Part shown: positions 1 to 64,000 of the stretch, one piece after another
Layout of the letters: each line of letters begins with the position of its first letter
Numbering within the stretch: the stretch's first letter is position 1
DNA from: Candidatus Uhrbacteria bacterium
Lineage (GTDB): Bacteria; Patescibacteriota; Patescibacteriia; UBA9934
Length of the DNA stretch: 64,000 bases
Assembly (NCBI GenBank): GCA_943354605.1
Contig: CALRCK010000003.1
Span: forward strand, 14,902 to 78,901
Direction of reading: 5' to 3'
Position numbers and translations under genes: made by a program
Notes under the pieces: generated by a model
What the model was told of the DNA's origin: nothing
Databases searched by the model: none
What the model saw: the letters and a program-made list of their open reading frames with translations, nothing else

Positions 1-66
1 CGAGAGACCCTTCACTTCGTTCAGGGTGACGTATCCCGAGATTCAAGCGTCAATATCGTACCACGC

Positions 67-396
67 TCACGGCTTCATCTCATCTGCCGTATCGAGAATC
101 ATCCGTTTTGTGAATCCTCCACGTTTTTCGGCGCGCTCCTGTTTTGCCTTGAGAACATCATCGAATGTGAGCCCCTTCGCCTGCGCCATCGCATCGATAA
201 CTTCGAGGACATCCGAAAACTCAGTAAGCGACGGATTCGCGAGCGTCTCCGCAACCTCTTCCGATAGCTTTTCCCGAAGCAACCGATCGTATTCCTCCTG
301 GTCAGCAATATGCCACGTGGCCGCTTCGCCACGACCGATAATGATCTCAGGCACCCGATCTCGGACAAGCTTTCCAAACAACAATGTTTTCGTCAT
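67..396 (-). CDS. MazG-like nucleotide pyrophosphohydrolase (house-cleaning NTP pyrophosphatase family)
   Basis: 109-aa ORF; N-terminal KLVRDRVPEII motif and EEYDRLLREKLSEEVAE helix are typical of the MazG/YpjD all-alpha NTP pyrophosphatase fold. Overlapping plus-strand ORF 26..409 is antisense junk. Confidence 0.5.
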   Translation of the reverse strand: MTKTLLFGKLVRDRVPEIIIGRGEAATWHIADQEEYDRLLREKLSEEVAETLANPSLTEFSDVLEVIDAMAQAKGLTFDDVLKAKQERAEKRGGFTKRMILDTADEMKP

Positions 397-623
397 AAAC
401 TTTCGATGATACGAAATCGTGGGATCGATTCTCCGTTCACCTCAACTCGCTCCTCGAACATCGCACGCGGACGAATCCACAAACTCGGTTCACCGTCGAG
501 ATGCTTATAAACGACGAATTCTTCCATTGACTCAGAGTGCTTCGCGACTCCAATAACCTCATATTTCCCGCCCTTGAAATGCTCGTAAATTCCTGGGGCA
601 ATCATATGCCGCCATCCTACCAA
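393..623 (-). CDS. DUF1653 domain protein
   Basis: 76-aa ORF with GIYEHFKGGKYEVIGVAKHSE...LWIRPRAMF, matching the DUF1653 (YRHYKGG..Y.V...A.H.ET) signature. Confidence 0.55.
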   Translation of the reverse strand: MVGWRHMIAPGIYEHFKGGKYEVIGVAKHSESMEEFVVYKHLDGEPSLWIRPRAMFEERVEVNGESIPRFRIIESL

Positions 624-656
624 AAGACTGCCCGGTTGGCAGTCTTTTATCCTCAG

Positions 657-1103
657 CTATTTCTCAACATTGATCGTAATATCTCGCGTCATTGGCTGAA
701 CTACCTTCATGCTGGCGACGATGTGGTCCCAGTATGGAGATTCGAGATTTTCCCAACGATGCACATTGACGGTGATACCATCGGACGAGAAATTCATTTC
801 TGGCGTTGACTGAGGATTCTCGGCGGTTGGGCAAATGAGATACGCGTTCCCCGCACCAGGATCGAGCGTACACGCCGCTGGAATTTCGAAACTCACAATT
901 CCCCCAATCGTCACCGTTTGCCACGACTCCACACCCGGAGCTTCGGTACCAATCGGCAGCACCACGTCGTCGCTTACCCCAGCGAATCGCATGGACACTA
1001 CGGTAATCACCACCGCAACCGCCATCGTCAGCACCCCGTACACGAATCCCTTCCACACTGGAGAAAGCTTGTTCATATAAGACAGCGTAGCACGATTATT
1101 CAA
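657..1103 (-). CDS. hypothetical membrane-anchored/secreted protein
   Basis: 148-aa ORF with one N-terminal hydrophobic helix (VYGVLTMAVAVVITVV); no recognisable domain. Confidence 0.4.
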   Translation of the reverse strand: MNNRATLSYMNKLSPVWKGFVYGVLTMAVAVVITVVSMRFAGVSDDVVLPIGTEAPGVESWQTVTIGGIVSFEIPAACTLDPGAGNAYLICPTAENPQSTPEMNFSSDGITVNVHRWENLESPYWDHIVASMKVVQPMTRDITINVEK

Positions 1104-1533
1104 ACTTCCCCATTGATCGAATTTGGCTCACGCCTTCCAAAATTATCTCTTTCATGTTCGGAAGCAGTGGTAACGCATCAATCTCCTTGATCGCGATCCA
1201 TTCTGGAGTTCCCTCGGGGGATGCCTGAATTTCTCCCTCGTAATGTGAGCACATGAAAACTCGCACAGAGAATTCCTTCGCACCATCTTTTCGTTGAATC
1301 AGCGCGCGCCACTCTTTTGGCATCAACACCAAATCCGCAGCATCAACAACCAATCCCGTCTCTTCACGCAACTCCCGAATCGCAGCATCAACAAGCGTCT
1401 CCCCCTCGTCCAGCCTGCCCGCAGGAATACCATACGCCCCATTCATATGCCCCGCAGCCTCCCCATGCCGGACAAGCAGGACATTTCCATTCCGAATAAT
1501 CAGAACACCGACTGACGGAATTACATTCGTCAT
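1096..1533 (-). CDS. NUDIX hydrolase
   Basis: NUDIX box GRLDEGETLVDAAIRELREETGL. Start moved to internal Met (MTNVIPSVG) at 1533 because upstream part of ORF 1096..1662 is low-complexity. Confidence 0.7.
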   Translation of the reverse strand: MTNVIPSVGVLIIRNGNVLLVRHGEAAGHMNGAYGIPAGRLDEGETLVDAAIRELREETGLVVDAADLVLMPKEWRALIQRKDGAKEFSVRVFMCSHYEGEIQASPEGTPEWIAIKEIDALPLLPNMKEIILEGVSQIRSMGKFE

Positions 1534-1534
1534 A

Positions 1535-1891
1535 TTATTTGAGTACTCTCCACGCTCCATATTTTCCCGCAGCCCAGGCCCAACCACGTTCGCCGTATTC
1601 CGCCGGAGTAATGAATAAAAGGTCTTGCAATATTCCGATAAGGACACCGAGAAATAACGCACAGATCGCTACCGCGATAGGAATGTACCAATCTGACTTC
1701 TTCCGCCAAAGCACAAATACTGCAATGACCGATAGGAAGATTACTCCAAACCAAATGAGTGATGCGGCGAAAGCTATACTAAAAATACCTCCCTGCGTTG
1801 TTGCGCCGGTTGCGCCGTCAAAGATGATGTACGCCCACAGACCGAGAAGAAAATATCCCGCGCACAGTAGGATTTGGGATATTTTCTTCAT
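1535..1891 (-). CDS. small integral membrane protein (3 predicted TM helices)
   Basis: ORF 1535..2065 trimmed to Met (MKKISQILL...) at 1891, 8 nt downstream of secA stop; three hydrophobic helices. Confidence 0.45.
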   Translation of the reverse strand: MKKISQILLCAGYFLLGLWAYIIFDGATGATTQGGIFSIAFAASLIWFGVIFLSVIAVFVLWRKKSDWYIPIAVAICALFLGVLIGILQDLLFITPAEYGERGWAWAAGKYGAWRVLK

Positions 1892-1898
1892 ACGGAAT

Positions 1899-4733
1899 TT
1901 ATTTCCCATGACACTTCTTGAACTTCTTTCCACTTCCACAATGACATGGCTCGTTTGGACGAGGGTCCTTTGATGTGACGCTCTGGATCCCCGCCTGCGC
2001 GGGGATGACGGAGTCTGAAGGAATAGTGGCAGGATTCGATTCCTTCTTTTCTGCAGGCACATCAATCACTGTTGTTCCGCCGGAGGATTGTTGGGAGAGG
2101 AATTGAACGGCGTTGCGCATGAGCTGAGGAGCAGCTTCGAAGACGGCTTTTGCAGCGAGCTGTTGATCAATAATCTTGAAGAGGTTGTACGCCACTTCGC
2201 GGCCGAGTTCGGAGCGCATCGTGTTGTAGAGGCGGTAAGACTCGCGTTTGTATTCCACCAGCGGATCACGTTGAGCGTAGCCTTGAAGGCCGATAGTGCG
2301 GCGCAGGTACGTCATGTCATCAAGATGCTGCATCCAAAGTGTGTCGTTGGCGCGCAGCAAAATATTGCGTTCAAGCGCCATGAGATGTTTTGCATCGCCG
2401 AATTTTTCTACGGCACCGTCGTATGCGCGGCGAATCGCGCCGTTCACAATTTCAATGACGTGGCTACGCTGATGTGCGAGCTTTTCTTTATCAATGGAAA
2501 GCACCGAAAGCTCTTCACGAATCGCGGAAGACTCTGCGTCTTCGAGCTTCACGATTGCGCTCAAGCTCTCCACAATTTCCTGCGGATCCCAATCCGGCTT
2601 GCCCGTCGCCTCATCCTCAACGAAATCTTTTGGCACGTCGGCCTCTGCTTTGCTCGTATGGAAAAACACCACACGCTCAATTTCCTTTTCAATAATGGAA
2701 TGGACGAGCTCATGCGCCTTTGCTTCGCTCTTCATCACTTCTTTACGCTCGTTGTACACGGCGGTGCGATGCTTGTTCAGCACGTCGTCGTATTCCAACA
2801 CGTGCTTGCGGGTATCAAAGTGATGTCCTTCCACGCGTTGCTGAGACTTTTCGAGCGCACGCGTCACCATCTTGCTTTCGATTGGCGTGGAGTCGTCAAT
2901 GCCAAGTTTGTCCATCATCCCCTTCACGCGATCACTCCCGAAGATACGCATCAAATCGTCGTCGAGTGACACAAAGAATTGCGTGCTGCCCGGATCACCC
3001 TGACGGCCAGCGCGTCCGCGAAGCTGATTGTCGATGCGGCGCGATTCGTGGCGCTCGGTGCCGATCACGTGCAACCCGCCAAGTTTCTTCACATCCTCTG
3101 CCATTGCCGCATCCACCGGGTTTCCACCAAGCAAAATGTCCACGCCACGACCAGCCATGTTCGTTGCGAGAGTGACGGCACCCTTCCGACCAGCCTGCGC
3201 GATAATTTCACCTTCACGCTCGTGATTCTTTGCGTTCAACGTGTTGTGAACAATTCCCGCAGCAGTTAAAAACTTCGAAAGCGCCTCATTCTTCTCAATG
3301 GAAACGGTTCCGATGAGAACTGGTTGTCCGATTTCATTTAGGCGCTTCACCTCCTCAACCACCGCCATCCACTTCCCCATTTCATTTTTGTAAATACGGT
3401 CCGGCAAATCTTTACGTTTTGCTTCGTGGTTCGTTGGAATGGTGACGACGTCGAGCTTGTAAATCTTCGAAAACTCCTCCGCCTCTGTGGAAGCCGTTCC
3501 GGTCATGCCGGAAAGCTTTTCGTACATGCGGAAATAGTTTTGGAACGTAATCGTTGCGAGCGTCTTACTTTCACGCTGAATTTTCACGCCTTCTTTTGCT
3601 TCGATTGCTTGATGCAGACCTTCCGAATACCGGCGACCCTCCATGATGCGGCCAGTGAATTCGTCGACGATCACCACGTCGCCGCCACGAACCACGTAAT
3701 CGCGATCAATCTTAAACAACGAATGCGCCTTCAACGCTTGTTCCGCATGATGCACCATGGCAAGGCCTTCCTCGTACAAATTTTTCACGTTCAGCAAACG
3801 CTCCAACTTCTGCAAACCATTTTCGGTAAACGTGGAGACGCGCATCTTTTCGTCAATGTTGAAATCTTCACCCTCAACACAATGTTTGATGACGTCGGCG
3901 AAACGATAATACAAGTCTGCCGATTCCTGTGCCGCAGCAGAAATAATCAGCGGCGTGCGGGCTTCGTCGATGAGAATGGAGTCCACCTCGTCAACAATCG
4001 CGTAGTGTAATCCGCGTTGCACCACATCCTCAGCACGGCTCGCCATGTTGTCGCGCAAGTAATCAAAACCAAACTCGTTGTTTGTTCCATATGTAATGTC
4101 TGCAGCGTACGCTTCCGATCGCGACACTGGACGAAGCGAATCCGATGCAACGTGGAATCCCGCAACCGTCTCAGCACCTTCTGCTGGAGCTTCGACCTTA
4201 AAGTCTGCGTCGTACACGTAGCCACTTTCGTGCTGAATGCATCCAACGGTTAACCCAAGCGATGCAAACACGCGGCCCATCCATACAGAGTCGCGCTTTG
4301 CCAAGTAGTCGTTCACTGTTACCAAGTGCACGCCCTTTCCGGTGAGCGCGTTCAAATACGTTGGCGCGGTTGCGGTGAGTGTCTTTCCTTCACCCGTGCG
4401 CATTTCTGCGATCGAACCGCGATGCAACGTGAGTCCGCCCATCATCTGTACATCAAAATGACGCTGCCCCAGCACACGCTTGCTCGCTTCACGAACAACA
4501 GCAAACGCCTCATGCGCCATGGAATCGAGCGATTCACCGTTTGCGAGCCGCTCGCGGAACGCTTGTGTTTTCGCCTGTAACTCGTCGGCAGAAAGCGTTT
4601 TGAGGCCATCTTCAAAGGCGGCGATTTTCTCTGCATCTTTCCTGAGATTCTTCACTATTTTTGCGTTAGGATCACCGAAAATCGTGGAAAGGGAGAAGGC
4701 CATAGATGGCCAAATTATGCCTGATCTTCGCAA
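1899..4733 (-). CDS. secA: preprotein translocase ATPase SecA
   Basis: 944 aa. DEAD-like motor motifs (GEGKT, DEVDSILIDEARTPLIIS), SecA preprotein cross-linking and wing/scaffold regions, C-terminal zinc finger CHCGSGKKFKKCHGK. Contains an in-frame palindromic repeat insertion at 1983..2009. Confidence 0.97.
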   Translation of the reverse strand: MRRSGIIWPSMAFSLSTIFGDPNAKIVKNLRKDAEKIAAFEDGLKTLSADELQAKTQAFRERLANGESLDSMAHEAFAVVREASKRVLGQRHFDVQMMGGLTLHRGSIAEMRTGEGKTLTATAPTYLNALTGKGVHLVTVNDYLAKRDSVWMGRVFASLGLTVGCIQHESGYVYDADFKVEAPAEGAETVAGFHVASDSLRPVSRSEAYAADITYGTNNEFGFDYLRDNMASRAEDVVQRGLHYAIVDEVDSILIDEARTPLIISAAAQESADLYYRFADVIKHCVEGEDFNIDEKMRVSTFTENGLQKLERLLNVKNLYEEGLAMVHHAEQALKAHSLFKIDRDYVVRGGDVVIVDEFTGRIMEGRRYSEGLHQAIEAKEGVKIQRESKTLATITFQNYFRMYEKLSGMTGTASTEAEEFSKIYKLDVVTIPTNHEAKRKDLPDRIYKNEMGKWMAVVEEVKRLNEIGQPVLIGTVSIEKNEALSKFLTAAGIVHNTLNAKNHEREGEIIAQAGRKGAVTLATNMAGRGVDILLGGNPVDAAMAEDVKKLGGLHVIGTERHESRRIDNQLRGRAGRQGDPGSTQFFVSLDDDLMRIFGSDRVKGMMDKLGIDDSTPIESKMVTRALEKSQQRVEGHHFDTRKHVLEYDDVLNKHRTAVYNERKEVMKSEAKAHELVHSIIEKEIERVVFFHTSKAEADVPKDFVEDEATGKPDWDPQEIVESLSAIVKLEDAESSAIREELSVLSIDKEKLAHQRSHVIEIVNGAIRRAYDGAVEKFGDAKHLMALERNILLRANDTLWMQHLDDMTYLRRTIGLQGYAQRDPLVEYKRESYRLYNTMRSELGREVAYNLFKIIDQQLAAKAVFEAAPQLMRNAVQFLSQQSSGGTTVIDVPAEKKESNPATIPSDSVIPAQAGIQSVTSKDPRPNEPCHCGSGKKFKKCHGK
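1983..2009. repeat. family-1 palindromic element (GGATCCCCGCCTGCGCGGGGATGAC) inserted in frame in secA (encodes VIPAQAGIQ)
   Basis: 8-bp stem ATCCCCGC/GCGGGGAT around a 4-nt centre; same element at 17447, 43260, 56382, 56422, 62755. Confidence 0.8.
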
Positions 4734-4750
4734 TTTTCACAAGGAAACAA

Positions 4751-4769
4751 TGTTGACGAAAAGTCAAAA
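4751..4769 (+). promoter_or_regulatory. palindromic operator/promoter motif TGTTGACGAAAAGTCAAAA (copy 1)
   Basis: TTGAC-N5-GTCAA perfect inverted repeat containing a -35-like TTGACG; identical 19-mer recurs at 5324..5342 upstream of the next gene. Confidence 0.4.
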
Positions 4770-4771
4770 CT

Positions 4772-5197
4772 TTGCTAACCTTAGCGCGCCATTCAATGGG
4801 GGCACTCTTGGACACTCTTCTCGAAATGCTTCGTCGTCTCTTCCTCGGCTGTGACATTGAAGTCAGTCAATACGATGGAAAATCTCCGGTCCCGATCGTC
4901 ACGGGCAAGGGGCCCATCGAGGAGATCGGCCCCGGACCCAACCAAACCATCGTCGTGACGACGAAGTGGTTCGGGGAAATGAATCTCAAACAGGGCTCAC
5001 GGGAATACGTGGCTCGCGAGCCCGTGCCGATCGTGATCAAGATGGTGGAGAACATTCAGCCTGACGGCAGCGGAAGATTGATTATTCGCGGCACCGTCAA
5101 TGGAGGAGTGGTCATCATCGTCTTCTTCTCGAAGGCACGGGGGAACATGGATCCTGCAAAGGTCCGTGGAATCGACCCGAAGTTCCTCCGGCACTGA
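4772..5197 (+). CDS. hypothetical protein (cassette 1 of a twin-cassette pair)
   Basis: 141-aa ORF starting at TTG 4772; an in-frame ATG at 4796 (MGALLDTLL...) is an alternative start. No recognisable domain. Followed by hairpin terminator. Confidence 0.35.
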   Translation: MLTLARHSMGALLDTLLEMLRRLFLGCDIEVSQYDGKSPVPIVTGKGPIEEIGPGPNQTIVVTTKWFGEMNLKQGSREYVAREPVPIVIKMVENIQPDGSGRLIIRGTVNGGVVIIVFFSKARGNMDPAKVRGIDPKFLRH

Positions 5198-5225
5198 AAG
5201 TTCCTCTGGCACCGATCACGAACGC

Positions 5226-5270
5226 ACGCCGCCTCCCCGGAAGGGTGAAGGCGGCGTTGCTTATTTATTT
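5226..5270 (+). terminator. rho-independent terminator (copy 1 of a 39-bp duplicated sequence)
   Basis: ACGCCGCCT CCCCGGAAGGG TGAAGGCGGCGT stem-loop (9-bp outer stem plus inner CCC/GGG around GGAA loop) followed by TTGCTTATTTATTT. Identical 39 bp (5219..5257) recur at 5933..5971. Confidence 0.55.
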
Positions 5271-5323
5271 CACAAAATTCCGAACAACTATATCAATGAC
5301 GTCATATTCTTCTTAAGTAAAAC

Positions 5324-5342
5324 TGTTGACGAAAAGTCAAAA
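5324..5342 (+). promoter_or_regulatory. palindromic operator/promoter motif TGTTGACGAAAAGTCAAAA (copy 2)
   Basis: Exact repeat of 4751..4769; candidate -10 CAATAT 17 bp downstream of TTGACG; GGAGG RBS at 5366 precedes GTG start at 5376. Confidence 0.4.
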
Positions 5343-5375
5343 ATTGAGCAATATTTGTGCGCCACGGAGGGCACA

Positions 5376-5930
5376 GTGTCTACGATTTTTCCAGTCATGC
5401 TCATCGGCCTCAGCATCGTTGCCGTTGGGGAATTCCTGCTTCTCGTCGTCATCAGCGGGCACAAATACCGCGTGGAAAAGGATCGCCTCGCGTTCCTCAG
5501 CAAACTCGTGGCCGTGGTGAACAGTCATCGCGGCATGCGTAACAGCTATGCCGCAGGAGCACGACATACCTTACTGCTGTACATCCGATCACTGTACGGA
5601 ATCGAAAAAGCCGAAGCGCTGAGCGCATACATCAGTTGTATTGCGGCGGGGCACGCGTTCCCATCGGACCTCCCCTTCCTCGAGGACGAGAAGGCCGTCC
5701 GGAGCGTGATCCTCAAGCGCAGCGACGCACTCTGGAAAACGATTGCTGAAACAAGCAGTGTCAGTCAGACGTCGGCAGCGACGGCGGAAATGCTCGCATT
5801 CGCCGTTGGCATCATGCCGCCTTCCGACTTTGGCCGTCGCGAGCTGACCGCACAAGAACACAGCGCACTCTGCAGCCACTTCGGACCGCGCTCCGGCGGA
5901 CCACGCGTGCCACACCCCAACGCCAACTGA
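5376..5930 (+). CDS. hypothetical membrane-anchored protein (cassette 2)
   Basis: Track ORF 5100..5930 reads through the upstream terminator hairpin. Start reassigned to GTG 5376, 5 nt after GGAGG; alternative ATG at 5397. One N-terminal TM helix (MLIGLSIVAVGEFLLLVVI) then a soluble domain with no recognisable family. Confidence 0.4.
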   Translation: MSTIFPVMLIGLSIVAVGEFLLLVVISGHKYRVEKDRLAFLSKLVAVVNSHRGMRNSYAAGARHTLLLYIRSLYGIEKAEALSAYISCIAAGHAFPSDLPFLEDEKAVRSVILKRSDALWKTIAETSSVSQTSAATAEMLAFAVGIMPPSDFGRRELTAQEHSALCSHFGPRSGGPRVPHPNAN

Positions 5931-5939
5931 CGCGAACGC

Positions 5940-5980
5940 ACGCCGCCTCCCCGGAAGGGTGAAGGCGGCGTGGTGCATTT
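5940..5980. terminator. hairpin terminator (copy 2 of the 39-bp duplicated sequence), probably bidirectional
   Basis: Same GC-rich stem-loop as 5226..5257, positioned between the convergent cassette-2 gene (+) and murC (-). Confidence 0.5.
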
Positions 5981-7401
5981 TACCGGACCAAATTTCTCGC
6001 CACTGTATCAACATCTCCAGCGCCCATCACAATCACCACGTCATTTGGTTGAATCATTTCTCGGAGTTTTGCCTCGGCATCGATTACATCCTTCACGTAA
6101 AAACCTTCTTTCGGTGGATGTGCTGATTTCAGCACTGCATCAAGCAACGTTTTACTGGACACCGATTCGTCTCGCTCTTCTGTACGGCCGAGCACACCGT
6201 AAATTTCGGAAAGGATCAAAACGTCTGCGTCACCAAAGGATCCTGCAAAATCGGCAAAGAGTTCTTTGGTGCGATTATGCTGATGCGGTTCGAAAAGCAA
6301 CACGATTCGGTTCGCCGGAAAAAATTCTCGAGCACCGTCAAGCGTTCCTTTGATCGCGGACGGATGATGGCCGTAGTCCGAAATAATCTGCGCGCCGTTG
6401 AACGATCCAACGCGTTCAAATCGGCGCCAGATTCCAGAGAACGACTCCAGCGACTTCACAATACCCTCGAGCGCAATTCCATAATGCAATCCGATTTCCA
6501 TCGCGCCAAGCGCATTCATCATGTTGAATTCACCAGGAATATGTATCGCGAGTTCGCCGAGAACTTTTTCTGTGCTAAAAATCTTTCTCGTTCTTGCGGT
6601 CAGCGTGAGCGACTGTGTTCCATCATGAAACGTGCGCAAACGCTTTTTCAGTGGACCAATGTGAAAGAATGCAGGCGTGCCAAGCTCCATGCCGAAAAAT
6701 CGCAGCGATGCGGTTCCTTCTCCGCAATAGATGTGGCGATCTTGCTCGAACCAATTCTGAAATACCGTCTTCGACGTTTGTTCGCCAAGGCGATGAAACG
6801 CCGCTTCAACGTCCGCAAGATCTTTATAAATATCCGTATGGTCAAGCTCGATATTTGTGATCAGCGTCGTCTCTGGGTGAAGCTTCAACATCTTTCGCTT
6901 ATACTCATCACCTTCGATGATCAAGATATCACTCGCGCCGACCGCGACATTCCCATACTTCCATCCTGGCACGATCGATCCAACGAACACCGTTGGGTCA
7001 AGCCCGGCGTCGATGAAAATCTTTCCCGTCATCGCTGTTGTCGTCGATTTCCCGTTCGTTCCGGTGATACAGATTGTGCGGTAGTCTTTTGAGAGTTCAC
7101 CAAGAAAATCGAAATGTCCCATCTGCGGAATATTCCTCGCCTTTGCCGCCGCACGCTCCACATTCTCTTCCGTTGCCGCTTCGGTGTATACGATCAAATC
7201 GGTATTTGGTGGAATGTTCGCTGCGTCGTGCCCGATTGATACAGAAATTCCAAGATGAACGAGTCCATCGGTAGTCATCGACTGTTTTGCATCGCTTCCC
7301 GAAACCGAAATACCTTTTGCCAACAAAAACTTCATCACGCCACTGATGCCAATCCCTCCTGCGCCAATACAGTGGACGTGACAATACGAATCGAGCTGCA
7401 T
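5980..7401 (-). CDS. murC: UDP-N-acetylmuramate--L-alanine ligase
   Basis: 473 aa; N-terminal HVHCIGAGGIGISGV Rossmann motif, Mur ligase P-loop ITGTNGKSTTTAM, DHTDIY motif, C-terminal Mur ligase domain. Confidence 0.9.
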   Translation of the reverse strand: MQLDSYCHVHCIGAGGIGISGVMKFLLAKGISVSGSDAKQSMTTDGLVHLGISVSIGHDAANIPPNTDLIVYTEAATEENVERAAAKARNIPQMGHFDFLGELSKDYRTICITGTNGKSTTTAMTGKIFIDAGLDPTVFVGSIVPGWKYGNVAVGASDILIIEGDEYKRKMLKLHPETTLITNIELDHTDIYKDLADVEAAFHRLGEQTSKTVFQNWFEQDRHIYCGEGTASLRFFGMELGTPAFFHIGPLKKRLRTFHDGTQSLTLTARTRKIFSTEKVLGELAIHIPGEFNMMNALGAMEIGLHYGIALEGIVKSLESFSGIWRRFERVGSFNGAQIISDYGHHPSAIKGTLDGAREFFPANRIVLLFEPHQHNRTKELFADFAGSFGDADVLILSEIYGVLGRTEERDESVSSKTLLDAVLKSAHPPKEGFYVKDVIDAEAKLREMIQPNDVVIVMGAGDVDTVARNLVR

Positions 7402-7403
7402 AC

Positions 7404-7811
7404 CTATGCTTCAATTTCATCTTCAACCGCAAGGCCGTCCTCGTCTCCGTCTTCCTCTTCCTCACTTGTGAATACATCGTCGCTCGTTCCTTCAATGCGT
7501 GCATCCATCATCTTTTCCTTCTTATCAATAAGCTGACGTTTCACGTCGTCTTTCGCCTCATCAATCGCTGCATACAAATCGTCGCGCTCCGAATGCGCAC
7601 GAACAACGTCGCCAAGCACCGCCACGTTGATCTCCGCAAAAAAGACATCGCCTTTATTGTGATGCTCGCTTGTTTTTCCTACTTCGATGGCGACGTCGCA
7701 TGGCTCAAAACGTTTTGCAAAACGAGAGACGCTCTCAACCTTTTCTGTGACATAGTTCCGAAGAGCATCCGTAAGATCGATGTTCGTTGCTTGGATTTCG
7801 GTGATACGCAT
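7404..7811 (-). CDS. hpf: ribosome hibernation promoting factor (HPF/RaiA/YfiA family)
   Basis: Start at MRITEIQATNIDLTDALRNYVTEKV (canonical HPF N-terminus); acidic C-terminal tail. Stop 3 nt from murC start. Confidence 0.85.
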   Translation of the reverse strand: MRITEIQATNIDLTDALRNYVTEKVESVSRFAKRFEPCDVAIEVGKTSEHHNKGDVFFAEINVAVLGDVVRAHSERDDLYAAIDEAKDDVKRQLIDKKEKMMDARIEGTSDDVFTSEEEEDGDEDGLAVEDEIEA

Positions 7812-7883
7812 AAAAAGGCATGATGAGTAAGAACACACTATAGTTATACCGCGTTTGGAAAAATGATCAACGACGTTATCCTC

Positions 7884-8852
7884 TTAGAATCCGACGTGCA
7901 TTACTTCTTCTTCTAAATTCACCCCAACTTCTGCAGCAACGTGCTTTTTCACGCGCGTGACGAGACGAAGAATATCCTCTGCGGTTGCGTGGCCTTTGTT
8001 GAGTAAAAAGTTTCCGTGTTGCAACGACACTTCCGCATCGCCGACGGCAGTTCCCTTCAATCCGAGCTTCTCAACAATCCATCCCGCAGGAATACGTTTG
8101 CGATCGATGAATTCCTGGGGAACATCGTACGCCTTCTGGAGCTGCGCGATTTGTGCGTGATCGGTCCACTCAAAGTTTTTAAACATGCATCCTGCGGACG
8201 ACGCGCCAAGCGGCTGCGTTGCCTTGCGGCCAGCAAGATTCTTCTCAATCTGCCCGAGCGCCACGCCGCGATCGCCGACCTCAAGCTTCAGCACAGCATC
8301 GAGCACCACGTCGTCGTTTCCTGGCTCTTTAAGCAAGCTGTGTCGATACGCAAAATGCAAATCGTCATTCGACAACACCAACACCGTTCCGCGACGAAGC
8401 ACGCGAACGGATTCAATAGACTCGCGCATTTCCCCACCAAAACATCCCGCGTTCCCCCGTACCGCGCCACCAATGGTTCCTGGAAGCGAAACGGCCCACT
8501 CGAATCCGCGCAGTCCAGCCTCCGCACTTGCCCGAGCCGCAGCAGAAGAAATCACGCCAGCTTCTGCAAACACACGATCGCCCTCAATACGCATCCCACG
8601 ATTCGCCGCTTTAATCACCAAACCCGGGAATCCATCGTCGGACACCAATGTGTTTGATCCACCACCGAGAATGAAATACTCCACCGCAAAATCTTGCGCC
8701 ATGTTTACGGCATCAATAAGATCTTGCGTGCTTCGTGCCTCCACAAACCACTTTGCTGGCCCACCGATGCGAATGTTCAAGTGTTTCCCCAACGGTTCGT
8801 GCTCTTTGAACTGTACCGCGAACCGTTCACGGAATTTATCGGCAAGGGTCAT
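7884..8852 (-). CDS. murB: UDP-N-acetylenolpyruvoylglucosamine reductase
   Basis: 322 aa; FAD-binding PCMH domain (IGGPAKWFVEA...ILGGGSN) and MurB C-terminal domain. Confidence 0.9.
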   Translation of the reverse strand: MTLADKFRERFAVQFKEHEPLGKHLNIRIGGPAKWFVEARSTQDLIDAVNMAQDFAVEYFILGGGSNTLVSDDGFPGLVIKAANRGMRIEGDRVFAEAGVISSAAARASAEAGLRGFEWAVSLPGTIGGAVRGNAGCFGGEMRESIESVRVLRRGTVLVLSNDDLHFAYRHSLLKEPGNDDVVLDAVLKLEVGDRGVALGQIEKNLAGRKATQPLGASSAGCMFKNFEWTDHAQIAQLQKAYDVPQEFIDRKRIPAGWIVEKLGLKGTAVGDAEVSLQHGNFLLNKGHATAEDILRLVTRVKKHVAAEVGVNLEEEVMHVGF

Positions 8853-8854
8853 AA

Positions 8855-9187
8855 TTATCGACGAACGAACATGCGCTCTGCACGCTCTGAGGATTCTCGA
8901 TCGTAATCAGCGAACTTTCGATCGATATACTCTTTCGACGGCATCTCTGCTCGAGTCCGCTCGATCTTTGCATCAAGCCGTTGCTCTACGCCGTCAATCT
9001 TTACGTGGAGTTCGCTGAATCGCTCATCGGTTGACGTCGAGAGATCCTGGATTAACTCAACAACTTCGTCCCGTACATCGTCGATTTTTTTATCGAGACC
9101 GTCGAATCGGCCTTCAAGACCATCGAATCGGCCTTCGAGTGCCTGGATTGCTCTGAGAATATCGTTCGTGGATACTTCGGGTTCCAT
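8855..9187 (-). CDS. hypothetical coiled-coil protein
   Basis: 110-aa charged ORF with internal tandem repeat LEGRFDGLEGRFDGL; stop 3 nt from murB start (operon-like). Confidence 0.4.
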   Translation of the reverse strand: MEPEVSTNDILRAIQALEGRFDGLEGRFDGLDKKIDDVRDEVVELIQDLSTSTDERFSELHVKIDGVEQRLDAKIERTRAEMPSKEYIDRKFADYDRESSERAERMFVRR

Positions 9188-9268
9188 ATAGCAGCTAGAG
9201 TAGCATAAATATCCGACAAAACGGAATTCTTCACAGAAACACGCAAAACGTCTATCCTACGCACATCT

Positions 9269-10516
9269 ATGATGACATTCTCGCACGACACGGAAATTGC
9301 TCAGGCCATGCAAAATGAGCTTGAACGTCAGCGCCACGGATTAGAAATGATTCCATCTGAGAACTTCGTTTCTGAAGCCGTGCTCGCCGCACTGGGAAGC
9401 GTTGCGACAAACAAATACGCAGAAGGATTGCCAGGCAAGCGCTACTACGGCGGATGCTTGCATATCGACGTGATTGAGTCCATCGCCATTGAACGCGCAA
9501 AGAAATTATTCGGCGCTGAGCACGTCAACGTGCAGCCACACTCTGGTGCACCGGCAAACAACGCTGTCTACGCCGCGCTTCTTCAGCCAGGCGACACGGT
9601 GCTTGGTATGGATCTTTCGCACGGCGGACACCTTACCCATGGCCATCCGGTTACTGATGCTGCAAAGCGCTACAACTTCCTTCGGTATAAAACGACCGCC
9701 GATGGCACTATCGACTACGAAGAAATCGAAAGCCTCGCGCGCGAGCACAAGCCAAAGATGATTCTCGTCGGCTATTCTGCGTACACTCGAGAAATCGACT
9801 ACACTCGTATCGCGAAAATCGCCGCAGAAGTTGGCGCGCTGACGATGGCCGACATTGCCCACATCGCCGGCCTCATCGCCGCCGGAGAAATGAACAATCC
9901 CGTTCCACTCTTCGATGTCGTGACGACCACGACACACAAAACCCTTCGCGGTCCACGTGGCGGAATGATCATGTGCAAAGAGATTCATGCAAAGGCTATT
10001 AATAAATCCGTGTTTCCTGGTTTGCAGGGCGGCCCACATGAGAATGGAATTGCGGCAAAAGCAATCGCATTCGGCGAAGCATTGCAGCCAGAGTTTCAGG
10101 AATACGCAAAGCGCATTCGTGCGAATGCGAAAACATTGGCTGACGAGCTTTCAAAGCGCGGATTCACATTGCTCTTTGGCGGAACAGATAATCATCTTCT
10201 CCTCATCGACGTCAGCACCAAGGGCGTTACCGGCGCACAAGCCGAAACTGCACTGGATGCTGCGGGAATCACCGTGAACAAGAATATGATTCCGAACGAT
10301 CCTCGTGGACCAATGGATCCGTCCGGCATTCGTATGGGCACGCCAGCAATTACCACTCGCGGCCTGAATGTGGAGCACATGCCAATCATCGCGGAATGGA
10401 TTGACCGCGCAATTCTCAATCACGCCGATCCTGCTATGCTCAGGAGTATCGCCGACGACGTTCGAAAACTGATGTCGGGGTTCCCGCTGTATCCAAACCT
10501 CACGTATACAACATAA
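9269..10516 (+). CDS. glyA: serine hydroxymethyltransferase
   Basis: 415 aa; PLP-dependent SHMT motifs ([33 protein letters not shown] with PLP lysine). Candidate promoter TTCACA-17-TATCCT upstream. Confidence 0.97.
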
Positions 10517-10526
10517 AACTCCTCAG

Positions 10527-10617
10527 TCATTGCGAGCGTAGCGACTTGTCCCACGGAGGGGGAAGCAATCTCGGTGAACCTGGATTGCCGCGTCGGGATT
10601 ACCCTCCTCGCAATGAC
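10527..10617. repeat. family-2 nested palindromic element (GTCATTGCGAG...CTCGCAATGAC)
   Basis: Terminal inverted repeats GTCATTGCGAG/CTCGCAATGAC enclose nested pairs GGAGGG/CCCTCC and GCAATC/GATTGC; lies between glyA and folD. Related copies at 38234 and 58322. Confidence 0.6.
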
Positions 10618-10634
10618 GGAAGTCTGAATCGTGT

Positions 10635-11477
10635 ATGACCGAAATTCTCAACGGAAAAATTCTCGCGAAAACCATTCGCGACAAAGCAAAGCTCCGCGTG
10701 GAAGCTATGGAGGCTCCTCCGGGGCTTGCGGTGATTTTGATTGGTGAGAATCCTGCGTCGCAATTGTATGTTCGCCTCAAAATGGAAGCAGCGAAAGACG
10801 TTGGTATTTACGTTGAACGCCACGAATGCCCGGCAGACATCAGCACAGCAGACGCGATCACAAAAGTTCAAGAACTCAACGAGCGCAACGACATTCACGG
10901 AATTTTGGTGCAGCTGCCGCTTCCTGGCGAGCAGGATACCGACGCCATCATCAGTGCAATCATGCCAATCAAAGACGTGGACGGCTTTCACGCAGAGAAC
11001 CGTCGGCTGCTTCTTGCAAGCACGCCAAACCTTGTTCCACCAACCGCGCTTTCGCTCATGCGACTCATTCAAGCAACACGCATTCCGCTTCGCGGAAAAA
11101 CTGCAGTCATTCTTGGAAACTCACACATTTTCGCCGAACCAATCATCGAATTGCTTCGCGATGCCGGCGTCACGGCAACATTTGTTCCAAAAGACACCGA
11201 AGGTCTTGCCGCAATTACCCGAGCCGCCGACATCCTCATCGTTGCCGTAGGCATCGCGAACTTCGTCACCGCAGACATGGTCAAACCATCCGCCGTCGTC
11301 CTCGACGTTGGCGCCAATAAATCTGGCGACAAAACCATCGGCGACGTCTCAGAAACCGTCATCGGCCACGCCGGATTCCTCTCCCCCGTCCCCGGCGGCG
11401 TTGGTCCACTCACCGTGGCGTATCTTTTACTGAACGTCATCAAAGCGATGGAGCTGCAGGAACGGCTGAGGGGGTAA
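10635..11477 (+). CDS. folD: bifunctional methylenetetrahydrofolate dehydrogenase/cyclohydrolase
   Basis: 280 aa; N-terminal ILNGK, YVRLK catalytic lysine region, GILVQLPLP, C-terminal NAD(P)-binding domain GKTAVILGNS. Confidence 0.95.
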   Translation: MTEILNGKILAKTIRDKAKLRVEAMEAPPGLAVILIGENPASQLYVRLKMEAAKDVGIYVERHECPADISTADAITKVQELNERNDIHGILVQLPLPGEQDTDAIISAIMPIKDVDGFHAENRRLLLASTPNLVPPTALSLMRLIQATRIPLRGKTAVILGNSHIFAEPIIELLRDAGVTATFVPKDTEGLAAITRAADILIVAVGIANFVTADMVKPSAVVLDVGANKSGDKTIGDVSETVIGHAGFLSPVPGGVGPLTVAYLLLNVIKAMELQERLRG

Positions 11478-11643
11478 GGGAACGAACGATTCAACGGGTG
11501 GCGCCGAGGGAGGTCCCCGTACGGGGCGCAACGAGCGCCGCATGCATTCGATGCTTACGCAAAAGATTCATGCGCGAGCTGAGCACCGTAACGGGGTCCG
11601 AGGCGACAGGACCCGTTGATGAGTGAGCGAAACAAATCCAGCT

Positions 11644-14160
11644 CTATTTCAAATACTTCCGCAAATACTTTCCGGTGTGGCTTTTTGGTTTACGGGCGAT
11701 GTCTTCGGGGGTACCGACGCCGACGACGGTGCCGCCCAAGTCGCCGCCTTCTGGGCCCATGTCAATGAGCCAATCGGCGGTTTTAATGACGTCGAGGTTG
11801 TGTTCGATGACGATCATCGTGTTTCCTTTATCGACGAGCTGATGAAGAACATCGAGCAACTGTTTCACGTCGTCAAAGTGCAAGCCGGTTGTTGGTTCGT
11901 CCAGGAGATACAATGTTTTTCCTGTTTGTCGTTTCGATAACTCCGATGCGAGCTTCACGCGTTGCGCCTCGCCGCCAGAGAGTGTTGTCGCAGACTGACC
12001 AAGCGTGATGTATGAAAGACCAACCTCATTCAAGGCCTTTAGCTTATCGGCGATGTCCGGAATGTCCTTGAAGAACATCTCGGCCTCCTCAATGGTCATG
12101 TCGAGCACTTGGCTGATGTTTTTTTCCTTATAAACGACCTCGAGCGTTTCGCGATTGAAACGTTTTCCTTTACACACTTCGCACGTCACATACACCGTTG
12201 GCAGGAAGTGCATTTCAATTTCAATTTCGCCATGGCCTTCACAGTTCTCGCATCGTCCACCAGGAACGTTAAAGCTAAAGCGGCCTGGCTTGTAGCCACG
12301 GAATCGTGCTTCTTCTGTTGCCGTAAACAACTCACGAATTGGCGCCCATGCACCGGTGTATGTTGCCGGATTGCTTCGCGACGTACGGCCGATGGCGCCT
12401 TGGTCGATGAGAATCGCTTTGTCGATGTATTCAACGCCGAGGACGGACTTCGCGGCTCCAGGAGCATCTTTGCCACCGTACAATTTCTTCGCGATGGCTT
12501 TGTACATCACGTCGTATGCAAGTGTTGATTTCCCGGATCCCGACACACCAGTAACACAAATGAATCGACGCAACGGAAAGTCGACATCGATATTCTTAAG
12601 GTTGTTCTCCGTCGCGCCGCGAACCTTAATCGCTCCGACCGAACTATCGCGCCGTTCCTCGGGGGTTTCGATCTTCGCATCACCACGAAGATACGCCGCG
12701 GTTCGAGACTTCTTGTTCTGGAATACCTCCGGCGTCTTTCCTTCGGCAACCACATATCCCCCGTGCTTTCCTGCACCGGGACCAATCTCCACCATGTAAT
12801 CCGATCGGCGAATGGTGTCTTCGTCGTGTTCAACAACGAGCACCGTGTTACCGATGTCGCGCAAATGCTCGAGGGTTTCGATGAGCCGCTCATTGTCGCG
12901 CTGGTGCAAACCAATCGTGGGCTCGTCGAGCACGTACAGCGCTCCGACGAGGCTCGATCCAATCTGCGATGCCAAACGAATACGCTGTGCTTCACCACCA
13001 GAAAGCGTTCCCGCGGTTCGATTGAGTGTGAGGTAATGCAAACCCACATCGAGCATGAACGATAATCGCGATTCAATTTCCTTCAAGACGGCGCTCGCAA
13101 TGGTTCGTTCACGATCGGAAAGTCCGAGTTCAAGGAAGAACGTCACGGCAGCGTCGATTGACATTGCGGTAACATCGACAATCGATTTCGCTCCGATGAA
13201 AACAGAAAGCGCTTCCTTGCGTAGTCGTGCGCCATGACACGTTTCACAAATCTCCGACGAGAACAGATCAACAGTTCCCAAACCTGAACACGCCGCACAG
13301 GCGCCATACGGACTATTGAAAGAAAACAAACGAGGCTCGATGTCGGGAAATGAAAAACCACACTCGACACAACTAAACTTGGACGACAACAGCCGTTCTT
13401 CTTTGTTTGGCAGAACCGCAATCGCAAGATCCGATCCTTGTGAAAGTGCCTTCTCGAGCGCCTCACTCAAACGCTGACGGTCGTCCTTCTTTGGCGAAAG
13501 CAGTGTGCTCGCAGGCAACGTGTCGATGACGACTTCAATAGTGTGTTGTTTGTAACGCGACAGCTCAATCTTTTCGCTGAGCCGATGAAGCTTCCCGTCC
13601 ACACGCACCTTTGCAAATCCACTGTTGTAGAGGTCGTACAGAAGCTGGTAGTATTCACCCTTTCGTCCGCGAATGATCGGTGCAAGAATCAATACTTCAT
13701 CGCCCGACTTCAACTTTGCAATCCCCTCGACATCGCGAATCACGATATCGCTCATTTCGTCCACGGTAAGCTTCTCGATCTTTTTATGACAGTTCGGACA
13801 AAACGGGACGCCAATGCGAGCGTACAAGACACGAAGATAATCGTAAATCTCGGTGATCGTCGCAATCGTTGACCGAGGGTTTCGAGAATGTGCTTTTTGG
13901 TCAATCGAAATTGCTGGCGACAATCCTTCAATCTCGTCAACATCCGGCTTTTGCATCTGTCCCAAGAATTGCCGAGCGTAGGCCGACAAGGATTCTACGT
14001 ATCGGCGCTGGCCCTCTGCAAAAATCGTATCAAACGCCAAACTCGACTTTCCGCTTCCCGAAAGCCCGGTAATACAAATCATCTGATTCCGCGGCAACGA
14101 AACCGTGATGTTCTTGAGGTTGTGCTGACGCGCACCTTTCACAACAATGTGGTTGAGCAT
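11644..14160 (-). CDS. uvrA: excinuclease ABC subunit A
   Basis: 838 aa; two ABC ATPase modules ([14 protein letters not shown] and [13 protein letters not shown] Walker A, LSGGEAQR signatures) and zinc-finger cysteines. Confidence 0.95.
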
Positions 14161-14183
14161 AGATTCGGCAGGAGCGATGGAGA

Positions 14184-16670
14184 TTACCGCGAATCAGCTG
14201 GTGCCGCAACCCGGCGACGTCGGTGCAAAACAATTGTTATTCTGCCATACAACCATCCTCCGTGGCGTTCCTGAATTTGGGCCTCAAGAACAACAGCGAA
14301 AGAATCCTTTCGGAATTCCACTCGTTGGAATGCGATGTTACGAATTTTTCCAGAACCGAATGTGGACCCAATCGACCCCAAGAGTTCCTGTTGAATTGCC
14401 GCATGACGTTCCCAAGAATCTTCGTCGACTTCCCCCTCGTCAACCCACCCATCAATACTGTCCTGAGGAATGCGCTGAGCGGCGCCGAAGAGAACAATAC
14501 TCAGTTTTTCTTGGGCTTCCTGAACAGGGATACTGATTTCTTTTGGCCAGGCCAGCTCCGGAATATCCCAATCGTACACCACCGGAATGTGGGCGTTATC
14601 AATATAAAGGCCCTCCTTTGCTCGCTCAAACGCTCGACGAGTCTCATGCAACCGCTTCTGATGAAATTGCAGCCGTTTTGTTCGTGCGGCACCAGGCTTC
14701 CCCACTGTCCGTGCATGCCGCACAACATCACGAAGTTCTGAATAGGCGTCGCGAGCTTCACGCAGCTCCTGATACTCCTTTCGAAATTGTTTTGGACATG
14801 GATACGGAATATGTTCTGTATATTCATCAAGAATCGATTCGTCAAAAAATTCCGTTCCGCAAGAAAGCATCGATTCCGTTGGCGGTGTAGGCATTGGAGA
14901 ACTTGACGTAGCATCTTGCGATTGCGGGATATTCACAAACGCATGAACAAACGAATCTCCATTTTTTCCATGACGAACATACCCGACAGACATCTGTATT
15001 CCACGAGCACTCGCGACAAGAGAAACATTCGGCTCAAAACCATACCGATTTTGGAGCACCGCTTTCACTGCATCCAGAAAACTCGTTGCAATGCGACGCC
15101 GATCGTCTTCGAAACCACGGGTGCCGTAATATTCACAAAGCACATCGATATCTCGTGAAGAAAACTCTCCAACCACGTCGAGCACATTACGTATCACGTT
15201 GTTCTCCTCAGAATATTCGTCAAGGGTTTCTATGTCGCGACACTCAATATTTGAAACGTAAGGAATGAAACGACCTTCTGGACGCAGTCTGCCATACGCA
15301 CGGCGAGCAGATGCAGCACCGCGGCGAAACGCCTGGCGCAACTCATGAATTTTTTTCGGCGCGTCATCTTCGCTCGTGTCGTCTTCTCCAGTAGACGATT
15401 CATTCGTTCCACGAAGCACGTCGTACATTTGCCCACACTTGGCATACACGTCCTCGTGAAGCGTGAAAAATGTTTGCAGGTCCTCTGCATATTTTTGAGG
15501 AACAACCCGAACGTTCAAAATGTCAACATCCAAAAGTTGCGTTTCGTCTTCCAACAAACTGTCCATGCGTTCATACAATCCACGAATTGCATTGATATGC
15601 ATGCTCATGGATTCCAACGGTACGTCAATCAAGGCGTACACCATGCGATCTTTCAAACGAGGATATTTTTCAATAAACGGGATACACGCAGCGAGCGCTA
15701 ACGAAATCTGAGATACGAGAAGGCGATCCGCGCCACTTTCTGAAGACTTCCCTTCAAAGAGATGTTCGTAAAGCTTCCCCTGCAATGTCGCATTCACGTC
15801 ACGAATTCTTCCTTCACGAAGATATGCAAGAACTTCGTCCTTGATGACTCGGCGACGTTTTTCTTGTTCAAGAATCGCCCTTCGCTCGTGCGCTGGAAGC
15901 CGAAGCATCGACGGACGAGGAGTCTCCATATCCGTCAAACTCACAAGGCCTTCATTAATCCAATGCTGAATTTCGTGAATCATGATTGCGTCGTTTTCAA
16001 CGTTCCCCTGCAACGCTCCACGACGCGTGACCAACGGAACTTGGCGATTCGCGATATTCACCATCTGGGCGCGATGGAATCGGCCACCGCTTCGTTCGTC
16101 TGGCGTTCGTTCGTTGTAAATATCGTTGTACGAATTTTCATCATTCACGGACATGAAAAGAAATCCGTGTACACGCGTCAGCTGGAGATCCTCGGCCCGT
16201 TGTACCTGTGCAAATCGATGAACCATGTCTTTATACAGTTCTTGCCCGAGATTTGCGGCAGACGGCCGAAGCCCCTGTCTTCGAACACTCTTCGTCAGTT
16301 CGTCCATAACGCTCCTTGCGTCTTCTGACTGTTGTCGAAATCGCTCAGCAACGACTCCGCACGCACGCAAAAAGTTCCGGTCCACTGTTCCAGCAGGAAG
16401 ATCAATGGACGACAACATGTCGCTCAAAGAAGGATTTTGCGGTCCAGAACGAAAATACGACTCCACGCGCAATGCCACATCGGCACGCTGAAGCCTACGC
16501 CATACCGCCTCGTCACGCCGACGCTCGGCACGTTTCTCTGGAGTCTCCACCGAGTTGCGAACAAGAAATTTCCCCGTATCAAGCGGAGTTTGCTCACGCG
16601 GCTCACCCTGCGGCTTTGCATCGTGATGCGTTGGCGCACCTTCTGGTATTTTTGGGCCTCCAAATGGCAT
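14184..16670 (-). CDS. large hypothetical protein with HExxH motif (IMIHEIQHW), embedded between uvrB and uvrA
   Basis: 828-aa ORF, highly charged, no TM segment. Starts 9 nt after uvrB stop and ends 23 nt before uvrA start on the same strand. Single zinc-metallopeptidase-like HEIQH motif near residue 232; rest has no recognisable domain. Confidence 0.6.
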
Positions 16671-16679
16671 ACCGAATTA

Positions 16680-18764
16680 TTATACTTGATGACGTCCTTG
16701 CGCCTTCTTTCGAGGTTTCTTCTTACCCATACCCGTCAACTCTTTACTGAGCATCGCAATCTCGTCTCGGAGAATCGCCGCGGTTTCGAATAAAAGGTTT
16801 GCCGCAGCGTTATCCATCTCAATTTCCTTCTCGCGAATCGCTTCCTCAATCTCCATTGGCGTTGCACTGATTTCGATATCGAGAATCTTCGACGTGTCGG
16901 CATCGAAATTCCGATCAAGTTCCGCACGAATATCCTTAATGGTCTTGATGATGGTCTGCGGTGTGATGTTGTGTACAACGTTGTACGCGATTTGAATGTT
17001 TCGACGGCGTTCGGTTTCCTTCAGCGCCCGGTCGAGCGATCCGGTCATCTTGTCCGCATACAAAACAACTAAACCGTTCACGTTACGCGCAGCGCGACCG
17101 ATCGTTTGGATGAGCGAGGTCTCCGATCGAAGGAACCCTTCCTTATCTGCATCGAGCACGCCAATAAGCGAAACTTCTGGAAGATCGAGGCCCTCACGAA
17201 GAAGGTTTACGCCAACCACAACGTCGTACGCACCGCGACGAAGCTCCGAAAGAATCGTGATTCGATCAAGCGTTTCAACATCGGAATGCAAGTACGCCAC
17301 CTTCATGCCACCTTCCTTGAGGTACGTCGCCAAATCCTCGGCCATTTTCTTTGTGAGTGTCGTCACGAGCGCGCGTTCGCCTTTCGTTACGCGGTCTTTG
17401 ATACGTTCGATGATATCGGCAACTTGGCCGGGATATTCAGACGCCGCTGGATCCCCGCCTTCGCGGGGATGACCAGAAACTGATGAGGCCGTCACTGGCA
17501 ACACCAGCGTCTCAGGATCGACTAATCCCGTTGGACGAATAATCTGCTCAACAATGTTCTGCGACGTTTCTTTTTCAACAACACCCGGCGTTGCCGAAAC
17601 ATAAACGGCTTGACCGATCGTTTCATCGAACTCCTGGTACGTCAGTGGCCGATTATCCTTCGCACTTGGTAGTCGGAAACCGAAATCCACCAACGTCTGC
17701 TTTCGTGCCTGGTCGCCCGCAAACATTCCACCAATCTGCGGAAGCGTGACGTGCGATTCGTCGATAATCGTCAAAAAGTCTTTCGGGAAATACGACAGCA
17801 GCGTGTGCGCCGGTTCACCAATACGTCGGCCGTCGAAATGGCGAGAGTAATTTTCAATGCCGCTGCAGTATCCAACGTTCCGGATCATCTCAATGTCGTA
17901 TCGTGTGCGGCGCATTAAGCGTTCCGATTCTAACAGCTTCCCTTCTTTTTCGAATTCCTTTAATCGATCAGCAAGCTCTGCCTCGATGTCGCGGATGGCG
18001 CGTTCGCGTTCGGTGCTGTCGGACATAAAGTGCTTTGCTGGGAAAAACCATGCGTCTTCGTTCTGCACGATAATCTTTCTCGTCACTTTATTCAACGCAA
18101 AAATTTCACGTACCGCATTGCCCTCGATGACGATGCGGTACACCGTTTCATCGCTTGGCGGCATCACCTCGATAACGTCGCCGTTTGCGCGGAAATGTCC
18201 ACGAGTCAGGTCCGCATTCGTTCGTTCGTATTGCATCGCCACAAGTTGGCGAAGAAACTCTGCGCGGTCGATACGGTCGTTGACGCGCAAATGAAGCACC
18301 TCGCGCTTGTACGCTTCCGGCGAACCCAAACCATAAATACAGCTCACCGATGCGACCACAATGACATCACGACGGGAAAGCAACGATTGCGTTGCTGCGT
18401 GGCGAAGACGATCAATTTCCTCGTTAATCTGTGCGTCCTTTTCAATATACGTATCGGTTCGCGGCATGTATGCCTCTGGCTGGTAGTAGTCGTAATACGA
18501 AACGAAATACGACACCGCATTCTCCGGGAAAAACTCCCGGAATTCGGAGCACAGCTGTGCGGCAAGTGTTTTGTTGTGCGCAATCACCAAGGTCGGCTTC
18601 TGCACGTTCTGAATAACGTTTGCCATCGTAAACGTCTTTCCCGAACCCGTAACCCCAAGCAACGTCTGCCGGTGCAGGCCGTCGTTGATGCCATCGGTGA
18701 GATCTGAGATGGCTTTCGGCTGATCACCGGCTGGCTGGTATTTGGATACGAGGTTGAACGACAT
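16680..18764 (-). CDS. uvrB: excinuclease ABC subunit B
   Basis: Start reassigned to MSFNLVSKYQPAGDQPKAI (canonical UvrB N-terminus). Helicase motifs (GVTGSGKT, DESH), beta-hairpin, C-terminal UVR domain. Contains an in-frame palindromic element at 17447..17473 encoding SGHPREGGDP. Confidence 0.95.
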   Translation of the reverse strand: MSFNLVSKYQPAGDQPKAISDLTDGINDGLHRQTLLGVTGSGKTFTMANVIQNVQKPTLVIAHNKTLAAQLCSEFREFFPENAVSYFVSYYDYYQPEAYMPRTDTYIEKDAQINEEIDRLRHAATQSLLSRRDVIVVASVSCIYGLGSPEAYKREVLHLRVNDRIDRAEFLRQLVAMQYERTNADLTRGHFRANGDVIEVMPPSDETVYRIVIEGNAVREIFALNKVTRKIIVQNEDAWFFPAKHFMSDSTERERAIRDIEAELADRLKEFEKEGKLLESERLMRRTRYDIEMIRNVGYCSGIENYSRHFDGRRIGEPAHTLLSYFPKDFLTIIDESHVTLPQIGGMFAGDQARKQTLVDFGFRLPSAKDNRPLTYQEFDETIGQAVYVSATPGVVEKETSQNIVEQIIRPTGLVDPETLVLPVTASSVSGHPREGGDPAASEYPGQVADIIERIKDRVTKGERALVTTLTKKMAEDLATYLKEGGMKVAYLHSDVETLDRITILSELRRGAYDVVVGVNLLREGLDLPEVSLIGVLDADKEGFLRSETSLIQTIGRAARNVNGLVVLYADKMTGSLDRALKETERRRNIQIAYNVVHNITPQTIIKTIKDIRAELDRNFDADTSKILDIEISATPMEIEEAIREKEIEMDNAAANLLFETAAILRDEIAMLSKELTGMGKKKPRKKAQGRHQV
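17447..17473. repeat. family-1 palindromic element (CTGGATCCCCGCCTTCGCGGGGATGAC) inserted in frame in uvrB
   Basis: Same stem ATCCCCGC/GCGGGGAT as the other copies; read here in a different frame from secA and GT1. Confidence 0.8.
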
Positions 18765-18866
18765 AATAGCAATTTCACCCTCGAGTGTTTCTCTAGGGGT
18801 ACGTGTCATCGGCTGTTCTTCTACTATACCAAACAAAATACGAACGGACAATCAATATCCACAGAA

Positions 18867-19841
18867 GTGCTACAATCGATGGCGAAGCTAAGCTTAGACA
18901 AAAAAATCACCGGAAACCCCTTATATTTTGCAAAACAAATTTTGGCGAAGCTAAGCTTCGCCGTCTCACCGTCCTCCAGTCGTATGCGGTTCAAGCTGTT
19001 CCAAAATCTCAACCGACTTCGAATCGTGAGGGACGTTTGTCCGTTGCCCGGATTTCCGTCGCACGATGCATGCATCTGGAAAGGGCGGGCAACGCAATCG
19101 CGATTCCCTGTTATCGAACATGCAAACGGCTACACAGTCACCGATTTCAAAAACCGATGTATCACGTGGCACAGAACCTTTACCAACGATCACGATATTC
19201 CGACACTCGAATCGAAAAGCCTCATTCACATTCACGAATGGATTCCACCAACATATATCAAAAAAATTCCTGGCTTCTTTTCTTTCAGCATGGATCATTT
19301 TGAGGCGGTCACCGTCCTCACGCCAGAGCCGACAAAACTTTGGAGCTCGCAAGCTCGACGGCATTTGTCTTCAGCAAGGAAAAATCCCGATCTCAAACTT
19401 CGCCTCGGCACAATCGATGAAGTCGCGAACATGCTACCAATGTCTCAGGTGCCAAAATCGTTGCATCAAACATTTCTCGATTTCGCCAAACGTCACATCG
19501 TCGCGCATCCAGAAGACGTCGAGATTCTCATCGCAACACTCAACGACAAACCCGTCGCAGGATTCATCGCTGGCTATTGCGCCGAGGCAAGGGAAAGCTC
19601 GTACCTCGTGGGCTGTTTTACTGGCGATGGCGGAAAAACACACGCGATGGTTGCGCTCGTGGCGTGGTGGTTTGAACGATGCACCGCGCGCGGCATGGTG
19701 CACGCAAATTTTGGCGACATCGTCGGCCCTCGCCCGTTCCCGTTCGACGACTTCATTGGGTATTCCAACTTCAAAACACACTTCAACATCCATCGCGTGT
19801 GGATGCCAGGAAGTCGGTGGAACATTTCGCTATCGTTGTAA
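18867..19841 (+). CDS. hypothetical protein, possibly FemAB/GNAT-fold acyltransferase-like; start uncertain
   Basis: 324-aa ORF; N-terminal ~40 codons overlap the repeat/promoter region and are probably not coding. C-terminal half (VAGFIAGYCAEARESSYLVGCFTGDGGKTHAMVALVAWWFERC) resembles the FemAB-like acetyltransferase fold, with low certainty. Confidence 0.35.
   Translation: MLQSMAKLSLDKKITGNPLYFAKQILAKLSFAVSPSSSRMRFKLFQNLNRLRIVRDVCPLPGFPSHDACIWKGRATQSRFPVIEHANGYTVTDFKNRCITWHRTFTNDHDIPTLESKSLIHIHEWIPPTYIKKIPGFFSFSMDHFEAVTVLTPEPTKLWSSQARRHLSSARKNPDLKLRLGTIDEVANMLPMSQVPKSLHQTFLDFAKRHIVAHPEDVEILIATLNDKPVAGFIAGYCAEARESSYLVGCFTGDGGKTHAMVALVAWWFERCTARGMVHANFGDIVGPRPFPFDDFIGYSNFKTHFNIHRVWMPGSRWNISLSL
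18880..18962. promoter_or_regulatory. two copies of palindromic motif TGGCGAAGCTAAGCTT (second extended to GGCGAAGCT-A-AGCTTCGCC) in the uvrB upstream/divergent region
   Basis: Direct repeat at 18880..18895 and 18943..18958; each contains the near-palindrome GAAGCTAAGCTTC. An extended -10 TGCTACAAT lies just upstream. Candidate operator for a repressor (SOS-like). Confidence 0.35.
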
Positions 19842-20345
19842 CTCCTTCACAACATTCTTCTCCAAATCGACAAGATCGAGAACCTCCTCCATGCGCTCCA
19901 CTTCGGCAGGATCTTTTTCTTTCACAAGCAATTTCTTTTCCACGCGCTCGATCATCCGCAGAATCTGGGTGATTTCTTGTTCTGCTGTTACGTTCACCTG
20001 AAAATCGAGCTCTTCGCGAAGATCTGCAATCTTCGCGGCGCGATTCTGGCTGATAAGCACAATAATGGACAAGAAGATTGCTTCGAGCGACACCACCATT
20101 GTGAGCATGCCATACGGATACGGATCGAATGGCGTGAACCCATGAATCACATTCGAGTTCACCACAACCCATGCAAGAAACAACACGGCGTTGATGTTAA
20201 AGAATGCAATCGTTCCAAAAGAGTCTGTCAAAAAATCCGCAACGCGCTCGCTCATGCTGCGCTTGCGATTCATTTCTGCAGAAAACACCGGCGTGCGCCG
20301 TTTCACCCCACGGACCGTGGTTCGTTCCCTCCTCCGTTGTGACAT
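19830..20345 (-). CDS. DUF1003 family membrane protein
   Basis: 171 aa; FGTIAFFNINAVLFLAWVVVN...PFDPYPYGMLTMVVSLEAIFLSIIVLISQNR and a C-terminal coiled coil match DUF1003 architecture. Confidence 0.55.
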   Translation of the reverse strand: MSQRRRERTTVRGVKRRTPVFSAEMNRKRSMSERVADFLTDSFGTIAFFNINAVLFLAWVVVNSNVIHGFTPFDPYPYGMLTMVVSLEAIFLSIIVLISQNRAAKIADLREELDFQVNVTAEQEITQILRMIERVEKKLLVKEKDPAEVERMEEVLDLVDLEKNVVKELQR

Positions 20346-20369
20346 AGATACCCGTATTGTAGCACGAGC

Positions 20370-21227
20370 CTAGAGTTCCGATCGTGGAATTTCTACCGCA
20401 ATCGGACCAGCGACGTACGGCGCGATGGCGTATGGATTGTAAAAGATACCAATTGCGTCAGGCGTCAGATAAAAAATCGCGTCGTCGATATATTGATCCG
20501 TTGGTCCGTCGGTTGGGTTGAGAACGTACGCTTTAAACTCGCTCAACGATTCTTCGAACAACACATCGGATTGATGATCGATGAGCCATTGTTTTTCCTT
20601 CACCTCAAAATCTGCCCACCGCCCAGCAGGAAGCACATCGCGCAATGTCAGTTGCTTTCCCGTTTTCACGTCGAAGTTGAGGAAGAGTTGCGTAATGTTT
20701 GGATGCGCACCGCCTTGATTCAAGTAATTCGACAATCCGATCGAAAGAATATCGTTGGCATTCTGCTTGATATCGTAGCCCACTTCGCTCGTCCATGCTT
20801 CTTGCGCTGAAGTGATTGGGTCGTCCATCTGCGCAACGAGATCCGTAAGATCCGCTTTACAGGAACTGACGAAACTCGTGGCAGCGTGATCGAGATCCTC
20901 ATCGTCGGTCACGAGAAATTCTTTTACCGCCTCGGCAATCTGCGCGTTGAGAGAATCGCGAATCTCCGTCGAAGGGCCAGATGAATCTTCAATTTGTGGA
21001 TACAGTAATTTCACATCGCATCCACCAGTGCCCCTCACATCTTCATGGCGTGTCTGTGTTACCTCGCGGAACGCGAGATCCTTTCCTGCTGCGACAGTGA
21101 CAGTATCCGAATCCTCCGAATCCGCCGTTGAAATACCATCCACGTCCCACCGATAGAGAAAATATCCACCAGAGGCAAGTACCACAAGAACTGCGAGACC
21201 GACCACAATGCCGTTCAGATTCTTCAT
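20370..21227 (-). CDS. DUF4163/DUF3298 (RsiV/PdaC-like) domain protein, membrane-anchored
   Basis: N-terminal TM helix then NYLNQGGAHPN, which matches the DUF3298 YxGGAHG signature seen in the anti-sigma-V factor RsiV. Confidence 0.55.
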   Translation of the reverse strand: MKNLNGIVVGLAVLVVLASGGYFLYRWDVDGISTADSEDSDTVTVAAGKDLAFREVTQTRHEDVRGTGGCDVKLLYPQIEDSSGPSTEIRDSLNAQIAEAVKEFLVTDDEDLDHAATSFVSSCKADLTDLVAQMDDPITSAQEAWTSEVGYDIKQNANDILSIGLSNYLNQGGAHPNITQLFLNFDVKTGKQLTLRDVLPAGRWADFEVKEKQWLIDHQSDVLFEESLSEFKAYVLNPTDGPTDQYIDDAIFYLTPDAIGIFYNPYAIAPYVAGPIAVEIPRSEL

Positions 21228-21269
21228 ATGCGAGCATGGTAGCAAACGTCGGTAAAAAAGACACTCAAT

Positions 21270-22067
21270 CTACTGAACGGTCACCACATTCGGCACCGCG
21301 GCAGACTGCACCTCAACATCCCACGGCGTTGATGCGGTGGAAATTCCCGTGGACGGCCCGCCATCGAGGTTACCAGCGATGCGGAAATGCTCGGACTGTA
21401 CCGCGAGCCACTGCGCCATTTGATACAACGATTCTTCACCGGATTCGCTCACGATGACATCGATCGTGCCGTCGTCTTCCTGCGCGAGAACGGTTCGGCG
21501 AGCGTGCAAACCGCTATCTTCCGCAACCATCGGCGTGTCGTTCAATACGAGTGTTGGGAACGAAAGGAATGTGGACCCTGGATACGGGCCGAGCATAGAG
21601 CTCGCGGGCACGTGGTACATGTTCATCGATCCATCTTCTCGAATATTCGCCGCAAACGTGTATCCGTTTTCATCGAATGCCGTTTCTGGCCACGGTACCG
21701 CCGAAGTGGATCCATCGAGAGAATAAAATCCCGCGGGTTGATTCGTTTCTGTAAAATACGATCCGTTCATGACAAACCTCGCGCCAAGATGGGTCCGCCA
21801 TTCGTGAACCGACTTTGGCGACGATGGATCGTTCGCGAGCAACCATTGCGACTCGGCGGAAAACTTTGAGACGAGAAACGAAACCTCGTGCCCATCGAAT
21901 GTGGCTATTCTTCGTTCCATGAAAGTCGGGAGATCTGCATATCCATAACGAAAGAACAGCTTCATTGTTGGAAGATATATCGCGACAACAATGCCGAGCA
22001 CCACACCACCACACACCATCGCACAACACCCCAATGCTAAAAATTTCTTGATGCTCATACCGCGCAT
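21270..22067 (-). CDS. phosphodiester glycosidase family protein (NAGPA-like, DUF2233)
   Basis: 265 aa with N-terminal TM helix and the NLDGGPSTG motif characteristic of the phosphodiester glycosidase family. Confidence 0.5.
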   Translation of the reverse strand: MRGMSIKKFLALGCCAMVCGGVVLGIVVAIYLPTMKLFFRYGYADLPTFMERRIATFDGHEVSFLVSKFSAESQWLLANDPSSPKSVHEWRTHLGARFVMNGSYFTETNQPAGFYSLDGSTSAVPWPETAFDENGYTFAANIREDGSMNMYHVPASSMLGPYPGSTFLSFPTLVLNDTPMVAEDSGLHARRTVLAQEDDGTIDVIVSESGEESLYQMAQWLAVQSEHFRIAGNLDGGPSTGISTASTPWDVEVQSAAVPNVVTVQ

Positions 22068-22636
22068 CGTTCAGCGATCGCTCGCGCCTCCGCTTCCCTC
22101 CATTCCATCGCAAGAATGATCATCTTCGGCTTTCCCGTAAATCCCTTTGTATTCAAAGTTGCCGCTACACGCCACTTTTCACCAACTTTTGAAACGCGAT
22201 TCCCCATCACCATGAATACAGGAACTTTCGCAACGTCGATTCGTGCAATGTCGGCGCGTGAAAGCGATCGTTTCTGCCAGGCAAAGAAATTTCCACGCCG
22301 CGTGACGAGCTTCCCATTCTCAATACACGTGGATCGATCCACATTCATCATGAGCATACCAACGCCGAACATGACGATCGCAACGCCAAGAAACAGCATC
22401 CACATCACTCCGCTGAACGCGAGTTCCCATGTTGCACAACGCGACCCCGGGCAGAGCACCGCAGAAAACCAATCTGCAAGCGAATGCACAGTAATGCCGG
22501 AATTTGCGACTGTATAAAAGATCTCATTCTGCCAAATGTATGCAAGGACGAGTCCGGCAAACGTAAAGAAAGGTCCGTACACCCACTGACCCCAACCTAA
22601 CGGACTATATCGGATCACTTGCGCGCCGTTTGCCAT
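22055..22636 (-). CDS. hypothetical integral membrane protein
   Basis: 193 aa, three hydrophobic helices, no recognisable domain; overlaps the previous gene by 13 nt. Confidence 0.4.
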   Translation of the reverse strand: MANGAQVIRYSPLGWGQWVYGPFFTFAGLVLAYIWQNEIFYTVANSGITVHSLADWFSAVLCPGSRCATWELAFSGVMWMLFLGVAIVMFGVGMLMMNVDRSTCIENGKLVTRRGNFFAWQKRSLSRADIARIDVAKVPVFMVMGNRVSKVGEKWRVAATLNTKGFTGKPKMIILAMEWREAEARAIAERCAV

Positions 22637-22637
22637 A

Positions 22638-22862
22638 TCAGAATTTCCGAAGAATCTTCTTTGCTTTTTCTACCGCGGTCGCAGGAACCATAATGGAAAA
22701 CTTCTGCGGCGTTCGTGCGGCAAACGGGTTCCAATGAAACGTGGAGTCCCCCGCCACTTCGGATGGAATACCCGCAACCATCAGCTTTGCGCACGCAATA
22801 TCCGCCCGAAACTCATCGTCCATTGTGGCCGCAACAACAAGAACTTTTCCGCGGAGATTCAT
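22638..22862 (-). CDS. small hypothetical protein (DUF2007-like?)
   Basis: Start placed at MNLRGKVLVVAA; about 74 aa; weak resemblance to small putative signal-transducing proteins. Confidence 0.3.
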   Translation of the reverse strand: MNLRGKVLVVAATMDDEFRADIACAKLMVAGIPSEVAGDSTFHWNPFAARTPQKFSIMVPATAVEKAKKILRKF

Positions 22863-22995
22863 ATAATCTGATTTTAACATGCTCGCTGACGCCAAAACAG
22901 GAACACATGAATTTTCGCTGACGGTTTACAGCAAGAACAACATTCTGTAGAATGAACGGGCTTTATATGGTTTCGACTGAATAGAGTAACCGGAT

Positions 22996-23025
22996 AGAAC
23001 CTTCTCCTCAAAACAGAAGGTTCTC
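22996..23025. other. perfect 10-bp stem hairpin AGAACCTTCT-N10-AGAAGGTTCT
   Basis: Located 25 nt upstream of ncRNA-like element A; the stem sequence resembles the closing helix of element B (GAGAACCTTCC). Confidence 0.4.
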
Positions 23026-23051
23026 TGTACGGCTTAATTCTGGTGACACTT

Positions 23052-23175
23052 TAGAACTTTCTCATTTTAGGCTAGTTTCGGCGCGCAAGGAGCAAAGTTC
23101 GCGAGGCGTACTCATGGTACGGCGAGCGAGTTTGCAACAAAGCAAGCCGAAAATAGTCAAAATGAGGAAGTTCTA
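23052..23175 (+). ncRNA. candidate structured RNA, copy A (family shared with 61031..61158)
   Basis: 124-nt element closed by a 17-bp helix TAGAACTTTCTCATTTT / AAAATGAGGAAGTTCTA. Conserved core blocks AGTTTCGGCGCGC, GGCGTACTCATGGTACGGCG and AGCAAGCCGAAAAT are shared with copy B. 5' TTTCGGC pairs with 3' GCCGAAA. Ends 8 nt upstream of tRNA-Trp. Strand inferred from co-orientation with the tRNA. Confidence 0.5.
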
Positions 23176-23183
23176 AGACATGA

Positions 23184-23257
23184 AGGGGCGTCGTATAATG
23201 GTAGTACAACGGTCTCCAAAACCGTTAGCGTGGGTTCGATTCCCCCCGCCCCTGCCA
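23184..23257 (+). tRNA. tRNA-Trp (anticodon CCA)
   Basis: Cloverleaf: acceptor AGGGGCG/CGCCCCT, anticodon arm ACGGT-CTCCAAA-ACCGT, T-loop TTCGATT, discriminator G, encoded CCA. One U-C mismatch in the T stem. Confidence 0.85.
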
Positions 23258-24751
23258 CGAGAGACGGTCATCGCAAGGTGACCGTTTTTCGATTGCAAAA
23301 TACGGTTGTTTCAGCGAAAAAATCGGCTCTCCGTCCGTAAGTTTCGAGTTCGATAGTAAAAACTGTGCCAATTCCCGTTTTTCGTCAGGAGTGGCTTCTT
23401 TCGCCAGTTTCTCGGCGTTTTCTGCGAGTTCCAAAATCCTACAGCCGAATTGGTAATAACTGATGTCAGCGCGGTTGTGTTTCGCCATGCGGACTTCAAG
23501 ACTTTCGAGCTGCTTGGTGTAGTCGGCAAACTTCGCATCGTAAAAGCTCTCGGTGATTTTCTTATCGAGGCGGTCTTCGTACAATGCGTCGATACGCTTC
23601 TTGAGGCGCGTCTGGTCAGCGACAAGGCTCTCGAAAGCCTTATCCTCCCCCTCGCGCTTCTGCGACAGCGACTGCTTGAGTGCGGCGGTTACAAACGCAA
23701 CGCCTGCATCGCTGATTTTCAGGATGTTCGTCAGCTTGTCGAAACGTTCGTCGATTGTTTCTTCTTTGACCCACGGCTGGTCGCAGTTCGTGTTGTACTT
23801 GGTGCAATGGTAGTAGTTGTAACGACCCTTCGCCTTCTCTGCGGTAATCGACCGAGCGCATACGCCGCAAGTAAACATTCCCTTGTACGCAAACGGCATG
23901 ACGTTATGCTCTTTGCGCATATTCAAATTGCGCCCGCTGATGACGTCTTGCACTTTTGCCCACAGCTCCGAGGCAATAAGAGGCTCGTATGAGCCTTGTA
24001 TCATCTTGCCGTTCCACTCAAACCTCCCAACGTAGAACGTATTGACGAGGCAACGCTGCACCGTGGAAACATACAGCTTACCGCTCTTGATGACGGGTGG
24101 GAGGTTGAGCGTCAGCCCTTCGGCTTCGAGCTTGGTAATAAGTGACTTCATCGAGTAAATGCCCGAGGCGTAGTACTCAAACATTTTGACGATGAGTTGG
24201 CGGTTCGCAGGGTCAGGAATGACGATGTTGTGTTTGGGGTTGAGCGGGTCTTTCGCGTTGAGGTAGCCAAGGGGAGCTTGGCGCGGATATTCTCCGTGCG
24301 AGATTTTGATGTCAAAACCCTTTTTTACTTCCTCCTTGAGGTTGTCGATAAAACCCTTCGCCAATACAGTCTTGAGGCCGTGCATGAGTTTGTCCGACGC
24401 GCGGCTGTCTTTTCCGATAGAGCCGCCCTCTTTCACCAGCCAAACGGTCACACCGAAATTGTCGGTCAGTTCTTCGATAGCGACGTAGTCCGTAAAGTTG
24501 CGATGGAGGCGGTCGGTCTTTTCGACGAGAATGTGCTTGATGTCCTTTGCTTTGACGTAGGCCAGCATCGCGGCGAACTCCTTGCGTCGGCTGTCCTTGG
24601 CCGTCTCTGCCTCCTCAAACTCTTTTGCGACCTCAAAGCCGTTACGACGAGCAAAGTCGTAGAGAGCAACGCGCTGTGCCTCGGGGGAGAAGCCCTGCTC
24701 GGCCTGCTCCTTGCTCGACACACGGACGTACATGACGGCTTTCTTGAGCAT
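23225..24751 (-). CDS. large serine recombinase (integrase)
   Basis: Start at MLKKAVMYVRVSSKEQ (resolvase/invertase catalytic serine motif). Recombinase domain, zinc ribbon CGVCARS...YYHC, long coiled coil. The last 11 codons (...GESNPR) overlap the 3' 33 nt of tRNA-Trp, as in tRNA-inserted integrative elements. Confidence 0.85.
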   Translation of the reverse strand: MLKKAVMYVRVSSKEQAEQGFSPEAQRVALYDFARRNGFEVAKEFEEAETAKDSRRKEFAAMLAYVKAKDIKHILVEKTDRLHRNFTDYVAIEELTDNFGVTVWLVKEGGSIGKDSRASDKLMHGLKTVLAKGFIDNLKEEVKKGFDIKISHGEYPRQAPLGYLNAKDPLNPKHNIVIPDPANRQLIVKMFEYYASGIYSMKSLITKLEAEGLTLNLPPVIKSGKLYVSTVQRCLVNTFYVGRFEWNGKMIQGSYEPLIASELWAKVQDVISGRNLNMRKEHNVMPFAYKGMFTCGVCARSITAEKAKGRYNYYHCTKYNTNCDQPWVKEETIDERFDKLTNILKISDAGVAFVTAALKQSLSQKREGEDKAFESLVADQTRLKKRIDALYEDRLDKKITESFYDAKFADYTKQLESLEVRMAKHNRADISYYQFGCRILELAENAEKLAKEATPDEKRELAQFLLSNSKLTDGEPIFSLKQPYFAIEKRSPCDDRLSWQGRGESNPR

Positions 24752-24753
24752 AT

Positions 24754-25377
24754 CTATAGATGAGAGACGGCAACCATCATTGAAATCGTCAGTACAGCTA
24801 TTCCGAACCCGAAGGTGAGAAAGCAAGCGTACTGCAAGAATGCCTTTACGCTTACGGCAAATGCATTTTTTCCGTCGAGCTCATCGCACAACTTTTTGTC
24901 ATTGGCCAAGTATTCAGCTTCTTGCGCGGCGTATGCTTCCTTGCTACCGCCTCCCGTGAGCACGACAGTAAGACCAGTACCGAGATACTGGATTTTTGCT
25001 TGGCGTAAACGCTGACGCTTCTTGAGCCATTCCGTAGCGGCAGTCCAGTAAATATGCCGAGCATTGAACCAACGAACAAATAGTCCGCTAATAAACGCGG
25101 TGAGCATCAATGACCAGGCTACAAACAATGTGTATTTCAAGGGATGACCAAGAAAAATTGCATCGAATGGCCTGCTCGTTGCGTTTGCTACTGAGCCAAC
25201 AAAGGTAAGGCTCAATGAAATAATCGCGGCGGAATACAAGGTAATCTTTTCCGAGACTTCCACGAGGTCTTTATTTACATTTATTTGCGTCAGGTCGAAA
25301 TGCGTTGCGGCCTTGCTCAATGCATCGCTACTTTGCGACATTTCCGCGTGAACAGCAGTCGGGTTGAAGTCCGTCAT
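24754..25377 (-). CDS. hypothetical membrane protein (element cargo)
   Basis: 207 aa with 3-4 hydrophobic helices; stop abuts the integrase start. Confidence 0.4.
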   Translation of the reverse strand: MTDFNPTAVHAEMSQSSDALSKAATHFDLTQINVNKDLVEVSEKITLYSAAIISLSLTFVGSVANATSRPFDAIFLGHPLKYTLFVAWSLMLTAFISGLFVRWFNARHIYWTAATEWLKKRQRLRQAKIQYLGTGLTVVLTGGGSKEAYAAQEAEYLANDKKLCDELDGKNAFAVSVKAFLQYACFLTFGFGIAVLTISMMVAVSHL

Positions 25378-25391
25378 AGATTGCTTTCATT

Positions 25392-26573
25392 TTATATTAT
25401 CTCCTCATCAATAGCGACCCCGAGTATCGCCTCGAGCTTCTTGGGGAGGACAGGACAGAAGGCTGCGAGTTTGCGCTGTAAGTACGGCACAATGCCGACA
25501 ACGTCCTTCTTTGCCTCGGCCTTCGCGAGGATGTTTTCGACCGCTTTTTTGTACCGTGTCACGGTTGCGGGTGAAGCTTCGCGTTTCAGCTCCTCAATAG
25601 CAGTCTTGAGGCCGTGGTCACGGACACGATGCGCGAGGTAGTAAAGAATAGCGCGGTCGCGGAAGTCGTCCGCATACTCCCCGATGAGGCGTTGTAGTTC
25701 GGTATTCTTGAGGTCGCTCAAACGAACAAGGCGGTTGAAGTCTTTGACGTACACGTTCTCGAACGTTCGTACGAGTACCTTCTTTGCTATGTCAGCCTTC
25801 GCTGCTTCTTGCAGGGTGTACCCCTTCTTTTTTATGGCGGCGGAAAATTGCCGCAAGGTCGCGTCTACGGTCTGTCTCTTTTGTAACGATAGCTCGATGC
25901 GGAGTGCGCCCTTTGTCCATTTGCCCGCCTTGTACTGCCGCGCAATTTCTTGTTCGAGCTGCGTCTTGCCATTGGTCGCGATTTCATCGAACTTGTCGTA
26001 CAAAACAAAACCTTGCGAGGAGTTGTAGTACTTCAAGTAAAAACCGTCCTTCCCGTCGTGATAATCGCGTCGGTTGAAGTCCGAAGACTGCTTCATGTCA
26101 TACGGCATCAGCGCACGGAGCATTTGTGCCGTCGTCCCGAAGCTCGGACTGATTTGCAGGATTTTCGAGTAGTCTATGCGGTACACGATAGCTCCCAACA
26201 CATCCTCGGGCTTTACGCCGACTTTGATTTCTTTGAGTGCATCGACGAGCTTCTTGGCGACGAGGGGGAGCAAACGTTCGTCCATATCGAAGATGCTTGC
26301 CCCGAACAGGAGTTTGGGGAGTGATACTTGCACGACGAGCTGACGCTCCGAAGGCACCATGCCGCGTTTGGTGCGCCGTGAACGTTCGGTAATATGTACC
26401 TGTGGGAAATACTTCCCCTCGGCCTTGCAACGCTGTGGGTAGTCCGTGTAGCGCGTGGTGAAGCGTCCGAAGACGCCGTACTTGCCTTTGAGCTCCTGAT
26501 GCTGCGCCTTGGTGAAGAACTCGTCGGAGTACGTCACGAAGTTCGTAATGTGAATGGTGACGCTGTCTATCAT
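25392..26573 (-). CDS. putative replication initiation protein (Rep_trans-like)
   Basis: 393 aa; the FVLYDKFDEI (YDK) motif and overall size fit rolling-circle Rep_trans initiators of phage and integrative elements. Assignment from motif memory only. Confidence 0.4.
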   Translation of the reverse strand: MIDSVTIHITNFVTYSDEFFTKAQHQELKGKYGVFGRFTTRYTDYPQRCKAEGKYFPQVHITERSRRTKRGMVPSERQLVVQVSLPKLLFGASIFDMDERLLPLVAKKLVDALKEIKVGVKPEDVLGAIVYRIDYSKILQISPSFGTTAQMLRALMPYDMKQSSDFNRRDYHDGKDGFYLKYYNSSQGFVLYDKFDEIATNGKTQLEQEIARQYKAGKWTKGALRIELSLQKRQTVDATLRQFSAAIKKKGYTLQEAAKADIAKKVLVRTFENVYVKDFNRLVRLSDLKNTELQRLIGEYADDFRDRAILYYLAHRVRDHGLKTAIEELKREASPATVTRYKKAVENILAKAEAKKDVVGIVPYLQRKLAAFCPVLPKKLEAILGVAIDEEII

Positions 26574-26740
26574 ACGAGTTGGGGCTTGGCTTTTATGCGG
26601 GTGTCGATGCGGAGCAATACCTCAAAGGCTCCGAGCAGATTTCTTGCTGCGTCGGGTATTTCTTCAGGGGCGAGGCCAAGCTCGTCCACGAAGTAGCGTT
26701 GCGCCAATTCTTCGAGGTTGGGTTCATCTTCGGGCAACAT
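26570..26740 (-). CDS. small hypothetical protein translationally coupled to the Rep-like gene
   Basis: 56-codon ORF (MLPEDEPNLEELAQRYFVDELGL...) whose TGA overlaps the Rep ATG (ATGA). Absent from the track because it is under 60 aa. Confidence 0.3.
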   Translation of the reverse strand: MLPEDEPNLEELAQRYFVDELGLAPEEIPDAARNLLGAFEVLLRIDTRIKAKPQLV

Positions 26741-26803
26741 AAAAGCTCCGAGCCGTAATATCAGCCGTGACAGGCTGTATAGACGCGGAGCTGTGGGTTG
26801 ATT

Positions 26804-26832
26804 ATTGAACGCACGACAAGTTCGTTCTATAA
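26804..26832 (+). promoter_or_regulatory. near-consensus sigma-70 type promoter TTGAAC-17-TATAAT
   Basis: TTGAAC at 26804..26809, 17-bp spacer, TATAAT at 26827..26832. Points rightward into a hairpin plus T-tract at about 26877..26912, suggesting a very short transcript or an antisense RNA against the ImmA gene 3' end. Confidence 0.4.
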
Positions 26833-26900
26833 TGCCCGTGGGTAGTAGCTTTCGCGTTTACGCAGCTATTATTGATAAGCCGTCTGTTTGCGCAGGCGGT

Positions 26901-27539
26901 TTATTGTTTTTGTAGGCTGTAGTCAGATACGCAGATTTCCATCATTTTCACAGATACCGCGAACTCAGTTGCGAGGCTACGGATCACCCATCGGTCATCG
27001 TGTTCGATAGCACGGGCGTATGCGCGTTTCAGTACTGGGTACGGAGCGAGGTAGTACGATGCGGTGATTTCCGCAACGCGCTCAATGATGTTCTGTCGCT
27101 CGACGGGGTCGGCTATGGCTTCCATGTCGGCCATGAACTCCCCATCAAACCGCTGAAGGATATGGGCGAACTCATGAGCGATGGTGAAGCGTTGACGTTC
27201 GCGTGGTACATCGTTTGCGACAAAAATGCGGATAGTACCCTCGTCCACGATGTCGTACATTCCGTCGATGTTCAGGCCGTGCTCGGTGGGGTTGAACGGA
27301 TAGTACTCAAACAAGAAGCCGTTGAGATACTGTGACATGGGTGCGAAGTTGATGGGGACACTCACCGTGTCGGCGTTCATGAATACCTTGTGCACGATGT
27401 CACGGAAGTGATGTTTCCACTTCTTTACCTTCTCCATGTAGAGCGGGCTGCATTGTCCATATCGTGGTCGCTGACGTGTCTTTTTGCGTAATACATACGC
27501 GCACGTTTCATCGGGAAGCTCGGGAGTAGTCGGGTTCAT
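26901..27539 (-). CDS. ImmA/IrrE family zinc metallopeptidase
   Basis: 212 aa with FTIAHEFAHIL, the HEXXH motif in the COG2856/DUF955 (ImmA/IrrE) context. Confidence 0.75.
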   Translation of the reverse strand: MNPTTPELPDETCAYVLRKKTRQRPRYGQCSPLYMEKVKKWKHHFRDIVHKVFMNADTVSVPINFAPMSQYLNGFLFEYYPFNPTEHGLNIDGMYDIVDEGTIRIFVANDVPRERQRFTIAHEFAHILQRFDGEFMADMEAIADPVERQNIIERVAEITASYYLAPYPVLKRAYARAIEHDDRWVIRSLATEFAVSVKMMEICVSDYSLQKQ

Positions 27540-27545
27540 ACGTTT

Positions 27546-28409
27546 TTACTCCAAGGCTTTGGGTTCCTCGGGCTTCGGGATGAAGTTATCAGGGGTAATA
27601 ACCGACTTTCCTGTGACGTCTTCGATTTCTTTTCGGGCATTGCCTGCGATACTCGCGCCCTTTTGTGCAGCCGCATGATTTGCATCAAATCCGTTCGCAT
27701 CGGCGTTTCGTGCGATTTCCGCAGTACTTGCCTCTGCAAGCATATTGATAACGAGCTCAAGCGGTGACATATGGTCACGCAGGTTTTCATCCGTCAGGTT
27801 CTTGAACTCTTTGTACTGACGGGTTGTCTTACCTGACCAACCTTTGTAAATGTCGTTCGTGAGGATTGCGTAGCCGTAGCCTTCGATGCCACGTTTTCGC
27901 CATTCGTTCGTGAGCTCGTTGCGCACTTCAATCGTGCGGAGACGACGACTAATCCATTCGTCGTCATAGCCTTTGCGGGCGTATGTGCCAAGGGCACGAT
28001 GAATGCCTTTTTCAGGGTCTTTGATTTCCTCGATACGCTCGAAGCCGACCCGCGCAAGCCATTGCTTGATGGGCTCTGCCTTGGGCGATGGGACGCTCTG
28101 AATGACACGGAGCAGGGTCTCCGTATCGGTACACTCGGTCGAGCGTTTTTTGCCATCCTTCGCGGTGAACTTCAACTTTACGATTTTCTCGTAAAGTTCA
28201 AATCCCTCCTCTTTGAGCTTGGCTTTGAGGTCGTTCCAGTAGCGGCTCGGAACGCTGCTTTCGGTGATGATGCCAACAACGTCGATGACGCTGAAGTACC
28301 ATTTCTCGGCTTCGGGGTTCCAGCGGCGACGAACGTCCCTATCCTCAAAGCGAATAATGGAAAGGTCGTTATCTGACGCTTGCGGTGGCTGGGTAGTAGT
28401 GTCGGCCAT
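27546..28409 (-). CDS. Bro-N / DinD-like (DNA-damage-inducible protein D family) protein
   Basis: Start at MADTTTQPP...; N-terminal LSIIRFEDRDVRRRWNPEAEKWYFSVIDVV resembles the Bro-N domain, and the overall layout resembles DinD. The ATG is 2 nt downstream of the XRE gene stop. Confidence 0.5.
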   Translation of the reverse strand: MADTTTQPPQASDNDLSIIRFEDRDVRRRWNPEAEKWYFSVIDVVGIITESSVPSRYWNDLKAKLKEEGFELYEKIVKLKFTAKDGKKRSTECTDTETLLRVIQSVPSPKAEPIKQWLARVGFERIEEIKDPEKGIHRALGTYARKGYDDEWISRRLRTIEVRNELTNEWRKRGIEGYGYAILTNDIYKGWSGKTTRQYKEFKNLTDENLRDHMSPLELVINMLAEASTAEIARNADANGFDANHAAAQKGASIAGNARKEIEDVTGKSVITPDNFIPKPEEPKALE

Positions 28410-28410
28410 A

Positions 28411-28758
28411 CTATTTCTTGGTCTTGCGCTTGCTCTCCAAATAATTGACGTGACCAACGATTTCGTTGATTTCGTCAGGGGAGAAGCTGCGCTGACGCAA
28501 TGCGTTTGCGAGCATCTGCGTAGCGTTCGGTGTTGAATTATCATCGAGAAGGCCAACAGCGGCGAGGAAGTCCCTGAATGTCATTCCAAGCCCTTCTGCA
28601 AGCTGTTTGCTCTTGTCGATGGAGAGTGTCTTGTAGAGCCCTGCCTCAAGTTTCGATATAAACCCAACGGAAATGTCTGCGCGACGTGCAAGCTCGTTTT
28701 GTGACAAGCTGTTTTGCTCGCGTAGTTCTTTGAGACTCTTGTGAAGTGGTTTCGTCAT
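28411..28758 (-). CDS. XRE-family helix-turn-helix transcriptional regulator
   Basis: HTH LSQNELARRADISVGFISKLEAG. Together with the downstream ImmA protease it forms a classic ImmR/ImmA-like switch. Confidence 0.75.
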   Translation of the reverse strand: MTKPLHKSLKELREQNSLSQNELARRADISVGFISKLEAGLYKTLSIDKSKQLAEGLGMTFRDFLAAVGLLDDNSTPNATQMLANALRQRSFSPDEINEIVGHVNYLESKRKTKK

Positions 28759-28979
28759 AAAATACATTCATTCGTTTACGTCTCGACCCTGCGTTTTGCT
28801 ACATACGCGTCGATGATAAGAGTTACCGATGCATATTGTACTCTTTGCTATTTCCTATAGTCAATAGCACTATGCGATTTGTGTTGATACAAAGCTTTCT
28901 TGAATACAAAGAGCGCACCGACGGGCTGCGCTCGATGCAACGATTGAACGTTGAGAGCGTAGCCGCGCCGATGCGCGAG

Positions 28980-29666
28980 TTACGGGGTAGCGGGAGCCAC
29001 GGGCTCGAGGGTCTCGATGCGTTCGACGAGCATCATGAGATCCTCCACGTTCATGGGGAACGGGCAGTTGCGCGTCTTCATCCGCTCGATGATCCAGCGC
29101 ATCCCGGGGACGAGCTCGGTAAGCTTACGGAGCTCTTCGTCCGGCACATGCCCGAGGCGGGTAATTCCGTACGTGTTCTCATGCGGCCAGTCCAACTGGA
29201 TCAGGTAGACCTGGGCGGCCATGAGCTCCTGCCGCCAAGTGGCCAGGTGACCAGTCGTGACGGGGGACGTGTTCAGCATCCGCTGCGTGAGCTCGTTGGC
29301 CCACCCCTGGCCGGAGTAGCGTGCGGCCCACCACATGGCCTGGAGCCACGCCAACTGGAAGACCAGGCACTGCGCATCGTGCTCGCTGTGATCCTCCGGG
29401 TTGTAGTAACGCAACTGGAAGATCATCTCGCGCTGCCGATCGAGGAGGGCCTCGTGGCATTGCGCCTGGAACGTCTCCTGCTTATCGAAGAGACGCTTGG
29501 CCTCCCCCTGGGAGTTCTCGAACTTCGTCTCCGAGTCCTTGAGCTTGGTCTCGGAGCTCTCGAGCTGCATCGTGAGGCTCTTGATGCGGCCGATCATGTA
29601 GTAGATCACGATCAAGCTGACGATGACGACCAAAATGAGGCCGCCGATGATGGTCTCGGTTTCCAT
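28980..29666 (-). CDS. hypothetical membrane-anchored protein encoded in a GC-rich patch
   Basis: 228 aa with an N-terminal TM helix (IIGGLILVVIVSLIVIYYMI). Local GC is far above the window average. The fully open antisense ORF 28836..29699 is L/R-rich and rejected. Confidence 0.45.
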   Translation of the reverse strand: METETIIGGLILVVIVSLIVIYYMIGRIKSLTMQLESSETKLKDSETKFENSQGEAKRLFDKQETFQAQCHEALLDRQREMIFQLRYYNPEDHSEHDAQCLVFQLAWLQAMWWAARYSGQGWANELTQRMLNTSPVTTGHLATWRQELMAAQVYLIQLDWPHENTYGITRLGHVPDEELRKLTELVPGMRWIIERMKTRNCPFPMNVEDLMMLVERIETLEPVAPATP

Positions 29667-30132
29667 TACACACTCCTTCGGGACGCACCCGATGAATGAG
29701 GGGACGCACCCCTACTGCACTCCGCAACTCAAGCACATTCTTGAGCGCAGATCTCGGAGGGGCCACTCGTGCGCCCTTCAAAATCCATGCTCAAAATAAC
29801 ACTCATATTAGCATAAAAAATCACTATTGTCAACCGAAAACCCGACAAAAGCCTTTTATATTGGCCAAATCAAACTACCGCGTCGGGGCGGCTGCAGCGT
29901 CTTTCCACCCAAGCACCCGTACCGCAACCTGCGGAAATACGCACATATCCTGATACAACGCCGCCCAGTCAAAAGTTCCGAACTCATCCGCCAGCTCCTG
30001 CCAATAGCCGGTTTGGTGCTGGCAACCGGATTCCCATAGGACTCTCGACGGGTTCCTATGACCGGAGTCCCAGCCAAACCCGCTGTTAAAAACCCGTCAC
30101 CATGTGTGGCGGTTTTTTAACAGAAATGACTT

Positions 30133-30603
30133 ATGAACATCGAAACCGTAAGAAAACAGGTGGACGATATTGAGAATAAATTTCAACGGATGAAATCGAT
30201 CTCTGTAATAGACCCGATGATGCTCAGTGGGGACGCAGGAGGTGTGGCGCCTCAGTACTCCGGGAGAGAAAATATGTCTGAAATTGATGCGTCTAGGAAT
30301 GCCGAGCTCCATTCGCTTTGGAGTGAGATCGAAAGAAACCTACCGCCAGGTTTTTCGATAGATGGAAATTTACTTCGACATCTCTCTTTTAATGAAATTC
30401 GCGACTGGGATGATATTTCGAATTTGGATATTCCGAGGGAGCTCCAAAAGGTCAATGAGTATCGAAAAAAGTTGATACTCGTTGTATTTAGGAACGATGA
30501 ATTATTCAACAATCGAAATCGCGTCCGCAAACGCACGACGAACTTTAGGACGAACCGCTGCAGGATCCTCGCCGCGATATCCGAGAGCGAGCATAACAGT
30601 TGA
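30133..30603 (+). CDS. hypothetical protein
   Basis: 156-aa ORF; its 3' end overlaps the convergent nitroreductase gene, so the true extent is uncertain. Confidence 0.3.
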   Translation: MNIETVRKQVDDIENKFQRMKSISVIDPMMLSGDAGGVAPQYSGRENMSEIDASRNAELHSLWSEIERNLPPGFSIDGNLLRHLSFNEIRDWDDISNLDIPRELQKVNEYRKKLILVVFRNDELFNNRNRVRKRTTNFRTNRCRILAAISESEHNS

Positions 30604-31134
30604 CGTGAGATTCTGCGACGGCAAATCGAGAATCGCATCAACTTCAACGGGATTGAATCCGCCCATTGGACCAGAATCCACACCAAGCTGCGCCGCGGTC
30701 GTCACCATAACACCAAGTGGGATGTACACCTGACCCATCACCCATGCATCGAGACTAGCATCGGTCTGTCCGGCAATGAATCCGTCCACCATGTTCTTCA
30801 GCCCCTCGAGCATAGAAGGATCAACACTTTGCGCTTTTACGGTTCGATCCACCAACTCTGGCGTCATTGCGGATCGTGCGTCAGTGCGACGAGCAATAAC
30901 GATGAGATGCGATGCGTCGGTGACTTTTGGCTGATCGTAGCTTGCTGCACGAAGCTTTACGCGGATCTCTGGATTCTTAACCACGATAAACTTCCATGGC
31001 TCGATGCCAAACGAGCTCGGCGCCAAACGACCGCTTTCAAGAATGATTTGCACATCCTCATCACTCACCTTCTTTGCTGGATCAAATACCCGCACCGCGT
31101 ACCGCCAGTTCAATGCCTTGATGATGTCGTTCAT
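30502..31134 (-). CDS. NAD(P)H nitroreductase family protein
   Basis: Start at MNDIIKALNWRYAVRVF (typical nitroreductase N-terminus); FMN-binding fold motifs (RLAPSSFGIEPWKFIVV). Confidence 0.75.
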   Translation of the reverse strand: MNDIIKALNWRYAVRVFDPAKKVSDEDVQIILESGRLAPSSFGIEPWKFIVVKNPEIRVKLRAASYDQPKVTDASHLIVIARRTDARSAMTPELVDRTVKAQSVDPSMLEGLKNMVDGFIAGQTDASLDAWVMGQVYIPLGVMVTTAAQLGVDSGPMGGFNPVEVDAILDLPSQNLTSTVMLALGYRGEDPAAVRPKVRRAFADAISIVE

Positions 31135-31213
31135 AGAATGCGATTGTACAGAATATTCCCAGAAAAATAAACGACCCCTGGTTTTACGCCGGGGGCCGTT
31201 TATTATGATTTGT

Positions 31214-32422
31214 TTACCAACGACCAGGGCCGTTTGGATTGTAGCCGTTCGCAATTTCGAGGCCATCGTTGTAGCCATCGTTGTCGGAATCGGCGTCGAA
31301 ACGATTGGTCCAATGGATAGTCATTTCGGCGTAATCGGTAAGACCATCGCCGTCGGAGTCCAACTTGCCGACGCCATTCGGATCATAGCCATTCACGACT
31401 TCAGTGTAGTCTGAATATCCATCGCCGTCAGTATCGGAACTCAATGGGTTGGAGTACCACACAGACTCTTCATCCGCGTTCGTCAATCCGTCGCCATCAG
31501 TGTCCATGGCTGAAACGGCATTGCCGAGATTCTCTACCGCAGCTTCGTCATCATCGGACATATGATAGTCCTTGATATCCGTTGCGTTGGTTGGCAGAAC
31601 GATATTCGTTGGCTGATTGAAACTCTTGAAGAGCACCGAAATGCCAACGGTGGTGTACGACGTTGCGCTCTGTTGCACATGTACATTGAACGTAAACATT
31701 GCAGGGAGCATGTCGGCTGTATCGATCCAGAACGAACCATCAATCGTGACATGCTCTGCGAGATACGTACGTGCGGCATCTGCATCAGACGACGCGATCA
31801 TCTTTTTCTCCACGAGATAATCGACAAGATTGTCGGTATCAATGGTGTACGCATAACGCACCGCAGGCTTCTTGTTGATGAAGTCTACCGTTTCGTACTG
31901 ATACGTCACGATACCGCGATCAAACATGTCCTGAAGCGCAGACTGCATTTCCGCGATTCCCTCTTCAGTATCGGAAGCGGTTGGAAGCTCCGTTGAACCG
32001 GAACGTTTTGCGAAGTACCACGTGTTCCCGTCTTGGGAGAGATACACAGTGTCCTTTGCAAGAATCAACGACGCGTTGCCTTTGTTAAAGGCACCGTTCT
32101 GATCCGTCATCCATGCAGCAACGTCGAAGCGGCTATTTTCCGTTTCACTCGAAACACCATTAAGATCCAAATGAACCTTCACTGGCTGATTCATGCTCGA
32201 CGCATACGTTTCCACATCAACATCAACGCTAAAATCTACCGATGTTGCATTGGCAACATTCGTGAGAATTTCCGTAGACGAATCACTCAATTGGGATGTA
32301 CTCCCAAGACCCGCAAGAAGATCATCCGCGTTCAAAGAAGTAGCTGCCTGCGCGAACGACGCCGGCAATAACACCACACTCAAAACAGCGATGGAAACGA
32401 GCTTTTTGATAAGGTTTTTCAT
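31214..32422 (-). CDS. secreted protein with thrombospondin type-3-like calcium-binding repeats
   Basis: Start at MKNLIKKLVSIAVLSVVLLPASFAQA (signal peptide). The C-terminus carries repeated D-x-D-x-D-G motifs (DTDGDGLTNADE, DTDGDGYSDYTE, DSDGDGLTDYAE, DSDNDGYNDGLE). Confidence 0.6.
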   Translation of the reverse strand: MKNLIKKLVSIAVLSVVLLPASFAQAATSLNADDLLAGLGSTSQLSDSSTEILTNVANATSVDFSVDVDVETYASSMNQPVKVHLDLNGVSSETENSRFDVAAWMTDQNGAFNKGNASLILAKDTVYLSQDGNTWYFAKRSGSTELPTASDTEEGIAEMQSALQDMFDRGIVTYQYETVDFINKKPAVRYAYTIDTDNLVDYLVEKKMIASSDADAARTYLAEHVTIDGSFWIDTADMLPAMFTFNVHVQQSATSYTTVGISVLFKSFNQPTNIVLPTNATDIKDYHMSDDDEAAVENLGNAVSAMDTDGDGLTNADEESVWYSNPLSSDTDGDGYSDYTEVVNGYDPNGVGKLDSDGDGLTDYAEMTIHWTNRFDADSDNDGYNDGLEIANGYNPNGPGRW

Positions 32423-32868
32423 GGGAATTGGCCAATAAATTAACCACGCAGTATAGCAAAAAAATTGCCAAAAGTCAAGGAATTTGGCTAAGATAAGAGG
32501 CAAAATTGACTGAATCGGACCTGAATCTTTGAGGGTTGTGTGGACGTGTGGAAGGGAGCACGGGATATCGCGGCAAGGAACGATACCCTCGTTTTTTGGG
32601 GTTTTAAAACTGGGCAACGGCACGCGATCTGAGCCAGAAATCGATGAAAAGTGAAATCGATTTCGGAAATGCACGACCAGCGATCGTAGACGGCGCTATC
32701 GCCAACCTCGCAGATCACGAGAATCGCCCACCGTTTCCTTAATGCAAACGAGTTGCGTTAGCAAAATACCCTATTTGAAATCGAATACCCCCAGGCTCAC
32801 CGTTGGTGTGTCGCTGGTGCCATTCCATTCCCAACCCACTCAAAGGATCAGTCTCCCTCAATCCAAGA

Positions 32869-33870
32869 TCAGTTCAGATCCTCCAATAATTTCATCAGCC
32901 CAACTTCATGCACGTGAAGTAGTGGGTATTTCTTTCGCAGTGTTTCACGCGGCGCATGCCAGGTGAGTTTGCCTTTGGCGTACAACGAAAGCACGTCGGG
33001 ATGAATGTAAGATTTTTTACACACCGCAACGGTGTTGCCGAGTGCATCGGCGGCGCGCTGAACTGCGGCTTTGATGTCGTGCTGAACGTCGCGCTTCGTC
33101 GTTGCGACCGGCCGATCCCAAAGATACGACACCGCAATCACCGTGCCGTGCCACGTACGAAAATCTTTTGCGGTAATTTCTTCCTTTGAAATCAATTTCA
33201 AATAGTCGTTCACGTCCTCAGACTTCACATCGTGTGGCTTACCGTCGTGATCGAAGTATTCAAACAGCTTCTGGCCAGGAATGTCGTGACACGTTGCGAC
33301 AATCTTTCGCAATCGTTCGTCTTCAATGGGAAATTCATGTGCAATGCCGTCTTTGCCGTCGAACGCCAACTCCATATGCTCCCCCGCTCCTTTCACGTGT
33401 CGATTTCGGAGCGTAGTGAGCCCGAACGAGTGATTGTCTTGAGCGTATTCCTCGTTGCCGATGCGAATAAACGCCGTATCAAGTAATCGGACAATCGCTG
33501 CAAGCACTTTTTCTTTTGGCATTCCACGCAAACGGAGATCGGCCTCAACACGCCGACGAATACGAGGAAGCGATGCAACAAATTCACGCATGCGATGAAA
33601 CTTCCCTTCGTTCTGTTTTGCGATCCAGTCGGGATGATAGATATACTGCTTTCGATGTCGCGCGTCGAGCGCCGTTGCCTGAATGTGGCCATTCGCAAAC
33701 GGACAGATCCACACATTCGTGTACGCCGGAGGAATGCCCAATGAACGAATCCGATCGAGAATCTTGCGATCACGAATTCTCTTTCCGTTCTGGTCGCGAA
33801 ATACCACGCCAAACCAACCCTTTGCTCGGGTAAAACCGGGAATGTCGTCAGTGACGTATCGGAGTCGCAT
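32869..33870 (-). CDS. DNA topoisomerase IB (poxvirus-type TopIB)
   Basis: 333 aa; bacterial TopIB layout with the C-terminal catalytic region SYIHP (active-site Tyr), comparable to Deinococcus and vaccinia TopIB. Confidence 0.75.
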   Translation of the reverse strand: MRLRYVTDDIPGFTRAKGWFGVVFRDQNGKRIRDRKILDRIRSLGIPPAYTNVWICPFANGHIQATALDARHRKQYIYHPDWIAKQNEGKFHRMREFVASLPRIRRRVEADLRLRGMPKEKVLAAIVRLLDTAFIRIGNEEYAQDNHSFGLTTLRNRHVKGAGEHMELAFDGKDGIAHEFPIEDERLRKIVATCHDIPGQKLFEYFDHDGKPHDVKSEDVNDYLKLISKEEITAKDFRTWHGTVIAVSYLWDRPVATTKRDVQHDIKAAVQRAADALGNTVAVCKKSYIHPDVLSLYAKGKLTWHAPRETLRKKYPLLHVHEVGLMKLLEDLN

Positions 33871-33910
33871 GGCCGTAGTATAGCAAGCACTGTTGTGCTA
33901 TATTTTTGGC

Positions 33911-34636
33911 ATGAAAAATCCTCAACGCATTCTCTTAAAACTCTCAGGCGAGCAGTTTGCAGGGGCGCAAAAGTTTGGCATTGATACCGACTTTATTCTT
34001 GGCCTGGCCGAGGAACTTTACGAAGTCGTCAAAGCGACCAGTGCGCAGATTGTCATTGTGGTTGGTGGAGGAAACTTTGTTCGCGGGGCCACACTTTCGA
34101 AAAACGAAGTCATGATCGAACGCGCAACAGCGGACTACATGGGTATGCTTGCGACGATTATGAACGGCATGGCGCTCGTGGATATTCTGGAACACTTTGG
34201 TCAGCCAGCTCGTTTACAGACGCGAATCAAAATCGACAGTGTCGCCGAACCGTTCATTCGCCGCCGTGCAATTCGGCATTTAGAAAAAGGCCGCATCGTC
34301 ATTATTGGTGGAGGCACCGGGAATCCGTACGTCACCACCGACACCGCCGCAGTCTCTACCGCGCTCGAACTTGGATGCGACATCGTGCTTAAGGCAACAA
34401 AGGTAGACGGCGTATATTCCAAGGACCCGACCAAACATACCGATGCGGTAAAGCTTCAGTCCATTTCGCACCTCGATGCTATTCGCGACGAAAATATTTC
34501 CGTCATGGACAACGCTGCCGTGAGCCTCGCGATGGACAACAACCTGCCAATCCGCGTATTCGATCTGCTCACCAAAGGAAACATCCAACGCATCGTGAAC
34601 GGGGAAAGCATTGGAACACTCGTCAGTAAGAGCTAA
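33911..34636 (+). CDS. pyrH: UMP kinase
   Basis: Start at MKNPQRILLKLSGE; amino-acid kinase fold with VVGGGNFVRG motif. Confidence 0.9.
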   Translation: MKNPQRILLKLSGEQFAGAQKFGIDTDFILGLAEELYEVVKATSAQIVIVVGGGNFVRGATLSKNEVMIERATADYMGMLATIMNGMALVDILEHFGQPARLQTRIKIDSVAEPFIRRRAIRHLEKGRIVIIGGGTGNPYVTTDTAAVSTALELGCDIVLKATKVDGVYSKDPTKHTDAVKLQSISHLDAIRDENISVMDNAAVSLAMDNNLPIRVFDLLTKGNIQRIVNGESIGTLVSKS

Positions 34637-34649
34637 TACCTGATCAGGT

Positions 34650-34994
34650 ATGTCTATTGTTTCTCGCGAGTCTCTTCACGTTCCAACCCCCACCGTTGGA
34701 TCATTATCATGCGATGATCTTCGCGCCGCGCAACACGTAAACACCGCACCAATGCTCATCGATGTTCGCGAACTCGATGAGTGGAATGCTGGCCACATTC
34801 CCGGAGCCATTCACATTCCTCGCGGCATTCTTGAATTCAAGATTTCCGAAGTCGTGCCAAACCGAAACACACCAATCGTCCTCTACTGCCGAAGCGGTGG
34901 CCGAGCGACTGTTTCTGCGCACCAGCTCATCAGCTTTGGCTATACCAATGTCAAAAATCTTGAGGGAGGGTACCTCCAATATTCAAGCGCCTAG
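34650..34994 (+). CDS. rhodanese-like domain protein (sulfurtransferase)
   Basis: 114 aa; LIDVRELDEWNAGHIPGAIHIP and the catalytic-loop CRSGGRA cysteine. Confidence 0.7.
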   Translation: MSIVSRESLHVPTPTVGSLSCDDLRAAQHVNTAPMLIDVRELDEWNAGHIPGAIHIPRGILEFKISEVVPNRNTPIVLYCRSGGRATVSAHQLISFGYTNVKNLEGGYLQYSSA

Positions 34995-35869
34995 CCTGTA
35001 CACTTCGCCAAATAGCAGACAGGTTTTCCAACCGCCTGATGCTCCGGAAGTTTTGGAAACATGATCACGCCGTCGTGCTCCGTAACAACAGGCTCATCGT
35101 CGTGATACCCAAGAATGTCTCCTGATGCGATTGGCTCGAATGATGACATCCCCCGGCCTTCCGCAAAAGCAAACGACCGATCGTCACGCAGAATCGCTGC
35201 AACGATTTCATAAATTTTACCTTCGATACTCGGCGGCGCAATCTTCTCGCCAGAAAAAATTCTAACGTCGGTCAAATACCGAACCACCGATTCTGTCACC
35301 GCTGGAATAATTGATTCGTCGTTCACCCATCCTGTTTCAAAACACAGTCCAACTTTTTCAATACTGTCTGCATACTCATCGATAGTGACCGGTACTCCCC
35401 CTCCAAAAATATATGTCGGATCCGTCAGCACGCACGGTGGGTTGAACCATCGGAAAATATTCCGATGCGCGGCGTCGTTTCTTGCAATCGCAAATGGAAC
35501 GGATGGCTTGTTTGTTGCATGAATGTCGATCACAACGTCCGACGATTGAACAATACTTGCAATCATCCGTGCGCGCTGGAATTCTGTACTTCCGTCACCA
35601 TTCGCGAGCATCGAAGGCGAGAAATAGCGATTCAAATCGCGGCCATCAATTGCACGAATGTTCTGCGCAATCGCTTCCGGATTTCCAAGCATCAGCGTTA
35701 ACGTTCCCGAAACAACAGATCGGCGACCAGCAACGATATCGTCTCGAAGCGCTCGAACAACCGCAATTCCCGTTCGCTCATTTCCGTGCGTTCCGCCGAT
35801 AACCACAATCGACGGACCAGGAATTGATCCGGAAAACGAAATGATGCCGTTGTCAGGAAAGTCTTGCAT
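34991..35869 (-). CDS. succinylglutamate desuccinylase/aspartoacylase family zinc hydrolase
   Basis: Start at MQDFPDNGII...; GGTHGNERTG zinc-binding motif of the AstE/AspA (M14-like) family. Confidence 0.6.
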   Translation of the reverse strand: MQDFPDNGIISFSGSIPGPSIVVIGGTHGNERTGIAVVRALRDDIVAGRRSVVSGTLTLMLGNPEAIAQNIRAIDGRDLNRYFSPSMLANGDGSTEFQRARMIASIVQSSDVVIDIHATNKPSVPFAIARNDAAHRNIFRWFNPPCVLTDPTYIFGGGVPVTIDEYADSIEKVGLCFETGWVNDESIIPAVTESVVRYLTDVRIFSGEKIAPPSIEGKIYEIVAAILRDDRSFAFAEGRGMSSFEPIASGDILGYHDDEPVVTEHDGVIMFPKLPEHQAVGKPVCYLAKCTG

Positions 35870-36108
35870 ACAAAACCGACAGTATCCGAAAACACTTCTT
35901 GACACAAGAAAACCTTCATGAGATCTTCGTAGAGTATGAACATGCAGTCCGCACGCTTGAGCGAAAAGAAGTCCAAGGGAAATTCCCTTGGCGCTTAACG
36001 TTGCACACTGCACGAGAAAGCGATCAAGGGAAACCTTGGTCGCTTTTTTGTTTGTACAAGAGTTCAGCACTCAGTGTCTCATCACTCACTGTTCGAGGGT
36101 CTCAGTAC

Positions 36109-36759
36109 ATGGAAGACGCCAAGATTCACGGCCTCCTCTCTGTGGTTGCGCAGGCAACCGCTTCATCTCACATCATCGTGAGCGGCACCACGATGGCACC
36201 GCTTCTCCCCAAGACCGCCGATGAGCTCTTCGCCTTCTGGCAACAAGGACTCTCTGCGATCGCTGTCCGTAACGGGCAAATCGTCGGTCATGCGGCCGTG
36301 GAGCCGCTCACGGAAGACTGGTTCGAACTCGGCGCTGTGTGGGTGCATCCCGATGTTCGAGGCCAAACCCTTGAGCGCAACGGATCGCACCCGCATGTGG
36401 GACTCCGCCTGTACCAGGCCATCCTGGAACGCCATCGCGAGAAGAACATTCTTGCTACCACCATCAACGCCGCGGCAATGGTGGTGGGCTGGCGCGTGGG
36501 CATGGTACCGATTGGCTACGATCAGCTCCCCCGACACGTATGGGAGGCGACGTGCTGCTGCCCGAGCCAGAAAACAGGAGTGTCTCGTAAGCAGAACGTG
36601 CCGCACTGCGGCATGCGTCAACAGACGTGCTTCGTGCGCGTCACTCGGGAAACATGGAATCGGCTAGACCGACCGGAACCGTGTGCTCTGCCGGTTCGCG
36701 CGCCGACCACCCTTGCCATCATCCCCCACGACGACATCGTCATCCTCCTCGCAGGATGA
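36109..36759 (+). CDS. GNAT-family N-acetyltransferase (GC-rich, start uncertain)
   Basis: IVGHAAVEPLTEDWFELGAVWVHPDVRGQ and LRLYQAIL fit GNAT motifs A and B. Composition switches to high GC at about 36110; track ORF starts at 35899, and alternative starts are 36109 and 36193. Confidence 0.45.
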   Translation: MEDAKIHGLLSVVAQATASSHIIVSGTTMAPLLPKTADELFAFWQQGLSAIAVRNGQIVGHAAVEPLTEDWFELGAVWVHPDVRGQTLERNGSHPHVGLRLYQAILERHREKNILATTINAAAMVVGWRVGMVPIGYDQLPRHVWEATCCCPSQKTGVSRKQNVPHCGMRQQTCFVRVTRETWNRLDRPEPCALPVRAPTTLAIIPHDDIVILLAG

Positions 36760-36895
36760 CCACGATCGGCTGCACCTTCGGGTGCGGCCGATTCGCTTTT
36801 TTTCAAACTCCAACTCTATCTATTCTCCAGCTTTACTGCTATGGTGCAACCTCAGATATGGTAGCCTGCTTTATGGCTCCAAAACGACCACTCGT

Positions 36896-37018
36896 ATGAC
36901 CGACGGCGAAGAAGTGACCACCACAACCGTTCCTCCAGTAGAGCCAGTTACAGCTCCAGAAACAGAGACAGGGGCTCCAGCAGAACCAGCTCCTGTATCA
37001 GAAGAAACCGTCGCGTAG
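36896..37018 (+). CDS. small acidic Pro/Thr/Glu-rich peptide (40 aa)
   Basis: MTDGEEVTTTTVPPVEPVTAPETETGAPAEPAPVSEETVA followed by a hairpin terminator. Confidence 0.25.
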   Translation: MTDGEEVTTTTVPPVEPVTAPETETGAPAEPAPVSEETVA

Positions 37019-37027
37019 TTCTTCATA

Positions 37028-37062
37028 CCAAAAGCCCCGGCGAGGAATCGCTGGGGCTTTTG
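37028..37062 (+). terminator. rho-independent terminator
   Basis: AAAAGCCCCGGCGAGGAATCGCTGGGGCTTTTGT stem-loop with T tract. Confidence 0.5.
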
Positions 37063-37064
37063 TA

Positions 37065-37322
37065 TTATGGATTCAACCGACTATTTCTGCGCTTCACCTT
37101 CATTTTACTTTGCGCGATCTGCTTTTGAAGCTGCTGAAGATCTTCAGAAATTTCCTCGATTGGTGCGCCCTTTCTCGATCGTCGCTCAATTTTTGCAATC
37201 CCTTGATTCGCCGAAGCCGTCACCGAATCCAGCCGCTGATGCATCTTCCCTCTGAGTCGAGTAAAAAGTCGACGATAATACCAGATGGTAACAATCTGTA
37301 CTACAATGAAAACTGAAAACAA
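37065..37322 (-). CDS. small hypothetical membrane protein
   Basis: 85 aa; one N-terminal TM helix then a charged coiled coil. Confidence 0.3.
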
Positions 37323-37613
37323 TAATTCGTACCAGATCCCCCAAGAAGATTCCCGGAGCTGCTCAGTAACCGACCTTGATGGTTCAAGATCTCCGGAACG
37401 CCAGCAGCCGCAGAGACATGAGGCACCGGAACAACAATTCCAGTTCCCCAGAAAACACCAAAAAGAATGGCACTACTAACCATCCTTTGGAAAAGCGATT
37501 TTCCCCCCTGTATTTCCATAACACTATTATCCCATAGAAAAAGCTCCAGAGCCCAAAAGAATCCACAGGACGAAAGCAAAAATGATACTGAAAACACGAT
37601 AGAATATTCACAT

Positions 37614-38225
37614 ATGACGCCATGGACTCCCGATGAAAAAAATGTCATCAAACTCCTCAGCACGCCAGCAAAAATTCAAGACTTTTTGAACAGCCTTCGG
37701 TTTCGGATTGTTGGTGCAAACGAGACGTGCTATTCCCCCAGAATGGTCATGAAAAATCGTGAAGCACAGTGCATTGAAGGCGCGATGTTTGCCGCGGCGG
37801 CGCTTCGATTTCACGGATTTCGACCCCTCATTGTGGATCTTGTCTCCACCGTGCACGATCAGGATCATGTGATCGCCGTTTTTCAGATCGACGGATGTTG
37901 GGGCGCGATATCAAAGACGAACCACGGCGTTCTGCGGTATCGCGAACCCATTTACCGATCGATCCGCGAACTCGTCATGAGTTATTTTCACGAATACTTT
38001 CTCCAATTGAATCGAAAGAAAACCCTCCGAAGCTTTTCAAAGCCCATCGATCTCTCCAGATTTGACCCCCAGGAATGGGAAACACGCGAGGAACCGATCT
38101 GGTATATTCCTGAATATCTTCTCTCGATTCCCCACTCGCCGATTCTGAACCGATCGCAGATTGCACGACTCCGGATTGCCGACCCCATTGAGGCAAGGAT
38201 GACGGAAATCGTGGAATGGGAGTAA
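37614..38225 (+). CDS. transglutaminase-like cysteine peptidase-fold protein
   Basis: Start at [10 protein letters not shown]; Cys-His-Asp arrangement [18 protein letters not shown]...[19 protein letters not shown] is consistent with the transglutaminase-like core. Confidence 0.45.
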
Positions 38226-38233
38226 TGGTCTCA

Positions 38234-38305
38234 GTCATGCTGAGCAAGGCGAAGCATCTCCGCAGGGAGATCCCGACGAAGATTCTTCGCTTTGCTCAGA
38301 ATGAC
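38234..38305. repeat. family-2 nested palindromic element (GTCATGCTGAGCAAGGCGAAG...CTTCGCTTTGCTCAGAATGAC)
   Basis: Terminal inverted repeats with two mismatches plus inner palindrome ATCTCC-GCAG-GGAGAT; sits just after the stop of the preceding gene. Confidence 0.6.
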
Positions 38306-38337
38306 GAATCAAGCCTAGGATGCTATAGTTTCTGTAT

Positions 38338-38490
38338 ATGGAATGTCCAAATTGTAAGCGAGGAATGAAGTACGTTCGCAGTGGAACCAATACATATGAA
38401 AGCATTCGGTACGACGAAGAAGTCTATCGCTGCCCGTACTGCTATTCGTACATCACCACGAGCGTTCCGCAGAAAAAAACAGCCGAATAA
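38338..38490 (+). CDS. small zinc-ribbon protein (50 aa, CxxC...CPYC)
   Basis: MECPNCKRGMKYVRSGTNTYESIRYDEEVYRCPYCYSYITTSVPQKKTAE; followed by bidirectional hairpin terminator CTCCGAGCgaaatGCTCGGAG-TTTT. Under the 60-aa track cutoff. Confidence 0.45.
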   Translation: MECPNCKRGMKYVRSGTNTYESIRYDEEVYRCPYCYSYITTSVPQKKTAE

Positions 38491-38531
38491 ACAACACTCC
38501 GAGCGAAATGCTCGGAGTTTTGGTTTCGCAT

Positions 38532-38843
38532 TTATGCGATCGACTGAATGGTGATCTTGGTCCAAGGCTGACGATGACCGACGTTGCGGCGGTAACGCGT
38601 CTTTGGCTTGTACTTGATAATCGATACCTTCTCGGCACGACCGTGCTCGGAGACGATTGCCGTTACCTTTGCGTCTTTCACGATTGGAGTACCAACCTTC
38701 ACGGTTGCGCCGTCGTCGGAAGCCACGAGCAATGCCTCAAAGGTCATTGGAGCGCCAACCTCAAGATCGATCTTTTCCACGCTGAGCACCTGGCCCTCGC
38801 GGACGATGTGCTGCTTTCCTCCCGCTGTGATTACTGCAAACAT
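38532..38843 (-). CDS. rplU: 50S ribosomal protein L21
   Basis: MFAVITAGGKQHIVREGQVL...KYKPKTRYRRNVGHRQ is the canonical L21 sequence. Confidence 0.92.
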   Translation of the reverse strand: MFAVITAGGKQHIVREGQVLSVEKIDLEVGAPMTFEALLVASDDGATVKVGTPIVKDAKVTAIVSEHGRAEKVSIIKYKPKTRYRRNVGHRQPWTKITIQSIA

Positions 38844-38922
38844 AGAGTATTGAGCTGCTGAGGCGGTAAGGAAACCCCTACGCTTTTTTGCCTATTGCAA
38901 GCCAAAATGTGCGAAAAGAGTA

Positions 38923-39966
38923 TCAGGAAGCCTTGGAATCGTCAAGGTATTTCGCTAACAGGCTAATGCCAATAACGGCCAAAATGCCCAGAATTCCCAA
39001 CGCAATCACCTTTTGCCAGCTCGCGAAAAGCAGGCTCGTTACCCCAAACGCCAGAGCAATACACGAATAGAGCAACGTCACCCGCCTCGGTGAAAGGCCG
39101 GCGTCGCGGAGCATAAAGTGGAAATGACGGCGATCCGCGGTGGTGAACGGGTTCTTGCCAGCTCGATATCGGCGAACAGCCACAATGCCGACATCAATTG
39201 CGGGAATACCAAGAACGAGAAGTGCAGTTGCCATCTTACTGCCGGCGATGACAGAGAGAACGCCAACGGTGAATCCAAGTACCGTACTTCCAGATTCACC
39301 AAGGAAAATCTGTGCCGGATGCCAGTTCCATAAAATGAATCCGAGGATCGATCCCGAGAAGATCAGTGCAAGAAGCGCCACGTCGGATTGGAAATATGTT
39401 GGCGTCAATGCAAGCGCGGCGATCATCAACGACCCGACCAGTGAAACGCTCGATGCCAAACCATCTACACCATCGAGGAGCTTCGTTGTCATGGTCATGG
39501 CAAGAATCCAGACGAACGCGACGACCGATGCCGCGATCGGGGCGAGGACGATGACGCCGCCGAGCGGATTCGTCATCTTCGCAACGTTGATTCCGCCGAA
39601 CACCGCAACGAGCGACGCGAGAACGAATAGCGCCATTGAATACTTCGCCGAAATCGTGAACCGATCATCGATCACGCCGCCGATCGTGAGGATCGCGATG
39701 CCGACAAAGAACCCAATGAAGTGATGAATGCCGATCGCGCCGCTTGTGAGTTCGGACGATGAAAGAAGAACACCAATCGTGACGATCGAAAAACTCGCAA
39801 CAATCGCGAGGCCACCGAGCAATGGCGTTGGTTCGCGATGAAGCTTTCGCCCACCATCCGGCGAATCGATCACGCCGAATCGCAACGCCAATACTCGAAC
39901 GACCGGCGTAAGCCAAGCCGAGATCAAAAATGCGAGAGCGATGGGAATTGGCCACCAGGAAACCAT
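38923..39966 (-). CDS. glycosyltransferase family 4 (MraY/WecA-like polyprenyl-phosphate HexNAc-1-phosphate transferase)
   Basis: 347 aa, about 10 TM helices; DDRF and GVDGLA motifs typical of MraY/WecA-family transferases. Confidence 0.7.
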   Translation of the reverse strand: MVSWWPIPIALAFLISAWLTPVVRVLALRFGVIDSPDGGRKLHREPTPLLGGLAIVASFSIVTIGVLLSSSELTSGAIGIHHFIGFFVGIAILTIGGVIDDRFTISAKYSMALFVLASLVAVFGGINVAKMTNPLGGVIVLAPIAASVVAFVWILAMTMTTKLLDGVDGLASSVSLVGSLMIAALALTPTYFQSDVALLALIFSGSILGFILWNWHPAQIFLGESGSTVLGFTVGVLSVIAGSKMATALLVLGIPAIDVGIVAVRRYRAGKNPFTTADRRHFHFMLRDAGLSPRRVTLLYSCIALAFGVTSLLFASWQKVIALGILGILAVIGISLLAKYLDDSKAS

Positions 39967-40107
39967 ATACCCGAAGTCTACTGCGAGTTTCTCATTTGTG
40001 GCTAGTTTCGATGAAGATCGAGGAAAGCTTGCGAGACGTACTTCATGTGTACGTTGAGCAAGTTTCCGATGATCTGAGTCGAAAATAGACCAAAGGAGGA
40101 AGTCGCA

Positions 40108-41514
40108 CTAGGAAGGTATTAGTCCAGGGATCGCTTCGCTCATTGTGGGATACGCGTGGATCATTGACTGGACCGCATCGATCGTAATTCCGGCGGACAT
40201 TGCGAGTGCAAGCTCGTGAATTACTTCACCGGACCGATCGCCGAGCATTGATGCCCCAAGGATGAGATTCGATTTCTTTTCGACAAACACTTTCAACAGA
40301 CCAATGCGTTCGCTCTCAATGACGGCACGACCGAGCGCGCCAACGGGAAACTTCCAAACGGTGAATGATTTCTTTTTCGCAACAAGCTCGTCGGGCATTG
40401 CGCCAACCGATGCAAGTTCTGGTGCCACGAATGTGACGCGAGGAACAACAGAAAGATCGACGCTCGCGTACTTTTTCTTTCCTTGCGCGAGAAATGCCGC
40501 GTTTTTTCCCGCGATTGTTCCTTCGTGATGTGCGGTGTGGGTATATGCTGGCAAACCAGAAACGTCTCCAGCGAGAAATAGTGATTGCCCTTTTATGCGC
40601 ATCGCAGCGTCGATGGTGATGCCACCCGTCGCATTGCGTTTTACTCCTGCGTTTTCAAGATTCAACGATTCAACATTCGGCGCACGGCCAGAAGCGACGA
40701 GAAGCTTTTCCACGCGAACCGTTTTCCGTGGTTCCGATTTCGTTTGGTACGTGACCCGAATCTGCCTGCCGGATTTTGCTACACCGAGTACACGCGTAGC
40801 GCCGTGGAATGCCACGCCGCGATGCATGAGTGTTTTTGCCGCAAGCGCCGCAGTTTCCGCGTCTTCGCGCGGAAGGAAACGCTCAGCGATATCAAAAACA
40901 ATCACGGGAATGCCAAGTAAGGAAAAGAATGTCGCGAACTCGCAACCAATCGGACCGCTTCCAAGAATGCCGATGGATTCTGGAAGTTCCGTTATCGACG
41001 TTGCTTCGCGTGGCGTCCAATACTCGATAGAATCGATCCCCGCGATCGGCGGGATCTTCGAAACCGATCCCGTTGCAATAACAAACGACTTCGCACTAAT
41101 GATGTGCGTGCCGACGCGAATCGATTCGTCGTCGATGAAACTTGCGGCGCCACGGAAAATTGTCACCTTTTCGCTTTCAAGAATCTTTTCCAATCGGCGA
41201 TTCCCCGTCATTGCGTTCACCACCGCATCTTTTCGCTCCATCATCGCCGAAAGGTTGAACGTGAGACGCTTGACGTCAATACCGAATCGCCCACCGTTTC
41301 GTCGGATATCGTCGTATCGCACAGCAGCAGCGAGCATCGACTTTGTTGGAACGCACGCGTAGTTTGGACATTCGCCACCAAGTTTGTCGGAAGAAACAAT
41401 CGCGACACTCGCGCCTTCTTGTCGCGCCGCAAATGCCGCGGAAAGGCCCGCAGAGCCTCCGCCAATAACGACGACATCGAATCCAGTTTTATGCGCAATC
41501 TTTTTCACTGGCAT
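40108..41514 (-). CDS. FAD-dependent pyridine nucleotide-disulfide oxidoreductase (dihydrolipoamide dehydrogenase / MerA-like)
   Basis: Start at MPVKKIAHKTGFDVVVIGGGSAGLSAA; redox-active GGECPNYACVPTK, second NAD-binding GxGxxG, C-terminal dimerisation domain. Confidence 0.75.
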   Translation of the reverse strand: MPVKKIAHKTGFDVVVIGGGSAGLSAAFAARQEGASVAIVSSDKLGGECPNYACVPTKSMLAAAVRYDDIRRNGGRFGIDVKRLTFNLSAMMERKDAVVNAMTGNRRLEKILESEKVTIFRGAASFIDDESIRVGTHIISAKSFVIATGSVSKIPPIAGIDSIEYWTPREATSITELPESIGILGSGPIGCEFATFFSLLGIPVIVFDIAERFLPREDAETAALAAKTLMHRGVAFHGATRVLGVAKSGRQIRVTYQTKSEPRKTVRVEKLLVASGRAPNVESLNLENAGVKRNATGGITIDAAMRIKGQSLFLAGDVSGLPAYTHTAHHEGTIAGKNAAFLAQGKKKYASVDLSVVPRVTFVAPELASVGAMPDELVAKKKSFTVWKFPVGALGRAVIESERIGLLKVFVEKKSNLILGASMLGDRSGEVIHELALAMSAGITIDAVQSMIHAYPTMSEAIPGLIPS

Positions 41515-41516
41515 AT

Positions 41517-42866
41517 CTACACAACAAGCGGAAGATCTCTCCAAACCTTCTCATCACCACGCAGCAACGATTCCACACGATATGCGCCGTGTGTTGGTGC
41601 ATTCGTAAATCCACTCCACGCCATACGCGCGAGTGCGCCGCTTTCAATCCAATCGAACAACCATTCGTTCATGTATTGCGGTGCAAGACCATCCGCGCCT
41701 CCCCCAACATACGTCAGCCATGCGCGATTAAAGTCTTCTTGGCTTCCCACCGTTGGTGCCATGATGATCGGAATCGCCAAGCCGGTGTAGAACGAAAGTT
41801 CGGACGGCTTCGTCCACAAAATATCCGTCTTGCGCATCAGCTTCGAGAATGCAGAAAAATACGCAGGACGATTATCCTCAAACAAAATCGTCACACGACC
41901 AGCACGCTTCGCACTAACCAATCCGTCCAATCGAATCTCGCGCTCAAAGAATTCGTTCACTTCTGGTCGTGTTCCCGCAACAAGATTTACGATGATTCGG
42001 CCAGCACGAATGTCGCTTGCCAACGATCGCAATGCAAGCGCGACAAGCTCTCGCTGTGTTCCTGCGCCACCGACCGCGAATGTAATGGACGGCGTTGTTG
42101 GCTTTACCGCACAGAATTGTTTTCCAAATGTTGCATCGAGGAGCGAATGCGCCTTTGCAACAAAGTTTCCGTGCGGATCAAGATTGCACATGCGGCGTTG
42201 CAAGTCGGCACGAACATATTCTGGAACGTGCGGACCACCAACGGTTTCAAACGGCAACGGAAATCCCGTCAGCGTAATGTTCTTTTCCTTCACGCCGTAC
42301 AATTTTAATCGCTCGACCACGCGACCGGTCGGAGCGAGGTATTTGATTCTGCTCTTCTTTGGATTCAACGGAACCCAAGCCCGTGCGATATCGGCGTCGC
42401 AAAGAACGATGTAAATATCCTCAGGGTAATCGAATTCTTCTGCAGCGAATGCGGGAGTAAAAAACGTCGAAACGATCGGAAGCGGACGTTCTTTAAACCG
42501 TTCGATCAGGTCGCGACACATCCCCTGTCGTCGAATGAGCGCGTACGTTTGCCGGACTTGCAGACTCGGCTTTGAGAGATCGCGTCGCGGATAAAACTCC
42601 GGGATGCGCTGCATCTTGTCCATGATACCGAACGCAGCGGTTCCCAGAATTGGGACGTTCTTGAATCGGGAAACGAATTCGTAAAAACTCTTCCCCGTCT
42701 CCCAAAGCCTTCGCTCGTGGGCAGGGATGCCTGGATAATCGTTCGCCACGGTCACTTGCCCGCCTGGCGCCAAGTGGCGCAATGCAAACGCGGCCCGCTC
42801 GTGGCCATAGCCCATATTGACCGCAACAACGTGCGCCAATGCTTTCCCCCTTGATTTTTCCTCCAT
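41517..42866 (-). CDS. GT-B glycosyltransferase, MGDG synthase / UgtP-like (GT28)
   Basis: Start placed at MEEKSRGKALAHVVAVNMGYGHERAA. Resembles the UgtP N-terminal TASYGNGH motif; downstream blocks parallel UgtP (LCDADIARAWV vs MTDFCLHKIWV; LTGFPLP vs ITGIPIRP). Upstream part of the track ORF is antisense to rpmB and rejected. Confidence 0.4.
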   Translation of the reverse strand: MEEKSRGKALAHVVAVNMGYGHERAAFALRHLAPGGQVTVANDYPGIPAHERRLWETGKSFYEFVSRFKNVPILGTAAFGIMDKMQRIPEFYPRRDLSKPSLQVRQTYALIRRQGMCRDLIERFKERPLPIVSTFFTPAFAAEEFDYPEDIYIVLCDADIARAWVPLNPKKSRIKYLAPTGRVVERLKLYGVKEKNITLTGFPLPFETVGGPHVPEYVRADLQRRMCNLDPHGNFVAKAHSLLDATFGKQFCAVKPTTPSITFAVGGAGTQRELVALALRSLASDIRAGRIIVNLVAGTRPEVNEFFEREIRLDGLVSAKRAGRVTILFEDNRPAYFSAFSKLMRKTDILWTKPSELSFYTGLAIPIIMAPTVGSQEDFNRAWLTYVGGGADGLAPQYMNEWLFDWIESGALARMAWSGFTNAPTHGAYRVESLLRGDEKVWRDLPLVV

Positions 42867-42954
42867 AATCTTATGAACAAGTATAGCATGGCTAATGCTT
42901 GCCAAGTTTTGAATGATCAGGTAGCATTCCCGCATTCGAAACCCCAACACGCTT

Positions 42955-43185
42955 ATGTCCAAAGTCTGCATGATCACTGGCAAAACGCCTCTTACGGGCA
43001 ACAATGTCAGCCACTCCAACGTCAAATCGAAGCGTCGCCAGATGCCAAATTTGCAAAAGAAAACGGTTATCAACCCAGCAACTGGCAAGCCAGTCGTGCT
43101 CATGGTTTCTGGCCGCGGCATCCGCACCCTCGCAAAGTGGGTAAAGGCAGGAAGCAAAGTCGATCTCCGCTACTTCGTCGAGTAA
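42955..43185 (+). CDS. rpmB: 50S ribosomal protein L28
   Basis: MSKVCMITGKTPLTGNNVSHSNVKSKRRQMPNLQKK matches the conserved L28 N-terminus. Confidence 0.85.
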   Translation: MSKVCMITGKTPLTGNNVSHSNVKSKRRQMPNLQKKTVINPATGKPVVLMVSGRGIRTLAKWVKAGSKVDLRYFVE

Positions 43186-43196
43186 TCGATTCAACC

Positions 43197-43227
43197 AAAA
43201 ACGCTCCGAGCAATCGGAGCGTTTTTT
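43197..43227 (+). terminator. rho-independent terminator of rpmB
   Basis: AAAAACGCTCCGAGCAATCGGAGCGTTTTTTGTTTT. Confidence 0.7.
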
Positions 43228-43259
43228 GTTTTCATCTAACTCAGCCATTATCTTTTTCA

Positions 43260-43286
43260 GTCATCCCCGCGAAGGCGGGGATCCAG
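43260..43286. repeat. family-1 palindromic element (GTCATCCCCGCGAAGGCGGGGATCCAG), intergenic
   Basis: Opposite orientation relative to the secA, uvrB and GT1 copies. Confidence 0.8.
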
Positions 43287-43420
43287 ACATCGCTCCGTGG
43301 CGACTCGGGTATCAATTTTTCTGCTGCGTCACACGACGCTACGCCGCGACGTCTCACCTTCGGTTCGACTGCGGCTGTGCATCCAGGTAGCCTCGCTGAA
43401 AAATTGATACCACTCGTCGC

Positions 43421-44428
43421 TCACTTCGCTATCACGTACCCGCCATCCTTATATACAACTTCCCCGTCGATCGTGACGGTGGTGACGTCGGCGAAGACGT
43501 CCACGTGGTATTTACTTGAACGCTTTGGGAATCCTTCCTTTGTGTACACCGAGTGCTTCTGGCCAAGGGAAAGATGGATACCGCACATGCGTTCGTAGCT
43601 TCCAATATCGGTGAGCCTCCGATTCCGAGTGAGTGCACGGTTCATGCCAAAGCCGAGTTCGCGAACCCACAAAAGTTCATCGGCGCGGATCTGATCCATC
43701 ACTGCGGTGAATGATTGTGGCGGATTGATCGCTTCCACGAGAATGCCGTTTTCGATGCGAACAAGGACGGGTTCTGGCGGAACGATCACGTGAAAGTCGG
43801 CATCGGCGTACGCGAAGAGTTTTACAAATCCGTTTGCCCTTGAGAAATCCGCGGCCTCGGTAAACACTTCGCCAATTGGAAACATTCCGCCAATATTCTT
43901 CATTCCCGTGTAGTCGCCGGTATTCAACTTTGCAGATTCGAATGGACCGTCGTACACCAGCTCAGTTCCTTCGCAGGAAACGATAATCTGTTTTGCGTTA
44001 TCGATTTTGTTCTTCAGCCACGGACCGACGGCGTGATAGTACTGCTCGTCGTATGCAAGTGAATCGAGATAGATTTCATGCTCTTCCTCCGGCATGCGAC
44101 CGAGGTGCGGATGTTCGATGACGGCGAGATTACGATTAAAGAGCTCAAGACGGAATCGGAATTCATTCAAGCGGAAGCTCCCGGATTGAACGAGAACAAC
44201 AAGGCTTCCTGGCGCCAACGTGTCGATGGCGGCACGGACAGCTTCTGGCGTCGTATCGTCAAAATTGATCTCGATCGTATTGGTCAGCACATTGCGATAC
44301 GCCCGAGAAAGCCGCGTGGAAAGTGGCGATTGCTCATCGAAAACGATGATCGACGGATGCGACACGTCGATGCGAAATGCTTTGGTAATAATGTCGCGAA
44401 CGTTTTGTTCAATAGCGATGCTTTCCAT
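43421..44428 (-). CDS. hypothetical protein (possibly aminopeptidase-like)
   Basis: Start at MESIAIEQNV (upstream extension is antisense junk); 335 aa; no confident family assignment. Confidence 0.4.
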   Translation of the reverse strand: MESIAIEQNVRDIITKAFRIDVSHPSIIVFDEQSPLSTRLSRAYRNVLTNTIEINFDDTTPEAVRAAIDTLAPGSLVVLVQSGSFRLNEFRFRLELFNRNLAVIEHPHLGRMPEEEHEIYLDSLAYDEQYYHAVGPWLKNKIDNAKQIIVSCEGTELVYDGPFESAKLNTGDYTGMKNIGGMFPIGEVFTEAADFSRANGFVKLFAYADADFHVIVPPEPVLVRIENGILVEAINPPQSFTAVMDQIRADELLWVRELGFGMNRALTRNRRLTDIGSYERMCGIHLSLGQKHSVYTKEGFPKRSSKYHVDVFADVTTVTIDGEVVYKDGGYVIAK

Positions 44429-44521
44429 AGATTGGCTTATCCTACACAAAAATGCCGCATTTGTCACAAAATACCCGCTCCAAGCATAGATATCGTGTAG
44501 GCCTACTGATAATCTTCTCTC

Positions 44522-45022
44522 ATGAACGACTCTGCCCAACAATTTACCAGCACATTCTCCGCCATGTACGACGGGCTGTATCGCTATCTTGCGTATCGCA
44601 TTCCCAATCGCGCCGATGCCGAAGATGCCGTGGCGAACACCGCACTTCTCGCATGGAAGAACCTCGCGCAGCACAATGCTGACCGCGGTAGCATCGAAGA
44701 GTGGATGATGGGAATAGCGAAGAACCAAGTACGAATGTATTGGCGCAATCACAGACCGTGCTCTTCGCTCAACGAGATTGAACATCTCTTCGCAGACGAC
44801 GCAACTCCGATCGACCACATCGTAAATGATCAGATGACGCTCGAGCGCATTTTTGTTGAACTCGACAGCGAGCAGAAAGCGCTACTGGCACTGCACTACA
44901 TCGACGGCATTCCATACAACGACATCGCGCTCATGTTCGATGCTACCCCCACACAGCTCCGAAAGAAAGTCTCCCGAGCACTTCACGCCATCAGAAATCA
45001 ATTCAGTTTCTTTGTTGAATAA
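44522..45022 (+). CDS. RNA polymerase sigma-70 factor, ECF subfamily
   Basis: 166 aa; region 2 (YDGLYRYLAYRIPNRADAEDAVANTALLAW) and region 4 HTH (LHYIDGIPYNDIALMFDATPTQLRKKVSRALHAIR). Confidence 0.85.
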   Translation: MNDSAQQFTSTFSAMYDGLYRYLAYRIPNRADAEDAVANTALLAWKNLAQHNADRGSIEEWMMGIAKNQVRMYWRNHRPCSSLNEIEHLFADDATPIDHIVNDQMTLERIFVELDSEQKALLALHYIDGIPYNDIALMFDATPTQLRKKVSRALHAIRNQFSFFVE

Positions 45023-45025
45023 TCT

Positions 45026-46288
45026 ATGAAACCTATCATCACCCAAATGCTTCACGACGACGAAGCGACCATCGAACCGAATGTGGATCTTCGTCGCGAT
45101 ATCACCTTGCGATTCCACCGATCGCCATTCACGTTCACCCGACTCTGGAGAATGACGACACTCGTTGGCGCAACCGCGGTCATCGCCGTCGCGCTCGTCA
45201 GCCTGAACGGACCGCAGTCCAAAGGAGCGACGTCGTTCATTGCACAAGCGAACGCTGCGTACGAAAGTCTTCGAACAAAGCTCTCCGAGCCGGGCGCGGT
45301 TCGACACACCATTACATCATTCATCAGCTATCCAGATCCCTCCACGGACAGCGTCACGTTTTCGACAAACGACGGGCAACCAGACGAAACATGGAGCAAC
45401 GGCGATGGAACGCTGACCCTTTCGGGGCCAGTTGGATCGCCACAGCATCTCCACGACCACGACAAAAACTACATGGATGCAGAACGGTATAAAGAATACT
45501 TTCCCGAGGACACCGGCCCGGGATCTGGCGGAACCATCACATCGAACGACGATGGATCATGGGCGTCGTCCACAACCAATGGTGAAAATTCCGGTCCGCA
45601 GTACAGCATCACTACCCCACCGGATACCGCATCGTGGGAAGAGAAGTACGACCCCGCCGATTCCAGTGTGGCATGCGTGGACATCACGCCACTCACTGAT
45701 GCGCAGAAAGCTGCGCGCGATAGCATGGACGCTATCAATACCGCGAGCGATGCCGTCGCCGCCGGAACTGCCGGACCAGAAGCACTGCTCAGCATTCTCT
45801 CGTCCTCTTCTGCGGTTACGGATCGTGGCATTCAACACGATGACGCCCTCGGAGACCTTCACGTCTACCGTATCGTCTACGACTCCGCATTGAGCGCTAT
45901 CGATTCATCCGAAATTGGGAAACAAGGATTCCGAGAATTCGGATTCTCGCCGGACACGTATCTCATGCGGTTCATCCGCTCTGGGCAAATTGACACCGAC
46001 GGAACGGAATTCGTCGAAAGTACTCTCAGTATCCTCACGGACGAAGTTCTTTCCGCAGATCGCATCGCTACCGACTTTTTCTCACCGACACGGCTTGGAT
46101 TCGTCCTTACTCCACCATCGGACTTCGATCATCCAGAAAACCTCCCGTCGATCATTCTCCATGATGGTTGCTACCGCCAAGGGATCACCGCACCGGAATG
46201 GCTGAATGCCGCGGACGAAGCCGCCGCACGCGCACGCATCGCCACACTCGGCGATCAGGCACCAGGATTGGGAGGCGGAGGATTCTAA
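45026..46288 (+). CDS. putative membrane-anchored anti-sigma factor (large extracytoplasmic domain)
   Basis: Begins 4 nt after the ECF sigma gene; one TM helix (TTLVGATAVIAVALVSL) after a short cytoplasmic N-terminus; 360-aa extracytoplasmic region of unknown fold. Confidence 0.45.
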   Translation: MKPIITQMLHDDEATIEPNVDLRRDITLRFHRSPFTFTRLWRMTTLVGATAVIAVALVSLNGPQSKGATSFIAQANAAYESLRTKLSEPGAVRHTITSFISYPDPSTDSVTFSTNDGQPDETWSNGDGTLTLSGPVGSPQHLHDHDKNYMDAERYKEYFPEDTGPGSGGTITSNDDGSWASSTTNGENSGPQYSITTPPDTASWEEKYDPADSSVACVDITPLTDAQKAARDSMDAINTASDAVAAGTAGPEALLSILSSSSAVTDRGIQHDDALGDLHVYRIVYDSALSAIDSSEIGKQGFREFGFSPDTYLMRFIRSGQIDTDGTEFVESTLSILTDEVLSADRIATDFFSPTRLGFVLTPPSDFDHPENLPSIILHDGCYRQGITAPEWLNAADEAAARARIATLGDQAPGLGGGGF

Positions 46289-46335
46289 TTCGCCGTACTG
46301 AAAAGACGACCATTGTGGTCGTCTTTTCTTTCTCA

Positions 46336-46962
46336 TTACTCCTTCGCCTCTTTCGCCGCCTCTTCTACCATCGTTTTCCCACGCTCTGTCGCCATCGCAC
46401 GAAGGATGATATAGCCCACGATGATAATAAAAAGTCCGATACCCACCCATCGCAATCCGCGGTGAATAGAACTCCAGAATTGTCCAAAGAAGAATCCAAT
46501 CGCCAAATACGATGCGGACCACAAAATGCCGCTCGTGATGTTCATCGTCATGAACGACCGCCATTTCATTTTCAGCGCGCCGGCGATGAATGGAACGAAC
46601 GGACGAAGTGGTCCGATGAATCGCCCAAGAAATACACCCGCAACACCGTATTCGTTCATGAATTTTTCAGCACGATCCACCGTGCTCTGTGCGAATAATC
46701 GAGGGAATTGTTTTGCGGGATCGATTCCTCGTCGACCGAGCACAAAACTCAGGACGTCACCAAGAATCGCGCCAATGGCGCCAATAAAAATTGCATCTCC
46801 AATGTCGTAAACTCCCTGAGAGATCACAAAACCGAACAACACCACAAATGTTGCACCTGGTACAAGAATACCAACAACAGCAATCGATTCCCCGAATGCA
46901 AACGCAAACAACAAGGCGTACGCCCAGTTACCAAGTTGCGAAATCCAAGGAAGCCAGTGATT
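46336..46962 (-). CDS. DedA/SNARE-associated family membrane protein
   Basis: Start at MFNHWLPWI; ESIAVVGILVPG and GRFIGPLRPFVPFIAG motifs of the DedA family. Confidence 0.7.
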   Translation of the reverse strand, partial: NHWLPWISQLGNWAYALLFAFAFGESIAVVGILVPGATFVVLFGFVISQGVYDIGDAIFIGAIGAILGDVLSFVLGRRGIDPAKQFPRLFAQSTVDRAEKFMNEYGVAGVFLGRFIGPLRPFVPFIAGALKMKWRSFMTMNITSGILWSASYLAIGFFFGQFWSSIHRGLRWVGIGLFIIIVGYIILRAMATERGKTMVEEAAKEAKE

Positions 46963-47533
46963 AAACATAACGGGTCGGCGGGTGTTCAAAGGTAATAATC
47001 GGCATGTGGTTCTTCATCACGTCCTGCGGAATACCAAGCTCTTCAAGATACACCGTGGACACTTCGCAGAACTTTGCATCCGCGTAATCGAAACCCAGTA
47101 ATTCCGACGCCGCACGAACCGTCGCTTCGTCGTGCGCCTCAACCTCCACAAACGGACGAAGACCTGGCCAGGTGTCGATTGTCACTTCCGCACCATTCAA
47201 CGTCCATGCCTCGCGCAAGGTCTCTTGATACGCCTTCTTCTGCGCACCAATCGCCGACAAGAAATCGACCGCGTTATCGAAATCGTCCACCTTTACCATC
47301 ACTTCCTTCTGATCCTCAATCGCATCGCCATTCACCACCTTCAAGGACATGGTGATTACCTCCCCCTCGTCGCGAACGCGCATCCATCCACCAGGAATGG
47401 CGATTGGCGGATTAAACACCGTCCGCCGCATCAATGCTTCCTTTTTTACCAATGTTCCGCCGACTTCCTGAAGCTTTGCTCGGACGGCATCCTTATCGAC
47501 CCCGGTAAATGTGGCTTCGAATTCAATTTGCAT
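46961..47533 (-). CDS. CYTH-domain protein (class IV adenylyl cyclase / triphosphatase-like)
   Basis: MQIEFEATF N-terminus with ExE and the beta-barrel pattern of the CYTH/CyaB fold. Confidence 0.55.
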   Translation of the reverse strand: MQIEFEATFTGVDKDAVRAKLQEVGGTLVKKEALMRRTVFNPPIAIPGGWMRVRDEGEVITMSLKVVNGDAIEDQKEVMVKVDDFDNAVDFLSAIGAQKKAYQETLREAWTLNGAEVTIDTWPGLRPFVEVEAHDEATVRAASELLGFDYADAKFCEVSTVYLEELGIPQDVMKNHMPIITFEHPPTRYV

Positions 47534-47595
47534 AGAATATCCTTGAGGATAGCGCTAAACAATAAAAAACTCCAACGACAAATCGTTGGAGTTTT

Positions 47596-47671
47596 TTGGA
47601 GCCACAGTCGGGGATCGAACCCGAGACCTCATCCTTACCATGGATGCGCTCTACCATCTGAGCTACTGCGG
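47596..47671 (-). tRNA. tRNA-Thr (anticodon GGU)
   Basis: Reverse complement GCCGCAGTAGCTCAGATGGTAGAGCGCATCCATGGTAAGGATGAGGTCTCGGGTTCGATCCCCGACTGTGGCTCCA folds into a cloverleaf; anticodon loop ATGGTAA; CCA encoded. Confidence 0.8.
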
Positions 47672-47704
47672 CGTATGAGAAAGGCTCGTTGCCGAGCTTT
47701 TCTC

Positions 47705-47790
47705 ATGGTGGGTTGGGAGGGATTCGAACCTTCGAAGGCGCAAGCCAAGAGATTTACAGTCTCTCCTCGTTGACCGCTTGAGTACCAACC
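47705..47790 (-). tRNA. tRNA-Tyr (anticodon GUA), class II with long variable arm
   Basis: Reverse complement GGGTTGGTACTCAAGCGGTCAACGAGGAGAGACTGTAAATCTCTTGGCTTGCGCCTTCGAAGGTTCGAATCCCTCCCAACCCACCA; anticodon arm AGAGA-CTGTAAA-TCTCT; CCA encoded. Confidence 0.8.
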
Positions 47791-47794
47791 CATG

Positions 47795-47919
47795 GTGGGA
47801 CGAACCTATTTGGCCAATTTTGGGCTTGCAGCATCGAAAACTTTTTCAACGTACTGTGAAGTACGTCTCAAAAGCTTTTCTCGCCACGCACCCAAACTTG
47901 ACGCAAATAGCTTCGTCCC
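47795..47919 (-). ncRNA. structured spacer RNA candidate in the tRNA cluster, with tRNA-like acceptor stem and 3' ACCA but no cloverleaf
   Basis: Minus-strand sequence begins GGGACGA and ends TCGTCCCACCA (7-bp acceptor-like helix plus CCA). Inner stacked helices CTATTTG/CAAATAG, TTTGGG/CCCAAA, perfect hairpin ACGTACT-TCAC-AGTACGT and palindrome AAAAGCTTTT. Not a canonical tRNA. Confidence 0.3.
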
Positions 47920-47940
47920 ACAGTCACGCTCAATTTTTCA

Positions 47941-48016
47941 ATGGAGCCGAAAACCGGATTCGAACCGGTGACCTACGGTTTACAAAACCGTTGCTCTACC
48001 AGCTGAGCTATTTCGG
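47941..48016 (-). tRNA. tRNA-Thr (anticodon UGU)
   Basis: Reverse complement GCCGAAATAGCTCAGCTGGTAGAGCAACGGTTTTGTAAACCGTAGGTCACCGGTTCGAATCCGGTTTTCGGCTCCA; anticodon arm ACGGT-TTTGTAA-ACCGT; CCA encoded. Confidence 0.8.
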
Positions 48017-48240
48017 CGAAACTCAGAAAAGAACGGCCGAATCGTATCATGTCGAGGAGCGCCCTGGCAAGAAGGCATTCCCACAGCACAGAACAGATGG
48101 TCCCAACGATACGAGGGTTCAAGATCATGCCGCATACATCACATCCTGCCGACAATCCGGAAACGGACCATTCTGACAATTCTCCGGCCTTTGTATTGTT
48201 TTTCAATCTATTTTCAGCTATAGTTCGCGCGAAAACCTCT

Positions 48241-50028
48241 ATGAAAAATCGAACAAAAATCATTCTTGGCACTCTTGCAGTTATCGTTGTTGGCGGGATT
48301 GCCTACGGAGCAACACACCAAAGCTCAAACATTGTCGTTACCACCGAAACCGTGAAACGTGGCGATATTCATCAAACGGTGGAAGTAACGGGCGACACGC
48401 AGAGCGTCAAAGATCTCGACCTCGCCTTTAGCACAAGCGGCACCATTGCGGCGATGAACGTTTCCGTTGGCGACACAGTGAAGGCCGGCGACACACTTGC
48501 CGTGCTTTCCGAGGCGCGAATTGCCGCCAGCCTCGCGCAGGCAGCTGGCTCCGTGAGCCAAGCGCAGGCTGCGCTTGATTTGAAATCTGCAGGCTCTGCG
48601 GATGAAGAACTTGCCGTATATGAAGCCGCCGTTGCCGCCGCAGAAGCGAGCCTCGCGAGCGCAACCACGGAATCTGAACAAACAGCAATCACTGGCGACG
48701 CAAGCGTCACAAGCGCAACAGACGACTTAGCGCATATAACTTCCTCCACCGTCGCAACATTGGAATACGCACAGCAAGACGAACTTGAAGCACTTCGTTC
48801 TCTTGTTGCAGAAGTTCGTTCCGCGCTTGGGAAAGCCGATGCGGTGCTTGGTGTAGAAAACAATCTGGTCAACATGGATTTTGATCAAGATCTTGGAATT
48901 GCCGATCCCCAGTCGTACTCACTTGCAACCGATGCATTCGTTACCGCAGCCGCCAGCCGCAATGCAGCAGAGACCGCACTTGCAAACGTAACACTCGATA
49001 ACATTTCAACACTGTCTACCGCAGCAGACGTCGCACAAACAGCGTATGCCGACACGTACCTTGCACTCATTGCCACAAGCCGCGTTCTTGATGCCACAAC
49101 GGGCGGATCTGCGTCACTCTCTTTAGAAAGTCTTGACGCCATGAAAGCGTCTGTCGCTACCGCAACGTCCACGCTCGTTGCAGACGGCGGTGCATTCACG
49201 AACGCAGAACAAACCCTTGCATCCGCAACCCGATCCGCAACGGACGACGTCATTGATGCACAAAACACTCTCACAAAGGCACGGGCATCCCGAGACCAAA
49301 ACAACGCAAGTGCTGCATCGTCGCTTTCCCAGCGACAATCCGAACTCGCCAAGGCCAAAGCGCAGCTCGCGCAAATCTCCGCCACACCTCGCGCAGTCGA
49401 TCTTGCCGGACTTCGAGCTGCCGTCGCCATTGCGCAGGCGCAATACAACGCAGCGCTCGCGAATGCCGCAGATGCACAAATCACCGCACCAATCGACGGA
49501 ATCGTTACCGCAGTCAACGGCGATATTGGTGAACAGGCTTCTGCTGGAGCGACGATGATTACCCTTCTCGGAACATCTGATCAGTTCGAAATCGTCATGG
49601 ACATTCCCGAAGCCGACATTGCAAAGGTCCACGTTGGCCAGCACAGCACCGTTACTTTCGATGCGTTTGGCGACGACCACGTGTTCAACGGATCGGTGCT
49701 CAGCGTGAATCCGGCCGAGAAACTTATTGAAGGCGTCGTGTTCTACGAAGCGAAAGTGATTCTCGATGACTCCGCGGATTTGCGCGATGTAAAATCTGGA
49801 ATGTCGGCAAACGTCACCGTCGCTACCAACGACGTCGCGAATGCGCTTTTTATTCCAAAGCGTGCGATTCTTGAGGATGCCAATGGCAAGTACGTTCGTA
49901 TTCCAAAGAACGACACTGGAGCATTTGATCGCCGATCGGTGACTGTTGGCTTGTACGGCGACGATGGTTCCGCGGAAATCATGAATGGACTCTCTGAAGG
50001 TGAAACAGTGATTGTGACCATCCGATAA
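48241..50028 (+). CDS. efflux transporter periplasmic adaptor subunit (HlyD/MacA-like membrane fusion protein) with extended Ala-rich coiled coil
   Basis: Start at MKNRTKIILGTLAVIVVGG (signal anchor). Biotinyl/lipoyl-like and beta-barrel motifs at both ends (TGDTQSVKDLDLAFSTSGTIAAMNVSVGDTVKAGDTLAVL; GIVTAVNGDIGEQ) flank a very long Ala-rich helical hairpin. The upstream 64 codons of the track ORF are rejected. Confidence 0.8.
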   Translation: MKNRTKIILGTLAVIVVGGIAYGATHQSSNIVVTTETVKRGDIHQTVEVTGDTQSVKDLDLAFSTSGTIAAMNVSVGDTVKAGDTLAVLSEARIAASLAQAAGSVSQAQAALDLKSAGSADEELAVYEAAVAAAEASLASATTESEQTAITGDASVTSATDDLAHITSSTVATLEYAQQDELEALRSLVAEVRSALGKADAVLGVENNLVNMDFDQDLGIADPQSYSLATDAFVTAAASRNAAETALANVTLDNISTLSTAADVAQTAYADTYLALIATSRVLDATTGGSASLSLESLDAMKASVATATSTLVADGGAFTNAEQTLASATRSATDDVIDAQNTLTKARASRDQNNASAASSLSQRQSELAKAKAQLAQISATPRAVDLAGLRAAVAIAQAQYNAALANAADAQITAPIDGIVTAVNGDIGEQASAGATMITLLGTSDQFEIVMDIPEADIAKVHVGQHSTVTFDAFGDDHVFNGSVLSVNPAEKLIEGVVFYEAKVILDDSADLRDVKSGMSANVTVATNDVANALFIPKRAILEDANGKYVRIPKNDTGAFDRRSVTVGLYGDDGSAEIMNGLSEGETVIVTIR

Positions 50029-50030
50029 GT

Positions 50031-50702
<672 letters not shown>

Positions 50703-50705
50703 TCT

Positions 50706-51935
50706 ATGCGCATCAACGATCTCATCATCACGTCGTCTGAATCGCTCCGTCGCAATACGTCACGATCGCTTTTGACGATTCTTGGAATCATCATCGGCAT
50801 CGCCGCCGTCATCGTGATGCTCTCTATTGGTCAAGGCGCGCAAGGATACGTCTTAAACCAAGTCGCAAGCCTCGGATCGGATGTGCTGTACATCCAGCCA
50901 GGAAGCGGGAGTTCCGAAGGTGGTCCACCATCACCGTTCACCCAACAAACCATCAACCTCACCGATGCCGAAGCGCTCAAAAAGCGAGGACCTTTTAGCG
51001 TCGTCTCCGCACTCCTCATTACGAGTGCGGCCGTATCAGCACAGGAAAGTACGTTCACCGACATCGCAGGCACCGACGAATATCAGCTGGTCATCTCCCC
51101 CGCCGAACTGTTGTCTGGCCGGTTCATCGACGCGGAAGATGTATCCTCCCACGCTCGCGTTGCAGTATTAGGATCGGATATTGCCCGAGACCTCTTTGGC
51201 GACCAAAGCCCTATCGGCGAACGCATCACCATTAAAAATCTTCCGGTTCGTGTGATCGGCGTTCTTACTCCACAGGGAAGTAAATTCTTTTCGAACCTCG
51301 ACAAGCGAGTGTATCTTCCCGTCACCACAACGCAACGAGAGTTGCTGAACGTCGACTACGTTTCGTACCTCTCAGCAAAGGCGACGGTAGATATCGAAGT
51401 CGCAAAAGATGAAGCTCGAGCAATTCTTCGCGATACTCACGCGCTCGACAATCCAAACGAAGATCTTGCGAAAGACGACTTTAAAGTCTCGTCCCAGGCA
51501 GACGCAGTAAATACCATCGCTGGCGTCGGATTTGCGCTGACGTTGCTTCTTGCATCAATTGCCGCAATTTCGCTTCTCGTCGGAGGCATCGGCATCATGA
51601 ACATGATGCTTGTTTCTGTAACTGAACGCACACGCGAAATTGGATTGCGCAAAGCGATCGGTGGCACAGAGAAAAATATTCTTGGACAGTTCCTTCTCGA
51701 AGCCGTCATGCTTACGCTGACCGGCGGAGTTCTTGGCGTCGTTTCAGGCGTCATCGTCTCATTCCTCGCGTCGCTGCTTTTAGGGGCGTTTGTAGAAGGT
51801 TGGGCGTTCGTCATTCCTCCATCCGCAGTTATTTCGGCGTTCGTCGTCGCGACTGTTGTCGGTATTGCGTTCGGCTACTACCCCGCAAAACGTGCTGCAA
51901 AGCTCGATCCTATCGAAGCGCTTCGGTACGAATAA
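50706..51935 (+). CDS. ABC transporter permease (FtsX/MacB-type)
   Basis: 409 aa; N-terminal TM, large periplasmic domain, C-terminal FtsX-like four-helix region (REIGLRKAIGGTEKNILGQFLLEA). Confidence 0.85.
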   Translation: MRINDLIITSSESLRRNTSRSLLTILGIIIGIAAVIVMLSIGQGAQGYVLNQVASLGSDVLYIQPGSGSSEGGPPSPFTQQTINLTDAEALKKRGPFSVVSALLITSAAVSAQESTFTDIAGTDEYQLVISPAELLSGRFIDAEDVSSHARVAVLGSDIARDLFGDQSPIGERITIKNLPVRVIGVLTPQGSKFFSNLDKRVYLPVTTTQRELLNVDYVSYLSAKATVDIEVAKDEARAILRDTHALDNPNEDLAKDDFKVSSQADAVNTIAGVGFALTLLLASIAAISLLVGGIGIMNMMLVSVTERTREIGLRKAIGGTEKNILGQFLLEAVMLTLTGGVLGVVSGVIVSFLASLLLGAFVEGWAFVIPPSAVISAFVVATVVGIAFGYYPAKRAAKLDPIEALRYE

Positions 51936-51973
51936 CCCCCAAGCGAGGCGTACACTATTGGCAACCCACGCGT

Positions 51974-53092
51974 ATGTTCGCCACCTCTATCATTCGATGG
52001 TCGTATCAACACATCCTCAAACCCCTTGCATTTCGCTTCGACCCCGAAGATGTTCACGACGCCATGATCCGTTTTGCTTCGGTCCTTGGGCGAAGCCCGC
52101 GAGTCCAACATGCCGTTTCTCGGATCTTTTGTTTTTCCAACACAACACTCGAACAAGATCTTCTCGGAATACATTTCACGAATCCCGTGGGGCTCAGCGC
52201 GGGATTCGATAAAAATGGTCAAATCATCGATGCAATCACCGCAACGGGATTCGGATTTACCGAAATTGGCTCGATCACCGGAAAACCTTGTGCCGGGAAC
52301 CCAAAACCGCGACTATGGCGGCTACCAAAATCTCAAGCAATCATGGTCTGGTACGGCCTCAAGAACGACGGATGTATTGCGATCGCGCATCGACTTCACA
52401 AACAACAATATCCAATCCCCGTTGGCACGAGCATCGCTCGGACCAACGACGCGACAACCGTGGATATTCAGGCAGGGATCAACGACTACGCAACAGCCTT
52501 TCGCGAGTTTGCAACGATCGGAGCCTACACGACAATTAATATCAGCTGTCCAAATACCTGTGGTGGAGAACCGTTCACGACCCCGGATCGGCTCGAGCTA
52601 CTTCTCTCCGTTATCGATACCATTCCCAGCGCAAAGCCGATCTTTCTGAAACTGCCCGTCGACCTCTCTTTTGCGGATACCGATGCACTCATCGTTGTTG
52701 CGCAACGCCATCGCGTACACGGATTCGTCATCGCAAATCTCACAAAGTCACATCAATCACCCAATATCGACAAGACCGACCTCACTGAAAACATGCGCGG
52801 TGGCATCAGTGGAAAACCTACTTTCGATCAATCCAATGCTCTCATCGCCCACGTATTCCGCACTGTCGGAAATCAGTTTGTCATTATCGGTGTTGGCGGA
52901 ATTTTTTCTGCGGAAGACGCATATGCCAAAATTCGAAGCGGCGCGAGCCTCGTCCAACTCATTACGGGCCTGATTTTTGAAGGCCCGCAACTCGTTGGTG
53001 AAATCAATCGCGATCTCACAGCGCTTCTTGCGCGAGATGGCTACACAACAATTCGCGATGCCGTCGGAGCCTCTGTACGGGCACATCCGTAG
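51974..53092 (+). CDS. pyrD: dihydroorotate dehydrogenase (quinone), class 2
   Basis: Start at MFATSIIRWSYQHIL; FMN-binding motifs (GLSAGFDKNG, TEIGSITGKP, IIGVGGIFSAEDAYAKIRSGASLVQL). Confidence 0.85.
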   Translation: MFATSIIRWSYQHILKPLAFRFDPEDVHDAMIRFASVLGRSPRVQHAVSRIFCFSNTTLEQDLLGIHFTNPVGLSAGFDKNGQIIDAITATGFGFTEIGSITGKPCAGNPKPRLWRLPKSQAIMVWYGLKNDGCIAIAHRLHKQQYPIPVGTSIARTNDATTVDIQAGINDYATAFREFATIGAYTTINISCPNTCGGEPFTTPDRLELLLSVIDTIPSAKPIFLKLPVDLSFADTDALIVVAQRHRVHGFVIANLTKSHQSPNIDKTDLTENMRGGISGKPTFDQSNALIAHVFRTVGNQFVIIGVGGIFSAEDAYAKIRSGASLVQLITGLIFEGPQLVGEINRDLTALLARDGYTTIRDAVGASVRAHP

Positions 53093-53128
53093 CAATCGCG
53101 CTATACTGAAGAATATTCTTTCATCAGT

Positions 53129-54571
53129 ATGTCGAAAATATCACTCATCACTGCTGCGTGCGGTGTCGTCGTCCTTTTTATTGGCACCGCTATCGGCGGA
53201 TACCTCGTTGGACAACGCATCGCACCGTCATTAGCATCGGAGATTTCAGCGTCAGAAGACACAGCTTCGGTACAACCATCATCAATCACCGCAGCGCCTA
53301 CAACAGAACACGATCTCTTGAGCAATGCGCATATCGGCGTTAACTTTTTAATTTTCCCAAGCAGCACCATTCGCGCAACACCACGAGCAATCAGCGCAAC
53401 AGATACCGCAGCCGACCTCGCCACGCTTCATGCGGAAGTCTCTCGCCAACTCACCAACGGCGATGCATTGTGGAATAGCGTTGAGTCACGAGAGGACGTA
53501 TGGAACTGGACCACAACCGATGCCGCAATCGATGCGCTCACCAAAACAGGGGAACCAATCGTCGATCTTTTTGCGATGCAATACGCATCACCAAACGCCC
53601 CGTGGAAACTGAGCGGTACATTTGAGAAGACCATGACGCCAGAGGCGGAAACATACATTCGCACCGTGGTTCGCCGATATAAAGATCGCGTAACGTATTG
53701 GGAAATTGGCAACGAAATGGATCACTGGCGCGCGGCAGATCCAGGATCCGTAACCCCAAAAAATCTTTCCGCAGATTCCAAACTTCCAAAACTCTTGCCA
53801 ACCGATGGATACAGCCCAGAAGAGCAAGGCGCATTCTTTGCTGCCGCAGCCGCAATTATTCGTGAAGAAGACCCTAACGCCGTGATGGTCATGCCGGGTA
53901 TGAGTGCGGCGGACAGTTATCAAACCGGAACGTGGCTCCCAGGATTCGTTCAAGGCGCAGGAACGGATGCTTTTGATGTAGTCAATTACCACGACTACAA
54001 ATCGTGGGACGGCATGCAGAGTAGATTAGCAGCATTGCAAACCGAGATGCAGACTCTCGGAATTTCTGAGAAATCCCTCTGGCTCACCGAAACCGGCAGC
54101 ACCGCAGACGCAACACTTACCCAACGTACGAACTATCCAAACAGCACCACATCCCAAGCCGCAGACGTGATTCGTCGTGTACTCGTCGTATTGAGCAATA
54201 GCGTGAATGTGGCAATCTGGCATACATATTTCAGCTCACCGAGCGAGAATGGAACCAATGCGTGGCGCGCATACGGACTTCGGAATGAGAATGGCGACCA
54301 CTACCCTTCATACGACGCATATACAGCACTCGGCGAATCCTTTCCCGCGACGTCGGTAACCAACATTTCAACGACGCCCGGAACGTACATCATGAAAATC
54401 ACCCCCGTGAGCGGGAATACAGCCTACGCCGTGTGGGGCTCAGGCGCCTGGACCATTCCGGACGGCATCACGTCGGAATACACCATTTCCTCAACGTCCG
54501 TCAGCAAAAGCACCGCCCCGGCCGCAGGAGCCACCGTTTCCCTGTCCGCAATCCCCCTCCTTTTCCGCTAA
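53129..54571 (+). CDS. secreted glycoside hydrolase, clan GH-A (GH5/GH39-like)
   Basis: N-terminal signal anchor; catalytic acid motif WEIGNEMDHW and nucleophile-region LWLTETGS typical of (beta/alpha)8 GH-A enzymes. Confidence 0.5.
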   Translation: MSKISLITAACGVVVLFIGTAIGGYLVGQRIAPSLASEISASEDTASVQPSSITAAPTTEHDLLSNAHIGVNFLIFPSSTIRATPRAISATDTAADLATLHAEVSRQLTNGDALWNSVESREDVWNWTTTDAAIDALTKTGEPIVDLFAMQYASPNAPWKLSGTFEKTMTPEAETYIRTVVRRYKDRVTYWEIGNEMDHWRAADPGSVTPKNLSADSKLPKLLPTDGYSPEEQGAFFAAAAAIIREEDPNAVMVMPGMSAADSYQTGTWLPGFVQGAGTDAFDVVNYHDYKSWDGMQSRLAALQTEMQTLGISEKSLWLTETGSTADATLTQRTNYPNSTTSQAADVIRRVLVVLSNSVNVAIWHTYFSSPSENGTNAWRAYGLRNENGDHYPSYDAYTALGESFPATSVTNISTTPGTYIMKITPVSGNTAYAVWGSGAWTIPDGITSEYTISSTSVSKSTAPAAGATVSLSAIPLLFR

Positions 54572-54584
54572 GATTGGTGAAGAA

Positions 54585-54613
54585 TTGACAGTAATCCCGA
54601 ATTCCCGTACACT
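54585..54613 (+). promoter_or_regulatory. sigma-70 type promoter TTGACA-17-TACACT upstream of rpmG
   Basis: Consensus -35 TTGACA at 54585..54590, 17-bp spacer, -10 TACACT at 54608..54613; 23 nt before the rpmG ATG. Confidence 0.5.
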
Positions 54614-54636
54614 TTCGCTAACATTTTTATTGTCGT

Positions 54637-54792
54637 ATGTCCCAAGATAATCTCATCAAATTGGAGTGCACAGTCTGTAAATCCTTGAACTACCGTTCTT
54701 CCAAGAACAAGAAAATTCTCAAGGATCGCCTGGAACTGAAAAAGTTCTGCGAAAAGTGCCGAAAGCACCAGATGCACAAAGAAACGAAGTAA
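54637..54792 (+). CDS. rpmG: 50S ribosomal protein L33
   Basis: 51-aa [54 protein letters not shown], matching the L33 zinc-ribbon and KLELKKF...H..HKE pattern. Missing from the ORF track because it is under 60 aa. Confidence 0.8.
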
Positions 54793-54794
54793 AT

Positions 54795-54826
54795 AAAATA
54801 CAGGAGCCGATCGGCTCCTGTATTTT
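54795..54826. terminator. bidirectional hairpin terminator
   Basis: AAAATACAGGAGCCGATCGGCTCCTGTATTTT perfect stem flanked by A and T runs, between rpmG (+) and the TPR gene (-). Confidence 0.7.
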
Positions 54827-55604
54827 ATTTCTTCTCCGCGATCATTTCTTCAAATTCTCCGATCTTTTGGTTCTCCGGGTTTACCTCACGCAAGTGATCG
54901 AGCGATTTTTGTGCTTCAATAATCTCCCCAATCTCGAGCGCGGCGGTGATAAAGAAATCGAGGTACTTGGGATTATTCGGGCTGATCGTTTTTGCCTTCT
55001 CGTAAAATCCGTACGCAGTCTTCATGTCGCCCTCGGCGTCGAACACTTCGCCAAGTGCGGCAAGAACGCTCGCATCCCTTGGCGCAAGCTTTACCAGGAA
55101 TTCGAGCGCCTCTTTTGCCTCTGCGTGCTGACCTCGCGATAAGTACATGCGACCAAGCGCCTCGTACGCTTCAACGTTCTTCGGATCGTGCGAAAGAATT
55201 TCAACAAGTTCTTGCTCCGCAGCTTCGTACTTGCCCAGCGCAATGGATTTCTTGGCCTCATCCGTCATCCGGTGCAATTCTGCGGCGTCGGTCTTGCCTG
55301 TTTTTTGTCGTTCAACGTATCGACGCTCCAACGCAGTAAGCTTTCCGGCAAGCCGACGGAATCCATCTTGCACAGACTTCACGATAGGCAAAACGGACGA
55401 CTTCCAAAAATTCTTCCCCTTCTCCTCCACCTGTCGCATCATGCGCTCTTCAAGCAATGCATTTTTCGTTTCTCGTGTTCGCGCTTCTTTGGACGACATT
55501 GGGTCCACAATCGAAAGCTGGGGAGCCTTCTGCTTTGCAATGCCAACAATGGTTCCGAGCGAGCCCAAAAACACCACCCAAAGCAACCCGTCAAAGGCCG
55601 TCAT
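54825..55604 (-). CDS. tetratricopeptide-repeat protein with N-terminal TM anchor
   Basis: 259 aa; TPR-like helical repeats (AYEALGRMYLSRGQHAEAKEALE...). Confidence 0.6.
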   Translation of the reverse strand: MTAFDGLLWVVFLGSLGTIVGIAKQKAPQLSIVDPMSSKEARTRETKNALLEERMMRQVEEKGKNFWKSSVLPIVKSVQDGFRRLAGKLTALERRYVERQKTGKTDAAELHRMTDEAKKSIALGKYEAAEQELVEILSHDPKNVEAYEALGRMYLSRGQHAEAKEALEFLVKLAPRDASVLAALGEVFDAEGDMKTAYGFYEKAKTISPNNPKYLDFFITAALEIGEIIEAQKSLDHLREVNPENQKIGEFEEMIAEKK

Positions 55605-56368
55605 ACGTTTTGCGCAATCATCACTTCGCGACCAGCACCAATGATCGCTTCAAACTCGTGAATCTTCACGCTTGCGCCACCAACCAACACACCGTCGATT
55701 CCTGGCTCGCGCAAGAAACTGTATGCATGAGCACCGTCCACCGATCCCCCATACACCACCTGAACCGATGCCCCGATACCGATCTTCTGTAATGATTCAC
55801 GAATGACGTTATGCATCGCAACGGCATCGGCTGGCGTTGCGCTCGTGCCGCTGCCAATCGCCCAAATTGGTTCGTATGCCACAATCAACCGCGATGCTTT
55901 CGTTATGGTGACACCGCGCAATGCCGCGCCAAGTTGTTGCGCAACAAACACTTCAGCCTTCCCTGCCGCACGTGTCTCCTTTGATTCGCCAACGCACAAG
56001 ATTGGAACAAGTGATGTTTGCGCAATCAATTTCATCTTCGCATTCACGATTGCGTCCGACTCTCCGTTCATCGCTCGGCGTTCCGAATGACCAATGATGA
56101 CAAATCCGCAGCCGGCGTCATCGAGTTGCGCAACAGAAACATCGCCAGTGAATGCACCGAAGCGCTCAGTGCCCATGGTTTGTGCGCCGAGAGAGACGCG
56201 AGTTCGGACTAAAACTTTTCGCACTTCAGAAAGCGCAGTGAACGATGGACAGATAACAATTTCCGGCAACACCTCGTGTCCCATTACGGAACGCAATACC
56301 CCACGCGCGTGCGCGATAGATTCTCGAATGCCGAGATGCATTTTCCAGTTGCCGATAATGGTTTTCAT
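55601..56368 (-). CDS. tpiA: triosephosphate isomerase
   Basis: MKTIIGNWKMH start, catalytic IGHSERR and active-site AYEPIWAIGSG motifs. Confidence 0.92.
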   Translation of the reverse strand: MKTIIGNWKMHLGIRESIAHARGVLRSVMGHEVLPEIVICPSFTALSEVRKVLVRTRVSLGAQTMGTERFGAFTGDVSVAQLDDAGCGFVIIGHSERRAMNGESDAIVNAKMKLIAQTSLVPILCVGESKETRAAGKAEVFVAQQLGAALRGVTITKASRLIVAYEPIWAIGSGTSATPADAVAMHNVIRESLQKIGIGASVQVVYGGSVDGAHAYSFLREPGIDGVLVGGASVKIHEFEAIIGAGREVMIAQNV

Positions 56369-56381
56369 ATTTTTTCATTCA

Positions 56382-56448
56382 GTCATCCCCGCGTAGGCGG
56401 GGATCCATCATTCCGAACGGTCTGGATCCCCGCCTACGCGGGGATGAC
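56382..56448. repeat. two inverted family-1 palindromic elements forming a composite hairpin
   Basis: GTCATCCCCGCGTAGGCGGGGATCC (56382..56406), a 15-nt spacer, then CTGGATCCCCGCCTACGCGGGGATGAC (56422..56448); intergenic between tpiA and the M16 peptidase gene. Confidence 0.8.
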
Positions 56449-56461
56449 CAGAACAAACGGA

Positions 56462-57748
56462 TCAAGATGGCAATAGTGATTTCAATTCGTCTTCGCTCTT
56501 GAACGGACCGATGGCTGCAAGCGACATGCGATCAAATCGCAGGTACTGCTTTGCAACGCGAGCGATGTCTTCGAGCGTCACGGCGTCGAACTTCTTCAGT
56601 CGCTCAGCCGGCTCTTCAATCGTTCCAAGGAACAACGCCTGTCGGCCATAGAACTCTGCGCGATCCGCAGAATCTTCCAGACTCAACGATAATCCTCCAC
56701 GAACATTCTCTTTCACCATTGCGAGTTCATCGGGAGTAACGCCATCGGTTGCAACTTTGCGAAGTTCGTCGGTGATGACCTTCATCGCCTCCTGTAAACG
56801 CGTTGCGTCGAGGCCGGCGCGAACCGTAAACATGCCAATGTCTTGATATCCCTCGACACCTGTTCGCACGGTGTAGCACAGCCCTCGTCGCTCCCGAACT
56901 TCCACGAACAATCGCGAGCTCATCGTACCGCCAAGAATCGATGAAAGGAGCTTCAACGGCGCCTCGTCCGCATGACCACGACCGACGGTTGGGAAACCAA
57001 GAGAAAGCTGGATCTGCTCAAGATCTTTGTGCTGATAGCGAATGCGACCGACATTGGCTTGGTCGCCGATGACGCCGAACGCCGATCGAGCCGATCCCGA
57101 AGGCGCAACCGTGCCAAATGTTTTCTCCAGTTGATCAAGAATGTCGTTCGGCAATTTTCCGGATGCAACAATCACCATGTTCTCTGGTCGGTAATGCGAA
57201 GCGTGGTAGGCCATGACATCATCGCGCTTCATGCCCTTCACCGATTCTGCGGTTCCGGCAATGTTCTTCCCGAGAATATGCCCATCGAACATCGCTTCTT
57301 CAAGCAAATCTTCGATGTGCATAATTGGGTTCTCCTCGTACATCTTGATCTCCTCAACAATAACGTTCTTCTCGCGTTCCATTTCTTCTGCGTTGAAGAC
57401 AGAGTGGAAAATCATGTCGTTCAGCAAGTCGATCGCGACAGGAAGTTGTTCGCCGGCGATCTTCACCCAGTATCCGGTGAGATCTTTTCCAGTGTACGCA
57501 TTGTATTGCGCGCCGTAGCGGTCGAGCTCCTTTGAAATATCGACGGTCTGCGGGCGGCGCGTGGTACCTTTGAACATCAAGTGCTCCACAAAGTGCGAGC
57601 CGCCCCACACATTGTCTGTTTCATTTCGTGAACCCACCTGAAACGCAACAAGAATCGCCGCAGCGTCTGTTCCGGAAAATGGCGCAAACACAACTTTCGC
57701 ACCATTCTTGAGATTCGATTGCGTAAAGGACATAGGCGACAACGTCAA
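56462..57748 (-). CDS. M16-family zinc peptidase (insulinase-like)
   Basis: 428 aa; inverted zinc-binding motif GSHFVEHLMFKGT (HxxEH) plus downstream Glu. Confidence 0.85.
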   Translation of the reverse strand: MTLSPMSFTQSNLKNGAKVVFAPFSGTDAAAILVAFQVGSRNETDNVWGGSHFVEHLMFKGTTRRPQTVDISKELDRYGAQYNAYTGKDLTGYWVKIAGEQLPVAIDLLNDMIFHSVFNAEEMEREKNVIVEEIKMYEENPIMHIEDLLEEAMFDGHILGKNIAGTAESVKGMKRDDVMAYHASHYRPENMVIVASGKLPNDILDQLEKTFGTVAPSGSARSAFGVIGDQANVGRIRYQHKDLEQIQLSLGFPTVGRGHADEAPLKLLSSILGGTMSSRLFVEVRERRGLCYTVRTGVEGYQDIGMFTVRAGLDATRLQEAMKVITDELRKVATDGVTPDELAMVKENVRGGLSLSLEDSADRAEFYGRQALFLGTIEEPAERLKKFDAVTLEDIARVAKQYLRFDRMSLAAIGPFKSEDELKSLLPS

Positions 57749-58288
57749 TTAAATGGTGGTGATTTCTTTCTCCTTCTTGTCGCCCATCTCTTCAATCTTT
57801 GCCGTAAATTCTTTCACGGTCTTTTCGAGCAACTCTTCAAGACGACGTTTTTCGTCTTCACCACCCTCAAGCTTGCCCATCGCCTTTCGCGTTTCTTCAC
57901 GAACGCGGCGGACTTGCACGCGAGCGTCTTCCAATTTTTCTTTTGCAAGCTTCACCATTTTCAAACGCGTTTCTTCCGTCATCATTGGCATCGTGAGACG
58001 AAGCGACTTCCCATCAACAACGGGGTTAATTCCCACATCGCTCTTCACAATTGCGGATTCGATGAGCTTCACCACGCTCGCATCCCACGGCTCGATGAGG
58101 ATGGTCTTCGCATCTGGCGTGGTGATGGTTGCGAGCGCCTTGATAGGCTGCAACGCGCCATATGCCTCAACCTGAACCGGTTCAAGAATAGCCGCAGAAG
58201 CACGGCCAGTACGGATAGCCCCAAGCTCGTTCACGAGGTGCTCAAGTACTTTGGCAAACTGCGGTTTGGTATCGTCGATAATGGACAT
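57749..58288 (-). CDS. frr: ribosome recycling factor
   Basis: Start at MSIIDDTKPQFAKVLEHL; canonical RRF three-helix bundle sequence. The longer track ORF runs into the upstream repeat element. Confidence 0.9.
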   Translation of the reverse strand: MSIIDDTKPQFAKVLEHLVNELGAIRTGRASAAILEPVQVEAYGALQPIKALATITTPDAKTILIEPWDASVVKLIESAIVKSDVGINPVVDGKSLRLTMPMMTEETRLKMVKLAKEKLEDARVQVRRVREETRKAMGKLEGGEDEKRRLEELLEKTVKEFTAKIEEMGDKKEKEITTI

Positions 58289-58321
58289 AGAGGAAAATAC
58301 TTTCTGCGTAAAACGATCGTC

Positions 58322-58401
58322 AGTCATGCTGAGCGAAGGCGAAGTATCTCTCGCAGGTTACACTGATCACCTACGGAGATTCCTCGCCTACGCTCGGAAT
58401 G
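58322..58401. repeat. family-2 nested palindromic element (GTCATGCTGAGCGAAGGCGAAG...CGCTCGGAATGAC)
   Basis: Same termini and architecture as 38234..38305; sits in the frr 5' leader. Confidence 0.6.
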
Positions 58402-58520
58402 ACGAAACAGTCGTCCACGGACCTATTCGCCTCATATTTTAACCCAATCACCACGCACCGTCAACGCGGTGCGTGGTGATATTTTGCGAACTTCTGCGAA
58501 ATTTCCGTGTGGATTCGCGT

Positions 58521-59582
58521 TTATTTTTTCGTGATTGTTGCCGAACCAAGGTAGACGTGCGTGCTGTCGGCAGGATCCACCAACAACGCCATTGCTGCGC
58601 GGGTCGATGGGAGCTCGCTCGTCGTCCATGCGCTACCGCTAGATGTTGAACGATTCACTGTGGAATCGGTTCCGTAGTAAATGATGTCCCCGTTGTCTGG
58701 CGCGACCGCAACCGAGTAGATGCGTACTTCACCGCTCGCCGAAATTAAGGACACGCCAGACCACGTTGCTCCCTTGTCCTTAGACACAAGCAAACCATAC
58801 TGCGTATTCATGACGACGACAGATCCGTCACTATTTTGAGCAAATCCGTACACGCGGTCCGACGACTTGTAGTCTTTCAACGTCTTTTCAAAGCTCACCC
58901 AATTTGCACCACTGTCTTCGGTACGCTGTAAACCGCTCGTTTTTGTTCCAACAAACACAATTCTGCTGTCTGCGCCGCTAATCGCAAGTGCGGTTACCGA
59001 TGAATCGGTTCGCGTCATCGTGCTCCAGCTTCCACCACCGTCTACCGATCGAATCACGTCGCCTGCGCTGTTGCCAATCCAAATAATTGAAGGATCGTAC
59101 CAATCAAGTGCCATCGCAGAAATAGTCGTCTTTGCCTGACTTTCCACGTACACACCAGTGTCGAACGTTCGGCCGCAGTCAACCGTCTTCATCACGCGAT
59201 CTTCCTTTGCCACAAAGTATGTACAGACATCCTTCGAGCTCACCGCAATCGCAACGATTGCACCAGACGTTGCGAGCGTCTCCTCTGGCCGTTGCCACGA
59301 TGCACCGCTGTCCAAGGAATAGAACATGCCATTGGCCACCGTGCCCGCATAAATTGCGGAACTGTCCTGCGGATCAACCGCGAACGTCGTCACATCAACG
59401 TTCTCGAGCGAACTCGTTCCTGTTGCGGTTGGCACGATCGCAGTTTGTTCCCACGTCTTCGACGCGTCGGTGGACTGCCAAATACCACCCGTGGTGATGG
59501 CGGTGTTGGCGCCACCAAAGCACCCCGCACCGGTTACTGTGAGTGCCGCAAACGCAGCACCAAGGCGAAAAAGTTTATTCAT
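58521..59582 (-). CDS. secreted BNR/Asp-box repeat beta-propeller protein (Ycf48/sialidase-like)
   Basis: Signal peptide then repeated S-x-D-x-G-x-T/S-W Asp-box motifs (SLDSGASWQ, SVDGGGSWS, TEDSGANWV, SKDKGATWS). Confidence 0.55.
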   Translation of the reverse strand: MNKLFRLGAAFAALTVTGAGCFGGANTAITTGGIWQSTDASKTWEQTAIVPTATGTSSLENVDVTTFAVDPQDSSAIYAGTVANGMFYSLDSGASWQRPEETLATSGAIVAIAVSSKDVCTYFVAKEDRVMKTVDCGRTFDTGVYVESQAKTTISAMALDWYDPSIIWIGNSAGDVIRSVDGGGSWSTMTRTDSSVTALAISGADSRIVFVGTKTSGLQRTEDSGANWVSFEKTLKDYKSSDRVYGFAQNSDGSVVVMNTQYGLLVSKDKGATWSGVSLISASGEVRIYSVAVAPDNGDIIYYGTDSTVNRSTSSGSAWTTSELPSTRAAMALLVDPADSTHVYLGSATITKK

Positions 59583-60330
59583 ACTTCCCTAATTGTAGCG
59601 CAAGTTGCTCGAAGGCGATTGTGGAATTCCCGTTTCCTGCGATTCGCTCTCGCGTTTTGAGCACCGCATCGAGCGCCTTCGACGTGGCGCGTCCCGATCG
59701 TTCCAGCTCACCAACCAAAGCACCAAGGAGTTCGTCCAGATCCAGAACGTCCCGTTTCCCAAGGCTTTGGGCAACTTTCAGCCGGTCGACGAGGGACGAC
59801 GAGGTAAGGCTTTTCACGTCCTCGAGGCATTCTGACGAAACTGCGCGGTCGAGGTTCGGTGCAAACGGAATGGTGACGGTTCGCGAAAGGACTGTGGGTA
59901 ACATCGCCGAAAGTTCGTGGACCACGAGGATAACAACGGTTTTTCCCGCCGGCTCTTCCAGTGTTTTGAGGAGCGCGTTCTGTGCAGCAACCGATAACAC
60001 GTTTGCGTCGTCGAAGATTGCCACCGTCCGGCCATGAACCGCCGATTGACCGAGCCTGGTCAGCGCGTCACGAATATCGTCCAAATCGTAGGCTTTCGAT
60101 CCGGAATCGCGCACAATCGGCACCATGGCAATGAAGTCCGGATGCCGCGAAAGCTCGTCATTCGACACGCCAAGCAGTGCCGCGGCGAGCGCTCGGGCAA
60201 CCGTCGCCTTCCCTGAATGCTCAGCCCCAGCAAGCACCAAACCGTGCGGAACCGTGTCGCGATTCAGCATGCTCAAAAGTGCCGAAATCTGCGGTTTATG
60301 GCCGGAAATATGCGAAAAGTTGTCCATCAT
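59575..60330 (-). CDS. holB: DNA polymerase III delta-prime subunit
   Basis: Start at MMDNFSHISGHKPQISALLS; AAA+ clamp-loader fold with HGLVLAGAEHSGKAT P-loop region. Confidence 0.7.
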   Translation of the reverse strand: MMDNFSHISGHKPQISALLSMLNRDTVPHGLVLAGAEHSGKATVARALAAALLGVSNDELSRHPDFIAMVPIVRDSGSKAYDLDDIRDALTRLGQSAVHGRTVAIFDDANVLSVAAQNALLKTLEEPAGKTVVILVVHELSAMLPTVLSRTVTIPFAPNLDRAVSSECLEDVKSLTSSSLVDRLKVAQSLGKRDVLDLDELLGALVGELERSGRATSKALDAVLKTRERIAGNGNSTIAFEQLALQLGKYE

Positions 60331-60439
60331 ATGCTTGACTTTTCGTGACTTTTCTGCTATTCTACCCGGTTCGCTTTGTTTCCGATAGGAGACGAATGCG
60401 GCCCATCCACCCAACCCTGTTCCTGCCCGGAGTTTCCGC

Positions 60440-60868
60440 ATGACCACTCTTCCCGACGACACCGTTACCACCCCCGCCACCGATGGCGCCGCGATCAGCG
60501 ACGAACTCACGATACCGATCGATCCAGCCAAGGCCGCGCGCATCGCCGCGATCAACGCTGAGGAAGATCGGCTCGGCAAGATCGTGGCTCAGAAGGCGAA
60601 GGCTGTCCGCGACGAGGAGTTTTTCCGCCGCACGCCGTGGTGGATGATCCCCACCTCCGAAGAGCAGAAGGCCAAGCGGAAGGAGGCGGCGGCGTTCGAG
60701 GTGGATCTCGCAACGGCCATGTACAGCGGCATCCCCTTCAACCAGATCCCGAACCCGGTCTCGAACCGTGGGAAGGAAGCGAAGGCGATGCGCGAGGCTG
60801 CCGAGAAGCGCGAGAAGCGCCGCACGGCCGACAAGGCCCGTCGCGACCGCAAGCGCGCCAACACGTAG
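60440..60868 (+). CDS. hypothetical basic/charged protein encoded in a GC-rich patch
   Basis: 142 aa rich in K/R/E/A (KRKEAAAFE...EKREKRRTADKARRDRKRANT). Local GC is well above the window average. Antisense ORFs here are rejected. Confidence 0.4.
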   Translation: MTTLPDDTVTTPATDGAAISDELTIPIDPAKAARIAAINAEEDRLGKIVAQKAKAVRDEEFFRRTPWWMIPTSEEQKAKRKEAAAFEVDLATAMYSGIPFNQIPNPVSNRGKEAKAMREAAEKREKRRTADKARRDRKRANT

Positions 60869-61030
60869 AGGTTCCACCGTTCCGCACCCACGCCCACAAC
60901 CACAACGCGGTTCATCAGACGAACCATCACGCACGGAGATTCCAGGAGAATTTCCGTCGCCCCGAGTGCATGAAGATATTCGTGCCCTCAGTGCGAGATA
61001 TCGCAAATTGAAATCAAAACGACTTTAGAC

Positions 61031-61158
61031 AGAGAACCTTCCCAGTTTAGTCCAGTTTCGGTGCGCGACGAAGATTGGATCGTCAAGGCGTACTTCATGG
61101 TACGCCGTCGATACAATCGAGGAGCAAGCCGAAAATGGGCAAACTGGGAAGGTTCTCT
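61031..61158 (+). ncRNA. candidate structured RNA, copy B (family shared with 23052..23175)
   Basis: 128-nt element closed by a perfect 18-bp helix AGAGAACCTTCCCAGTTT / AAACTGGGAAGGTTCTCT. Conserved core blocks AGTTTCGGTGCGC, GGCGTACTTCATGGTACGCCG and AGCAAGCCGAAAAT are shared with copy A. Four helix positions differ from copy A, all compensated. Confidence 0.5.
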
Positions 61159-61369
61159 CTAGAGTTCTGGAGGCGGAGAGATGGCTATTGTCCACAAGTA
61201 ATTTTGTGCACTCTAGCCGACACGCCAGCGGACGATTGGGTTTCGACTCACCCGTTCCACAGAGGTGGGTCATGGCGTACATCAACTTCGGCTGATCACT
61301 TCGCCCGATCCCCTCCAGTATTGTATAGAGAACATCAAAACCCCCGACATGCTTTGGGGGTTTTGGTTT

Positions 61370-62101
61370 TCACTGCTTCATCCCACTCCATTCCTCAATC
61401 TTCCCGGCGGTGTGCCAGGCAAGCTCGAGGGTGGCGCGGCAGACGTCGGCGATGGCTTGGGAGCGGATTTCAATAGCGACGGGAGTATGAGCAAAAGACA
61501 ACAGAAGCACACGGTCAGCGCGAACACGAATCTCCCCGCTCACTGAGAGCACCGAGTGCGGAATGTACCGAACGTCCTCAAGCGCGGTCAGTGATATTCC
61601 ATCCACGACAACAATGCTCTTCATCCGTTTCGCGGAGTCGGACGCAATACGACGAGGCGTTTCAGAAAACAACTGAATGCCATCGCCAGGAAGAAGTTCA
61701 AATTCGCAACACGCCACCGTAATGTCTTCTTCGGTATCGATGTACCGCACTGCAGAACATAACCCACCACCAATTGACGAAAGTGCCTGCAAATTCGGGA
61801 GCAGTGATTCAAATCGTTCGAGCCGCGATGCGCACGTTCGTCGCTGCTCCTCTAACTTCTCGCGAATTGTCATTGGCGATTGCATGACAAACGTCTTTTC
61901 CTTTCCAGAACTCTTCGACCGCGCCAAACCATGATGAACGAGCGACATCATCACGTCGTGCGCCGTTGGTCGTGCTAACGAAAATCGCTCACCAACTTCT
62001 CGCGCAGTCATTTCCCCCTTTTGTGCTAGGAGAACGTACGCTTGGGCAATGCGCTCAGAAAATCCAAGCGTCGTCAGTGCATCAACGAGTTCTGTCATCA
62101 T
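61370..62101 (-). CDS. TrmB-family transcriptional regulator
   Basis: N-terminal winged HTH LGFSERIAQAYVLLAQKGEMTAREV...PTAHDVMMSLVHHGLA plus a C-terminal sugar-binding-like domain. Confidence 0.55.
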   Translation of the reverse strand: MMTELVDALTTLGFSERIAQAYVLLAQKGEMTAREVGERFSLARPTAHDVMMSLVHHGLARSKSSGKEKTFVMQSPMTIREKLEEQRRTCASRLERFESLLPNLQALSSIGGGLCSAVRYIDTEEDITVACCEFELLPGDGIQLFSETPRRIASDSAKRMKSIVVVDGISLTALEDVRYIPHSVLSVSGEIRVRADRVLLLSFAHTPVAIEIRSQAIADVCRATLELAWHTAGKIEEWSGMKQ

Positions 62102-62166
62102 ATGCTCTCAGTATGCAAAAAGAGCCGAATGGCTCTTGTGCATGAACGAAAAAAGTTGTTCGATGA

Positions 62167-63306
62167 TTACCGAATAGCGACGGCGCGTCGCAACGCTTTC
62201 CAAGTTTCTGCCGCGGTAGCTTCCCACGAAAATTTCTGTGCCTGTATAAATCCACGGGAACGATATTCTTCTCGCTTTTCGGTATCAACCATCAACACGA
62301 GCGCCGCCGACAGCGCAGCCACATCGTTCGGCGACACCAAAACCGCCGCTTGTCCGCACACCTCGCGCATCACGGCAATATTCGACGCAATCACCGGCGC
62401 GCCATGTTCCATCGCCTCAAGAACAGGAATACCGAATCCTTCAGCCACCGACGGGAACGCAAAGCACATTGCATGCGCAAGAAGCTTCGATGCATCGTGG
62501 TCGGAAATGTATCCGGGGAGGCGAACCGAATCTGCAATTTTCTCTTCGGCAATTGCGCGACGGATGTCTGCCTCGCCATAGCCAAACGATCCCGCAAGCA
62601 CTAACACATACGGGCTCCCCGCGCCGTACTTGCGTTTCAACGCCGCAAATGCACGGATGAGGAGAACCGTGTTTTTCTTTTTCTCCAAACGGCTGATCGA
62701 AAGAATGTATTGTCCGGAAGTGATCTGTAATTTACGCAAGAGGTCTGAAGCCTGCTGGATCCCCGCCTGCGCGGGGATGACGGAAAGGGTAGGCGCGAGC
62801 GGCGTGACAACAATCCGATCGGATGCAACGTGATAGTGCGATTCAAGGTCGGCTTTCGTGGCGTTCGATGGCGTCAGTAAAACTTTGGCTCGCCGAATGG
62901 CATTCTGCACTGCAAGCTCTTGCCGCTGACGCGAGGCCGGATCGTAGACTTGAGGATTCATCGCGAATGCAACGTCGTGGATGGTGGTGACGACCGGAAT
63001 CGATTTCGGTGCAAGCAAAGAAATTTCATGTGCAGGAACAAATACCACGCTTGGCCGATGCATCATAAGTTCGAACCCAAGCCGAAAGTGTGTCCAGCCT
63101 TTTGGAAGAAAAAACGGGAGAACTTTCCAGGACCAACCTTGCGGGAGATCGATCCCAGCCGGAATCGAACGAACGTACAACAGGACGTTCTCATCAGCTT
63201 CGAGCGGCATTTTCATCATCGCACTCAATAAAAAATACACGTAACGCTCAACGCCAGTCGGATTCAATCGTGTCAGCGCATTCGCATCAATGCCGTATGT
63301 TTTCAT
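62167..63306 (-). CDS. glycosyltransferase family 1 (GT4-type, GT-B fold)
   Basis: 379 aa; C-terminal nucleotide-sugar-binding motif (FAFPSVAEGFGIPVLEAMEHGAPVIASN). Contains an in-frame family-1 palindromic element at 62755..62781 encoding VIPAQAGIQ in the interdomain linker. Confidence 0.8.
   Translation of the reverse strand: MKTYGIDANALTRLNPTGVERYVYFLLSAMMKMPLEADENVLLYVRSIPAGIDLPQGWSWKVLPFFLPKGWTHFRLGFELMMHRPSVVFVPAHEISLLAPKSIPVVTTIHDVAFAMNPQVYDPASRQRQELAVQNAIRRAKVLLTPSNATKADLESHYHVASDRIVVTPLAPTLSVIPAQAGIQQASDLLRKLQITSGQYILSISRLEKKKNTVLLIRAFAALKRKYGAGSPYVLVLAGSFGYGEADIRRAIAEEKIADSVRLPGYISDHDASKLLAHAMCFAFPSVAEGFGIPVLEAMEHGAPVIASNIAVMREVCGQAAVLVSPNDVAALSAALVLMVDTEKREEYRSRGFIQAQKFSWEATAAETWKALRRAVAIR
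62755..62781. repeat. family-1 palindromic element (CTGGATCCCCGCCTGCGCGGGGATGAC) inserted in frame in the GT1 gene
   Basis: Identical 27-mer to the secA copy; translated as VIPAQAGIQ in both host genes. Confidence 0.8.
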
Positions 63307-63315
63307 ACGAATCGA

Positions 63316-64000
63316 TTATGCCGTAAACAAGCTTCGTTTGTAAGACTCAAGATTCTCAAGAGCCAAACCTGTTCCCTTTGCCACGCAAAGCTGAGGGTCT
63401 TCCGCGAGATACGTTGGCACGCCGGTGGCTTCGGCGATTAAACGGTCGAGGTTGCGGAGCTGGGACGATCCACCGGAGATGACAATGCCTTTATCCATCA
63501 CGTCAGCAGAAAGTTCTGGAGGAGTAACCGTGAGCACTTCTTTGAGTGTCGACAAAATTCCCTCAAGGAGCGGCTGAATTGCTTCCGTGACGTCGTCTGA
63601 TGTGACTTCGATGATCTTTGGCAAGCCCGTAATCATGTCGCGGCCCTTCACTTCCATGCGAAGCTTATCGGTAAGGTACATCGCGGAGCCGCAACGAATC
63701 TTGATGTCTTCAGCAGTGCGCTCGCCAATCGCCAGACCGTATGTTCGACGGATATGTTCCATGATGGCTTGATCCATCTTTACACCACCGATACGAACTG
63801 ATGTTGAGGCGACAATTCCACCAAGAGAAATAACCGCCATCTCGCTCGTACCGCCACCAATTTCCACAATCATGTGACCATTCGGCGAACCGATGGGAAT
63901 ATTCGCGCCGATAGCGGCGACAATCGGCTGCTTGATGATATATGCGCTCTTTGCACCAGCAGAGATTGCGGCGTCGACGACCGCGCGCCGCTCGGTGGAA
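63316..64000 (-). CDS. mreB: rod shape-determining protein MreB (5' end beyond window)
   Basis: C-terminal actin-fold sequence (IVISGGSSQLRNLDRLIAEATGVPTYLAEDPQLCVAKG). The reading frame continues to the window edge, so the N-terminus is missing. Confidence 0.85.
   Translation of the reverse strand, partial: STERRAVVDAAISAGAKSAYIIKQPIVAAIGANIPIGSPNGHMIVEIGGGTSEMAVISLGGIVASTSVRIGGVKMDQAIMEHIRRTYGLAIGERTAEDIKIRCGSAMYLTDKLRMEVKGRDMITGLPKIIEVTSDDVTEAIQPLLEGILSTLKEVLTVTPPELSADVMDKGIVISGGSSQLRNLDRLIAEATGVPTYLAEDPQLCVAKGTGLALENLESYKRSLFTA

What the first reader, a model, noticed from the sequence alone, without database searches (positions are those of the whole stretch)
1983..2009. RPE-like 27-bp palindromic element inserted in frame in three conserved genes (secA, uvrB, GT1) and present at two further intergenic loci (one as an inverted pair)
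The consensus CTGGATCCCCGC-N4-GCGGGGATGAC has an 8-bp stem ATCCCCGC/GCGGGGAT and a variable 4-nt centre. Six copies occur at five loci: 1983..2009, 17447..17473, 43260..43286, 56382..56406 with 56422..56448, and 62755..62781. Three copies lie inside ORFs without breaking the frame. In secA it encodes VIPAQAGIQ in the linker before the C-terminal zinc finger. In the GT1 gene the identical 27-mer again encodes VIPAQAGIQ. In uvrB it is read in another frame (SGHPREGGDP), inside an extra segment that canonical UvrB lacks in this linker. In-frame colonisation of essential genes by a palindromic element is the hallmark of Rickettsia palindromic elements and is rare elsewhere.
Basis: seen in the sequence. 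Interest (0 to 1): 0.75.

Follow-up and report, generated by a model that had tools for sequence, protein, structure and literature searches.

The report
Hairpin repeat inserted in-frame in genes
A 27-base hairpin-forming repeat of an already described, very widespread bacterial family (called CGTC-1 REP, dRS3/NTS or RPE-6) sits six times in this Patescibacteria genome piece, three times as nine extra codons in flexible linkers of SecA, UvrB and a glycosyltransferase. This is a new host lineage for a known phenomenon.

Summary
Six copies of (N)GTC-ATCCCCGC-GNAG-GCGGGGAT-CCAG lie at the stated places, against 0 expected by chance. Three are in frame in secA, uvrB and a GT4 glycosyltransferase.

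The element fits the published CGTC-1 class of repetitive extragenic palindromes (Di Nocera 2013). That class includes Neisseria dRS3 and Rickettsia conorii RPE-6, and its intragenic copies are already known to encode VIPAKAGI, including in a uvrB homolog. It also fits the NTS/SRM motif that small GIY-YIG "Ssn" nucleases bind and cut as single-stranded DNA (Nat Commun 2025).

The exact 26-mer occurs in many phyla. It flanks Ssn-like genes in 13 loci that I fetched. No Ssn or RAYT gene was found in 83.5 kb of this contig.

Close orthologs have empty sites. The insertions fall in disordered or interdomain linkers.

New here:
- The host is a Uhrbacteria-like Patescibacterium.
- The same secA and uvrB sites carry different element families in sister lineages.
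- Intragenic copies are far better conserved than the genes around them.

Verdict: a new member of a known kind, of moderate interest.

The parts
1983..2009 (-). Element copy 1. It reads cGTCATCCCCGCGCAGGCGGGGATCCAG on the - strand and encodes VIPAQAGIQ, residues 899-907 of the 934-aa SecA.
   Evidence: By phmmer against solved SecA structures it lies in the unaligned linker (residues 849-912) just before the SEC-C zinc motif.
1899..4703 (-). secA host gene (934 aa as called on the source contig).
   Evidence: Pfam hits SecA_DEAD, P-loop_SecA, SecA_SW and SEC-C. The gene call is in L131.
17447..17473 (-). Element copy 2 (gGTCATCCCCGCGAAGGCGGGGATCCAG). It is read in another frame as (G)HPREGGDP(A) inside UvrB.
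   Evidence: The site is empty in ortholog L123/P0123, at 82% gene nucleotide identity. In the AlphaFold model, residues 427-442 have pLDDT below 50 and form a loop between strand 418-422 and helix 447-460. The alignment to solved UvrB has a 20-residue gap here.
16680..18809 (-). uvrB host gene. The 709-aa product equals cluster P0121.
   Evidence: Pfam hits UvrB_inter, UvrB, Helicase_C and UVR. P0121 is 100% identical and 709 aa long.
43260..43286 (+). Element copy 3, intergenic. It lies between two co-directional minus-strand genes, downstream of the stop at 43421 and upstream of the terminator hairpin at 43197-43226.
56382..56448 (.). Inverted pair. Copy 4 is at 56382-56408 (+, tail CCAT). 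A 13-nt spacer follows. Copy 5 is at 56422-56448 (-). The GTC heads point outward and the tails inward. The pair fills the 120-bp gap between the M16 peptidase and tpiA genes.
   Evidence: 26-nt arms, 100% complementary. Folding energy is -35.7 kcal/mol. The relative L130 has only 8 bp between the same two genes. Ssn-like genes elsewhere are flanked in the same heads-out arrangement.
62755..62781 (-). Element copy 6. Its 27-mer is identical to copy 1 and encodes VIPAQAGIQ, residues 176-184 of the GT4 glycosyltransferase.
   Evidence: In the AlphaFold model it lies in the linker between the last strand of the N-domain (165-167) and helix 179-192, where pLDDT is about 85 against about 97 in neighbouring regions.
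62167..63306 (-). GT4/GT1-family glycosyltransferase host gene (379 aa).
   Evidence: Pfam hits Glycos_transf_1 and Glyco_transf_4. The exact protein is found on the 171-kb source contig.

Best explanation
The six copies belong to an oriented, hairpin-forming repeat family already described under several names: CGTC-1 REP, Neisseria dRS3/NTS, Ssn-related motif (SRM), and R. conorii RPE-6.

The unit has four parts: an unpaired head (N)GTC, an 8-bp stem that starts with AT, a 4-nt loop, and an unpaired tail CCAG.

Shown:
- The copies are dispersed through the window.
- They are absent from homologous sites in close relatives.
- They occur singly and as one heads-out inverted pair.
- Intragenic copies lie only in linkers that tolerate extra residues.
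- The unit is 27 nt, which is 9 codons. Five of its six reading frames are open. The sixth frame contains TGA, and one copy just outside the window uses that TGA to end a gene.

Inferred:
- Copies spread, and are renewed, through single-stranded DNA hairpins acted on in trans by a structure-specific enzyme. The best candidate is a small GIY-YIG Ssn nuclease, because the identical 26-mer flanks such genes in other genomes and in viral contigs. A RAYT-type HUH transposase is the alternative.
- In a compact Patescibacteria genome with little intergenic space, many insertions hit genes. Selection then keeps only those in disordered or interdomain linkers.
- The encoded peptides are passengers, not functional motifs.
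For: Identity with the known family:
- The architecture matches the published CGTC-1 definition: tag CGTC or variants, 8-bp stem beginning AT, 4-nt loop, tail CCA.
- Four of six copies fit the published SRM search pattern completely. All six fit it without the 5' H position. Markov simulations gave 0.3 matches.
- The element differs from the Neisseria NTS consensus only by one compensated stem pair.
- All six copies have the GTC upstream of the palindrome and the C immediately after it. The Ssn study found these most important for cleavage and for binding, respectively.

Insertion status:
- Empty sites are seen in uvrB, in the M16-tpiA spacer and in the GT gene.
- The characteristic peptides occur in only 5 of 120 SecA, 3 of 120 UvrB and 10 of 120 GT cluster representatives.

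Tolerant positions.

Use of the stop-containing frame: L001 6436-6462 gives ...GSPPTRG*.

Spread beyond this lineage: many phyla carry the exact 26-mer.

Association with Ssn-like genes:
- GIY-YIG ORFs of about 95 aa (Pfam PF01541) are flanked by this exact element, or have it immediately beside them.
- This holds in 3 of 120 genome loci and 10 of 49 IMG/VR loci.

Prior description of intragenic copies encoding VIPAKAGI, including in a uvrB homolog.
Against:
- No Y1/RAYT or GIY-YIG Pfam hit appeared among the window's ORFs that I scanned (about 38, all of 117 aa or more) or in the precomputed Pfam lists for the genes called in L001 and L131. Most ORFs under about 117 aa in window 10,100-52,100 were not Pfam-scanned. 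There the absence of an Ssn-like ORF rests on my own regex, tblastn and HMM scans. So a partner enzyme in this organism is unproven.
- Di Nocera et al. state that CGTC REPs lack a dedicated transposase. The Ssn paper demonstrates cleavage and an effect on transformation, not transposition.
- The insertions are not clean 27-bp events and show no target-site duplication.
- Only 2 of 6 copies have the full CGTC tag. The others read GGTC or AGTC.
Confidence: 0.75

Rival explanations
1. The copies are REP/REPIN elements duplicated by a RAYT (REP-associated tyrosine transposase of the IS200/IS605 type), as proposed for the Neisseria dRS3-type REPINs.
For: - Bertels and Rainey link the Neisseria repeat ATTCCCGCGCAGGCGGGAATC, arranged as inverted doublets, to the RAYT NMAA_0235.
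- The window has one inverted doublet that folds into a long hairpin.
Against: - The element carries a GTC/CGTC head, not the GTAG tag typical of RAYT-associated REPs.
- Di Nocera et al. found no RAYT gene flanked by CGTC units.
- No Y1 transposase Pfam hit was seen in the window or its flanks.
- Thirteen fetched loci show the exact element flanking, or lying right beside, GIY-YIG genes instead.
Confidence: 0.12
2. The copies are kept for a host function at the nucleic-acid level, rather than as selfish repeats. Candidate functions are transcript 3'-end stabilisation or termination, or marking sites where single-stranded DNA is cut to modulate recombination.
For: - The two intergenic loci lie directly downstream of stop codons of co-directional genes, the usual REP position.
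- Intragenic copies are much better conserved than their genes. In secA, 27 of 27 bases match between the window and L133, against 78% gene identity (P about 0.001-0.003). In the GT gene, 26 of 27 match against 68%. In uvrB, 25 of 27 match against 75%.
- In Neisseria, NTS together with SsnA lowers the integration of transforming DNA.
Against: - Other orthologous copies decay freely: VISAQAGIQ, VIPVETGTH, YPREGGDS, and an 18-nt internal deletion in L130.
- Many close relatives lack the element altogether.
- A stable hairpin inside secA or uvrB mRNA has no obvious benefit.
- The high conservation can also come from recent re-insertion or copy correction.
Confidence: 0.2
3. VIPAQAGIQ is a conserved protein motif, and the DNA palindrome is a by-product of it. 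Alternatively, the copies are sequencing or assembly artefacts.
For: The same nine residues occur in two unrelated proteins.
Against: - The same DNA is read in a different frame in UvrB.
- It is non-coding at two loci.
- It supplies a stop codon in a fourth gene.
- Only the closest relatives carry it.
- Independent assemblies from other samples contain identical copies.
Confidence: 0.01

Closest known systems
CGTC-1 family of CGTC-tagged REPs (Di Nocera, De Gregorio & Rocco 2013, BMC Genomics 14:522). It includes Neisseria dRS3 and R. conorii RPE-6.
   Same: - The architecture is the same: GTC-type head, 8-bp stem beginning AT, 4-nt loop, CCA tail.
- Copies occur singly and as inverted dimers.
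- Most sit just 3' of ORFs.
- Intragenic in-frame copies encode VIPAKAGI-type peptides, including in DNA-repair genes such as a uvrB homolog.
   Different: - The stem here is ATCCCCGC rather than ATTCCCGC, a compensated pair change.
- Only 2 of 6 copies have the full CGTC tag.
- The host is a Patescibacterium. That paper reported CGTC repeats in five phyla. I did not see which five, so I cannot say Patescibacteria was absent.
- The share of copies overlapping genes is high: 4 of 7 on 83.5 kb.
NTS / Ssn-related motif (SRM), the ssDNA target of the single-domain GIY-YIG nuclease SsnA (Nat Commun 2025;16:2388, PMC11893778).
   Same: - The element fits the SRM search pattern.
- It has the conserved GTC before the palindrome and the C after it.
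- The identical 26-mer flanks, or lies right beside, Ssn-like GIY-YIG genes in 13 fetched loci, many in the published heads-out NTS-ssn-NTS layout.
   Different: - No ssn gene was found in the part of this genome that could be read.
- The paper's main text has no occurrence of 'intragenic' or 'Patescibacteria'.
- Cleavage of this variant has not been tested.
Rickettsia palindromic elements (RPE-1 and relatives).
   Same: They insert in frame into protein-coding genes, including essential ones, at positions tolerated by the protein.
   Different: - From my own knowledge, classical RPE-1 is about 100-150 bp and is restricted to Rickettsia.
- The present unit is 27 bp and corresponds only to the short RPE-6 class.
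REPIN-RAYT systems (GTAG-tagged REP doublets).
   Same: - They are short palindromic units, with inverted doublets that form long hairpins.
- Copy populations stay close to a master sequence.
   Different: - The head motif differs: GTC here, GTAG there.
- REPINs are almost exclusively extragenic.
- No RAYT gene was seen here.

Membership tests
CGTC-1 REP (Di Nocera 2013) | Unpaired terminal tag CGTC (TGTC and CCTC are accepted variants) | tested here: inconclusive
   GTC is invariant in all six copies. The preceding base is C in 2 copies, G in 2 and A in 2. GGTC and AGTC are not among the variants named in the paper.
CGTC-1 REP (Di Nocera 2013) | Stem of 8 bp with A and T in the first and second positions, and a loop of 4 nt | tested here: met
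   The stem is ATCCCCGC/GCGGGGAT and the loop is GNAG in all six copies.
CGTC-1 REP (Di Nocera 2013) | Short unpaired tail fitting CCA | tested here: met
   The tail is CCAG in five copies and CCAT in one.
CGTC-1 REP (Di Nocera 2013) | Dispersed multi-copy family with single units and inverted dimers | tested here: met
   There are seven copies on 83.5 kb, including one inverted homodimer. The genome-wide count is not obtainable with these tools.
NTS / SRM (Ssn target) | Matches the pattern HGTCWYN(0-2)YYVSBRHN(0-5)WNVSBRGN(0-2)RNCYNB | tested here: met
   Four of six copies match fully. The other two fail only at the first position (G instead of H). Markov simulations of the window gave 0.3 matches.
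NTS / SRM (Ssn target) | An ssn gene (single-domain GIY-YIG, about 95 aa) in the same genome, typically flanked by the motif | tested here: inconclusive
   None was found in the window, in the 19.5 kb of contig beyond it, or in relatives. Only about half of one 171-kb contig could be read.
NTS / SRM (Ssn target) | The same motif flanks ssn genes in other genomes | tested here: met
   Thirteen loci (3 genome, 10 IMG/VR) have a GIY-YIG ORF flanked by, or with at one end, GTCATCCCCGCGNAGGCGGGGATC or its ATTCCCGC variant.
NTS / SRM (Ssn target) | Strand-specific binding and cleavage by an Ssn nuclease as ssDNA | not testable with these tools
   This is a biochemical assay. Only the presence of the critical GTC and of the C after the palindrome can be read from sequence.
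Rickettsia palindromic elements (RPE-1 type) | Element of about 100-150 bp that forms a long hairpin and inserts in frame in genes | tested here: not met
   The unit is 27 bp with no conserved flanks. The in-frame insertion behaviour is shared. The RPE-1 length figure is from my own knowledge.
REPIN-RAYT | GTAG-tagged REP doublets, a cognate RAYT gene, and extragenic location | tested here: not met
   The head is GTC, not GTAG. No Y1 transposase was found in the window or flanks. Four of seven copies overlap coding sequence.
MITE | Terminal inverted repeats plus a target-site duplication | tested here: not met
   The inverted pair has 26-nt inverted arms. However, no direct repeat flanks it or any single copy.

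The most novel reading that the evidence does not exclude
GTCAT-headed hairpin elements may home to, and replace each other at, fixed sites inside essential genes.

- At one codon position of the secA tail, sister lineages carry three different GTCAT-headed families, although their SecA cores are 95-96% identical.
- The uvrB linker likewise carries five or more different inserts.
- Head-plus-tail 'footprints' lie just upstream of intact copies.
- Intact intragenic copies stay 96-100% identical while the host genes have diverged to 68-78%.

Together these points suggest a head-directed, ssDNA-based copy-replacement mechanism, homing-like and possibly catalysed by Ssn. The alternative is random insertion followed by neutral decay.
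Probability: 0.25. Interest if true: 0.7.

Novelty: new member of a known kind. Interest (0 to 1): 0.4.

Why it matters
- It extends a cross-phylum hairpin repeat family to the reduced genomes of Patescibacteria. There, 4 of 7 copies overlap genes, including the essential secA.
- It links three literatures that use different names for one element: CGTC REPs, dRS3/NTS-Ssn and RPE-6.
- Di Nocera et al. explicitly left open how CGTC-type REPs move.
- The secA and uvrB hotspots, with element turnover among very close relatives and copies conserved beyond the gene background, give concrete, datable natural events for testing whether Ssn-type nucleases or other enzymes drive insertion, excision or copy correction.
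- For annotation, it explains recurrent peptides such as VIPAQAGIQ and HPREGGDP, and stop codons donated by the repeat.

Tried and rejected
- **Longer element:** I looked for conserved sequence around the 27-mer and found none.
- **Other families in the window:** a search for other multi-copy palindromes found only two inverted-pair elements of a second GTCAT-headed family. The rest were terminators or chance repeats.
- **Ssn gene:** I searched the window, the two contig extensions and all Patescibacteria loci by regex, tblastn and two home-made HMMs. There were no hits.
- **Transposases:** Pfam scans of about 38 window ORFs, all of 117 aa or more, showed no Y1/RAYT, IS110 or GIY-YIG domain.
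- **Rfam:** the gathering-threshold search returned only four tRNAs.
- **Single versus multiple insertion:** neighbour-joining trees were informative for secA. For uvrB and the GT gene the carriers are scattered among empty relatives, and I could not separate recurrent gain, loss and recombination. Bootstrap values were computed but not displayed, so I relied on the identity matrix.
- **Missing DNA:** the sequence of P0008, sister of a carrier but with a different insert, was not available.
- **Target-site duplication:** none is present.
- **GT site pre-existing GTCAT:** I considered that the GT site already held GTCAT (ancestral Pro-Val-Ile).
- **Literature:** no paper in the library reported these repeats in Patescibacteria.
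Full report
**1. The observation**

The pattern CTGGATCCCCGC-N4-GCGGGGATGAC, with up to 3 mismatches allowed, hits six places in the window:
- 1983-2009
- 17447-17473
- 43260-43286
- 56382-56408 (one mismatch)
- 56422-56448
- 62755-62781

No hit occurred in 100 dinucleotide-preserving shuffles. The core 8+4+8 palindrome gives the same six sites plus one unrelated weak match.

Aligning the copies with 60-nt flanks shows no conservation outside the 27 bases. Read from the other strand, the unit is (N)GTC | ATCCCCGC | GNAG | GCGGGGAT | CCAG. Only the loop's second base and the last tail base vary.

As ssDNA a single unit folds at -9.7 kcal/mol (z about -4 to -5). The inverted pair at 56382-56448 folds as one 26-bp hairpin at -35.7 kcal/mol (z -11).

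A 13-mer census finds no other family with more than two copies in the window.

**2. Context and host**

Pfam confirms the three host genes:
- secA, 1899-4703, minus strand
- uvrB, 16680-18809, minus strand
- a GT4/GT1 glycosyltransferase, 62167-63306, minus strand

The translations read ...PSDS-VIPAQAGIQ-SVTSKDPRPNEPCHCGSG... in SecA...LPVTASSVSG-HPREGGDP-AASEYPGQVADI... in UvrB, and ...PLAPTLS-VIPAQAGIQ-QASDLLRK... in the GT protein.

The window is part of a 171-kb metagenomic contig, ENA ERZ27280315 k141_168332. Its closest SecA and UvrB relatives are labelled Patescibacteria group or Candidatus Uhrbacteria.

An independent Logan assembly of another run carries identical secA and GT copies. 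An assembly artefact is therefore excluded.

The 19.5 kb of the contig readable beyond the window adds one more copy, at L001 6436-6462. In that copy the stop-containing frame supplies the last seven residues and the TGA of a GT2 gene (...LRSGSPPTRG*). The total is seven copies on 83.5 kb, four of them overlapping coding sequence.

**3. Are the intragenic copies insertions?**

*UvrB.* Many orthologs at 84-94% identity read ...LPVTQTADFPGQV... with nothing in between. At the DNA level the window has 42 extra bases relative to L123: the 27-mer plus about 15 nt on its left. Two relatives carry slightly decayed versions at the same site: L125 has GTTATCCCCGCGCAGGCGGGGATCCAG and L126 has GTTATCCTCGCGAAGGCGGGGATTCAG.

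*GT protein.* Most relatives read ...APTTPKSTADASELL..., five residues shorter. L129 shows this empty state in DNA. L130 keeps GTCATCC|TCCAG, which is the head and tail with the hairpin core deleted.

*M16 peptidase-tpiA spacer.* It is 120 bp here and is filled by the inverted pair. It is 8 bp in L130.

*SecA.* The peptide is present in 5 of 120 cluster representatives, all among the closest relatives. The corresponding counts are 3 of 120 for UvrB and 10 of 120 for the GT protein.

This is not met. Orthologs that have the residues also have the palindrome.

**4. Where in the proteins**

*SecA.* Against solved SecA structures, residues 849-912 do not align. The insert (899-907) lies five residues before the SEC-C zinc motif.

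*UvrB.* Against solved UvrB there is a 20-residue gap between ...V(K/L)PV and (K)GQ(I/V)DDL. The AlphaFold2 model gives pLDDT below 50 for residues 427-442, a coil between strand 418-422 and helix 447-460.

*GT4.* In the model (mean pLDDT 93.6) the insert (176-184) spans the coil after the last strand of the N-domain and the first turn of helix 179-192. Local pLDDT is about 85, against about 97 nearby.

All three inserts are therefore in linkers.

**5. What the element is**

Two papers describe this element under other names.

*Di Nocera et al. 2013 (PMC3733652)* define CGTC-tagged REPs. Family CGTC-1 has:
- a CGTC-type unpaired tag
- an 8-bp stem beginning AT
- a 4-nt loop
- a CCA tail

It corresponds to Neisseria dRS3 and R. 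conorii RPE-6. Their supplementary table lists intragenic CGTC-1 copies encoding VIPAKAGI, SFPRKRES and DSRFRRND. Hosts include an R. conorii uvrB homolog, a Micavibrio DNA polymerase I and a Chlorobium membrane protein. They note that intragenic REPs are frequent in replication and repair genes. They also state that CGTC REPs have no dedicated transposase.

*A 2025 Nature Communications paper (PMC11893778)* redefines the oriented form as NTS, CGTCATTCCCGCGMAVGCGGGAATCYRG. It shows the following:
- The 94-aa single-domain GIY-YIG protein SsnA binds NTS only as ssDNA and on one strand only. It cuts a few bases upstream.
- The three bases before the palindrome matter most for cleavage. The C right after it matters most for binding.
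- ssn genes are typically flanked by the motif (NTS-ssn-NTS), like an insertion sequence.

The window's element differs from NTS only by one compensated stem pair (T-A to C-G). Four of six copies fit the paper's degenerate SRM pattern completely, and all six fit it without the first position. Simulated sequence gives 0.3 matches.

**6. Distribution and the GIY-YIG link, tested here**

The taxa named in the record titles include:
- Alpha-, Beta-, Gamma- and 'Delta'-proteobacteria
- Planctomycetes
- Gemmatimonadaceae
- Omnitrophota, Cloacimonadota and Hydrogenedentota
- Anaerolineales
- Verrucomicrobiia
- Rubrivirga
- a Melainabacteria-type MAG
- two other Patescibacteria MAGs

In the two Patescibacteria loci, the ATCCCCGC and ATTCCCGC variants form mixed inverted pairs.

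In L078 (Rubrivirga) and L028 the element flanks a GIY-YIG ORF of about 95 aa, heads outward. L114 has it on one side only.

In IMG/VR the element occurs in 49 stretches. Ten of them have such an ORF flanked by the element or immediately next to it. Pfam assigns these ORFs to PF01541, GIY-YIG.

The heads-out arrangement is the same as in the window's inverted pair. That pair looks like an NTS-ssn-NTS unit with a 13-nt spacer in place of the gene. This last point is an inference.

In the Patescibacteria material no Ssn-like ORF was detected. That material is the window, 19.5 kb of adjacent contig, and loci from relatives, 271 kb in all with some redundancy. No Y1/RAYT, IS110 or GIY-YIG domain appears among the scanned or precomputed gene products.

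Whether this organism has a partner enzyme therefore remains open.

**7. Dynamics: the part that goes beyond the literature I read**

(a) *The secA site is shared by different families.* The left junction is the same in the window and L127. In L128 it lies 24 nt closer to the conserved upstream sequence. The sequences are:
- window and L133: GTCATCCCCGCGCAGGCGGGGATCCAG
- L127 (P0004): GTCATGCTGAGCGAAAGCGAAGCATCTC...
- L128 (P0007): GTCATTGCGAGTGTAGCAAAGCAATCC...

P0004 is 95-96% identical to four carriers of the first type over 866 columns. Every lineage outside this tight group is at most 89.7% identical to its members. P0006, a carrier, and P0008, which has a different, non-GTCAT insert, are 95.7% identical to each other. 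The occupant of the site has therefore been exchanged recently.

(b) *The uvrB linker is a hotspot.* In other relatives it holds at least five other insert types, for example PPYEGGVGGG, SPSPFAKASVGQGNGGG and FSRHCEEGGPDEAIY.

(c) *Head-plus-tail remnants lie at or just upstream of intact copies.* Examples are GTCATCC|TCCAG in the L130 GT gene, ACTATTCCTTCAG before the window's secA copy, SVIPS(G/D)S before the copies in P0002 and P0005, and GTTTTTCCCTCA in L183.

(d) *Intact intragenic copies are much more conserved than their genes.*
- secA, window versus L133: 27 of 27 bases match, against 78% gene identity. Only 53% of codons are identical at residues with the same amino acid. The chance of nine identical codons at a pre-specified site is about 0.003.
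- GT, window versus L183: 26 of 27 match against 68%. My binomial estimate is about 4e-4.
- uvrB, window versus L125: 25 of 27 match against 75%.

Other orthologous copies do decay: VISAQAGIQ, VIPVETGTH and YPREGGDS.

These facts fit recurrent, site-preferring renewal of copies, or copy correction. They fit selection on the DNA less well. The data cannot separate these options from recombination between related strains. The scattered distribution of carriers in the uvrB and GT trees is ambiguous in the same way.

**8. Mechanism, with status of each step**

Shown:
- The element is an oriented hairpin repeat.
- It has been inserted relative to close orthologs.
- It is tolerated in linkers.
- Because the unit is 9 codons long, with five open frames and one stop frame, copies can be read through or used as a gene end.
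- It belongs by sequence to CGTC-1/SRM.
- The identical motif flanks Ssn-type genes elsewhere, including on contigs classified as viral. That offers a route for cross-phylum spread.

Inferred:
- Movement or renewal goes through ssDNA hairpins handled by an Ssn-type nuclease (first choice) or a RAYT (second choice).
- The compactness of the genome explains the high intragenic fraction.
- The encoded peptides have no function of their own.

**9. Verdict**

I file it as a new member of a known kind. The host lineage is new, there are three clean examples in conserved genes, and the turnover and conservation pattern is unexplained and worth a genome-wide and population-level follow-up.

Noticed in passing
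window 38234-38305 and 58323-58403: There are two inverted-pair elements of a second GTCAT-headed family (GTCATGCTGAGC...GAGAT...GCTCAGAATGAC). They are 72 and 81 bp long and both are intergenic. The first folds at -23.3 kcal/mol. A single unit of the same family occupies the secA tail site in relative L127 (peptide VMLSESEAS).
   Followed up: partly
L001 6436-6462 (same contig, about 2.9 kb beyond the window's right end): This is a seventh copy of the element. Its only closed frame supplies the last seven residues and the TGA stop of a GT2 glycosyltransferase gene (...LRSGSPPTRG*).
   Followed up: yes
window 23184-29700: A probable integrated element lies next to a tRNA gene (23184-23254). 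It comprises:
- a large serine recombinase (23225-24826)
- a Phage_CRI-type rolling-circle replication protein (25392-26573)
- an M78/IrrE peptidase (26901-27539)
- a Bro-N protein (27546-28556)

GC skew changes sign at 24-28 kb. No copy of the palindromic element lies at its borders.
   Followed up: partly
UvrB and SecA orthologs (P0122, P0124, P0126, P0131, P0146; P0008, P0012-P0016, P0019): The same two linker positions carry several other short, repeat-like inserts in related lineages. Examples are PPYEGGVGGG, RHCEEGGPDEAI, LSHPEGTEGSP and PLLKGESEGV. Both sites are therefore insertion hotspots for several repeat families.
   Followed up: partly
window 5219-5257 and 5933-5971; also 4751-4769 and 5324-5342: A 39-bp exact direct repeat (CGAACGCACGCCGCCTCCCCGGAAGGGTGAAGGCGGCGT), which contains its own hairpin, occurs twice 714 bp apart around ORF 5100-5930 (no Pfam hit). 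A 19-bp repeat TGTTGACGAAAAGTCAAAA also occurs twice upstream of secA.
   Followed up: no
window 14184-16670 (-): An 828-aa ORF with no significant Pfam domain lies between uvrB and uvrA. The relatives L123 and L125 have a 142-aa PemK-type toxin gene in that position.
   Followed up: no
window 54791-54830: A perfect 40-bp A/T-flanked palindrome (AAATAAAATACAGGAGCCGATCGGCTCCTGTATTTTATTT) lies between convergent genes. It is probably a bidirectional terminator.
   Followed up: no
L010 5846-7310 (Rhodopseudomonas pentothenatexigens): Six copies of the exact 26-mer are spaced about 310 bp apart in one orientation. They form a tandem array of a longer repeat unit that contains the element.
   Followed up: no
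L005 6951-7037 and L105 3811-3880 (other Patescibacteria MAGs): These are inverted pairs in which one arm has the ATTCCCGC stem (the Neisseria NTS type) and the other has the ATCCCCGC stem. Both variants therefore coexist in one genome as heterodimers.
   Followed up: no

Follow-up and report, generated by a model that had tools for sequence, protein, structure and literature searches.

The interval between murC and secA in this Candidatus Uhrbacteria (Patescibacteria) genome probably holds two self-contained transcription units of one gene each, arranged as a short tandem array and situated in a hotspot of gene turnover, and the likeness of the two units would be the result of copying rather than of control by a common regulator. 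The mechanism is ordinary, the arrangement is unusual. Each unit would consist of a sigma-70-type promoter (TTGACG, 17-18 nt, a TAnnnT-like -10), a leader of about 25 nt with GCGCCA ... GGRGG placed about 5 nt from the start codon, and a single orphan ORF that evolves fast, closed off by a GC-rich hairpin and its U-rich tail as putative intrinsic terminator. The first promoter (P1) would fire away from secA, back-to-back with the promoter of secA itself, and the second terminator (T2) would also sit against the end of the convergent murC.

Organization of the murC-secA interval

The region searched comprised the window, i.e. the whole 64-kb stretch of DNA that was analysed, and 5.2 kb upstream of it in L002; it was compared with about 20 relatives, none of them very close. 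The following features were identified, all but the first on the plus strand.

4714..4742, minus strand: secA promoter, TTGTGA-17 nt-CATAAT, found by the promoter scan, back-to-back with P1
4746..4791, plus strand: promoter module P1, -35 TTGACG (4753-4758), 17-nt spacer, -10 TAACCT (4776-4781)
4796..5197, plus strand: gene 1, ORF of 133 aa from ATG 4796, alternative start at 4772
5219..5270, plus strand: predicted terminator T1, 39-mer core 5219-5257, hairpin at about 5224-5260 followed by UUAUUUAUUU, 52.8 bits with covariance model R1
5319..5364, plus strand: promoter module P2, -35 TTGACG (5326-5331), -10 AATATT (5350-5355), 19-mer at 5324-5342
5376..5930, plus strand: gene 2, ORF of 184 aa with a GTG start, indicated by codon usage
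5933..5982, plus strand: predicted terminator T2, 39-mer core 5933-5971, hairpin at about 5936-5974, tail AUUUUACC, 51.3 bits with R1

The two units share a 19-mer, TGTTGACGAAAAGTCAAAA, at 4751-4769 and 5324-5342, and a 39-mer at 5219-5257 and 5933-5971. The initial annotation had reported each of these repeats as occurring twice, and both pairs are confirmed in the window and also in two further assemblies; the ORFs that it placed behind the 19-mers (4772/4796..5197 and 5376..5930) are present as described. No other copies of the 19-mer were found in the 64-kb window with up to 3 mismatches (0.01 expected), and the 39-mer has only its 2 copies there (0.00 expected). On both sides the similarity exceeds the exact repeat, extending over 46 nt at 76% for the promoters (4746-4791 versus 5319-5364) and over 48 nt at 92% for the terminators (5219-5266 versus 5933-5980). 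Identity between the promoters is patchy, with 19 of 19 positions followed by about 60% over the -10 region. A search of the window against Rfam returned four tRNAs only, with nothing credible in 4600-6100, and a literature search yielded nothing on Uhrbacteria promoters, terminators or the murC-secA locus.

Promoter modules

Promoters of the sigma-70 type were defined by a -35 element near TTGACA, 16-18 nt, and a -10 element near TATAAT. P2 has 9 of 12 consensus matches and was listed by the promoter scan; its -10 AATATT lies at a spacing of 18 nt, and an alternative -10, CAATAT, would have a 17-nt spacer. The module is followed by GCGCCA and a Shine-Dalgarno sequence, GGAGG, at 5366-5370. 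P1, read directly from the sequence, matches the consensus at 5 of 6 positions in the -35 and 3 of 6 in the -10 (TAACCT), with A2 and T6 present; it fell below the threshold of the simple scan, which did not list T1 and T2 either. When eight related copies of the promoter, taken from five genomes, are aligned, GTTGACGA is unchanged in all of them, as are A2 and T6 of the -10, and the spacer is variable, which agrees with the earlier observation that the 19-mer embeds a -35-like element. P1 and P2 are thus, as judged from these comparisons, sigma-70-type promoters with predicted start sites. Shine-Dalgarno sequences lie about 5 nt ahead of TTG 4808 and GTG 5376. On the opposite strand the secA ATG is located at 4703, so that the secA leader would be very short; this promoter block is kept in the closer relatives L001, L005-L008 and L016, and L010, L012 and L019 have a diverged form of it.

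Terminator hairpins

Segments of 81 nt over T1 and T2 fold into GC-rich hairpins at -29.2 and -30.8 kcal/mol, respectively. The repeat cores start 22 nt (T1) and 3 nt (T2) past the stop codons of the preceding genes, and T2 abuts the murC stop codon (5980-5982, minus strand), which places it between two convergent genes. The extended stem of T1 is followed by a good U-rich tract, the one given in the list above; that of T2 is short and weak (UGGUGCAUUUU), and neither hairpin passed the strict rule of the scan. In relatives the tail often reads UGnUGCGUUUU.

Sixteen hairpins from eight genomes, all in the murC-secA spacer, share a common base, CGCC(G/A)CC/GG(C/T)GGCG, with tips that vary through compensating changes; they begin 2-35 nt 3' of a stop codon and are followed by a T-rich run. 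RNAalifold analysis of 15 homologous hairpins gave a 9-bp consensus stem with double compensatory changes in three pairs. Stable folding and stem covariation support the initial description of the 39-mer as a GC-rich terminator hairpin, and we regard it as the core of an intrinsic, terminator-type hairpin with a predicted stop site. Within the 64-kb window and the scanned Uhrbacteria-type loci (about 7-13 kb each), hairpins of the CGCC(G/A)CC...GG(C/T)GGCG type occur only in the murC-secA spacer; the sole exception comes from a distant locus that bears the label Saccharibacteria (L028). With covariance model R1, no sequence outside the spacers scored more than 20 bits, and the remainder of the window did not exceed 13.3 bits. 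A scan of metagenomes with the hairpin pattern produced 48 matches, every one in a GC-rich contig (56-74% GC) and away from any murC, secA or gene 2; they are accordingly taken to be chance matches or generic terminators.

The two genes

Gene 1 and gene 2 are real, native genes. Their codon-usage scores equal the genome mean, and gene 2 has a codon-usage log-odds of 0.23, compared with values at or below 0 for the overlapping minus-strand ORFs chosen by one gene caller. The two proteins had been described as unrelated to each other and to known families, and this holds in a direct comparison (BLASTP E=36) and in searches of Pfam, PADLOC, PHROGs and NCBIfam, in which neither had a match. Viral scans with gene 1, gene 2 and the promoter pattern returned nothing.

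Gene 1 probably starts at TTG 4808, giving a protein of 129 aa, since this codon aligns with the ATG of a 129-aa homolog and has a Shine-Dalgarno sequence, GGGGG (4798-4802), upstream. The protein is a soluble orphan with a predicted N-terminal helix and beta-barrel. A word-indexed search of 5.8 billion proteins detected one homolog, at 45% identity, in L001; among 1.84 billion representatives, exhaustive HMM searching for wider homologs of the two genes yielded just one further match, P0004, a weak match to a repeat protein (E 3e-5) that was judged uninformative, and scanning the gene 1 alignment over genome and metagenome collections gave no match. Extension of the family to ORFs of L007, L013 and L015 was suggestive only, as the left-out member was not consistently ranked first (280 spacer ORFs).

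Gene 2 encodes an orphan with a predicted N-terminal transmembrane (TM) helix and a remainder predicted to be all-helical, in line with the earlier distinction between one soluble protein and one with such a helix. The word-indexed search of 5.8 billion proteins found only gene 2 itself; a probable homolog at the same position in L001 has 24% identity (pairwise E 0.003). L017 and L019 contain ORFs of similar TM-plus-helical make-up, and including them in the family is suggestive only (weak E-values of 1e-4 to 0.5); in leave-one-out searches with this family the left-out member outranked every other non-training ORF each time (280 spacer ORFs in all). A single-sequence AlphaFold2 model of gene 2 (pLDDT 39.7) was not used for fold search.

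Cassette turnover and copying of the modules

In related Uhrbacteria the murC-secA position is likewise occupied by one to three promoter-ORF-hairpin units, whose small ORFs differ, and the notion of modular cassettes fits this well. L001 has the same two-cassette layout and, as it keeps gene 1 (clear) and gene 2 (probable) in the same order, the two-unit layout probably predates the split. L017 has three promoter-ORF-terminator units, two of whose ORFs are paralogous (36% identity, E 5e-24), and L019 has two units with near-identical terminators. The frame formed by P1 and T1 encloses gene 1 in the window and in L001; L005 has an ORF of 40 aa there, and L006 a TM peptide of 38 aa. Genomes with unrelated ORFs in this frame are similarly related (76-81% identity over MurC, the SecA N-terminus and HPF), and similarity of the frame reaches the start codon and resumes a few nucleotides past the stop. 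The whole interval ranges from 115 bp to 3.9 kb among relatives, with lineage-specific content; unrelated DUF559 genes have also been inserted in it. Between the window and L001, identity is 45% for gene 1, about 24% for gene 2 and 77% for MurC.

The terminators of one genome are more alike than those of different genomes. T1/T2 identity is 0.91 in the window, 0.90 in L001 and 0.93 in L019, and the highest identity between genomes is 0.80 (permutation test, p<5e-5), a pattern that suggests gene conversion or recurrent local duplication. Homogenisation is not universal, as L005 and L007 each have two dissimilar hairpins (0.48 and 0.43). Each genome has its own hairpin sequence despite a two-unit layout that is probably older. 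We propose that the promoters resemble each other, and the terminators likewise, because the modules are copies of one another, and not because a palindrome-binding regulator needs them to be alike. The modules would have spread by local duplication or promoter reuse, and would since have been kept alike by unequal recombination between direct repeats or by short-tract gene conversion, the homogenising process that we infer from the terminator comparison.

Alternative explanations

The exchange of cargo also raises the idea of a cassette docking slot or gene nursery, in which promoter-leader and hairpin would act as homology arms or recombination sites and ORFs would be swapped in, or born de novo, and expressed at once, much as in an integron without an integrase. 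The unrelated ORFs in same-position frames of similarly related genomes would be expected from this, as would similarity that runs up to the start codon and returns a few nucleotides after the stop; the hairpin, with its conserved base and variable tip, resembles attC sites and is confined to the locus. We nevertheless consider it unlikely, as recombinase-type Pfam families are absent from the genes within 10 kb, sequence inspection revealed no attC-type core (GTTRRRY/RYYYAAC), each unit has its own promoter, which integron cassettes generally lack, and codon usage is native. Copies of gene 1 or gene 2 in other contexts were absent from the 5.8 billion proteins and from the genome, metagenome and viral scans, and deletion combined with fast divergence could give the same pattern. 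A related and similarly doubtful proposal is that the murC-secA interval is a dedicated expression slot, the modules of which would be retained from species to species around an ORF that is replaced or arises anew, and would double as homology arms for recombinase-independent duplication, loss and exchange.

As an alternative to modular cassettes, the initial annotation suggested that the palindrome in the 19-mer is an operator and that the two genes form a regulon under one dimeric regulator. In this reading a dimeric repressor or activator (TetR/MarR/FadR-like) would bind at the dyad and co-regulate both genes. The TTGAC-N5-GTCAA dyad is indeed perfect (5+5) in both 19-mer copies and overlaps the -35 box, and the spacers of the two copies are identical over 19 nt, beyond the needs of ordinary promoter function. 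In the related promoters, however, the right half GTCAA has become GCCAA (L001) or GCCGG/CCTAA (L005, L006) or is lost (L019), and this variation leaves an operator unsupported. A dyad search of the 64-kb window allowing a single mismatch returned just the two sites, no more than chance (3.3 expected), the window has no further 19-mer-like sites, and no regulator-type (DNA-binding) Pfam family was found in any gene up to 10 kb away on either side, though several of these genes have no Pfam match at all. Such a dyad would arise by chance with a probability of about 1e-2 (our own estimate), and it counts only once, as both 19-mers trace to one copying event. Of the two observations that, according to the initial annotation, would together refute its proposal, namely motifs confined to this locus and ORFs lacking conservation, only the first was made; gene 1 and, more weakly, gene 2 are conserved in one relative. 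Taken together, a regulator acting at the dyad seems quite improbable. Most likely, as the related promoters suggest, the palindrome is an accident rather than a regulator site: it would have arisen in the promoter spacer of this lineage and been copied along with the promoter. Selection may be acting on the 19-mer in this lineage.

A very improbable reading of the hairpin family is that of a sequence-specific RNA element common to the transcripts of the locus, such as a signal for processing or stability, or the target of an RNA-binding protein; the gene 1 protein, predicted to be Sm-like, might bind it.

An artefact of assembly or annotation (a collapsed or chimeric repeat, or non-coding ORFs) can practically be dismissed: one gene caller did call two minus-strand ORFs in the gene 2 region, and the short contig L004 does end within the first terminator copy, a break that a repeat at T1 would cause, but L002 equals the window sequence with 0 mismatches over 15.2 kb and contains both copies of both repeats, as does contig L003 from a different sample, L001 has the same layout in diverged sequence, and both plus-strand frames have genome-typical codon usage.

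Comparison with known systems

Gene-turnover hotspots are fixed intervals between core genes with lineage-specific content, and the murC-secA interval corresponds to this description. Unlike in usual hotspots, its variable genes lie between promoter and terminator modules that are conserved and specific to the locus, and they are neither mobile-element genes nor part of tRNA-linked islands.

Integron cassettes are generally without their own promoter and are expressed from Pc, and their attC sites have the cores RYYYAAC ... GTTRRRY. As in integrons, small unrelated ORFs here alternate with imperfect hairpins whose base is conserved and whose centre varies, and the cargo differs among relatives. 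The units described here differ in that no integrase-type Pfam family is present within 10 kb, and in that the hairpins are shorter (about 35-45 nt) and end in a U-tract, with a promoter (TTGACG) for each ORF. On inspection, the sequences beside the hairpins (CGAACGCA ... GTTGCTT / GTGGTGC) do not match attC cores, and the integron reading was rejected.

In the LDR (ldr/rdl) type I toxin-antitoxin loci of E. coli, tandem long direct repeats contain small genes that each have a promoter and a terminator. The common properties are head-to-tail units of a few hundred bp, independent transcription, repeated regulatory sequence and variable copy number; LDR proteins, like some of the cargo here, are small and often membrane-targeted. 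With 129-133 aa for gene 1, which is soluble, and 184 aa for gene 2, however, the two proteins are far larger than type I toxins, and they are mutually unrelated; no antisense RNA gene is evident at this locus. Resemblance to such toxins is limited to the TM peptides of 38-61 aa in L006 and L017.

REP/REPIN and MITE sequences are extragenic palindromes with many dispersed copies per genome. T1 and T2 are likewise GC-rich imperfect palindromes just 3' of genes and repeated in the genome; a REP/MITE origin was rejected, as there are only two copies, at one locus, in 64 kb, neither dispersed nor in the paired inverted (REPIN) form.

Finally, highly similar upstream sequences before non-homologous genes of one genome have been attributed to promoter propagation by putative mobile promoters, defined by 50-100 nt of upstream sequence at 80% identity or more (Matus-Garcia, Nijveen & van Passel 2012, PMC3488235). 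Here, too, similar regulatory sequence precedes non-homologous genes in one genome. The stretch of 46 nt at 76% (19 nt exact) lies under the published criterion, however, and in contrast to mobile promoters the copies lie next to each other instead of being dispersed, copying has extended to the terminator, and other species have the same modules at this locus.

Implications

In the Candidate Phyla Radiation, bacterial genomes are tiny and hardly any regulatory DNA has been characterised. The murC-secA locus yields a candidate Uhrbacteria promoter validated by comparison (TTGACG-17-TAnnnT, with a GCGCCA...GGAGG leader) and a putative terminator family. It also represents a defined hotspot of small orphan proteins, several of them membrane-anchored, with a turnover far more rapid than that of the housekeeping genes next to them. 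If the frames do not promote exchange, the locus would be a clean case of promoter and terminator reuse with concerted evolution. Should they promote ORF exchange or gene birth, it would offer a tractable model of how reduced genomes create and test new genes and, if the interval is indeed an expression slot, an integron-like gene nursery without an integrase in a minimal-genome bacterium.

Twin repeats at the murC-secA locus

The 19-mer TGTTGACGAAAAGTCAAAA (4751-4769 and 5324-5342) and the 39-mer CGAACGCACGCCGCCTCCCCGGAAGGGTGAAGGCGGCGT (5219-5257 and 5933-5971), read directly from the sequence, each occur twice in the 64-kb window when three mismatches are allowed, against expectations of 0.01 and 0.00 copies. 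Similarity extends beyond both, to 46 nt (76% identity) on the promoter side (4746-4791 versus 5319-5364) and to 48 nt (92%) on the terminator side (5219-5266 versus 5933-5980). The twin repeats described in the initial annotation are confirmed, and an artefact could be rejected, since one further assembly (L002) has no mismatches to the window across 15.2 kb and a contig from a different sample (L003) carries both repeats in two copies each. A third, short contig (L004) ends within the first 39-mer, an effect expected of a repeat. The two open reading frames are present where they had been placed, among the following features:

4703, minus strand: ATG of secA, bounding the two plus-strand genes on one side
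4742-4714, minus strand: conserved secA promoter, TTGTGA-17-CATAAT, back-to-back with the promoter module P1
4753-4758 and 5326-5331, plus strand: -35 boxes TTGACG of the modules before gene 1 (P1) and gene 2 (P2), with TAACCT or AATATT 17-18 nt further on
5980-5982, minus strand: stop codon of murC, bounding the two genes on the other side
downstream of murC, minus strand: hpf (ribosome-hibernation factor), then murB

A MurC scan of genome collections yielded 24 loci, belonging by record titles to Candidatus Uhrbacteria / Patescibacteria, and the order hpf-murC-[spacer]-secA is preserved in about 17 of them, with spacer lengths of 115 bp to 3.9 kb across those loci. In none of these genome loci did tblastn detect gene 1 or gene 2. 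The one relative with such matches is a Logan contig (L001), whose MurC is 77% identical to that of the window genome. For MurC, the SecA N-terminus and HPF combined, L001 (~78% identity) and another relative, L005 (~81%), lie at similar distances from the window.

Predicted promoter modules and palindromes

Eight related promoter copies were aligned (two each from the window, L005 and L019, one each from L001 and L006). The unchanged columns are GTTGACGA, two spacer As and, within the -10 box, its A and its T, the pattern expected for a sigma-70-type promoter. The assignment of the 19-mer as part of such a predicted promoter survives this comparison, as does the -35-like element seen in it earlier, TTGACG being unchanged in all eight copies. 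The same 19-mer had also been read as a palindromic operator (TTGAC-N5-GTCAA) defining a regulon. The right half GTCAA is found only in the window, being GCCAA, GCCGG, CCTAA or missing elsewhere, and, with one mismatch allowed, the dyad occurs no more often in the window than chance predicts. Because this half varies, no further 19-mer-like sites occur in the 64 kb, and no regulator-type Pfam family is found among the genes within 10 kb (several of which have no Pfam hit at all), the operator reading is not supported, and the palindrome appears incidental to the promoter.

Other palindromes were noted. A second dyad, GCTAA-NN-TTAGC, surrounds the -10 box of the secA-proximal promoter (4773-4784 in the window; also in the L005, L019, L006 and L001 P1 copies), being almost perfect in L019 and reading GCGCTAA-TC-TTAGCGC in L005; it is more conserved than the TTGAC/GTCAA dyad and absent from P2. 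This may be a genuine operator, or it may simply reflect constraint on the -10 box. The perfect 10-bp palindrome ATGACGTCAT (5296-5305), between the first terminator (T1) and P2 and centred ~61 nt before the start site predicted for P2, is probably without meaning, since we estimate that about 60 such palindromes would occur by chance in 64 kb. The secA -10 box (CATAAT, 4719-4714) lies just 10 nt from the ATG, so that the secA mRNA is predicted to be nearly leaderless; this promoter block (4703-4742, minus strand) is preserved in closer relatives.

The two genes

Downstream of the -10 box the promoter copies remain alike as far as the start codon, across GCGCCA and a Shine-Dalgarno sequence, GG(A/G)GG; this, together with alignment to the L001 homolog, makes TTG 4808 the likely start of gene 1 (129 aa). 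One public annotation calls gene 2 as 177 aa, and another has minus-strand ORFs at 5337-5567 (76 aa) and 5589-6014 (141 aa) in its place. Codon usage favours the plus-strand gene: the two plus-strand frames score 0.25 and 0.23 bits per codon (log-odds), level with the mean of 26 long window genes (0.232), and the overlapping minus-strand ORFs score at or below 0.

Both proteins indeed fall outside known families, as neither matched Pfam, PADLOC, PHROGs or NCBIfam, and protein collections of 5.8 billion and 1.84 billion entries yielded nothing further except the gene 1 homolog of L001 (45% identity) and one weak repeat-protein hit. The gene 2 counterpart in L001 is a plus-strand ORF at the same position with an N-terminal TM helix (24% identity, pairwise E 0.003). 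Gene 2, this counterpart and ORFs of L017 and L019 are built alike and share a weak motif. In leave-one-out tests of the profile, the omitted member came first each time among the ORFs outside the training set (spacer ORFs totalling 280), but with weak E-values. A wider gene 1 family including the second ORF of L007 and ORFs of L013 and L015 is no more than suggestive.

A putative locus-specific terminator family

Both 39-mer copies fold into GC-rich hairpins (-29 and -31 kcal/mol), followed by UUAUUUAUUU and UGGUGCAUUUU, respectively. Hairpins with the base CGCC(G/A)CC...GG(C/T)GGCG were found in relatives (two in L001, two in L005, one in L006, two in L007, one of them a variant, one in L013, three in L017 and two in L019), each directly 3' of a small ORF that lies on the plus strand when the locus is read in window orientation, and all within the murC-secA spacer. 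The remainder of those loci and of the window has none; one outlying match came from a distant, Saccharibacteria-labelled locus. When 15 hairpins are aligned, the 9-bp consensus stem shows compensatory changes and the tip varies. The covariance model made from this alignment retrieves all 15 and, in L016, a copy that was not in the training set (35.9 bits), with nothing above 20 bits outside spacers or above 13.3 bits elsewhere in the window; Rfam gave no match. The earlier designation of the 39-mer as a terminator hairpin thus holds up, as the core of a predicted terminator family specific to this locus.

An 18-nt tandem duplication over the gene 1 stop codon (5180-5215, AAGTTCCTCCGGCACTGA and AAGTTCCTCTGGCACCGA), with the stop missing from the second copy, lengthens the gap between stop and T1 and looks like a slippage event.

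Cassette arrays in relatives

The suggestion of modular cassettes is strengthened by arrays of one to three units (promoter, small ORF and hairpin) in relatives, with differing or paralogous ORFs. L005 has the two-unit layout of the window, with ORFs of 40 and 113 aa that do not significantly resemble gene 1 or gene 2 and two hairpins unlike each other; L006 has a single unit encoding a 38-aa hydrophobic peptide. In L019 there are two units, both with TM-plus-helical ORFs; their promoters are similar and their hairpins near-identical. L017 has three units, which use a promoter variant of their own, and a pair of its ORFs are clear paralogs (36% identity, E 5e-24). The L017 paralogs and L019 twin units indicate that whole units duplicate in tandem at this locus.

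Some of these cassettes yield peptides of just 38-61 aa (L006 spacer 134-250, L017 spacer 1416-1601, L005 spacer 161-283), two of them strongly hydrophobic, e.g. MNVALVIGVVGFFAVLLTVALLFG..., and recalling either small membrane proteins or the toxins of type I systems. The L019 spacer also contains at least four copies of a REP-like element, CCCCTCCTCCCCGAGGAGGGGCTAGGGGTGGTG and variants (~105-145, 885-945, 1655-1690 and 2165-2200, window-like orientation), found immediately upstream of both L019 promoter copies.

Origin of the identical flanks

Terminators are more alike within genomes (identity 0.91 in the window, 0.90 in L001, 0.93 in L019, 0.67-0.84 in L017) than between them (no pair above 0.80), and the observed within-genome mean was never reached in 20,000 shufflings of genome labels. 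Gene 1 and a probable gene 2 occur in the same order in the window and L001, so the two-unit layout probably predates their split, yet each has its own hairpin sequence at both positions. The simplest account would be homogenisation after the split, through gene conversion or unequal recombination between direct repeats, which may also explain the exact promoter-spacer copy in the window. The second promoter of L001, a degenerate one, overlaps the first terminator's tail, which fits copying of P1 ahead of gene 2 in the window lineage only. L005 and L007 indicate that homogenisation is not universal.

Comparison with known systems

REP/MITE elements are ruled out by copy number, with two copies in the 64 kb. 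The hairpin after every cassette recalls integrons, but that reading was rejected: no gene within 10 kb has an integrase-type Pfam family, inspection showed no attC core, and every ORF carries a promoter of its own. Tandem repeats of small genes, such as the LDR loci of E. coli, resemble the array in layout, but their genes are far smaller than those of the window. The murC-secA interval behaves like a gene-turnover hotspot between core genes, with unrelated small DUF559 genes (Vsr-like endonuclease fold) inserted in L001 (1954-2410), L006 (7434-7899), L010 (7302-7712) and L008. These are flanked by CTCCCCCTTGAAAAGGGGGAG-type hairpins in L001, L006 and L010, are absent from the window spacer, and look like a separate selfish element using the same hotspot. 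The nearest concept is that of putative mobile promoters, or promoter reuse (PMC3488235), although the stretch shared in the window is shorter and less identical than that definition demands.

The arrangement is unusual and limited to this lineage. The mechanism is probably an ordinary one, combining duplication of promoter/terminator modules, concerted evolution and rapid ORF turnover. We consider an active role of the frames in ORF exchange or gene birth improbable, though of considerably greater interest if true.

Follow-up and report, generated by a model that had tools for sequence, protein, structure and literature searches.

GTCAT…ATGAC palindromes of a Candidatus Uhrbacteria genome as probable miniature relatives of Ssn nuclease cassettes

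Described hairpin repeats and the enzymes that accompany them

The Neisseria NTS repeat, CGTCATTCCCGCGMAVGCGGGAATCYRG, contains dRS3 and is bound as single-stranded DNA (ssDNA) by SsnA, a GIY-YIG protein of 94 residues (PMC11893778). SsnA cuts a few nucleotides 5' of the NTS; cleavage depends on the three bases that precede the palindrome, and binding on the C that immediately follows it (PMC11893778). Sites resembling the NTS, termed Ssn-related motifs (SRM), border ssn genes in a range of phyla (Chenal et al. 2025, Nat Commun, PMC11893778). Four enzymes were assayed by Chenal et al., all on NTS-like sites; nuclease activity and an effect on transformation were shown, and an IS-like origin was offered only as speculation (PMC11893778). 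A further group of repeats, the CGTC-tagged REPs (families CGTC-1 to -4), consists of hairpins whose stems start with AT and measure 8-9 bp, with loops of 4-5 nt and a tail that is mostly CCA (Di Nocera et al. 2013, PMC3733652). Dimers are frequent, some copies lie within genes such as uvrB (PMC3733652), and in no species do the repeats flank RAYT genes (Di Nocera, De Gregorio & Rocco 2013, PMC3733652). A search of the literature for the core sequences and for links between GIY-YIG enzymes and REPs returned these two studies as the only relevant ones. In 2013, CGTC-headed repeats were described as lacking a dedicated enzyme, and in 2025 Ssn was tied to one hairpin type (NTS/SRM).

Here we analysed a 64,000-nt stretch (the window) of contig CALRCK010000003.1 from a Candidatus Uhrbacteria bacterium, which carries two families of hairpin repeats with an oriented GTCAT head. 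Family 2, the GTCAT…ATGAC palindromes, resembles NTS/SRM in its unpaired (C/H)GTC head, its stem starting with AT and the C after the stem. The organization is also alike, with units that occur singly or in inverted pairs and bracket a single-domain GIY-YIG gene of ~90 residues. The hairpins themselves differ: NTS/SRM have a 7-9 bp stem and a 3-5 nt loop, compared to a 5-bp stem and an 11-31 nt GAG…CGA loop in family 2. The published SRM pattern, HGTCWYN(0-2)YYVSBRHN(0-5)WNVSBRGN(0-2)RNCYNB, matched none of the six family-2 arms in the window and none of the 628 family-2-type units in all loci. Moreover, none of the four enzymes assayed in PMC11893778 belongs to the …KGW.R.KK subclade that accompanies family 2.

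Likenesses to the CGTC-tagged REPs include the CGTC head (on the right arms in the window), a stem that opens with complementary AT, a brief unpaired tail, the arrangement in dimers, the presence of copies within repair genes (uvrB, for instance), and the lack of association with RAYT genes. However, in family 2 the stems are 5 bp, the loops long and the tails mostly CTC, with CCA among the window arms only on the right arm of copy 1; its commonest head elsewhere is TGTC, and the left arms in the window have AGTC.

Two other systems share features of the overall architecture. In the REPIN/RAYT system, REP doublets reportedly go together with TnpA-REP, as Bertels and Rainey in 2011 and Nunvar et al. 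in 2010 are said to have described. Family 2 likewise comprises inverted doublets of an oriented hairpin, with many gene-less copies and one or a few that flank a cognate single-copy enzyme gene; the head in REPIN/RAYT is GTAG and the enzyme an HUH Y1 protein, whereas here the head is YGTC and the enzyme of the GIY-YIG type. The ends of IS200/IS605 elements and their miniature derivatives also have subterminal hairpins that differ between left and right and are recognised as ssDNA, without a classical terminal inverted repeat or target duplication, but no TnpA gene was called in the window and the 10 kb upstream, and a conserved target tetranucleotide is not established.

Anatomy, context and conservation of the family-2 elements

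The preliminary description reported three palindromes that begin with GTCAT and end with ATGAC, and all three are present, with coordinates shifted by 1-2 bases. Copy 1 (10526-10617, 92 bp) lies in the glyA-folD spacer. Its left arm (10526-10572, plus strand) is composed of GTC, ATTGC, a 31-nt loop (GAGCGTAGCGAC…GGGGGAA), GCAAT and CTC, and its right arm (10579-10617, minus strand) of GTC, ATTGC, the 21-nt loop GAGGAGGGTAATCCCGACGCG, GCAAT and CCA. Copy 2 (38234-38305, 72 bp), located 3' of a 203-aa gene that is convergent with rplU, has the left arm ATGCT-GAGCAAGGCGA-AGCAT-CTC (38234-38260, plus strand) and the right arm ATTCT-GAGCAAAGCGA-AGAAT-CTT (38279-38305, minus strand). Copy 3 (58323-58403, 81 bp) sits between a promoter-like site (58464-58436, minus strand) and frr; its left arm, ATGCT-GAGCGAAGGCGA-AGTAT (58323-58350, plus strand), has one stem mismatch, and its right arm (58376-58403, minus strand) reads ATTCC-GAGCGTAGGCGA-GGAAT-CTC. 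A fourth dimer is cut by the window start, where its left arm GTCACCCTGAACGAAGTGAAGGGTCTC occupies 1..30 on the minus strand; the whole element lies at 11045-11127 of locus L208, and its spacer and right arm are common to copy 3. A fifth, at L208 17477-17547 on the same contig and 6 kb upstream, is found inside the 3' end of a pseudouridine-synthase gene call.

Each family-2 element is a tail-to-tail pair of oriented units, and in the window the two arms are separated by a 14-25 nt spacer that contains no gene. A unit runs from a YGTC head through a 5-bp stem starting with AT, an 11-31 nt GAG…CGA loop (the CGA end is usual) and the complementary stem to a C. All six window arms have the head [AC]GTCAT, and a C directly follows the stem in all six, with the tails CTC, CCA, CTC, CTT, CTC and CTC. 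Head and tail, the parts of its site on which SsnA depends, are both retained. A strict-unit finder, which demands GTC, a stem of at least 5 bp starting with AT, a loop of at least 8 nt starting with GAG and the complementary stem, detected five units in the window, compared to a mean of 0.08 and a maximum of two in 300 dinucleotide shuffles; the elements thus form a real dispersed family, as had been proposed. Alignment revealed that copies 2 and 3 and the fourth and fifth dimers match well, and so does their spacer CCTACGGAGATTC. Copy 1 is related more remotely and has only the architecture of head, stem and tail in common with the other copies.

The copies had been described as carrying terminal inverted repeats of 11-20 bp. 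Copy 1 has a perfect one of 11 nt (GTCATTGCGAG/CTCGCAATGAC), and copies 2 and 3 are self-complementary to 81% and 65%, respectively (ungapped). In copy 2, the stems differ between the arms, yet each arm is self-complementary; since the arms differ exactly in the stem, this element is not what selection for pairing between the arms of a plain inverted duplication would produce. The hairpin of the individual arm is the functional unit, and not only the long terminal inverted repeat. Folding of the whole elements as ssDNA gave z = -2.5, -5.8 and -6.1 for copies 1-3 against dinucleotide shuffles, and the full element favours the long arm-arm hairpin over the arm hairpins. A single arm folds weakly with standard DNA parameters, with a free energy near -3 kcal/mol and z near 0. 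It is thus covariation, and not thermodynamics, that supports the arm hairpin. The family-2 loops often hold GCGAAGC-like motifs, which reportedly form unusually stable DNA mini-hairpins, an observation ascribed to Hirao and co-workers; standard parameters may accordingly undervalue the arms.

The strong hairpins formed by the whole elements would also fit a role mainly at the RNA level, with selection at these sites for termination, attenuation or mRNA stability; copy 1 lies in an operon spacer, copy 2 in a 3' region and copy 3 in a 5' leader, and E. coli REPs are described as 3'UTR regulators in an excerpt of a bioRxiv preprint. We regard this role as unlikely. The terminator function suggested in the preliminary description was not borne out, as none of the three copies scores as an intrinsic terminator or is followed by a T-tract, and canonical terminators lie nearby. 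A search of the whole window against Rfam at the gathering threshold retrieved four tRNAs only and no family for the elements. The unit also occurs in phage structural modules, in coding regions and around ssn genes in many phyla, and is therefore not tied to any gene context. Furthermore, covariation within arms that differ from each other is needless for an RNA arm-arm hairpin, and Neisseria SsnA is inactive on RNA (PMC11893778). An RNA-level effect is possible as a secondary side effect. For the annotation of the window, the elements are better taken as selfish or host-tolerated repeats than as regulators specific to glyA, folD or frr.

One consequence for annotation is visible at copy 3. 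The proposal that such elements seed spurious ORFs finds an example in the deposited frr call (57749-58327, 192 aa), which starts at the ATG at 58325-58327 within the GTCAT head of copy 3. The conserved N-terminus suggests a true start at 58286-58288, so that copy 3 probably seeded a mis-annotated start. The family-2 repeats likewise explain a very common source of spurious small ORFs in metagenomes.

Comparison with related genomes revealed differences in presence and absence. In the closest available relative (83% FolD identity; L211-L213, including GCA_964815925.1), the glyA-folD spacer is 3 bp (glyA-TAG-CCT-ATG-folD), and units of either family are absent from 20 kb of synteny. A relative with 81% FolD identity (L214-L216) has a decayed orthologous copy of copy 1 between glyA and folD. 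The repeats are therefore lineage-specific and recently gained or lost, as expected of mobile or expanding repeats. Among the close relatives, the only GIY-YIG gene observed, in L212, was considered as a possible Ssn gene and rejected; it scores 29 bits against the Ssn HMM, is of another subfamily and lacks flanking units. A blastn search with copy 2 against plasmids gave no match.

All three copies are flanked by TCA on the 5' side (TCAGTCAT) and by G[GA]A on the 3' side. The left heads in this genome, of either family, all read TCAGTCAT (10523-10530, 38231-38238, 58319-58327, 43256-43263, 56378-56385 and L208 17473-17481), two of them in the form GTCAGTCAT with a tandem GTCA, and the right heads read YCGTCAT. 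The TCA 5' of the left arms is specific to this genome; the L214 orthologue of copy 1 has the head CCGTCAT without TCA. Among the 628 family-2-type units, the base preceding GTC is T in 459, C in 131, A in 19 and G in 19, that is, T or C in 94% and A in 3%. The TCAGTCAT left heads could be a scar of cleavage or repair, a target preference or the outcome of homogenisation among copies. A target-site signature could not be established. With respect to the classical MITE criteria, inverted termini are present and no direct repeat flanks any copy. No insertion boundary or target duplication could be called at glyA-folD, at the uvrB insert or at the Azospirillum sufB-[ssn]-sufC site, the last compared with three empty-site relatives, as the adjacent spacer has diverged in all three places.

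Association with Ssn genes and recurrence in public collections

A GIY-YIG sequence, used solely as a tblastn probe against plasmid records, matched genes annotated as ‘GIY-YIG nuclease family protein’. Among them is the N. gonorrhoeae SsnA orthologue of 94 residues, with Y6, Y17 and E64 as in PMC11893778. The NTS flanks this gene and a Photobacterium GIY-YIG gene, an Azospirillum ssn gene is flanked by dimers of exactly the 27-mer found as family 1 in the window, and the Planktothrix and Spirosoma GIY-YIG genes are flanked by dimers of the family-2 type, such as GTCATTCTGAGTGAAACGAAGAATCTC…ATGAC.

The surroundings of these cassettes vary. On plasmid AZO_p3 of A. lipoferum 4B (L126 1858-2474), the Ssn cassette sits between sufB and sufC, a site that is empty in A. 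ramasamyi and B510 and similarly shortened in a match from A. oryzae. The Spirosoma cassette lies between glycoside-hydrolase genes. The Planktothrix cassette lies between MmeI and DrmA, and its heads are tandemly reiterated (GTCATTCTGAGT…, three times).

We then retrieved 80 Ssn loci of many phyla, with GIY-YIG genes of the cd10448 type, from GTDB genomes by alignment of real Ssn proteins; those tested match Pfam GIY-YIG. The 62 kb that lie no more than 400 bp from ssn contain 105 strict family-2 units, compared to 26 in the 366 kb farther off, an enrichment of about 24-fold. Strict units occur near ssn in 45 of the 80 loci and on both sides in 28, and NTS-type units occur in 10. With a broader unit definition, family-2-type units are found in 53 of the 80 loci and a match to the SRM pattern in only seven. 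The units are also oriented: relative to the gene strand, the nearest upstream unit is ‘+’ in 42 loci versus 11, and the nearest downstream unit is ‘-’ in 41 versus 15, with a median distance of 33-34 nt to ssn. A full GTCAT→[ssn]←ATGAC cassette is present in 32 of the 80 loci. Tail-to-tail dimers without a gene, 80 in all, are also present in the Ssn loci; their median length is 81.5 nt, compared to 72-92 nt in the window, and in 39 of these 80 the arms have different, individually self-complementary stems, like those of copy 2. The elements in the window are of this kind.

The type of hairpin follows the nuclease. Ssn proteins with the motif …W.R.WK have 12 NTS-type flanks and no family-2 flanks, and those with …W.R.[KR]K have at least 46 family-2 flanks and no NTS-type flanks. 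This sequence comparison points to two Ssn subclades, each with its own hairpin type, namely …KKW.R.WK with NTS-type and …KGW.R.KK with family-2 hairpins. Family 2 would accordingly be a distinct member of the Ssn-related repeats, as it has the same head and tail but a different hairpin, a nuclease subclade of its own and no match to the SRM pattern. Altogether, these results indicate that a second, structurally different hairpin type, entirely missed by the published pattern, is at least as common as NTS/SRM around the Ssn genes of Chloroflexota, Acidobacteriota, Ignavibacteria, Cyanobacteria, CPR lineages and Firmicutes and tracks its own nuclease subclade. It is also present on viral contigs. 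This adds candidate nucleases, with their sites, to those that may cut ssDNA sequence-specifically, and such enzymes are of interest as tools.

The units are conserved well beyond the ssn genes. An IMG/VR scan with GTCATNNNGAGCGNAGCGA, in which only the 5' half of the unit was constrained, matched at least 120 contigs. Among the matches listed, 96 of 134 distinct instances have the exact 5-nt complement directly after the loop or one base later; the complementing instances represent six stem types (TGC, TCT, CCT, CCC, TCC and GCT), the TGC class being shifted by one base. In 91 of 93 independent instances, again among the matches listed, the tail begins with C. The exact 2b-arm pattern had no match in IMG/VR. 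The viral contigs (L003-L122) commonly carry family-2-type units, often intergenic in head-morphogenesis modules with terminase, portal, capsid and head-tail connector genes, so phages may carry or spread the sites. At least 120 metagenome contigs carry window-like arms, and among the matches listed, two of 120 also carry an ssn gene, one flanked by family 2 and the other by NTS. This co-occurrence is compatible with many copies per gene and is no independent support for the association.

Chance palindromes or unrelated inverted repeats are a practically negligible explanation for the window elements. Copy 1 does resemble copies 2 and 3 only in head, tail and architecture; however, the count of strict units in the window far exceeds that in the shuffles, and the architecture recurs hundreds of times across three public collections. 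The shuffle counts and the stem complementarity in the listed IMG/VR instances led us to reject this explanation.

A different question is which enzyme acts on the units. The preliminary description proposed one mobilisation mechanism for both families and named a RAYT- or IS200/IS605-like HUH enzyme as the candidate. One enzyme class for both remains reasonable, since the two families share the oriented GTCAT head, next to which it probably recognises the hairpin. The HUH candidate, on the other hand, was not recovered. Mobilisation of REPIN-like doublets by RAYT (TnpA-REP) or an IS200/IS605-type HUH Y1 transposase fits in concept, as an oriented unpaired head lies by a hairpin, the doublets are inverted, and the left and right arms are distinct like IS200/IS605 ends; Chenal et al. 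themselves drew the analogy (PMC11893778). We nevertheless judge it very unlikely. The head is YGTC and not GTAG, and CGTC repeats flank no RAYT gene in any species (PMC3733652). Gene calls with precomputed Pfam hits, which span the whole window and 10 kb upstream (~74 kb), include no Y1/HUH transposase (PF01797). When the neighbours of the 120 IMG/VR instances among the matches listed were clustered, only phage structural genes emerged, with no transposase and no enzyme candidate. Conversely, the gene bracketed by the units in 32-53 of the 80 loci encodes a GIY-YIG nuclease. By these sequence comparisons, the enzyme is most probably an Ssn-type GIY-YIG ssDNA nuclease and not a RAYT/IS200 HUH protein.

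On this basis, we consider it probable that the family-2 elements are miniature, non-autonomous versions of the ssn cassette, in which the hairpin unit is a variant of NTS/SRM and CGTC-tagged REPs. What leads to this reading is that the ssn gene is replaced by a 14-25 nt spacer while the architecture is kept. By analogy with Neisseria SsnA, each arm would present its hairpin when the DNA becomes single-stranded during replication, transformation or repair. The cognate Ssn would then bind the hairpin and the 3' C, and cut only the strand that carries them, a few nucleotides 5' of the GTC head. The cognate ssn gene would presumably lie elsewhere in this genome.

A bolder extension, which we put forward only tentatively and with some doubt, is that the family-2 units are the cognate sites of the second Ssn subclade (…KGW.R.KK), and that GTCAT→[ssn]←ATGAC is an autonomous mobile element, with the nuclease driving the copying of the cassette and of gene-less two-hairpin miniatures via ssDNA intermediates. 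If true, GIY-YIG nucleases would have an equivalent of the RAYT/REPIN or IS200/IS605 systems, at work in phages and in many phyla. The family-2 repeats are a concrete system in which to ask whether a REPIN-like expansion of repeats can be driven by GIY-YIG nucleases.

The elements might alternatively be inert relics, that is, decayed remnants of past ssn cassettes or repeats on which no enzyme acts in this genome today. An HMM built from 82 Ssn proteins detected no ssn within about 84 kb of the contig. No GIY-YIG gene (PF01541) was called in the window and the 10 kb upstream, and GIY-YIG regex scans of the window and the listed IMG/VR loci returned nothing. Decay is also evident in the long, degenerate loops of copy 1, its still further decayed L214 orthologue and the stem mismatch of copy 3. 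Against this, copies 2-5 have intact heads, tails and self-complementary stems with near-identical segments in common, and all left heads have the homogenised form TCAGTCAT, as if copying or conversion had been recent. Inert relics are therefore, in our judgement, quite unlikely, and probable miniatures of a cassette whose nuclease may be encoded elsewhere remain our preferred interpretation of the family-2 elements.

Family-1 units and further repeats in the window

Family 1 is represented by six GTCATCCCCGCG[ACT]AGGCGGGGATCCAG units in the window, compared to none expected. It had been said to share the GTCAT…ATGAC termini of family 2; the unit heads are indeed oriented GTCAT, but among the sites of the six units only 56382-56448 is a GTCAT…ATGAC dimer. 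This tail-to-tail dimer of the NTS/CGTC-REP type (56381..56449) is composed of two GTCATCCCCGCGTAGGCGGGGATCCA units around a 15-nt spacer and forms a perfect palindrome with 26-nt arms. Its left unit matches the published SRM pattern, and a single arm folds at -9.7 kcal/mol (z = -5.0). The single unit AGTCATCCCCGCGAAGGCGGGGATCCAG (43259..43286, plus strand) is intergenic, and its 27-mer is identical to the units flanking the Azospirillum lipoferum ssn gene.

Three other single units, all on the minus strand, are intragenic. The one at 1983..2010 lies in frame within secA and encodes VIPAQAGIQ in the C-terminal linker; this insertion is also present in relative L214 and is absent from L211 and L217. 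The unit at 17447..17474 lies in frame within uvrB, in a 14-aa insert (…SGHPREGGDPAA…) that relatives lack, and the unit at 62755..62782 lies, likewise in frame, within a GT4 glycosyltransferase ORF (62167-63306). The in-frame intragenic units agree with the occurrence of CGTC REPs in repair genes (Di Nocera et al., PMC3733652). An 8-bp stem, a 4-nt loop and a CCA tail place family 1 among the CGTC-tagged REPs. The published SRM pattern matches four of the six units, the remaining two being preceded by G. Because of the match to NTS/SRM and the fit to the description of CGTC-tagged REPs, family 1 is of the already known NTS/CGTC-REP type.

A third repeat family consists of long hairpins of ~128 nt at 23051-23176, 47795-47921 and 61031-61158, with 18-nt outer arms that are 90-92 nt apart. 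It had no match in Rfam, and RNAalifold predicted 45 pairs, of which 15 show compensatory changes. Two of the three elements directly adjoin tRNA genes, one at tRNA-Trp and the other between the Tyr and Thr tRNAs. A small integrative element (23184-28760) also adjoins tRNA-Trp. It encodes a serine recombinase (23225-24751, minus strand), the 3' end of which overlaps the tRNA, as well as a Phage_CRI replication protein, a Bro-N protein and an M78 peptidase/HTH pair. In relative L211, a similar recombinase of 508 residues is encoded at another position.

Follow-up and report, generated by a model that had tools for sequence, protein, structure and literature searches.

The Correia elements (CREE/NEMIS) of Neisseria are non-coding, high-copy intergenic sequences of 100-155 bp that have inverted-repeat ends and target duplications and whose presence or absence varies between strains. 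The ERIC/IRU elements of Enterobacteriaceae are imperfect palindromes of ~127 nt which lie in transcribed spacers in either orientation and form long RNA hairpins; ERICs are not known to associate in one orientation with the ends of tRNA genes. Tn7-like elements produce a 5-bp duplication and insert in a fixed orientation toward a conserved gene, with some of them using tRNA genes. Among retroelements, Ty3 and the Dictyostelium TRE5 and DGLT-A are guided by RNA polymerase III factors and insert, in an oriented manner, a few nucleotides away from tRNA genes.

The subject of the present analysis is an element of ~125 nt found in four copies in a 64-kb stretch of DNA (hereinafter, the window) from a member of Candidatus Uhrbacteria, and in further copies in other genomes. 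The element probably represents a non-autonomous, MITE-like family that resides in the small genomes of Patescibacteria (CPR), and is less likely to be a dedicated RNA gene. This family is previously undescribed: a literature search returned neither an earlier description of it nor one of MITEs in Patescibacteria. Its nearest known counterparts are those bacterial MITEs, such as the Correia elements and ERIC, whose co-transcription yields RNA hairpins. The Patescibacteria element resembles the Correia elements in size, copy number, formation of an RNA hairpin when co-transcribed and insertion polymorphism, whereas the Correia duplication is TA and the Correia hairpin comes from the ends only, as opposed to a 5-bp duplication and a hairpin that spans the whole length. 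Also unlike the Correia elements, the Patescibacteria element has arms that vary yet stay complementary, and one specific end of it adjoins tRNA and tmRNA genes. The similarity to ERIC/IRU extends to length, palindromic organization, spacer location and occurrence in either orientation, but the sequences are not similar and the hosts belong to a different phylum. The 5-bp duplication and the fixed orientation are the only traits in common with Tn7-like elements; the termini are TAG...CTA, not TGT...ACA, TnsB-type site arrays are missing, the element lies directly against an RNA gene, on either side, instead of at a fixed offset downstream, and no tnsABC or tniQ genes were detected among the ORFs scanned. 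With Ty3, TRE5 and DGLT-A the element shares oriented insertion near tRNA genes, which is a functional analogy only, given that the Patescibacteria element is bacterial and carries duplications of the DNA-transposon type. Integron attC sites are comparable in that their structure is conserved beyond sequence and includes functional imperfections on one strand only, but attC sites form cassette arrays beside an integrase, contain R and L boxes and have no target duplication, none of which applies to the Patescibacteria element.

The original prediction included copies A and B only, described as two homologous intergenic elements with three shared sequence blocks and complementary terminal arms. 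On re-reading the sequence, both were found in place, with the blocks and arms as described, and copy A was confirmed to end 8 nt before the start of tRNA-Trp; a repeat search of the window yielded two additional copies, C and D, that had been missed, bringing the total to four (Table 1). It had also been stated that neither copy overlaps a coding sequence, and indeed the only ORFs overlapping A and B are short mechanical ones. The four differences between the arms of A and B are all compensated, as claimed, although one of these is a one-sided replacement of U-G by C-G rather than a double change.

Table 1. Element copies and neighbouring features in the 64-kb window.
Feature	Coordinates	Strand	Remarks
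Copy A	23052..23175	+	termini TAGAAC...GTTCTA; in the 5' leader of tRNA-Trp; covariance model score 138.9 bits
Copy B	61031..61158	+	termini GAGAAC...GTTCTC; covariance model score 126 bits
Copy C	39982..40107	+	right terminus GTCGCA ends at 40107; covariance model score 125.7 bits
Copy D	47796..47920	-	flanked by tRNA-Thr(tgt) and tRNA-Tyr of one tRNA operon; covariance model score 139.5 bits
tRNA-Trp(cca)	23184..23257	+	copy A adjoins its 5' side
tRNA-Tyr(gta)	47706..47791	-	copy D adjoins its 5' side
tRNA-Thr(tgt)	47942..48017	-	opens the operon that holds copy D
tRNA-Thr(ggt)	47597..47672	-	closes the operon that holds copy D
Dihydrolipoyl dehydrogenase-like gene	40108-41544	-	upstream neighbour of copy C
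Glycosyltransferase gene	38923-39966	-	other neighbour of copy C
Promoter-like site TTTACA-17-TAGAAT	22925..22953	+	10/12 matches, consensus match only; copy A follows ~100 nt downstream
Promoter-like site TTGCCA-18-TACGAT with TG	48041..48070	-	upstream of tRNA-Thr(tgt); consensus match only
Intrinsic-terminator-like hairpin with T run	47564..47597	-	strong; end of the Thr-D-Tyr-Thr operon
Hairpin with T run	23258..23291	+	strong; directly 3' of tRNA-Trp; -23.9 kcal/mol, z -6.7
Short hairpin AGAACCTTCTCC..AGAAGGTTCT	22995..23026		arms like the outer arms of copy B; z -2.95

Copy D is located on the same strand as the surrounding tRNAs and ends 3-4 nt 5' of tRNA-Tyr. The predicted order of this unit is promoter-like site, tRNA-Thr(tgt), copy D, tRNA-Tyr, tRNA-Thr(ggt) and terminator, so that copy D would be read in sense, as a spacer between tRNAs. 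Both A and D are almost certainly co-transcribed with their tRNAs, A as a leader and D as a spacer within the sense transcript; by its match to the consensus, the promoter-like site upstream of copy A is a candidate promoter for a joint transcript of copy A and tRNA-Trp, and the hairpin that follows this tRNA is probably its terminator. In standard tRNA maturation, RNase P cuts at the 5' end of the tRNA, and such cleavage would free A and D as leader and spacer fragments. Copy B starts 160 nt past the end (60868) of a plus-strand ORF and is separated, on its other side, by ~180 nt from the terminator of a convergent gene (61370-62101); these 180 nt are neither tRNA-like nor notably structured. 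Copy C lies within the 141-nt spacer between two minus-strand genes, antisense to the transcription of the surrounding operon, and the TAG stop of the upstream gene (CTA on the plus strand, 40108-40110) adjoins its right terminus, inside the extended outer helix. The short hairpin upstream of copy A may be a deletion relic of the same family that consists of arms only. All four window copies are old relics, with 64-86% identity to the consensus of the young subfamily that is discussed below and no recognisable target-site duplication.

The whole element forms one long imperfect hairpin of 52 pairs and is a near-complete palindrome. When folded as RNA, copy A reaches -64 kcal/mol (z = -10.7) and copy B -79 kcal/mol (z = -11.6), with none of 200 shuffles folding as well, and the reverse complements of A and B fold weaker by 13-15 kcal/mol. 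The mean identity among the four window copies is 72%, and their consensus fold shows compensatory two-sided changes at 25 of the 52 pairs. A covariance model built from these copies scores them at 126-140 bits (E about 1e-36 to 1e-41) on the strand named in Table 1 and at 36-56 bits on the opposite strand, the next best match in the window having 25 bits; the homology of the window copies is far beyond chance. Conserved motifs recur, inverted, in the two halves of the element (CATTT/AAATG, (A)GTTTCG/CGAAA(A)T and CGTAC/GTACG). The outer helix comprises 17-18 bp in every copy, and its sequence is conserved within subfamilies but not across them (TAGGAC.., CAAAAC.., GTGAAC.., GGGGAC..). Such variation of outer arms is unusual for terminal repeats that are bound by a transposase and, as such, does not fit well with a MITE. 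Rfam searches with the window, both elements of the original prediction and 18 related loci gave nothing at the gathering score, and at relaxed thresholds returned only miRNA-type chance matches (E of 0.006 or more), in agreement with the earlier failure to assign the element to any known RNA family.

A scan of 185,579 genomes, one per species, with a strict pattern of the conserved core detected 74 loci in 13 metagenome-assembled genomes (MAGs), nine of which are labelled as Patescibacteria, Candidatus Uhrbacteria or Saccharimonadales and four as 'uncultured Gammaproteobacteria'. In the 541 kb of sequence fetched for these 74 loci, the covariance model identified 126 further distinct elements, in all of which the named strand outscores the opposite strand by 60-90 bits. 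The elements typically are 123-126 nt long, contain only trivial ORFs and hence are classed as non-coding, and have the termini TAG(G/A)AC...GT(C/T)CTA. The number of copies is at least 61 in one Uhrbacteria MAG (in 31 fetched 8-kb blocks) and ranges from 1 to 20 elsewhere. Copies that face each other enclose protein-coding genes (ribosomal protein S7, a NYN-domain protein); the idea of an unannotated RNA gene between facing copies was accordingly rejected. No matches to the family pattern were found in the viral contigs scanned, and a metagenome scan chiefly re-found the same Hainich groundwater genomes and thus amounts to a partial replication only.

The existence of a homologous family with a conserved, covarying structure, as the original prediction implied, is borne out by these additional elements. 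In an alignment of 102 copies fitted to the model, to which the fit adds little given the near-constant copy length, 93.0% of the cells are paired, whereas shuffles reach 77% and slid partners 33-45%; two-sided alterations occur at 39 of the 52 pairs, and the covariation score is 0.456, against 0.169 for shuffles and about 0.08 for slid partners. There are 433 G-U cells and 45 A-C cells, a ratio of about 10:1; outside the six columns in which the family consensus is G-T, the respective numbers are about 87 and 36. Several features are retained on the named strand, namely a G.A mismatch in AGTTT/AAAAT and a tandem GA/GA internal loop beside the apical hairpin CGTACTTCATGGTACG. The excess of G-U over A-C together with the conserved G.A features implies that pairing is constrained on one strand only. 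The constraint may concern RNA or the DNA strand that is single during transposition, or it may arise from replication errors that correct palindromes. The suggestion that selection maintains the hairpin, either as an RNA helix or as a cruciform, is thus sustained as far as the importance of a hairpin on one strand is concerned, but covariation does not distinguish a constraint on RNA from one at the DNA level.

The evidence of mobility comes, primarily, from the high-copy Uhrbacteria genome, in which about 8 copies are 96-99% identical to a single consensus and occupy unrelated loci, as opposed to a mean identity of about 65% in the family. With the element boundaries fixed at TAG(G/A)AC...GT(C/T)CTA, perfect 5-bp target-site duplications flank four of the 93 copies analyzed (TGTTT, AGATT, AATAG and ATGAG) and six more show a 4/5 match, whereas 0.17 perfect and 2.06 four-of-five duplications are expected from shuffled flank pairings. 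The four copies with perfect duplications all possess termini of the TAGGAC type and belong to the Uhrbacteria TrH-103 genome; their identity to the young consensus is 98-99% for those in L044 and L034, 96% for L004:7601 and below 85% for L052:5930. No target-site duplication is seen in the older copies, including all four in the window. The confinement of the duplications to one young subfamily of one MAG counts against the MITE interpretation. Insertion polymorphism is apparent at a divergent tRNA-Ser(gga)/tRNA-Pro(cgg) pair, with three elements in L031 and zero in L040, and upstream of tRNA-Leu(gag), where the element in L057 corresponds to a clean indel of ~121 nt relative to L053. Nested variants of 167-194 nt contain other, smaller hairpin repeats inserted at internal loops, and there are deletion derivatives of ~83 nt that lack the apical domain as well as core-only fragments. 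In spacers between co-directional protein-coding genes, three copies are in the sense and four in the antisense orientation.

Thus, the family combines short non-coding sequence, terminal inverted repeats, a 5-bp duplication, dispersed near-identical copies and insertion polymorphism, the traits by which MITEs are recognized, except for an autonomous partner, of which the ORFs and loci scanned gave no sign. Of the properties of a stand-alone ncRNA gene, a structure supported by covariation is present, but a consistent orientation relative to transcription is not. The central argument of the original prediction, that covariation of the arms speaks against a transposon and for an RNA gene, is not supported; the target-site duplications, the young burst, the filled and empty sites, the nesting and the mixed orientation are instead hallmarks of mobile DNA.

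Under the MITE-like interpretation, a DDE-type transposase that cuts with a 5-bp stagger would mobilise the element in trans; the 5-bp duplication argues for an enzyme of this type and against the single-strand mechanism of HUH/RAYT, which leaves no target-site duplication. Active lineages would need the hairpin for synapsis of the ends or in a single-stranded intermediate or, alternatively, the hairpin would be kept up because transcripts of resident copies do no harm only when self-paired. These genomes are compact and their spacers very short; inserted copies would persist in such spacers and, most of all, immediately beside tRNA and tmRNA genes, because normal tRNA processing could trim off the surplus RNA there. 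No transposase or autonomous partner was identified among 30 ORFs of the window and 10 ORFs of the loci. Neither unpaired half-elements, in 541 kb and 308 kb of loci, nor the end motif GGACTTTCTCATTT outside recognised copies were found.

Combining the covariance-model matches with tRNA scans reveals a strict polarity: at all of the roughly 20 different sites, without exception, it is with its right end, that is, the 3' end of the named strand, that the element faces a tRNA or tmRNA gene. The copies upstream of tRNA genes (Ser-gct, Ser-gga, Ala-cgc, Arg-cct, Asn, Asp, Thr-cgt, Gln, Pro-cgg, Leu-gag, Trp and Tyr) are on the same strand as the tRNA and end 0-8 nt before its mature 5' end, with a Met site at 13 nt. 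The downstream copies (Ala-cgc, Arg-cct, Gly-ccc, Gly-tcc, Pro-cgg, Val-tac and tmRNA) are on the strand opposite to the tRNA or tmRNA and start 0-3 nt past the encoded CCA. The sole left end near a tRNA is that of copy D, which has a tRNA on either side. An element adjoins about two thirds of all tRNA and tmRNA genes that the fetched loci contain. A weak bias of the same kind exists at the stops of protein-coding genes, within 12 nt of which there are 11 right and 6 left ends. The tRNA-adjoining copies are mostly old, only one of the eight young copies being near a tRNA, at 22 nt. This age distribution, along with the failure to find an autonomous partner among the window ORFs scanned, sits uneasily with a MITE, and a simple MITE with near-identical ends does not predict the strict one-end-to-tRNA polarity either.

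The polarity cannot be ascribed to selection on the adjacent nucleotides, the sequences of the two element ends being almost the same. An outward promoter within the element was considered as its cause and dismissed, inspection of the young consensus by eye revealing no convincing sigma-70-type promoter on either strand. Pairing of an upstream sense copy with a downstream antisense copy into an rRNA-like processing stem was rejected as well, the copies that flank the same tRNA having different arms. It can tentatively be proposed that the polarity reflects either structure-guided target choice at the dyad of the acceptor stem or the selective retention, or domestication, of tRNA-flanking copies as hairpins for processing or insulation. 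Owing to the acceptor stem, the ends of a tRNA gene mirror each other, which would explain the mirrored orientation of the elements under target choice. The domestication reading is suggested by compensated divergence between species: copies that occupy the same site at the 3' end of tmRNA in different species are 83% identical and differ by 5 double compensated changes (by a rough estimate, ~0.5 expected by chance), and those at the 3' end of tRNA-Ala are 70% identical and differ by 10 (~2 by a similarly rough estimate). This excess hints at selection on resident copies or, alternatively, at repeated insertion into hot spots or gene conversion.

Among the alternatives to a MITE-like family, a functional structured RNA is the one that fares best, although it appears rather unlikely as the principal explanation. 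According to this hypothesis, the element is selected at each locus as a cis-acting module of pre-tRNA and operon transcripts, for example a processing or stability element that is cut by RNase III or blocks exonucleases, or as a stable hairpin RNA released by RNase P; this would include at least a domestication of the tRNA-flanking copies and is compatible with a mobile origin. The strand-specific pairing, with the G-U pairs, the G.A mismatch and the tandem GA/GA loop conserved on the named strand only, is in line with such a function, as are the invariably sense orientation of the upstream-of-tRNA copies between promoter and tRNA (in L031, a TTGCTG-17-TATCAT promoter lies just 5' of the element), the maintenance of the hairpin in same-site copies across species through 5-10 double compensated changes, and the position of the tRNA-adjoining copies outside the recent burst. 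However, the copies downstream of tRNAs and about half of those in mRNA spacers are transcribed antisense, where the G-U and G.A pairs become mismatches and folding is weaker by 13-20 kcal/mol. Furthermore, many tRNAs in related genomes have no element, genomes differ widely in copy number, from 1 to more than 61, and the likeness of same-site copies could reflect independent insertions into hot spots or gene conversion.

It is considerably less plausible that the element is a DNA-level palindrome under no selection for the folding of either strand, consisting of symmetric protein-binding sites, the arms of which are kept complementary by template-switch (quasipalindrome) correction that mimics compensatory evolution. 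Long near-perfect inverted repeats are known substrates of template-switch mutation, and the recurrence of each conserved motif, inverted, in the other half of the element is what one would expect. Template-switch correction is symmetric, though, and should remove G-T and A-C mismatches equally, so that it leaves unexplained both the tenfold excess of G-U and the conserved G.A mismatches and the bulge that persist uncorrected; palindrome-correcting replication errors may contribute to a minor degree. Mobilisation as a REP/BIME-type element by RAYT (IS200/IS605-like HUH) via a single-stranded hairpin intermediate, which would account for the strand-specific hairpin and for the structure that is conserved beyond sequence, both family types being high-copy extragenic palindromes with compensatory hairpin conservation, and for which smaller GC-rich REP-like hairpins in the same genomes could be cited, is highly improbable and was rejected on the strength of the 5-bp duplications of the young copies, all the more so as the element, at ~125 nt, is 3-4 times the length of a REP (20-40 nt) and lacks the conserved 5' GTAG head, and no RAYT-like gene is present among the window ORFs scanned.

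Accepting a MITE-like family as the preferred explanation, the element itself is of an ordinary kind, its host is unusual, and the polarity at the boundaries of tRNA and tmRNA genes is the interesting residue. If this polarity results from target choice, it would parallel, in bacteria, the targeting of tRNA genes by eukaryotic retrotransposons; if it results from selection, the tRNA-flanking copies would be transposon-derived modules of pre-tRNA processing. That a family of mobile DNA passes covariation tests so strongly calls for caution in screens that detect RNA motifs by covariation. Patescibacteria possess some of the smallest and most streamlined bacterial genomes, and yet, in one of these, the copies number at least 61 and make up roughly 1% of the DNA. 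Copies of the element are found even inside core operons, around the gene for ribosomal protein S7, 3 nt before the start codon of smpB, and against tmRNA and many tRNAs.

Copies of the element, the ~125-nt MITE-like hairpin repeat, are lodged within core gene neighbourhoods in the loci of the genome scan (L-numbers; see the table below). The genes for ribosomal protein S7 and an NYN-domain protein each have an element on both sides, in the latter case 5 nt before the start of polynucleotide phosphorylase. In the case of smpB, an element ends 3 nt before the start codon, and another one abuts the 3' end of the tmRNA. Because of a conserved U-G pair, the right arm of the element carries GAGG as opposed to GAGA in the complement of the left arm, and judging from this motif, this arm could serve as a candidate portable ribosome-binding site.

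Some copies of the element are themselves hosts to other repeats. Two types of smaller hairpin, GACCCCGCC..TCGCGA..GGCGGGGTGA and AAGGTATGAAGTAAGCGCTTCGCTTTACTTCATACCAAG, are located at internal loops of the element, yielding variants of 167-194 nt. Several families of hairpin repeats in the small genomes concerned thus act as parasites of one another. A separate family in the window consists of GC-rich REP-like hairpins, GTCATCCCCGCGAAGGCGGGGATCCAG, represented by six copies in both orientations, two of them back-to-back.

A short hairpin upstream of copy A, with arms (AGAACCTTCTCC / AGAAGGTTCT) similar to copy B's outer arms, may be the remnant of a family member from which a deletion removed all but the arms. 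In two species, a much more diverged hairpin with element-like size and architecture lies directly 3' of tRNA-Arg(cct); its arms are ATGGTCATTTAAA..., and it keeps an apical stem of the CGTAC..GTACG type. The covariance model of the element either barely detects this hairpin (36 bits) or misses it, so that the family is broader than the present count. A perfect palindrome, AATTGTTTCACGTGAAACAATT, recurs just downstream of tRNA-plus-element units; it could function as a terminator, in that case one lacking a T run, or as a binding site for a protein.

Four of the element-carrying genomes, all third-party assemblies, are titled 'uncultured Gammaproteobacteria'. Near-identical copies of the element are common to these genomes and those of Uhrbacteria/Patescibacteria (98% for L005 versus L074 and 93% for L074 versus L022), and the gammaproteobacterial label may be wrong.

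Coordinates of the repeats and associated features
Feature	Locus	Position	Strand
Elements in core gene neighbourhoods	L036; L035; L044	1359-2095; 6147-7825; 1178-2231	
Nested-hairpin variants (among others)	L038; L020; L066; L037; L073	5319-5512; 5019-5212; 2284-2450; 4929-5106; 6608-6782	
REP-like hairpins	window	1983-2014; 17447-17478; 43257-43288; 56371-56457 (two copies); 62755-62786	
Short hairpin preceding copy A by 25 nt	window	22995-23026	
Diverged hairpin	L009; L059	3210-3333; 4452-4587	
Palindrome	L009; L009; L059	3346-3367; 3775-3796; ~4430-4450	
'Gammaproteobacteria'-titled genomes	L002, L003, L012, L018, L027, L028, L046, L049, L050, L053, L054, L069, L074		
Gene cluster	window	23225-28556	-
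Large serine recombinase	window	within cluster	-
207-aa protein, no assigned identity	window	within cluster	-
Phage_CRI/G2P-like rolling-circle replication initiator	window	25392-26573	-
M78/IrrE-type peptidase	window	26901-27539	-
Bro-N protein	window	27546-28556	-
Mini-ORFs	window	61172-61203; 61260-61292	

The 3' side of tRNA-Trp is directly adjoined by a gene cluster that looks like a small integrated element and may be an inovirus-like prophage with tRNA-Trp as its attachment site. Finally, reading by eye revealed two mini-ORFs with good Shine-Dalgarno spacing 3' of copy B, one with the arrangement GGAGG-7 nt-ATG and the product MAIVHK*, the other with GAGGTGGG-..-ATG and the product MAYINFG*, in a stretch that carries no other annotation.
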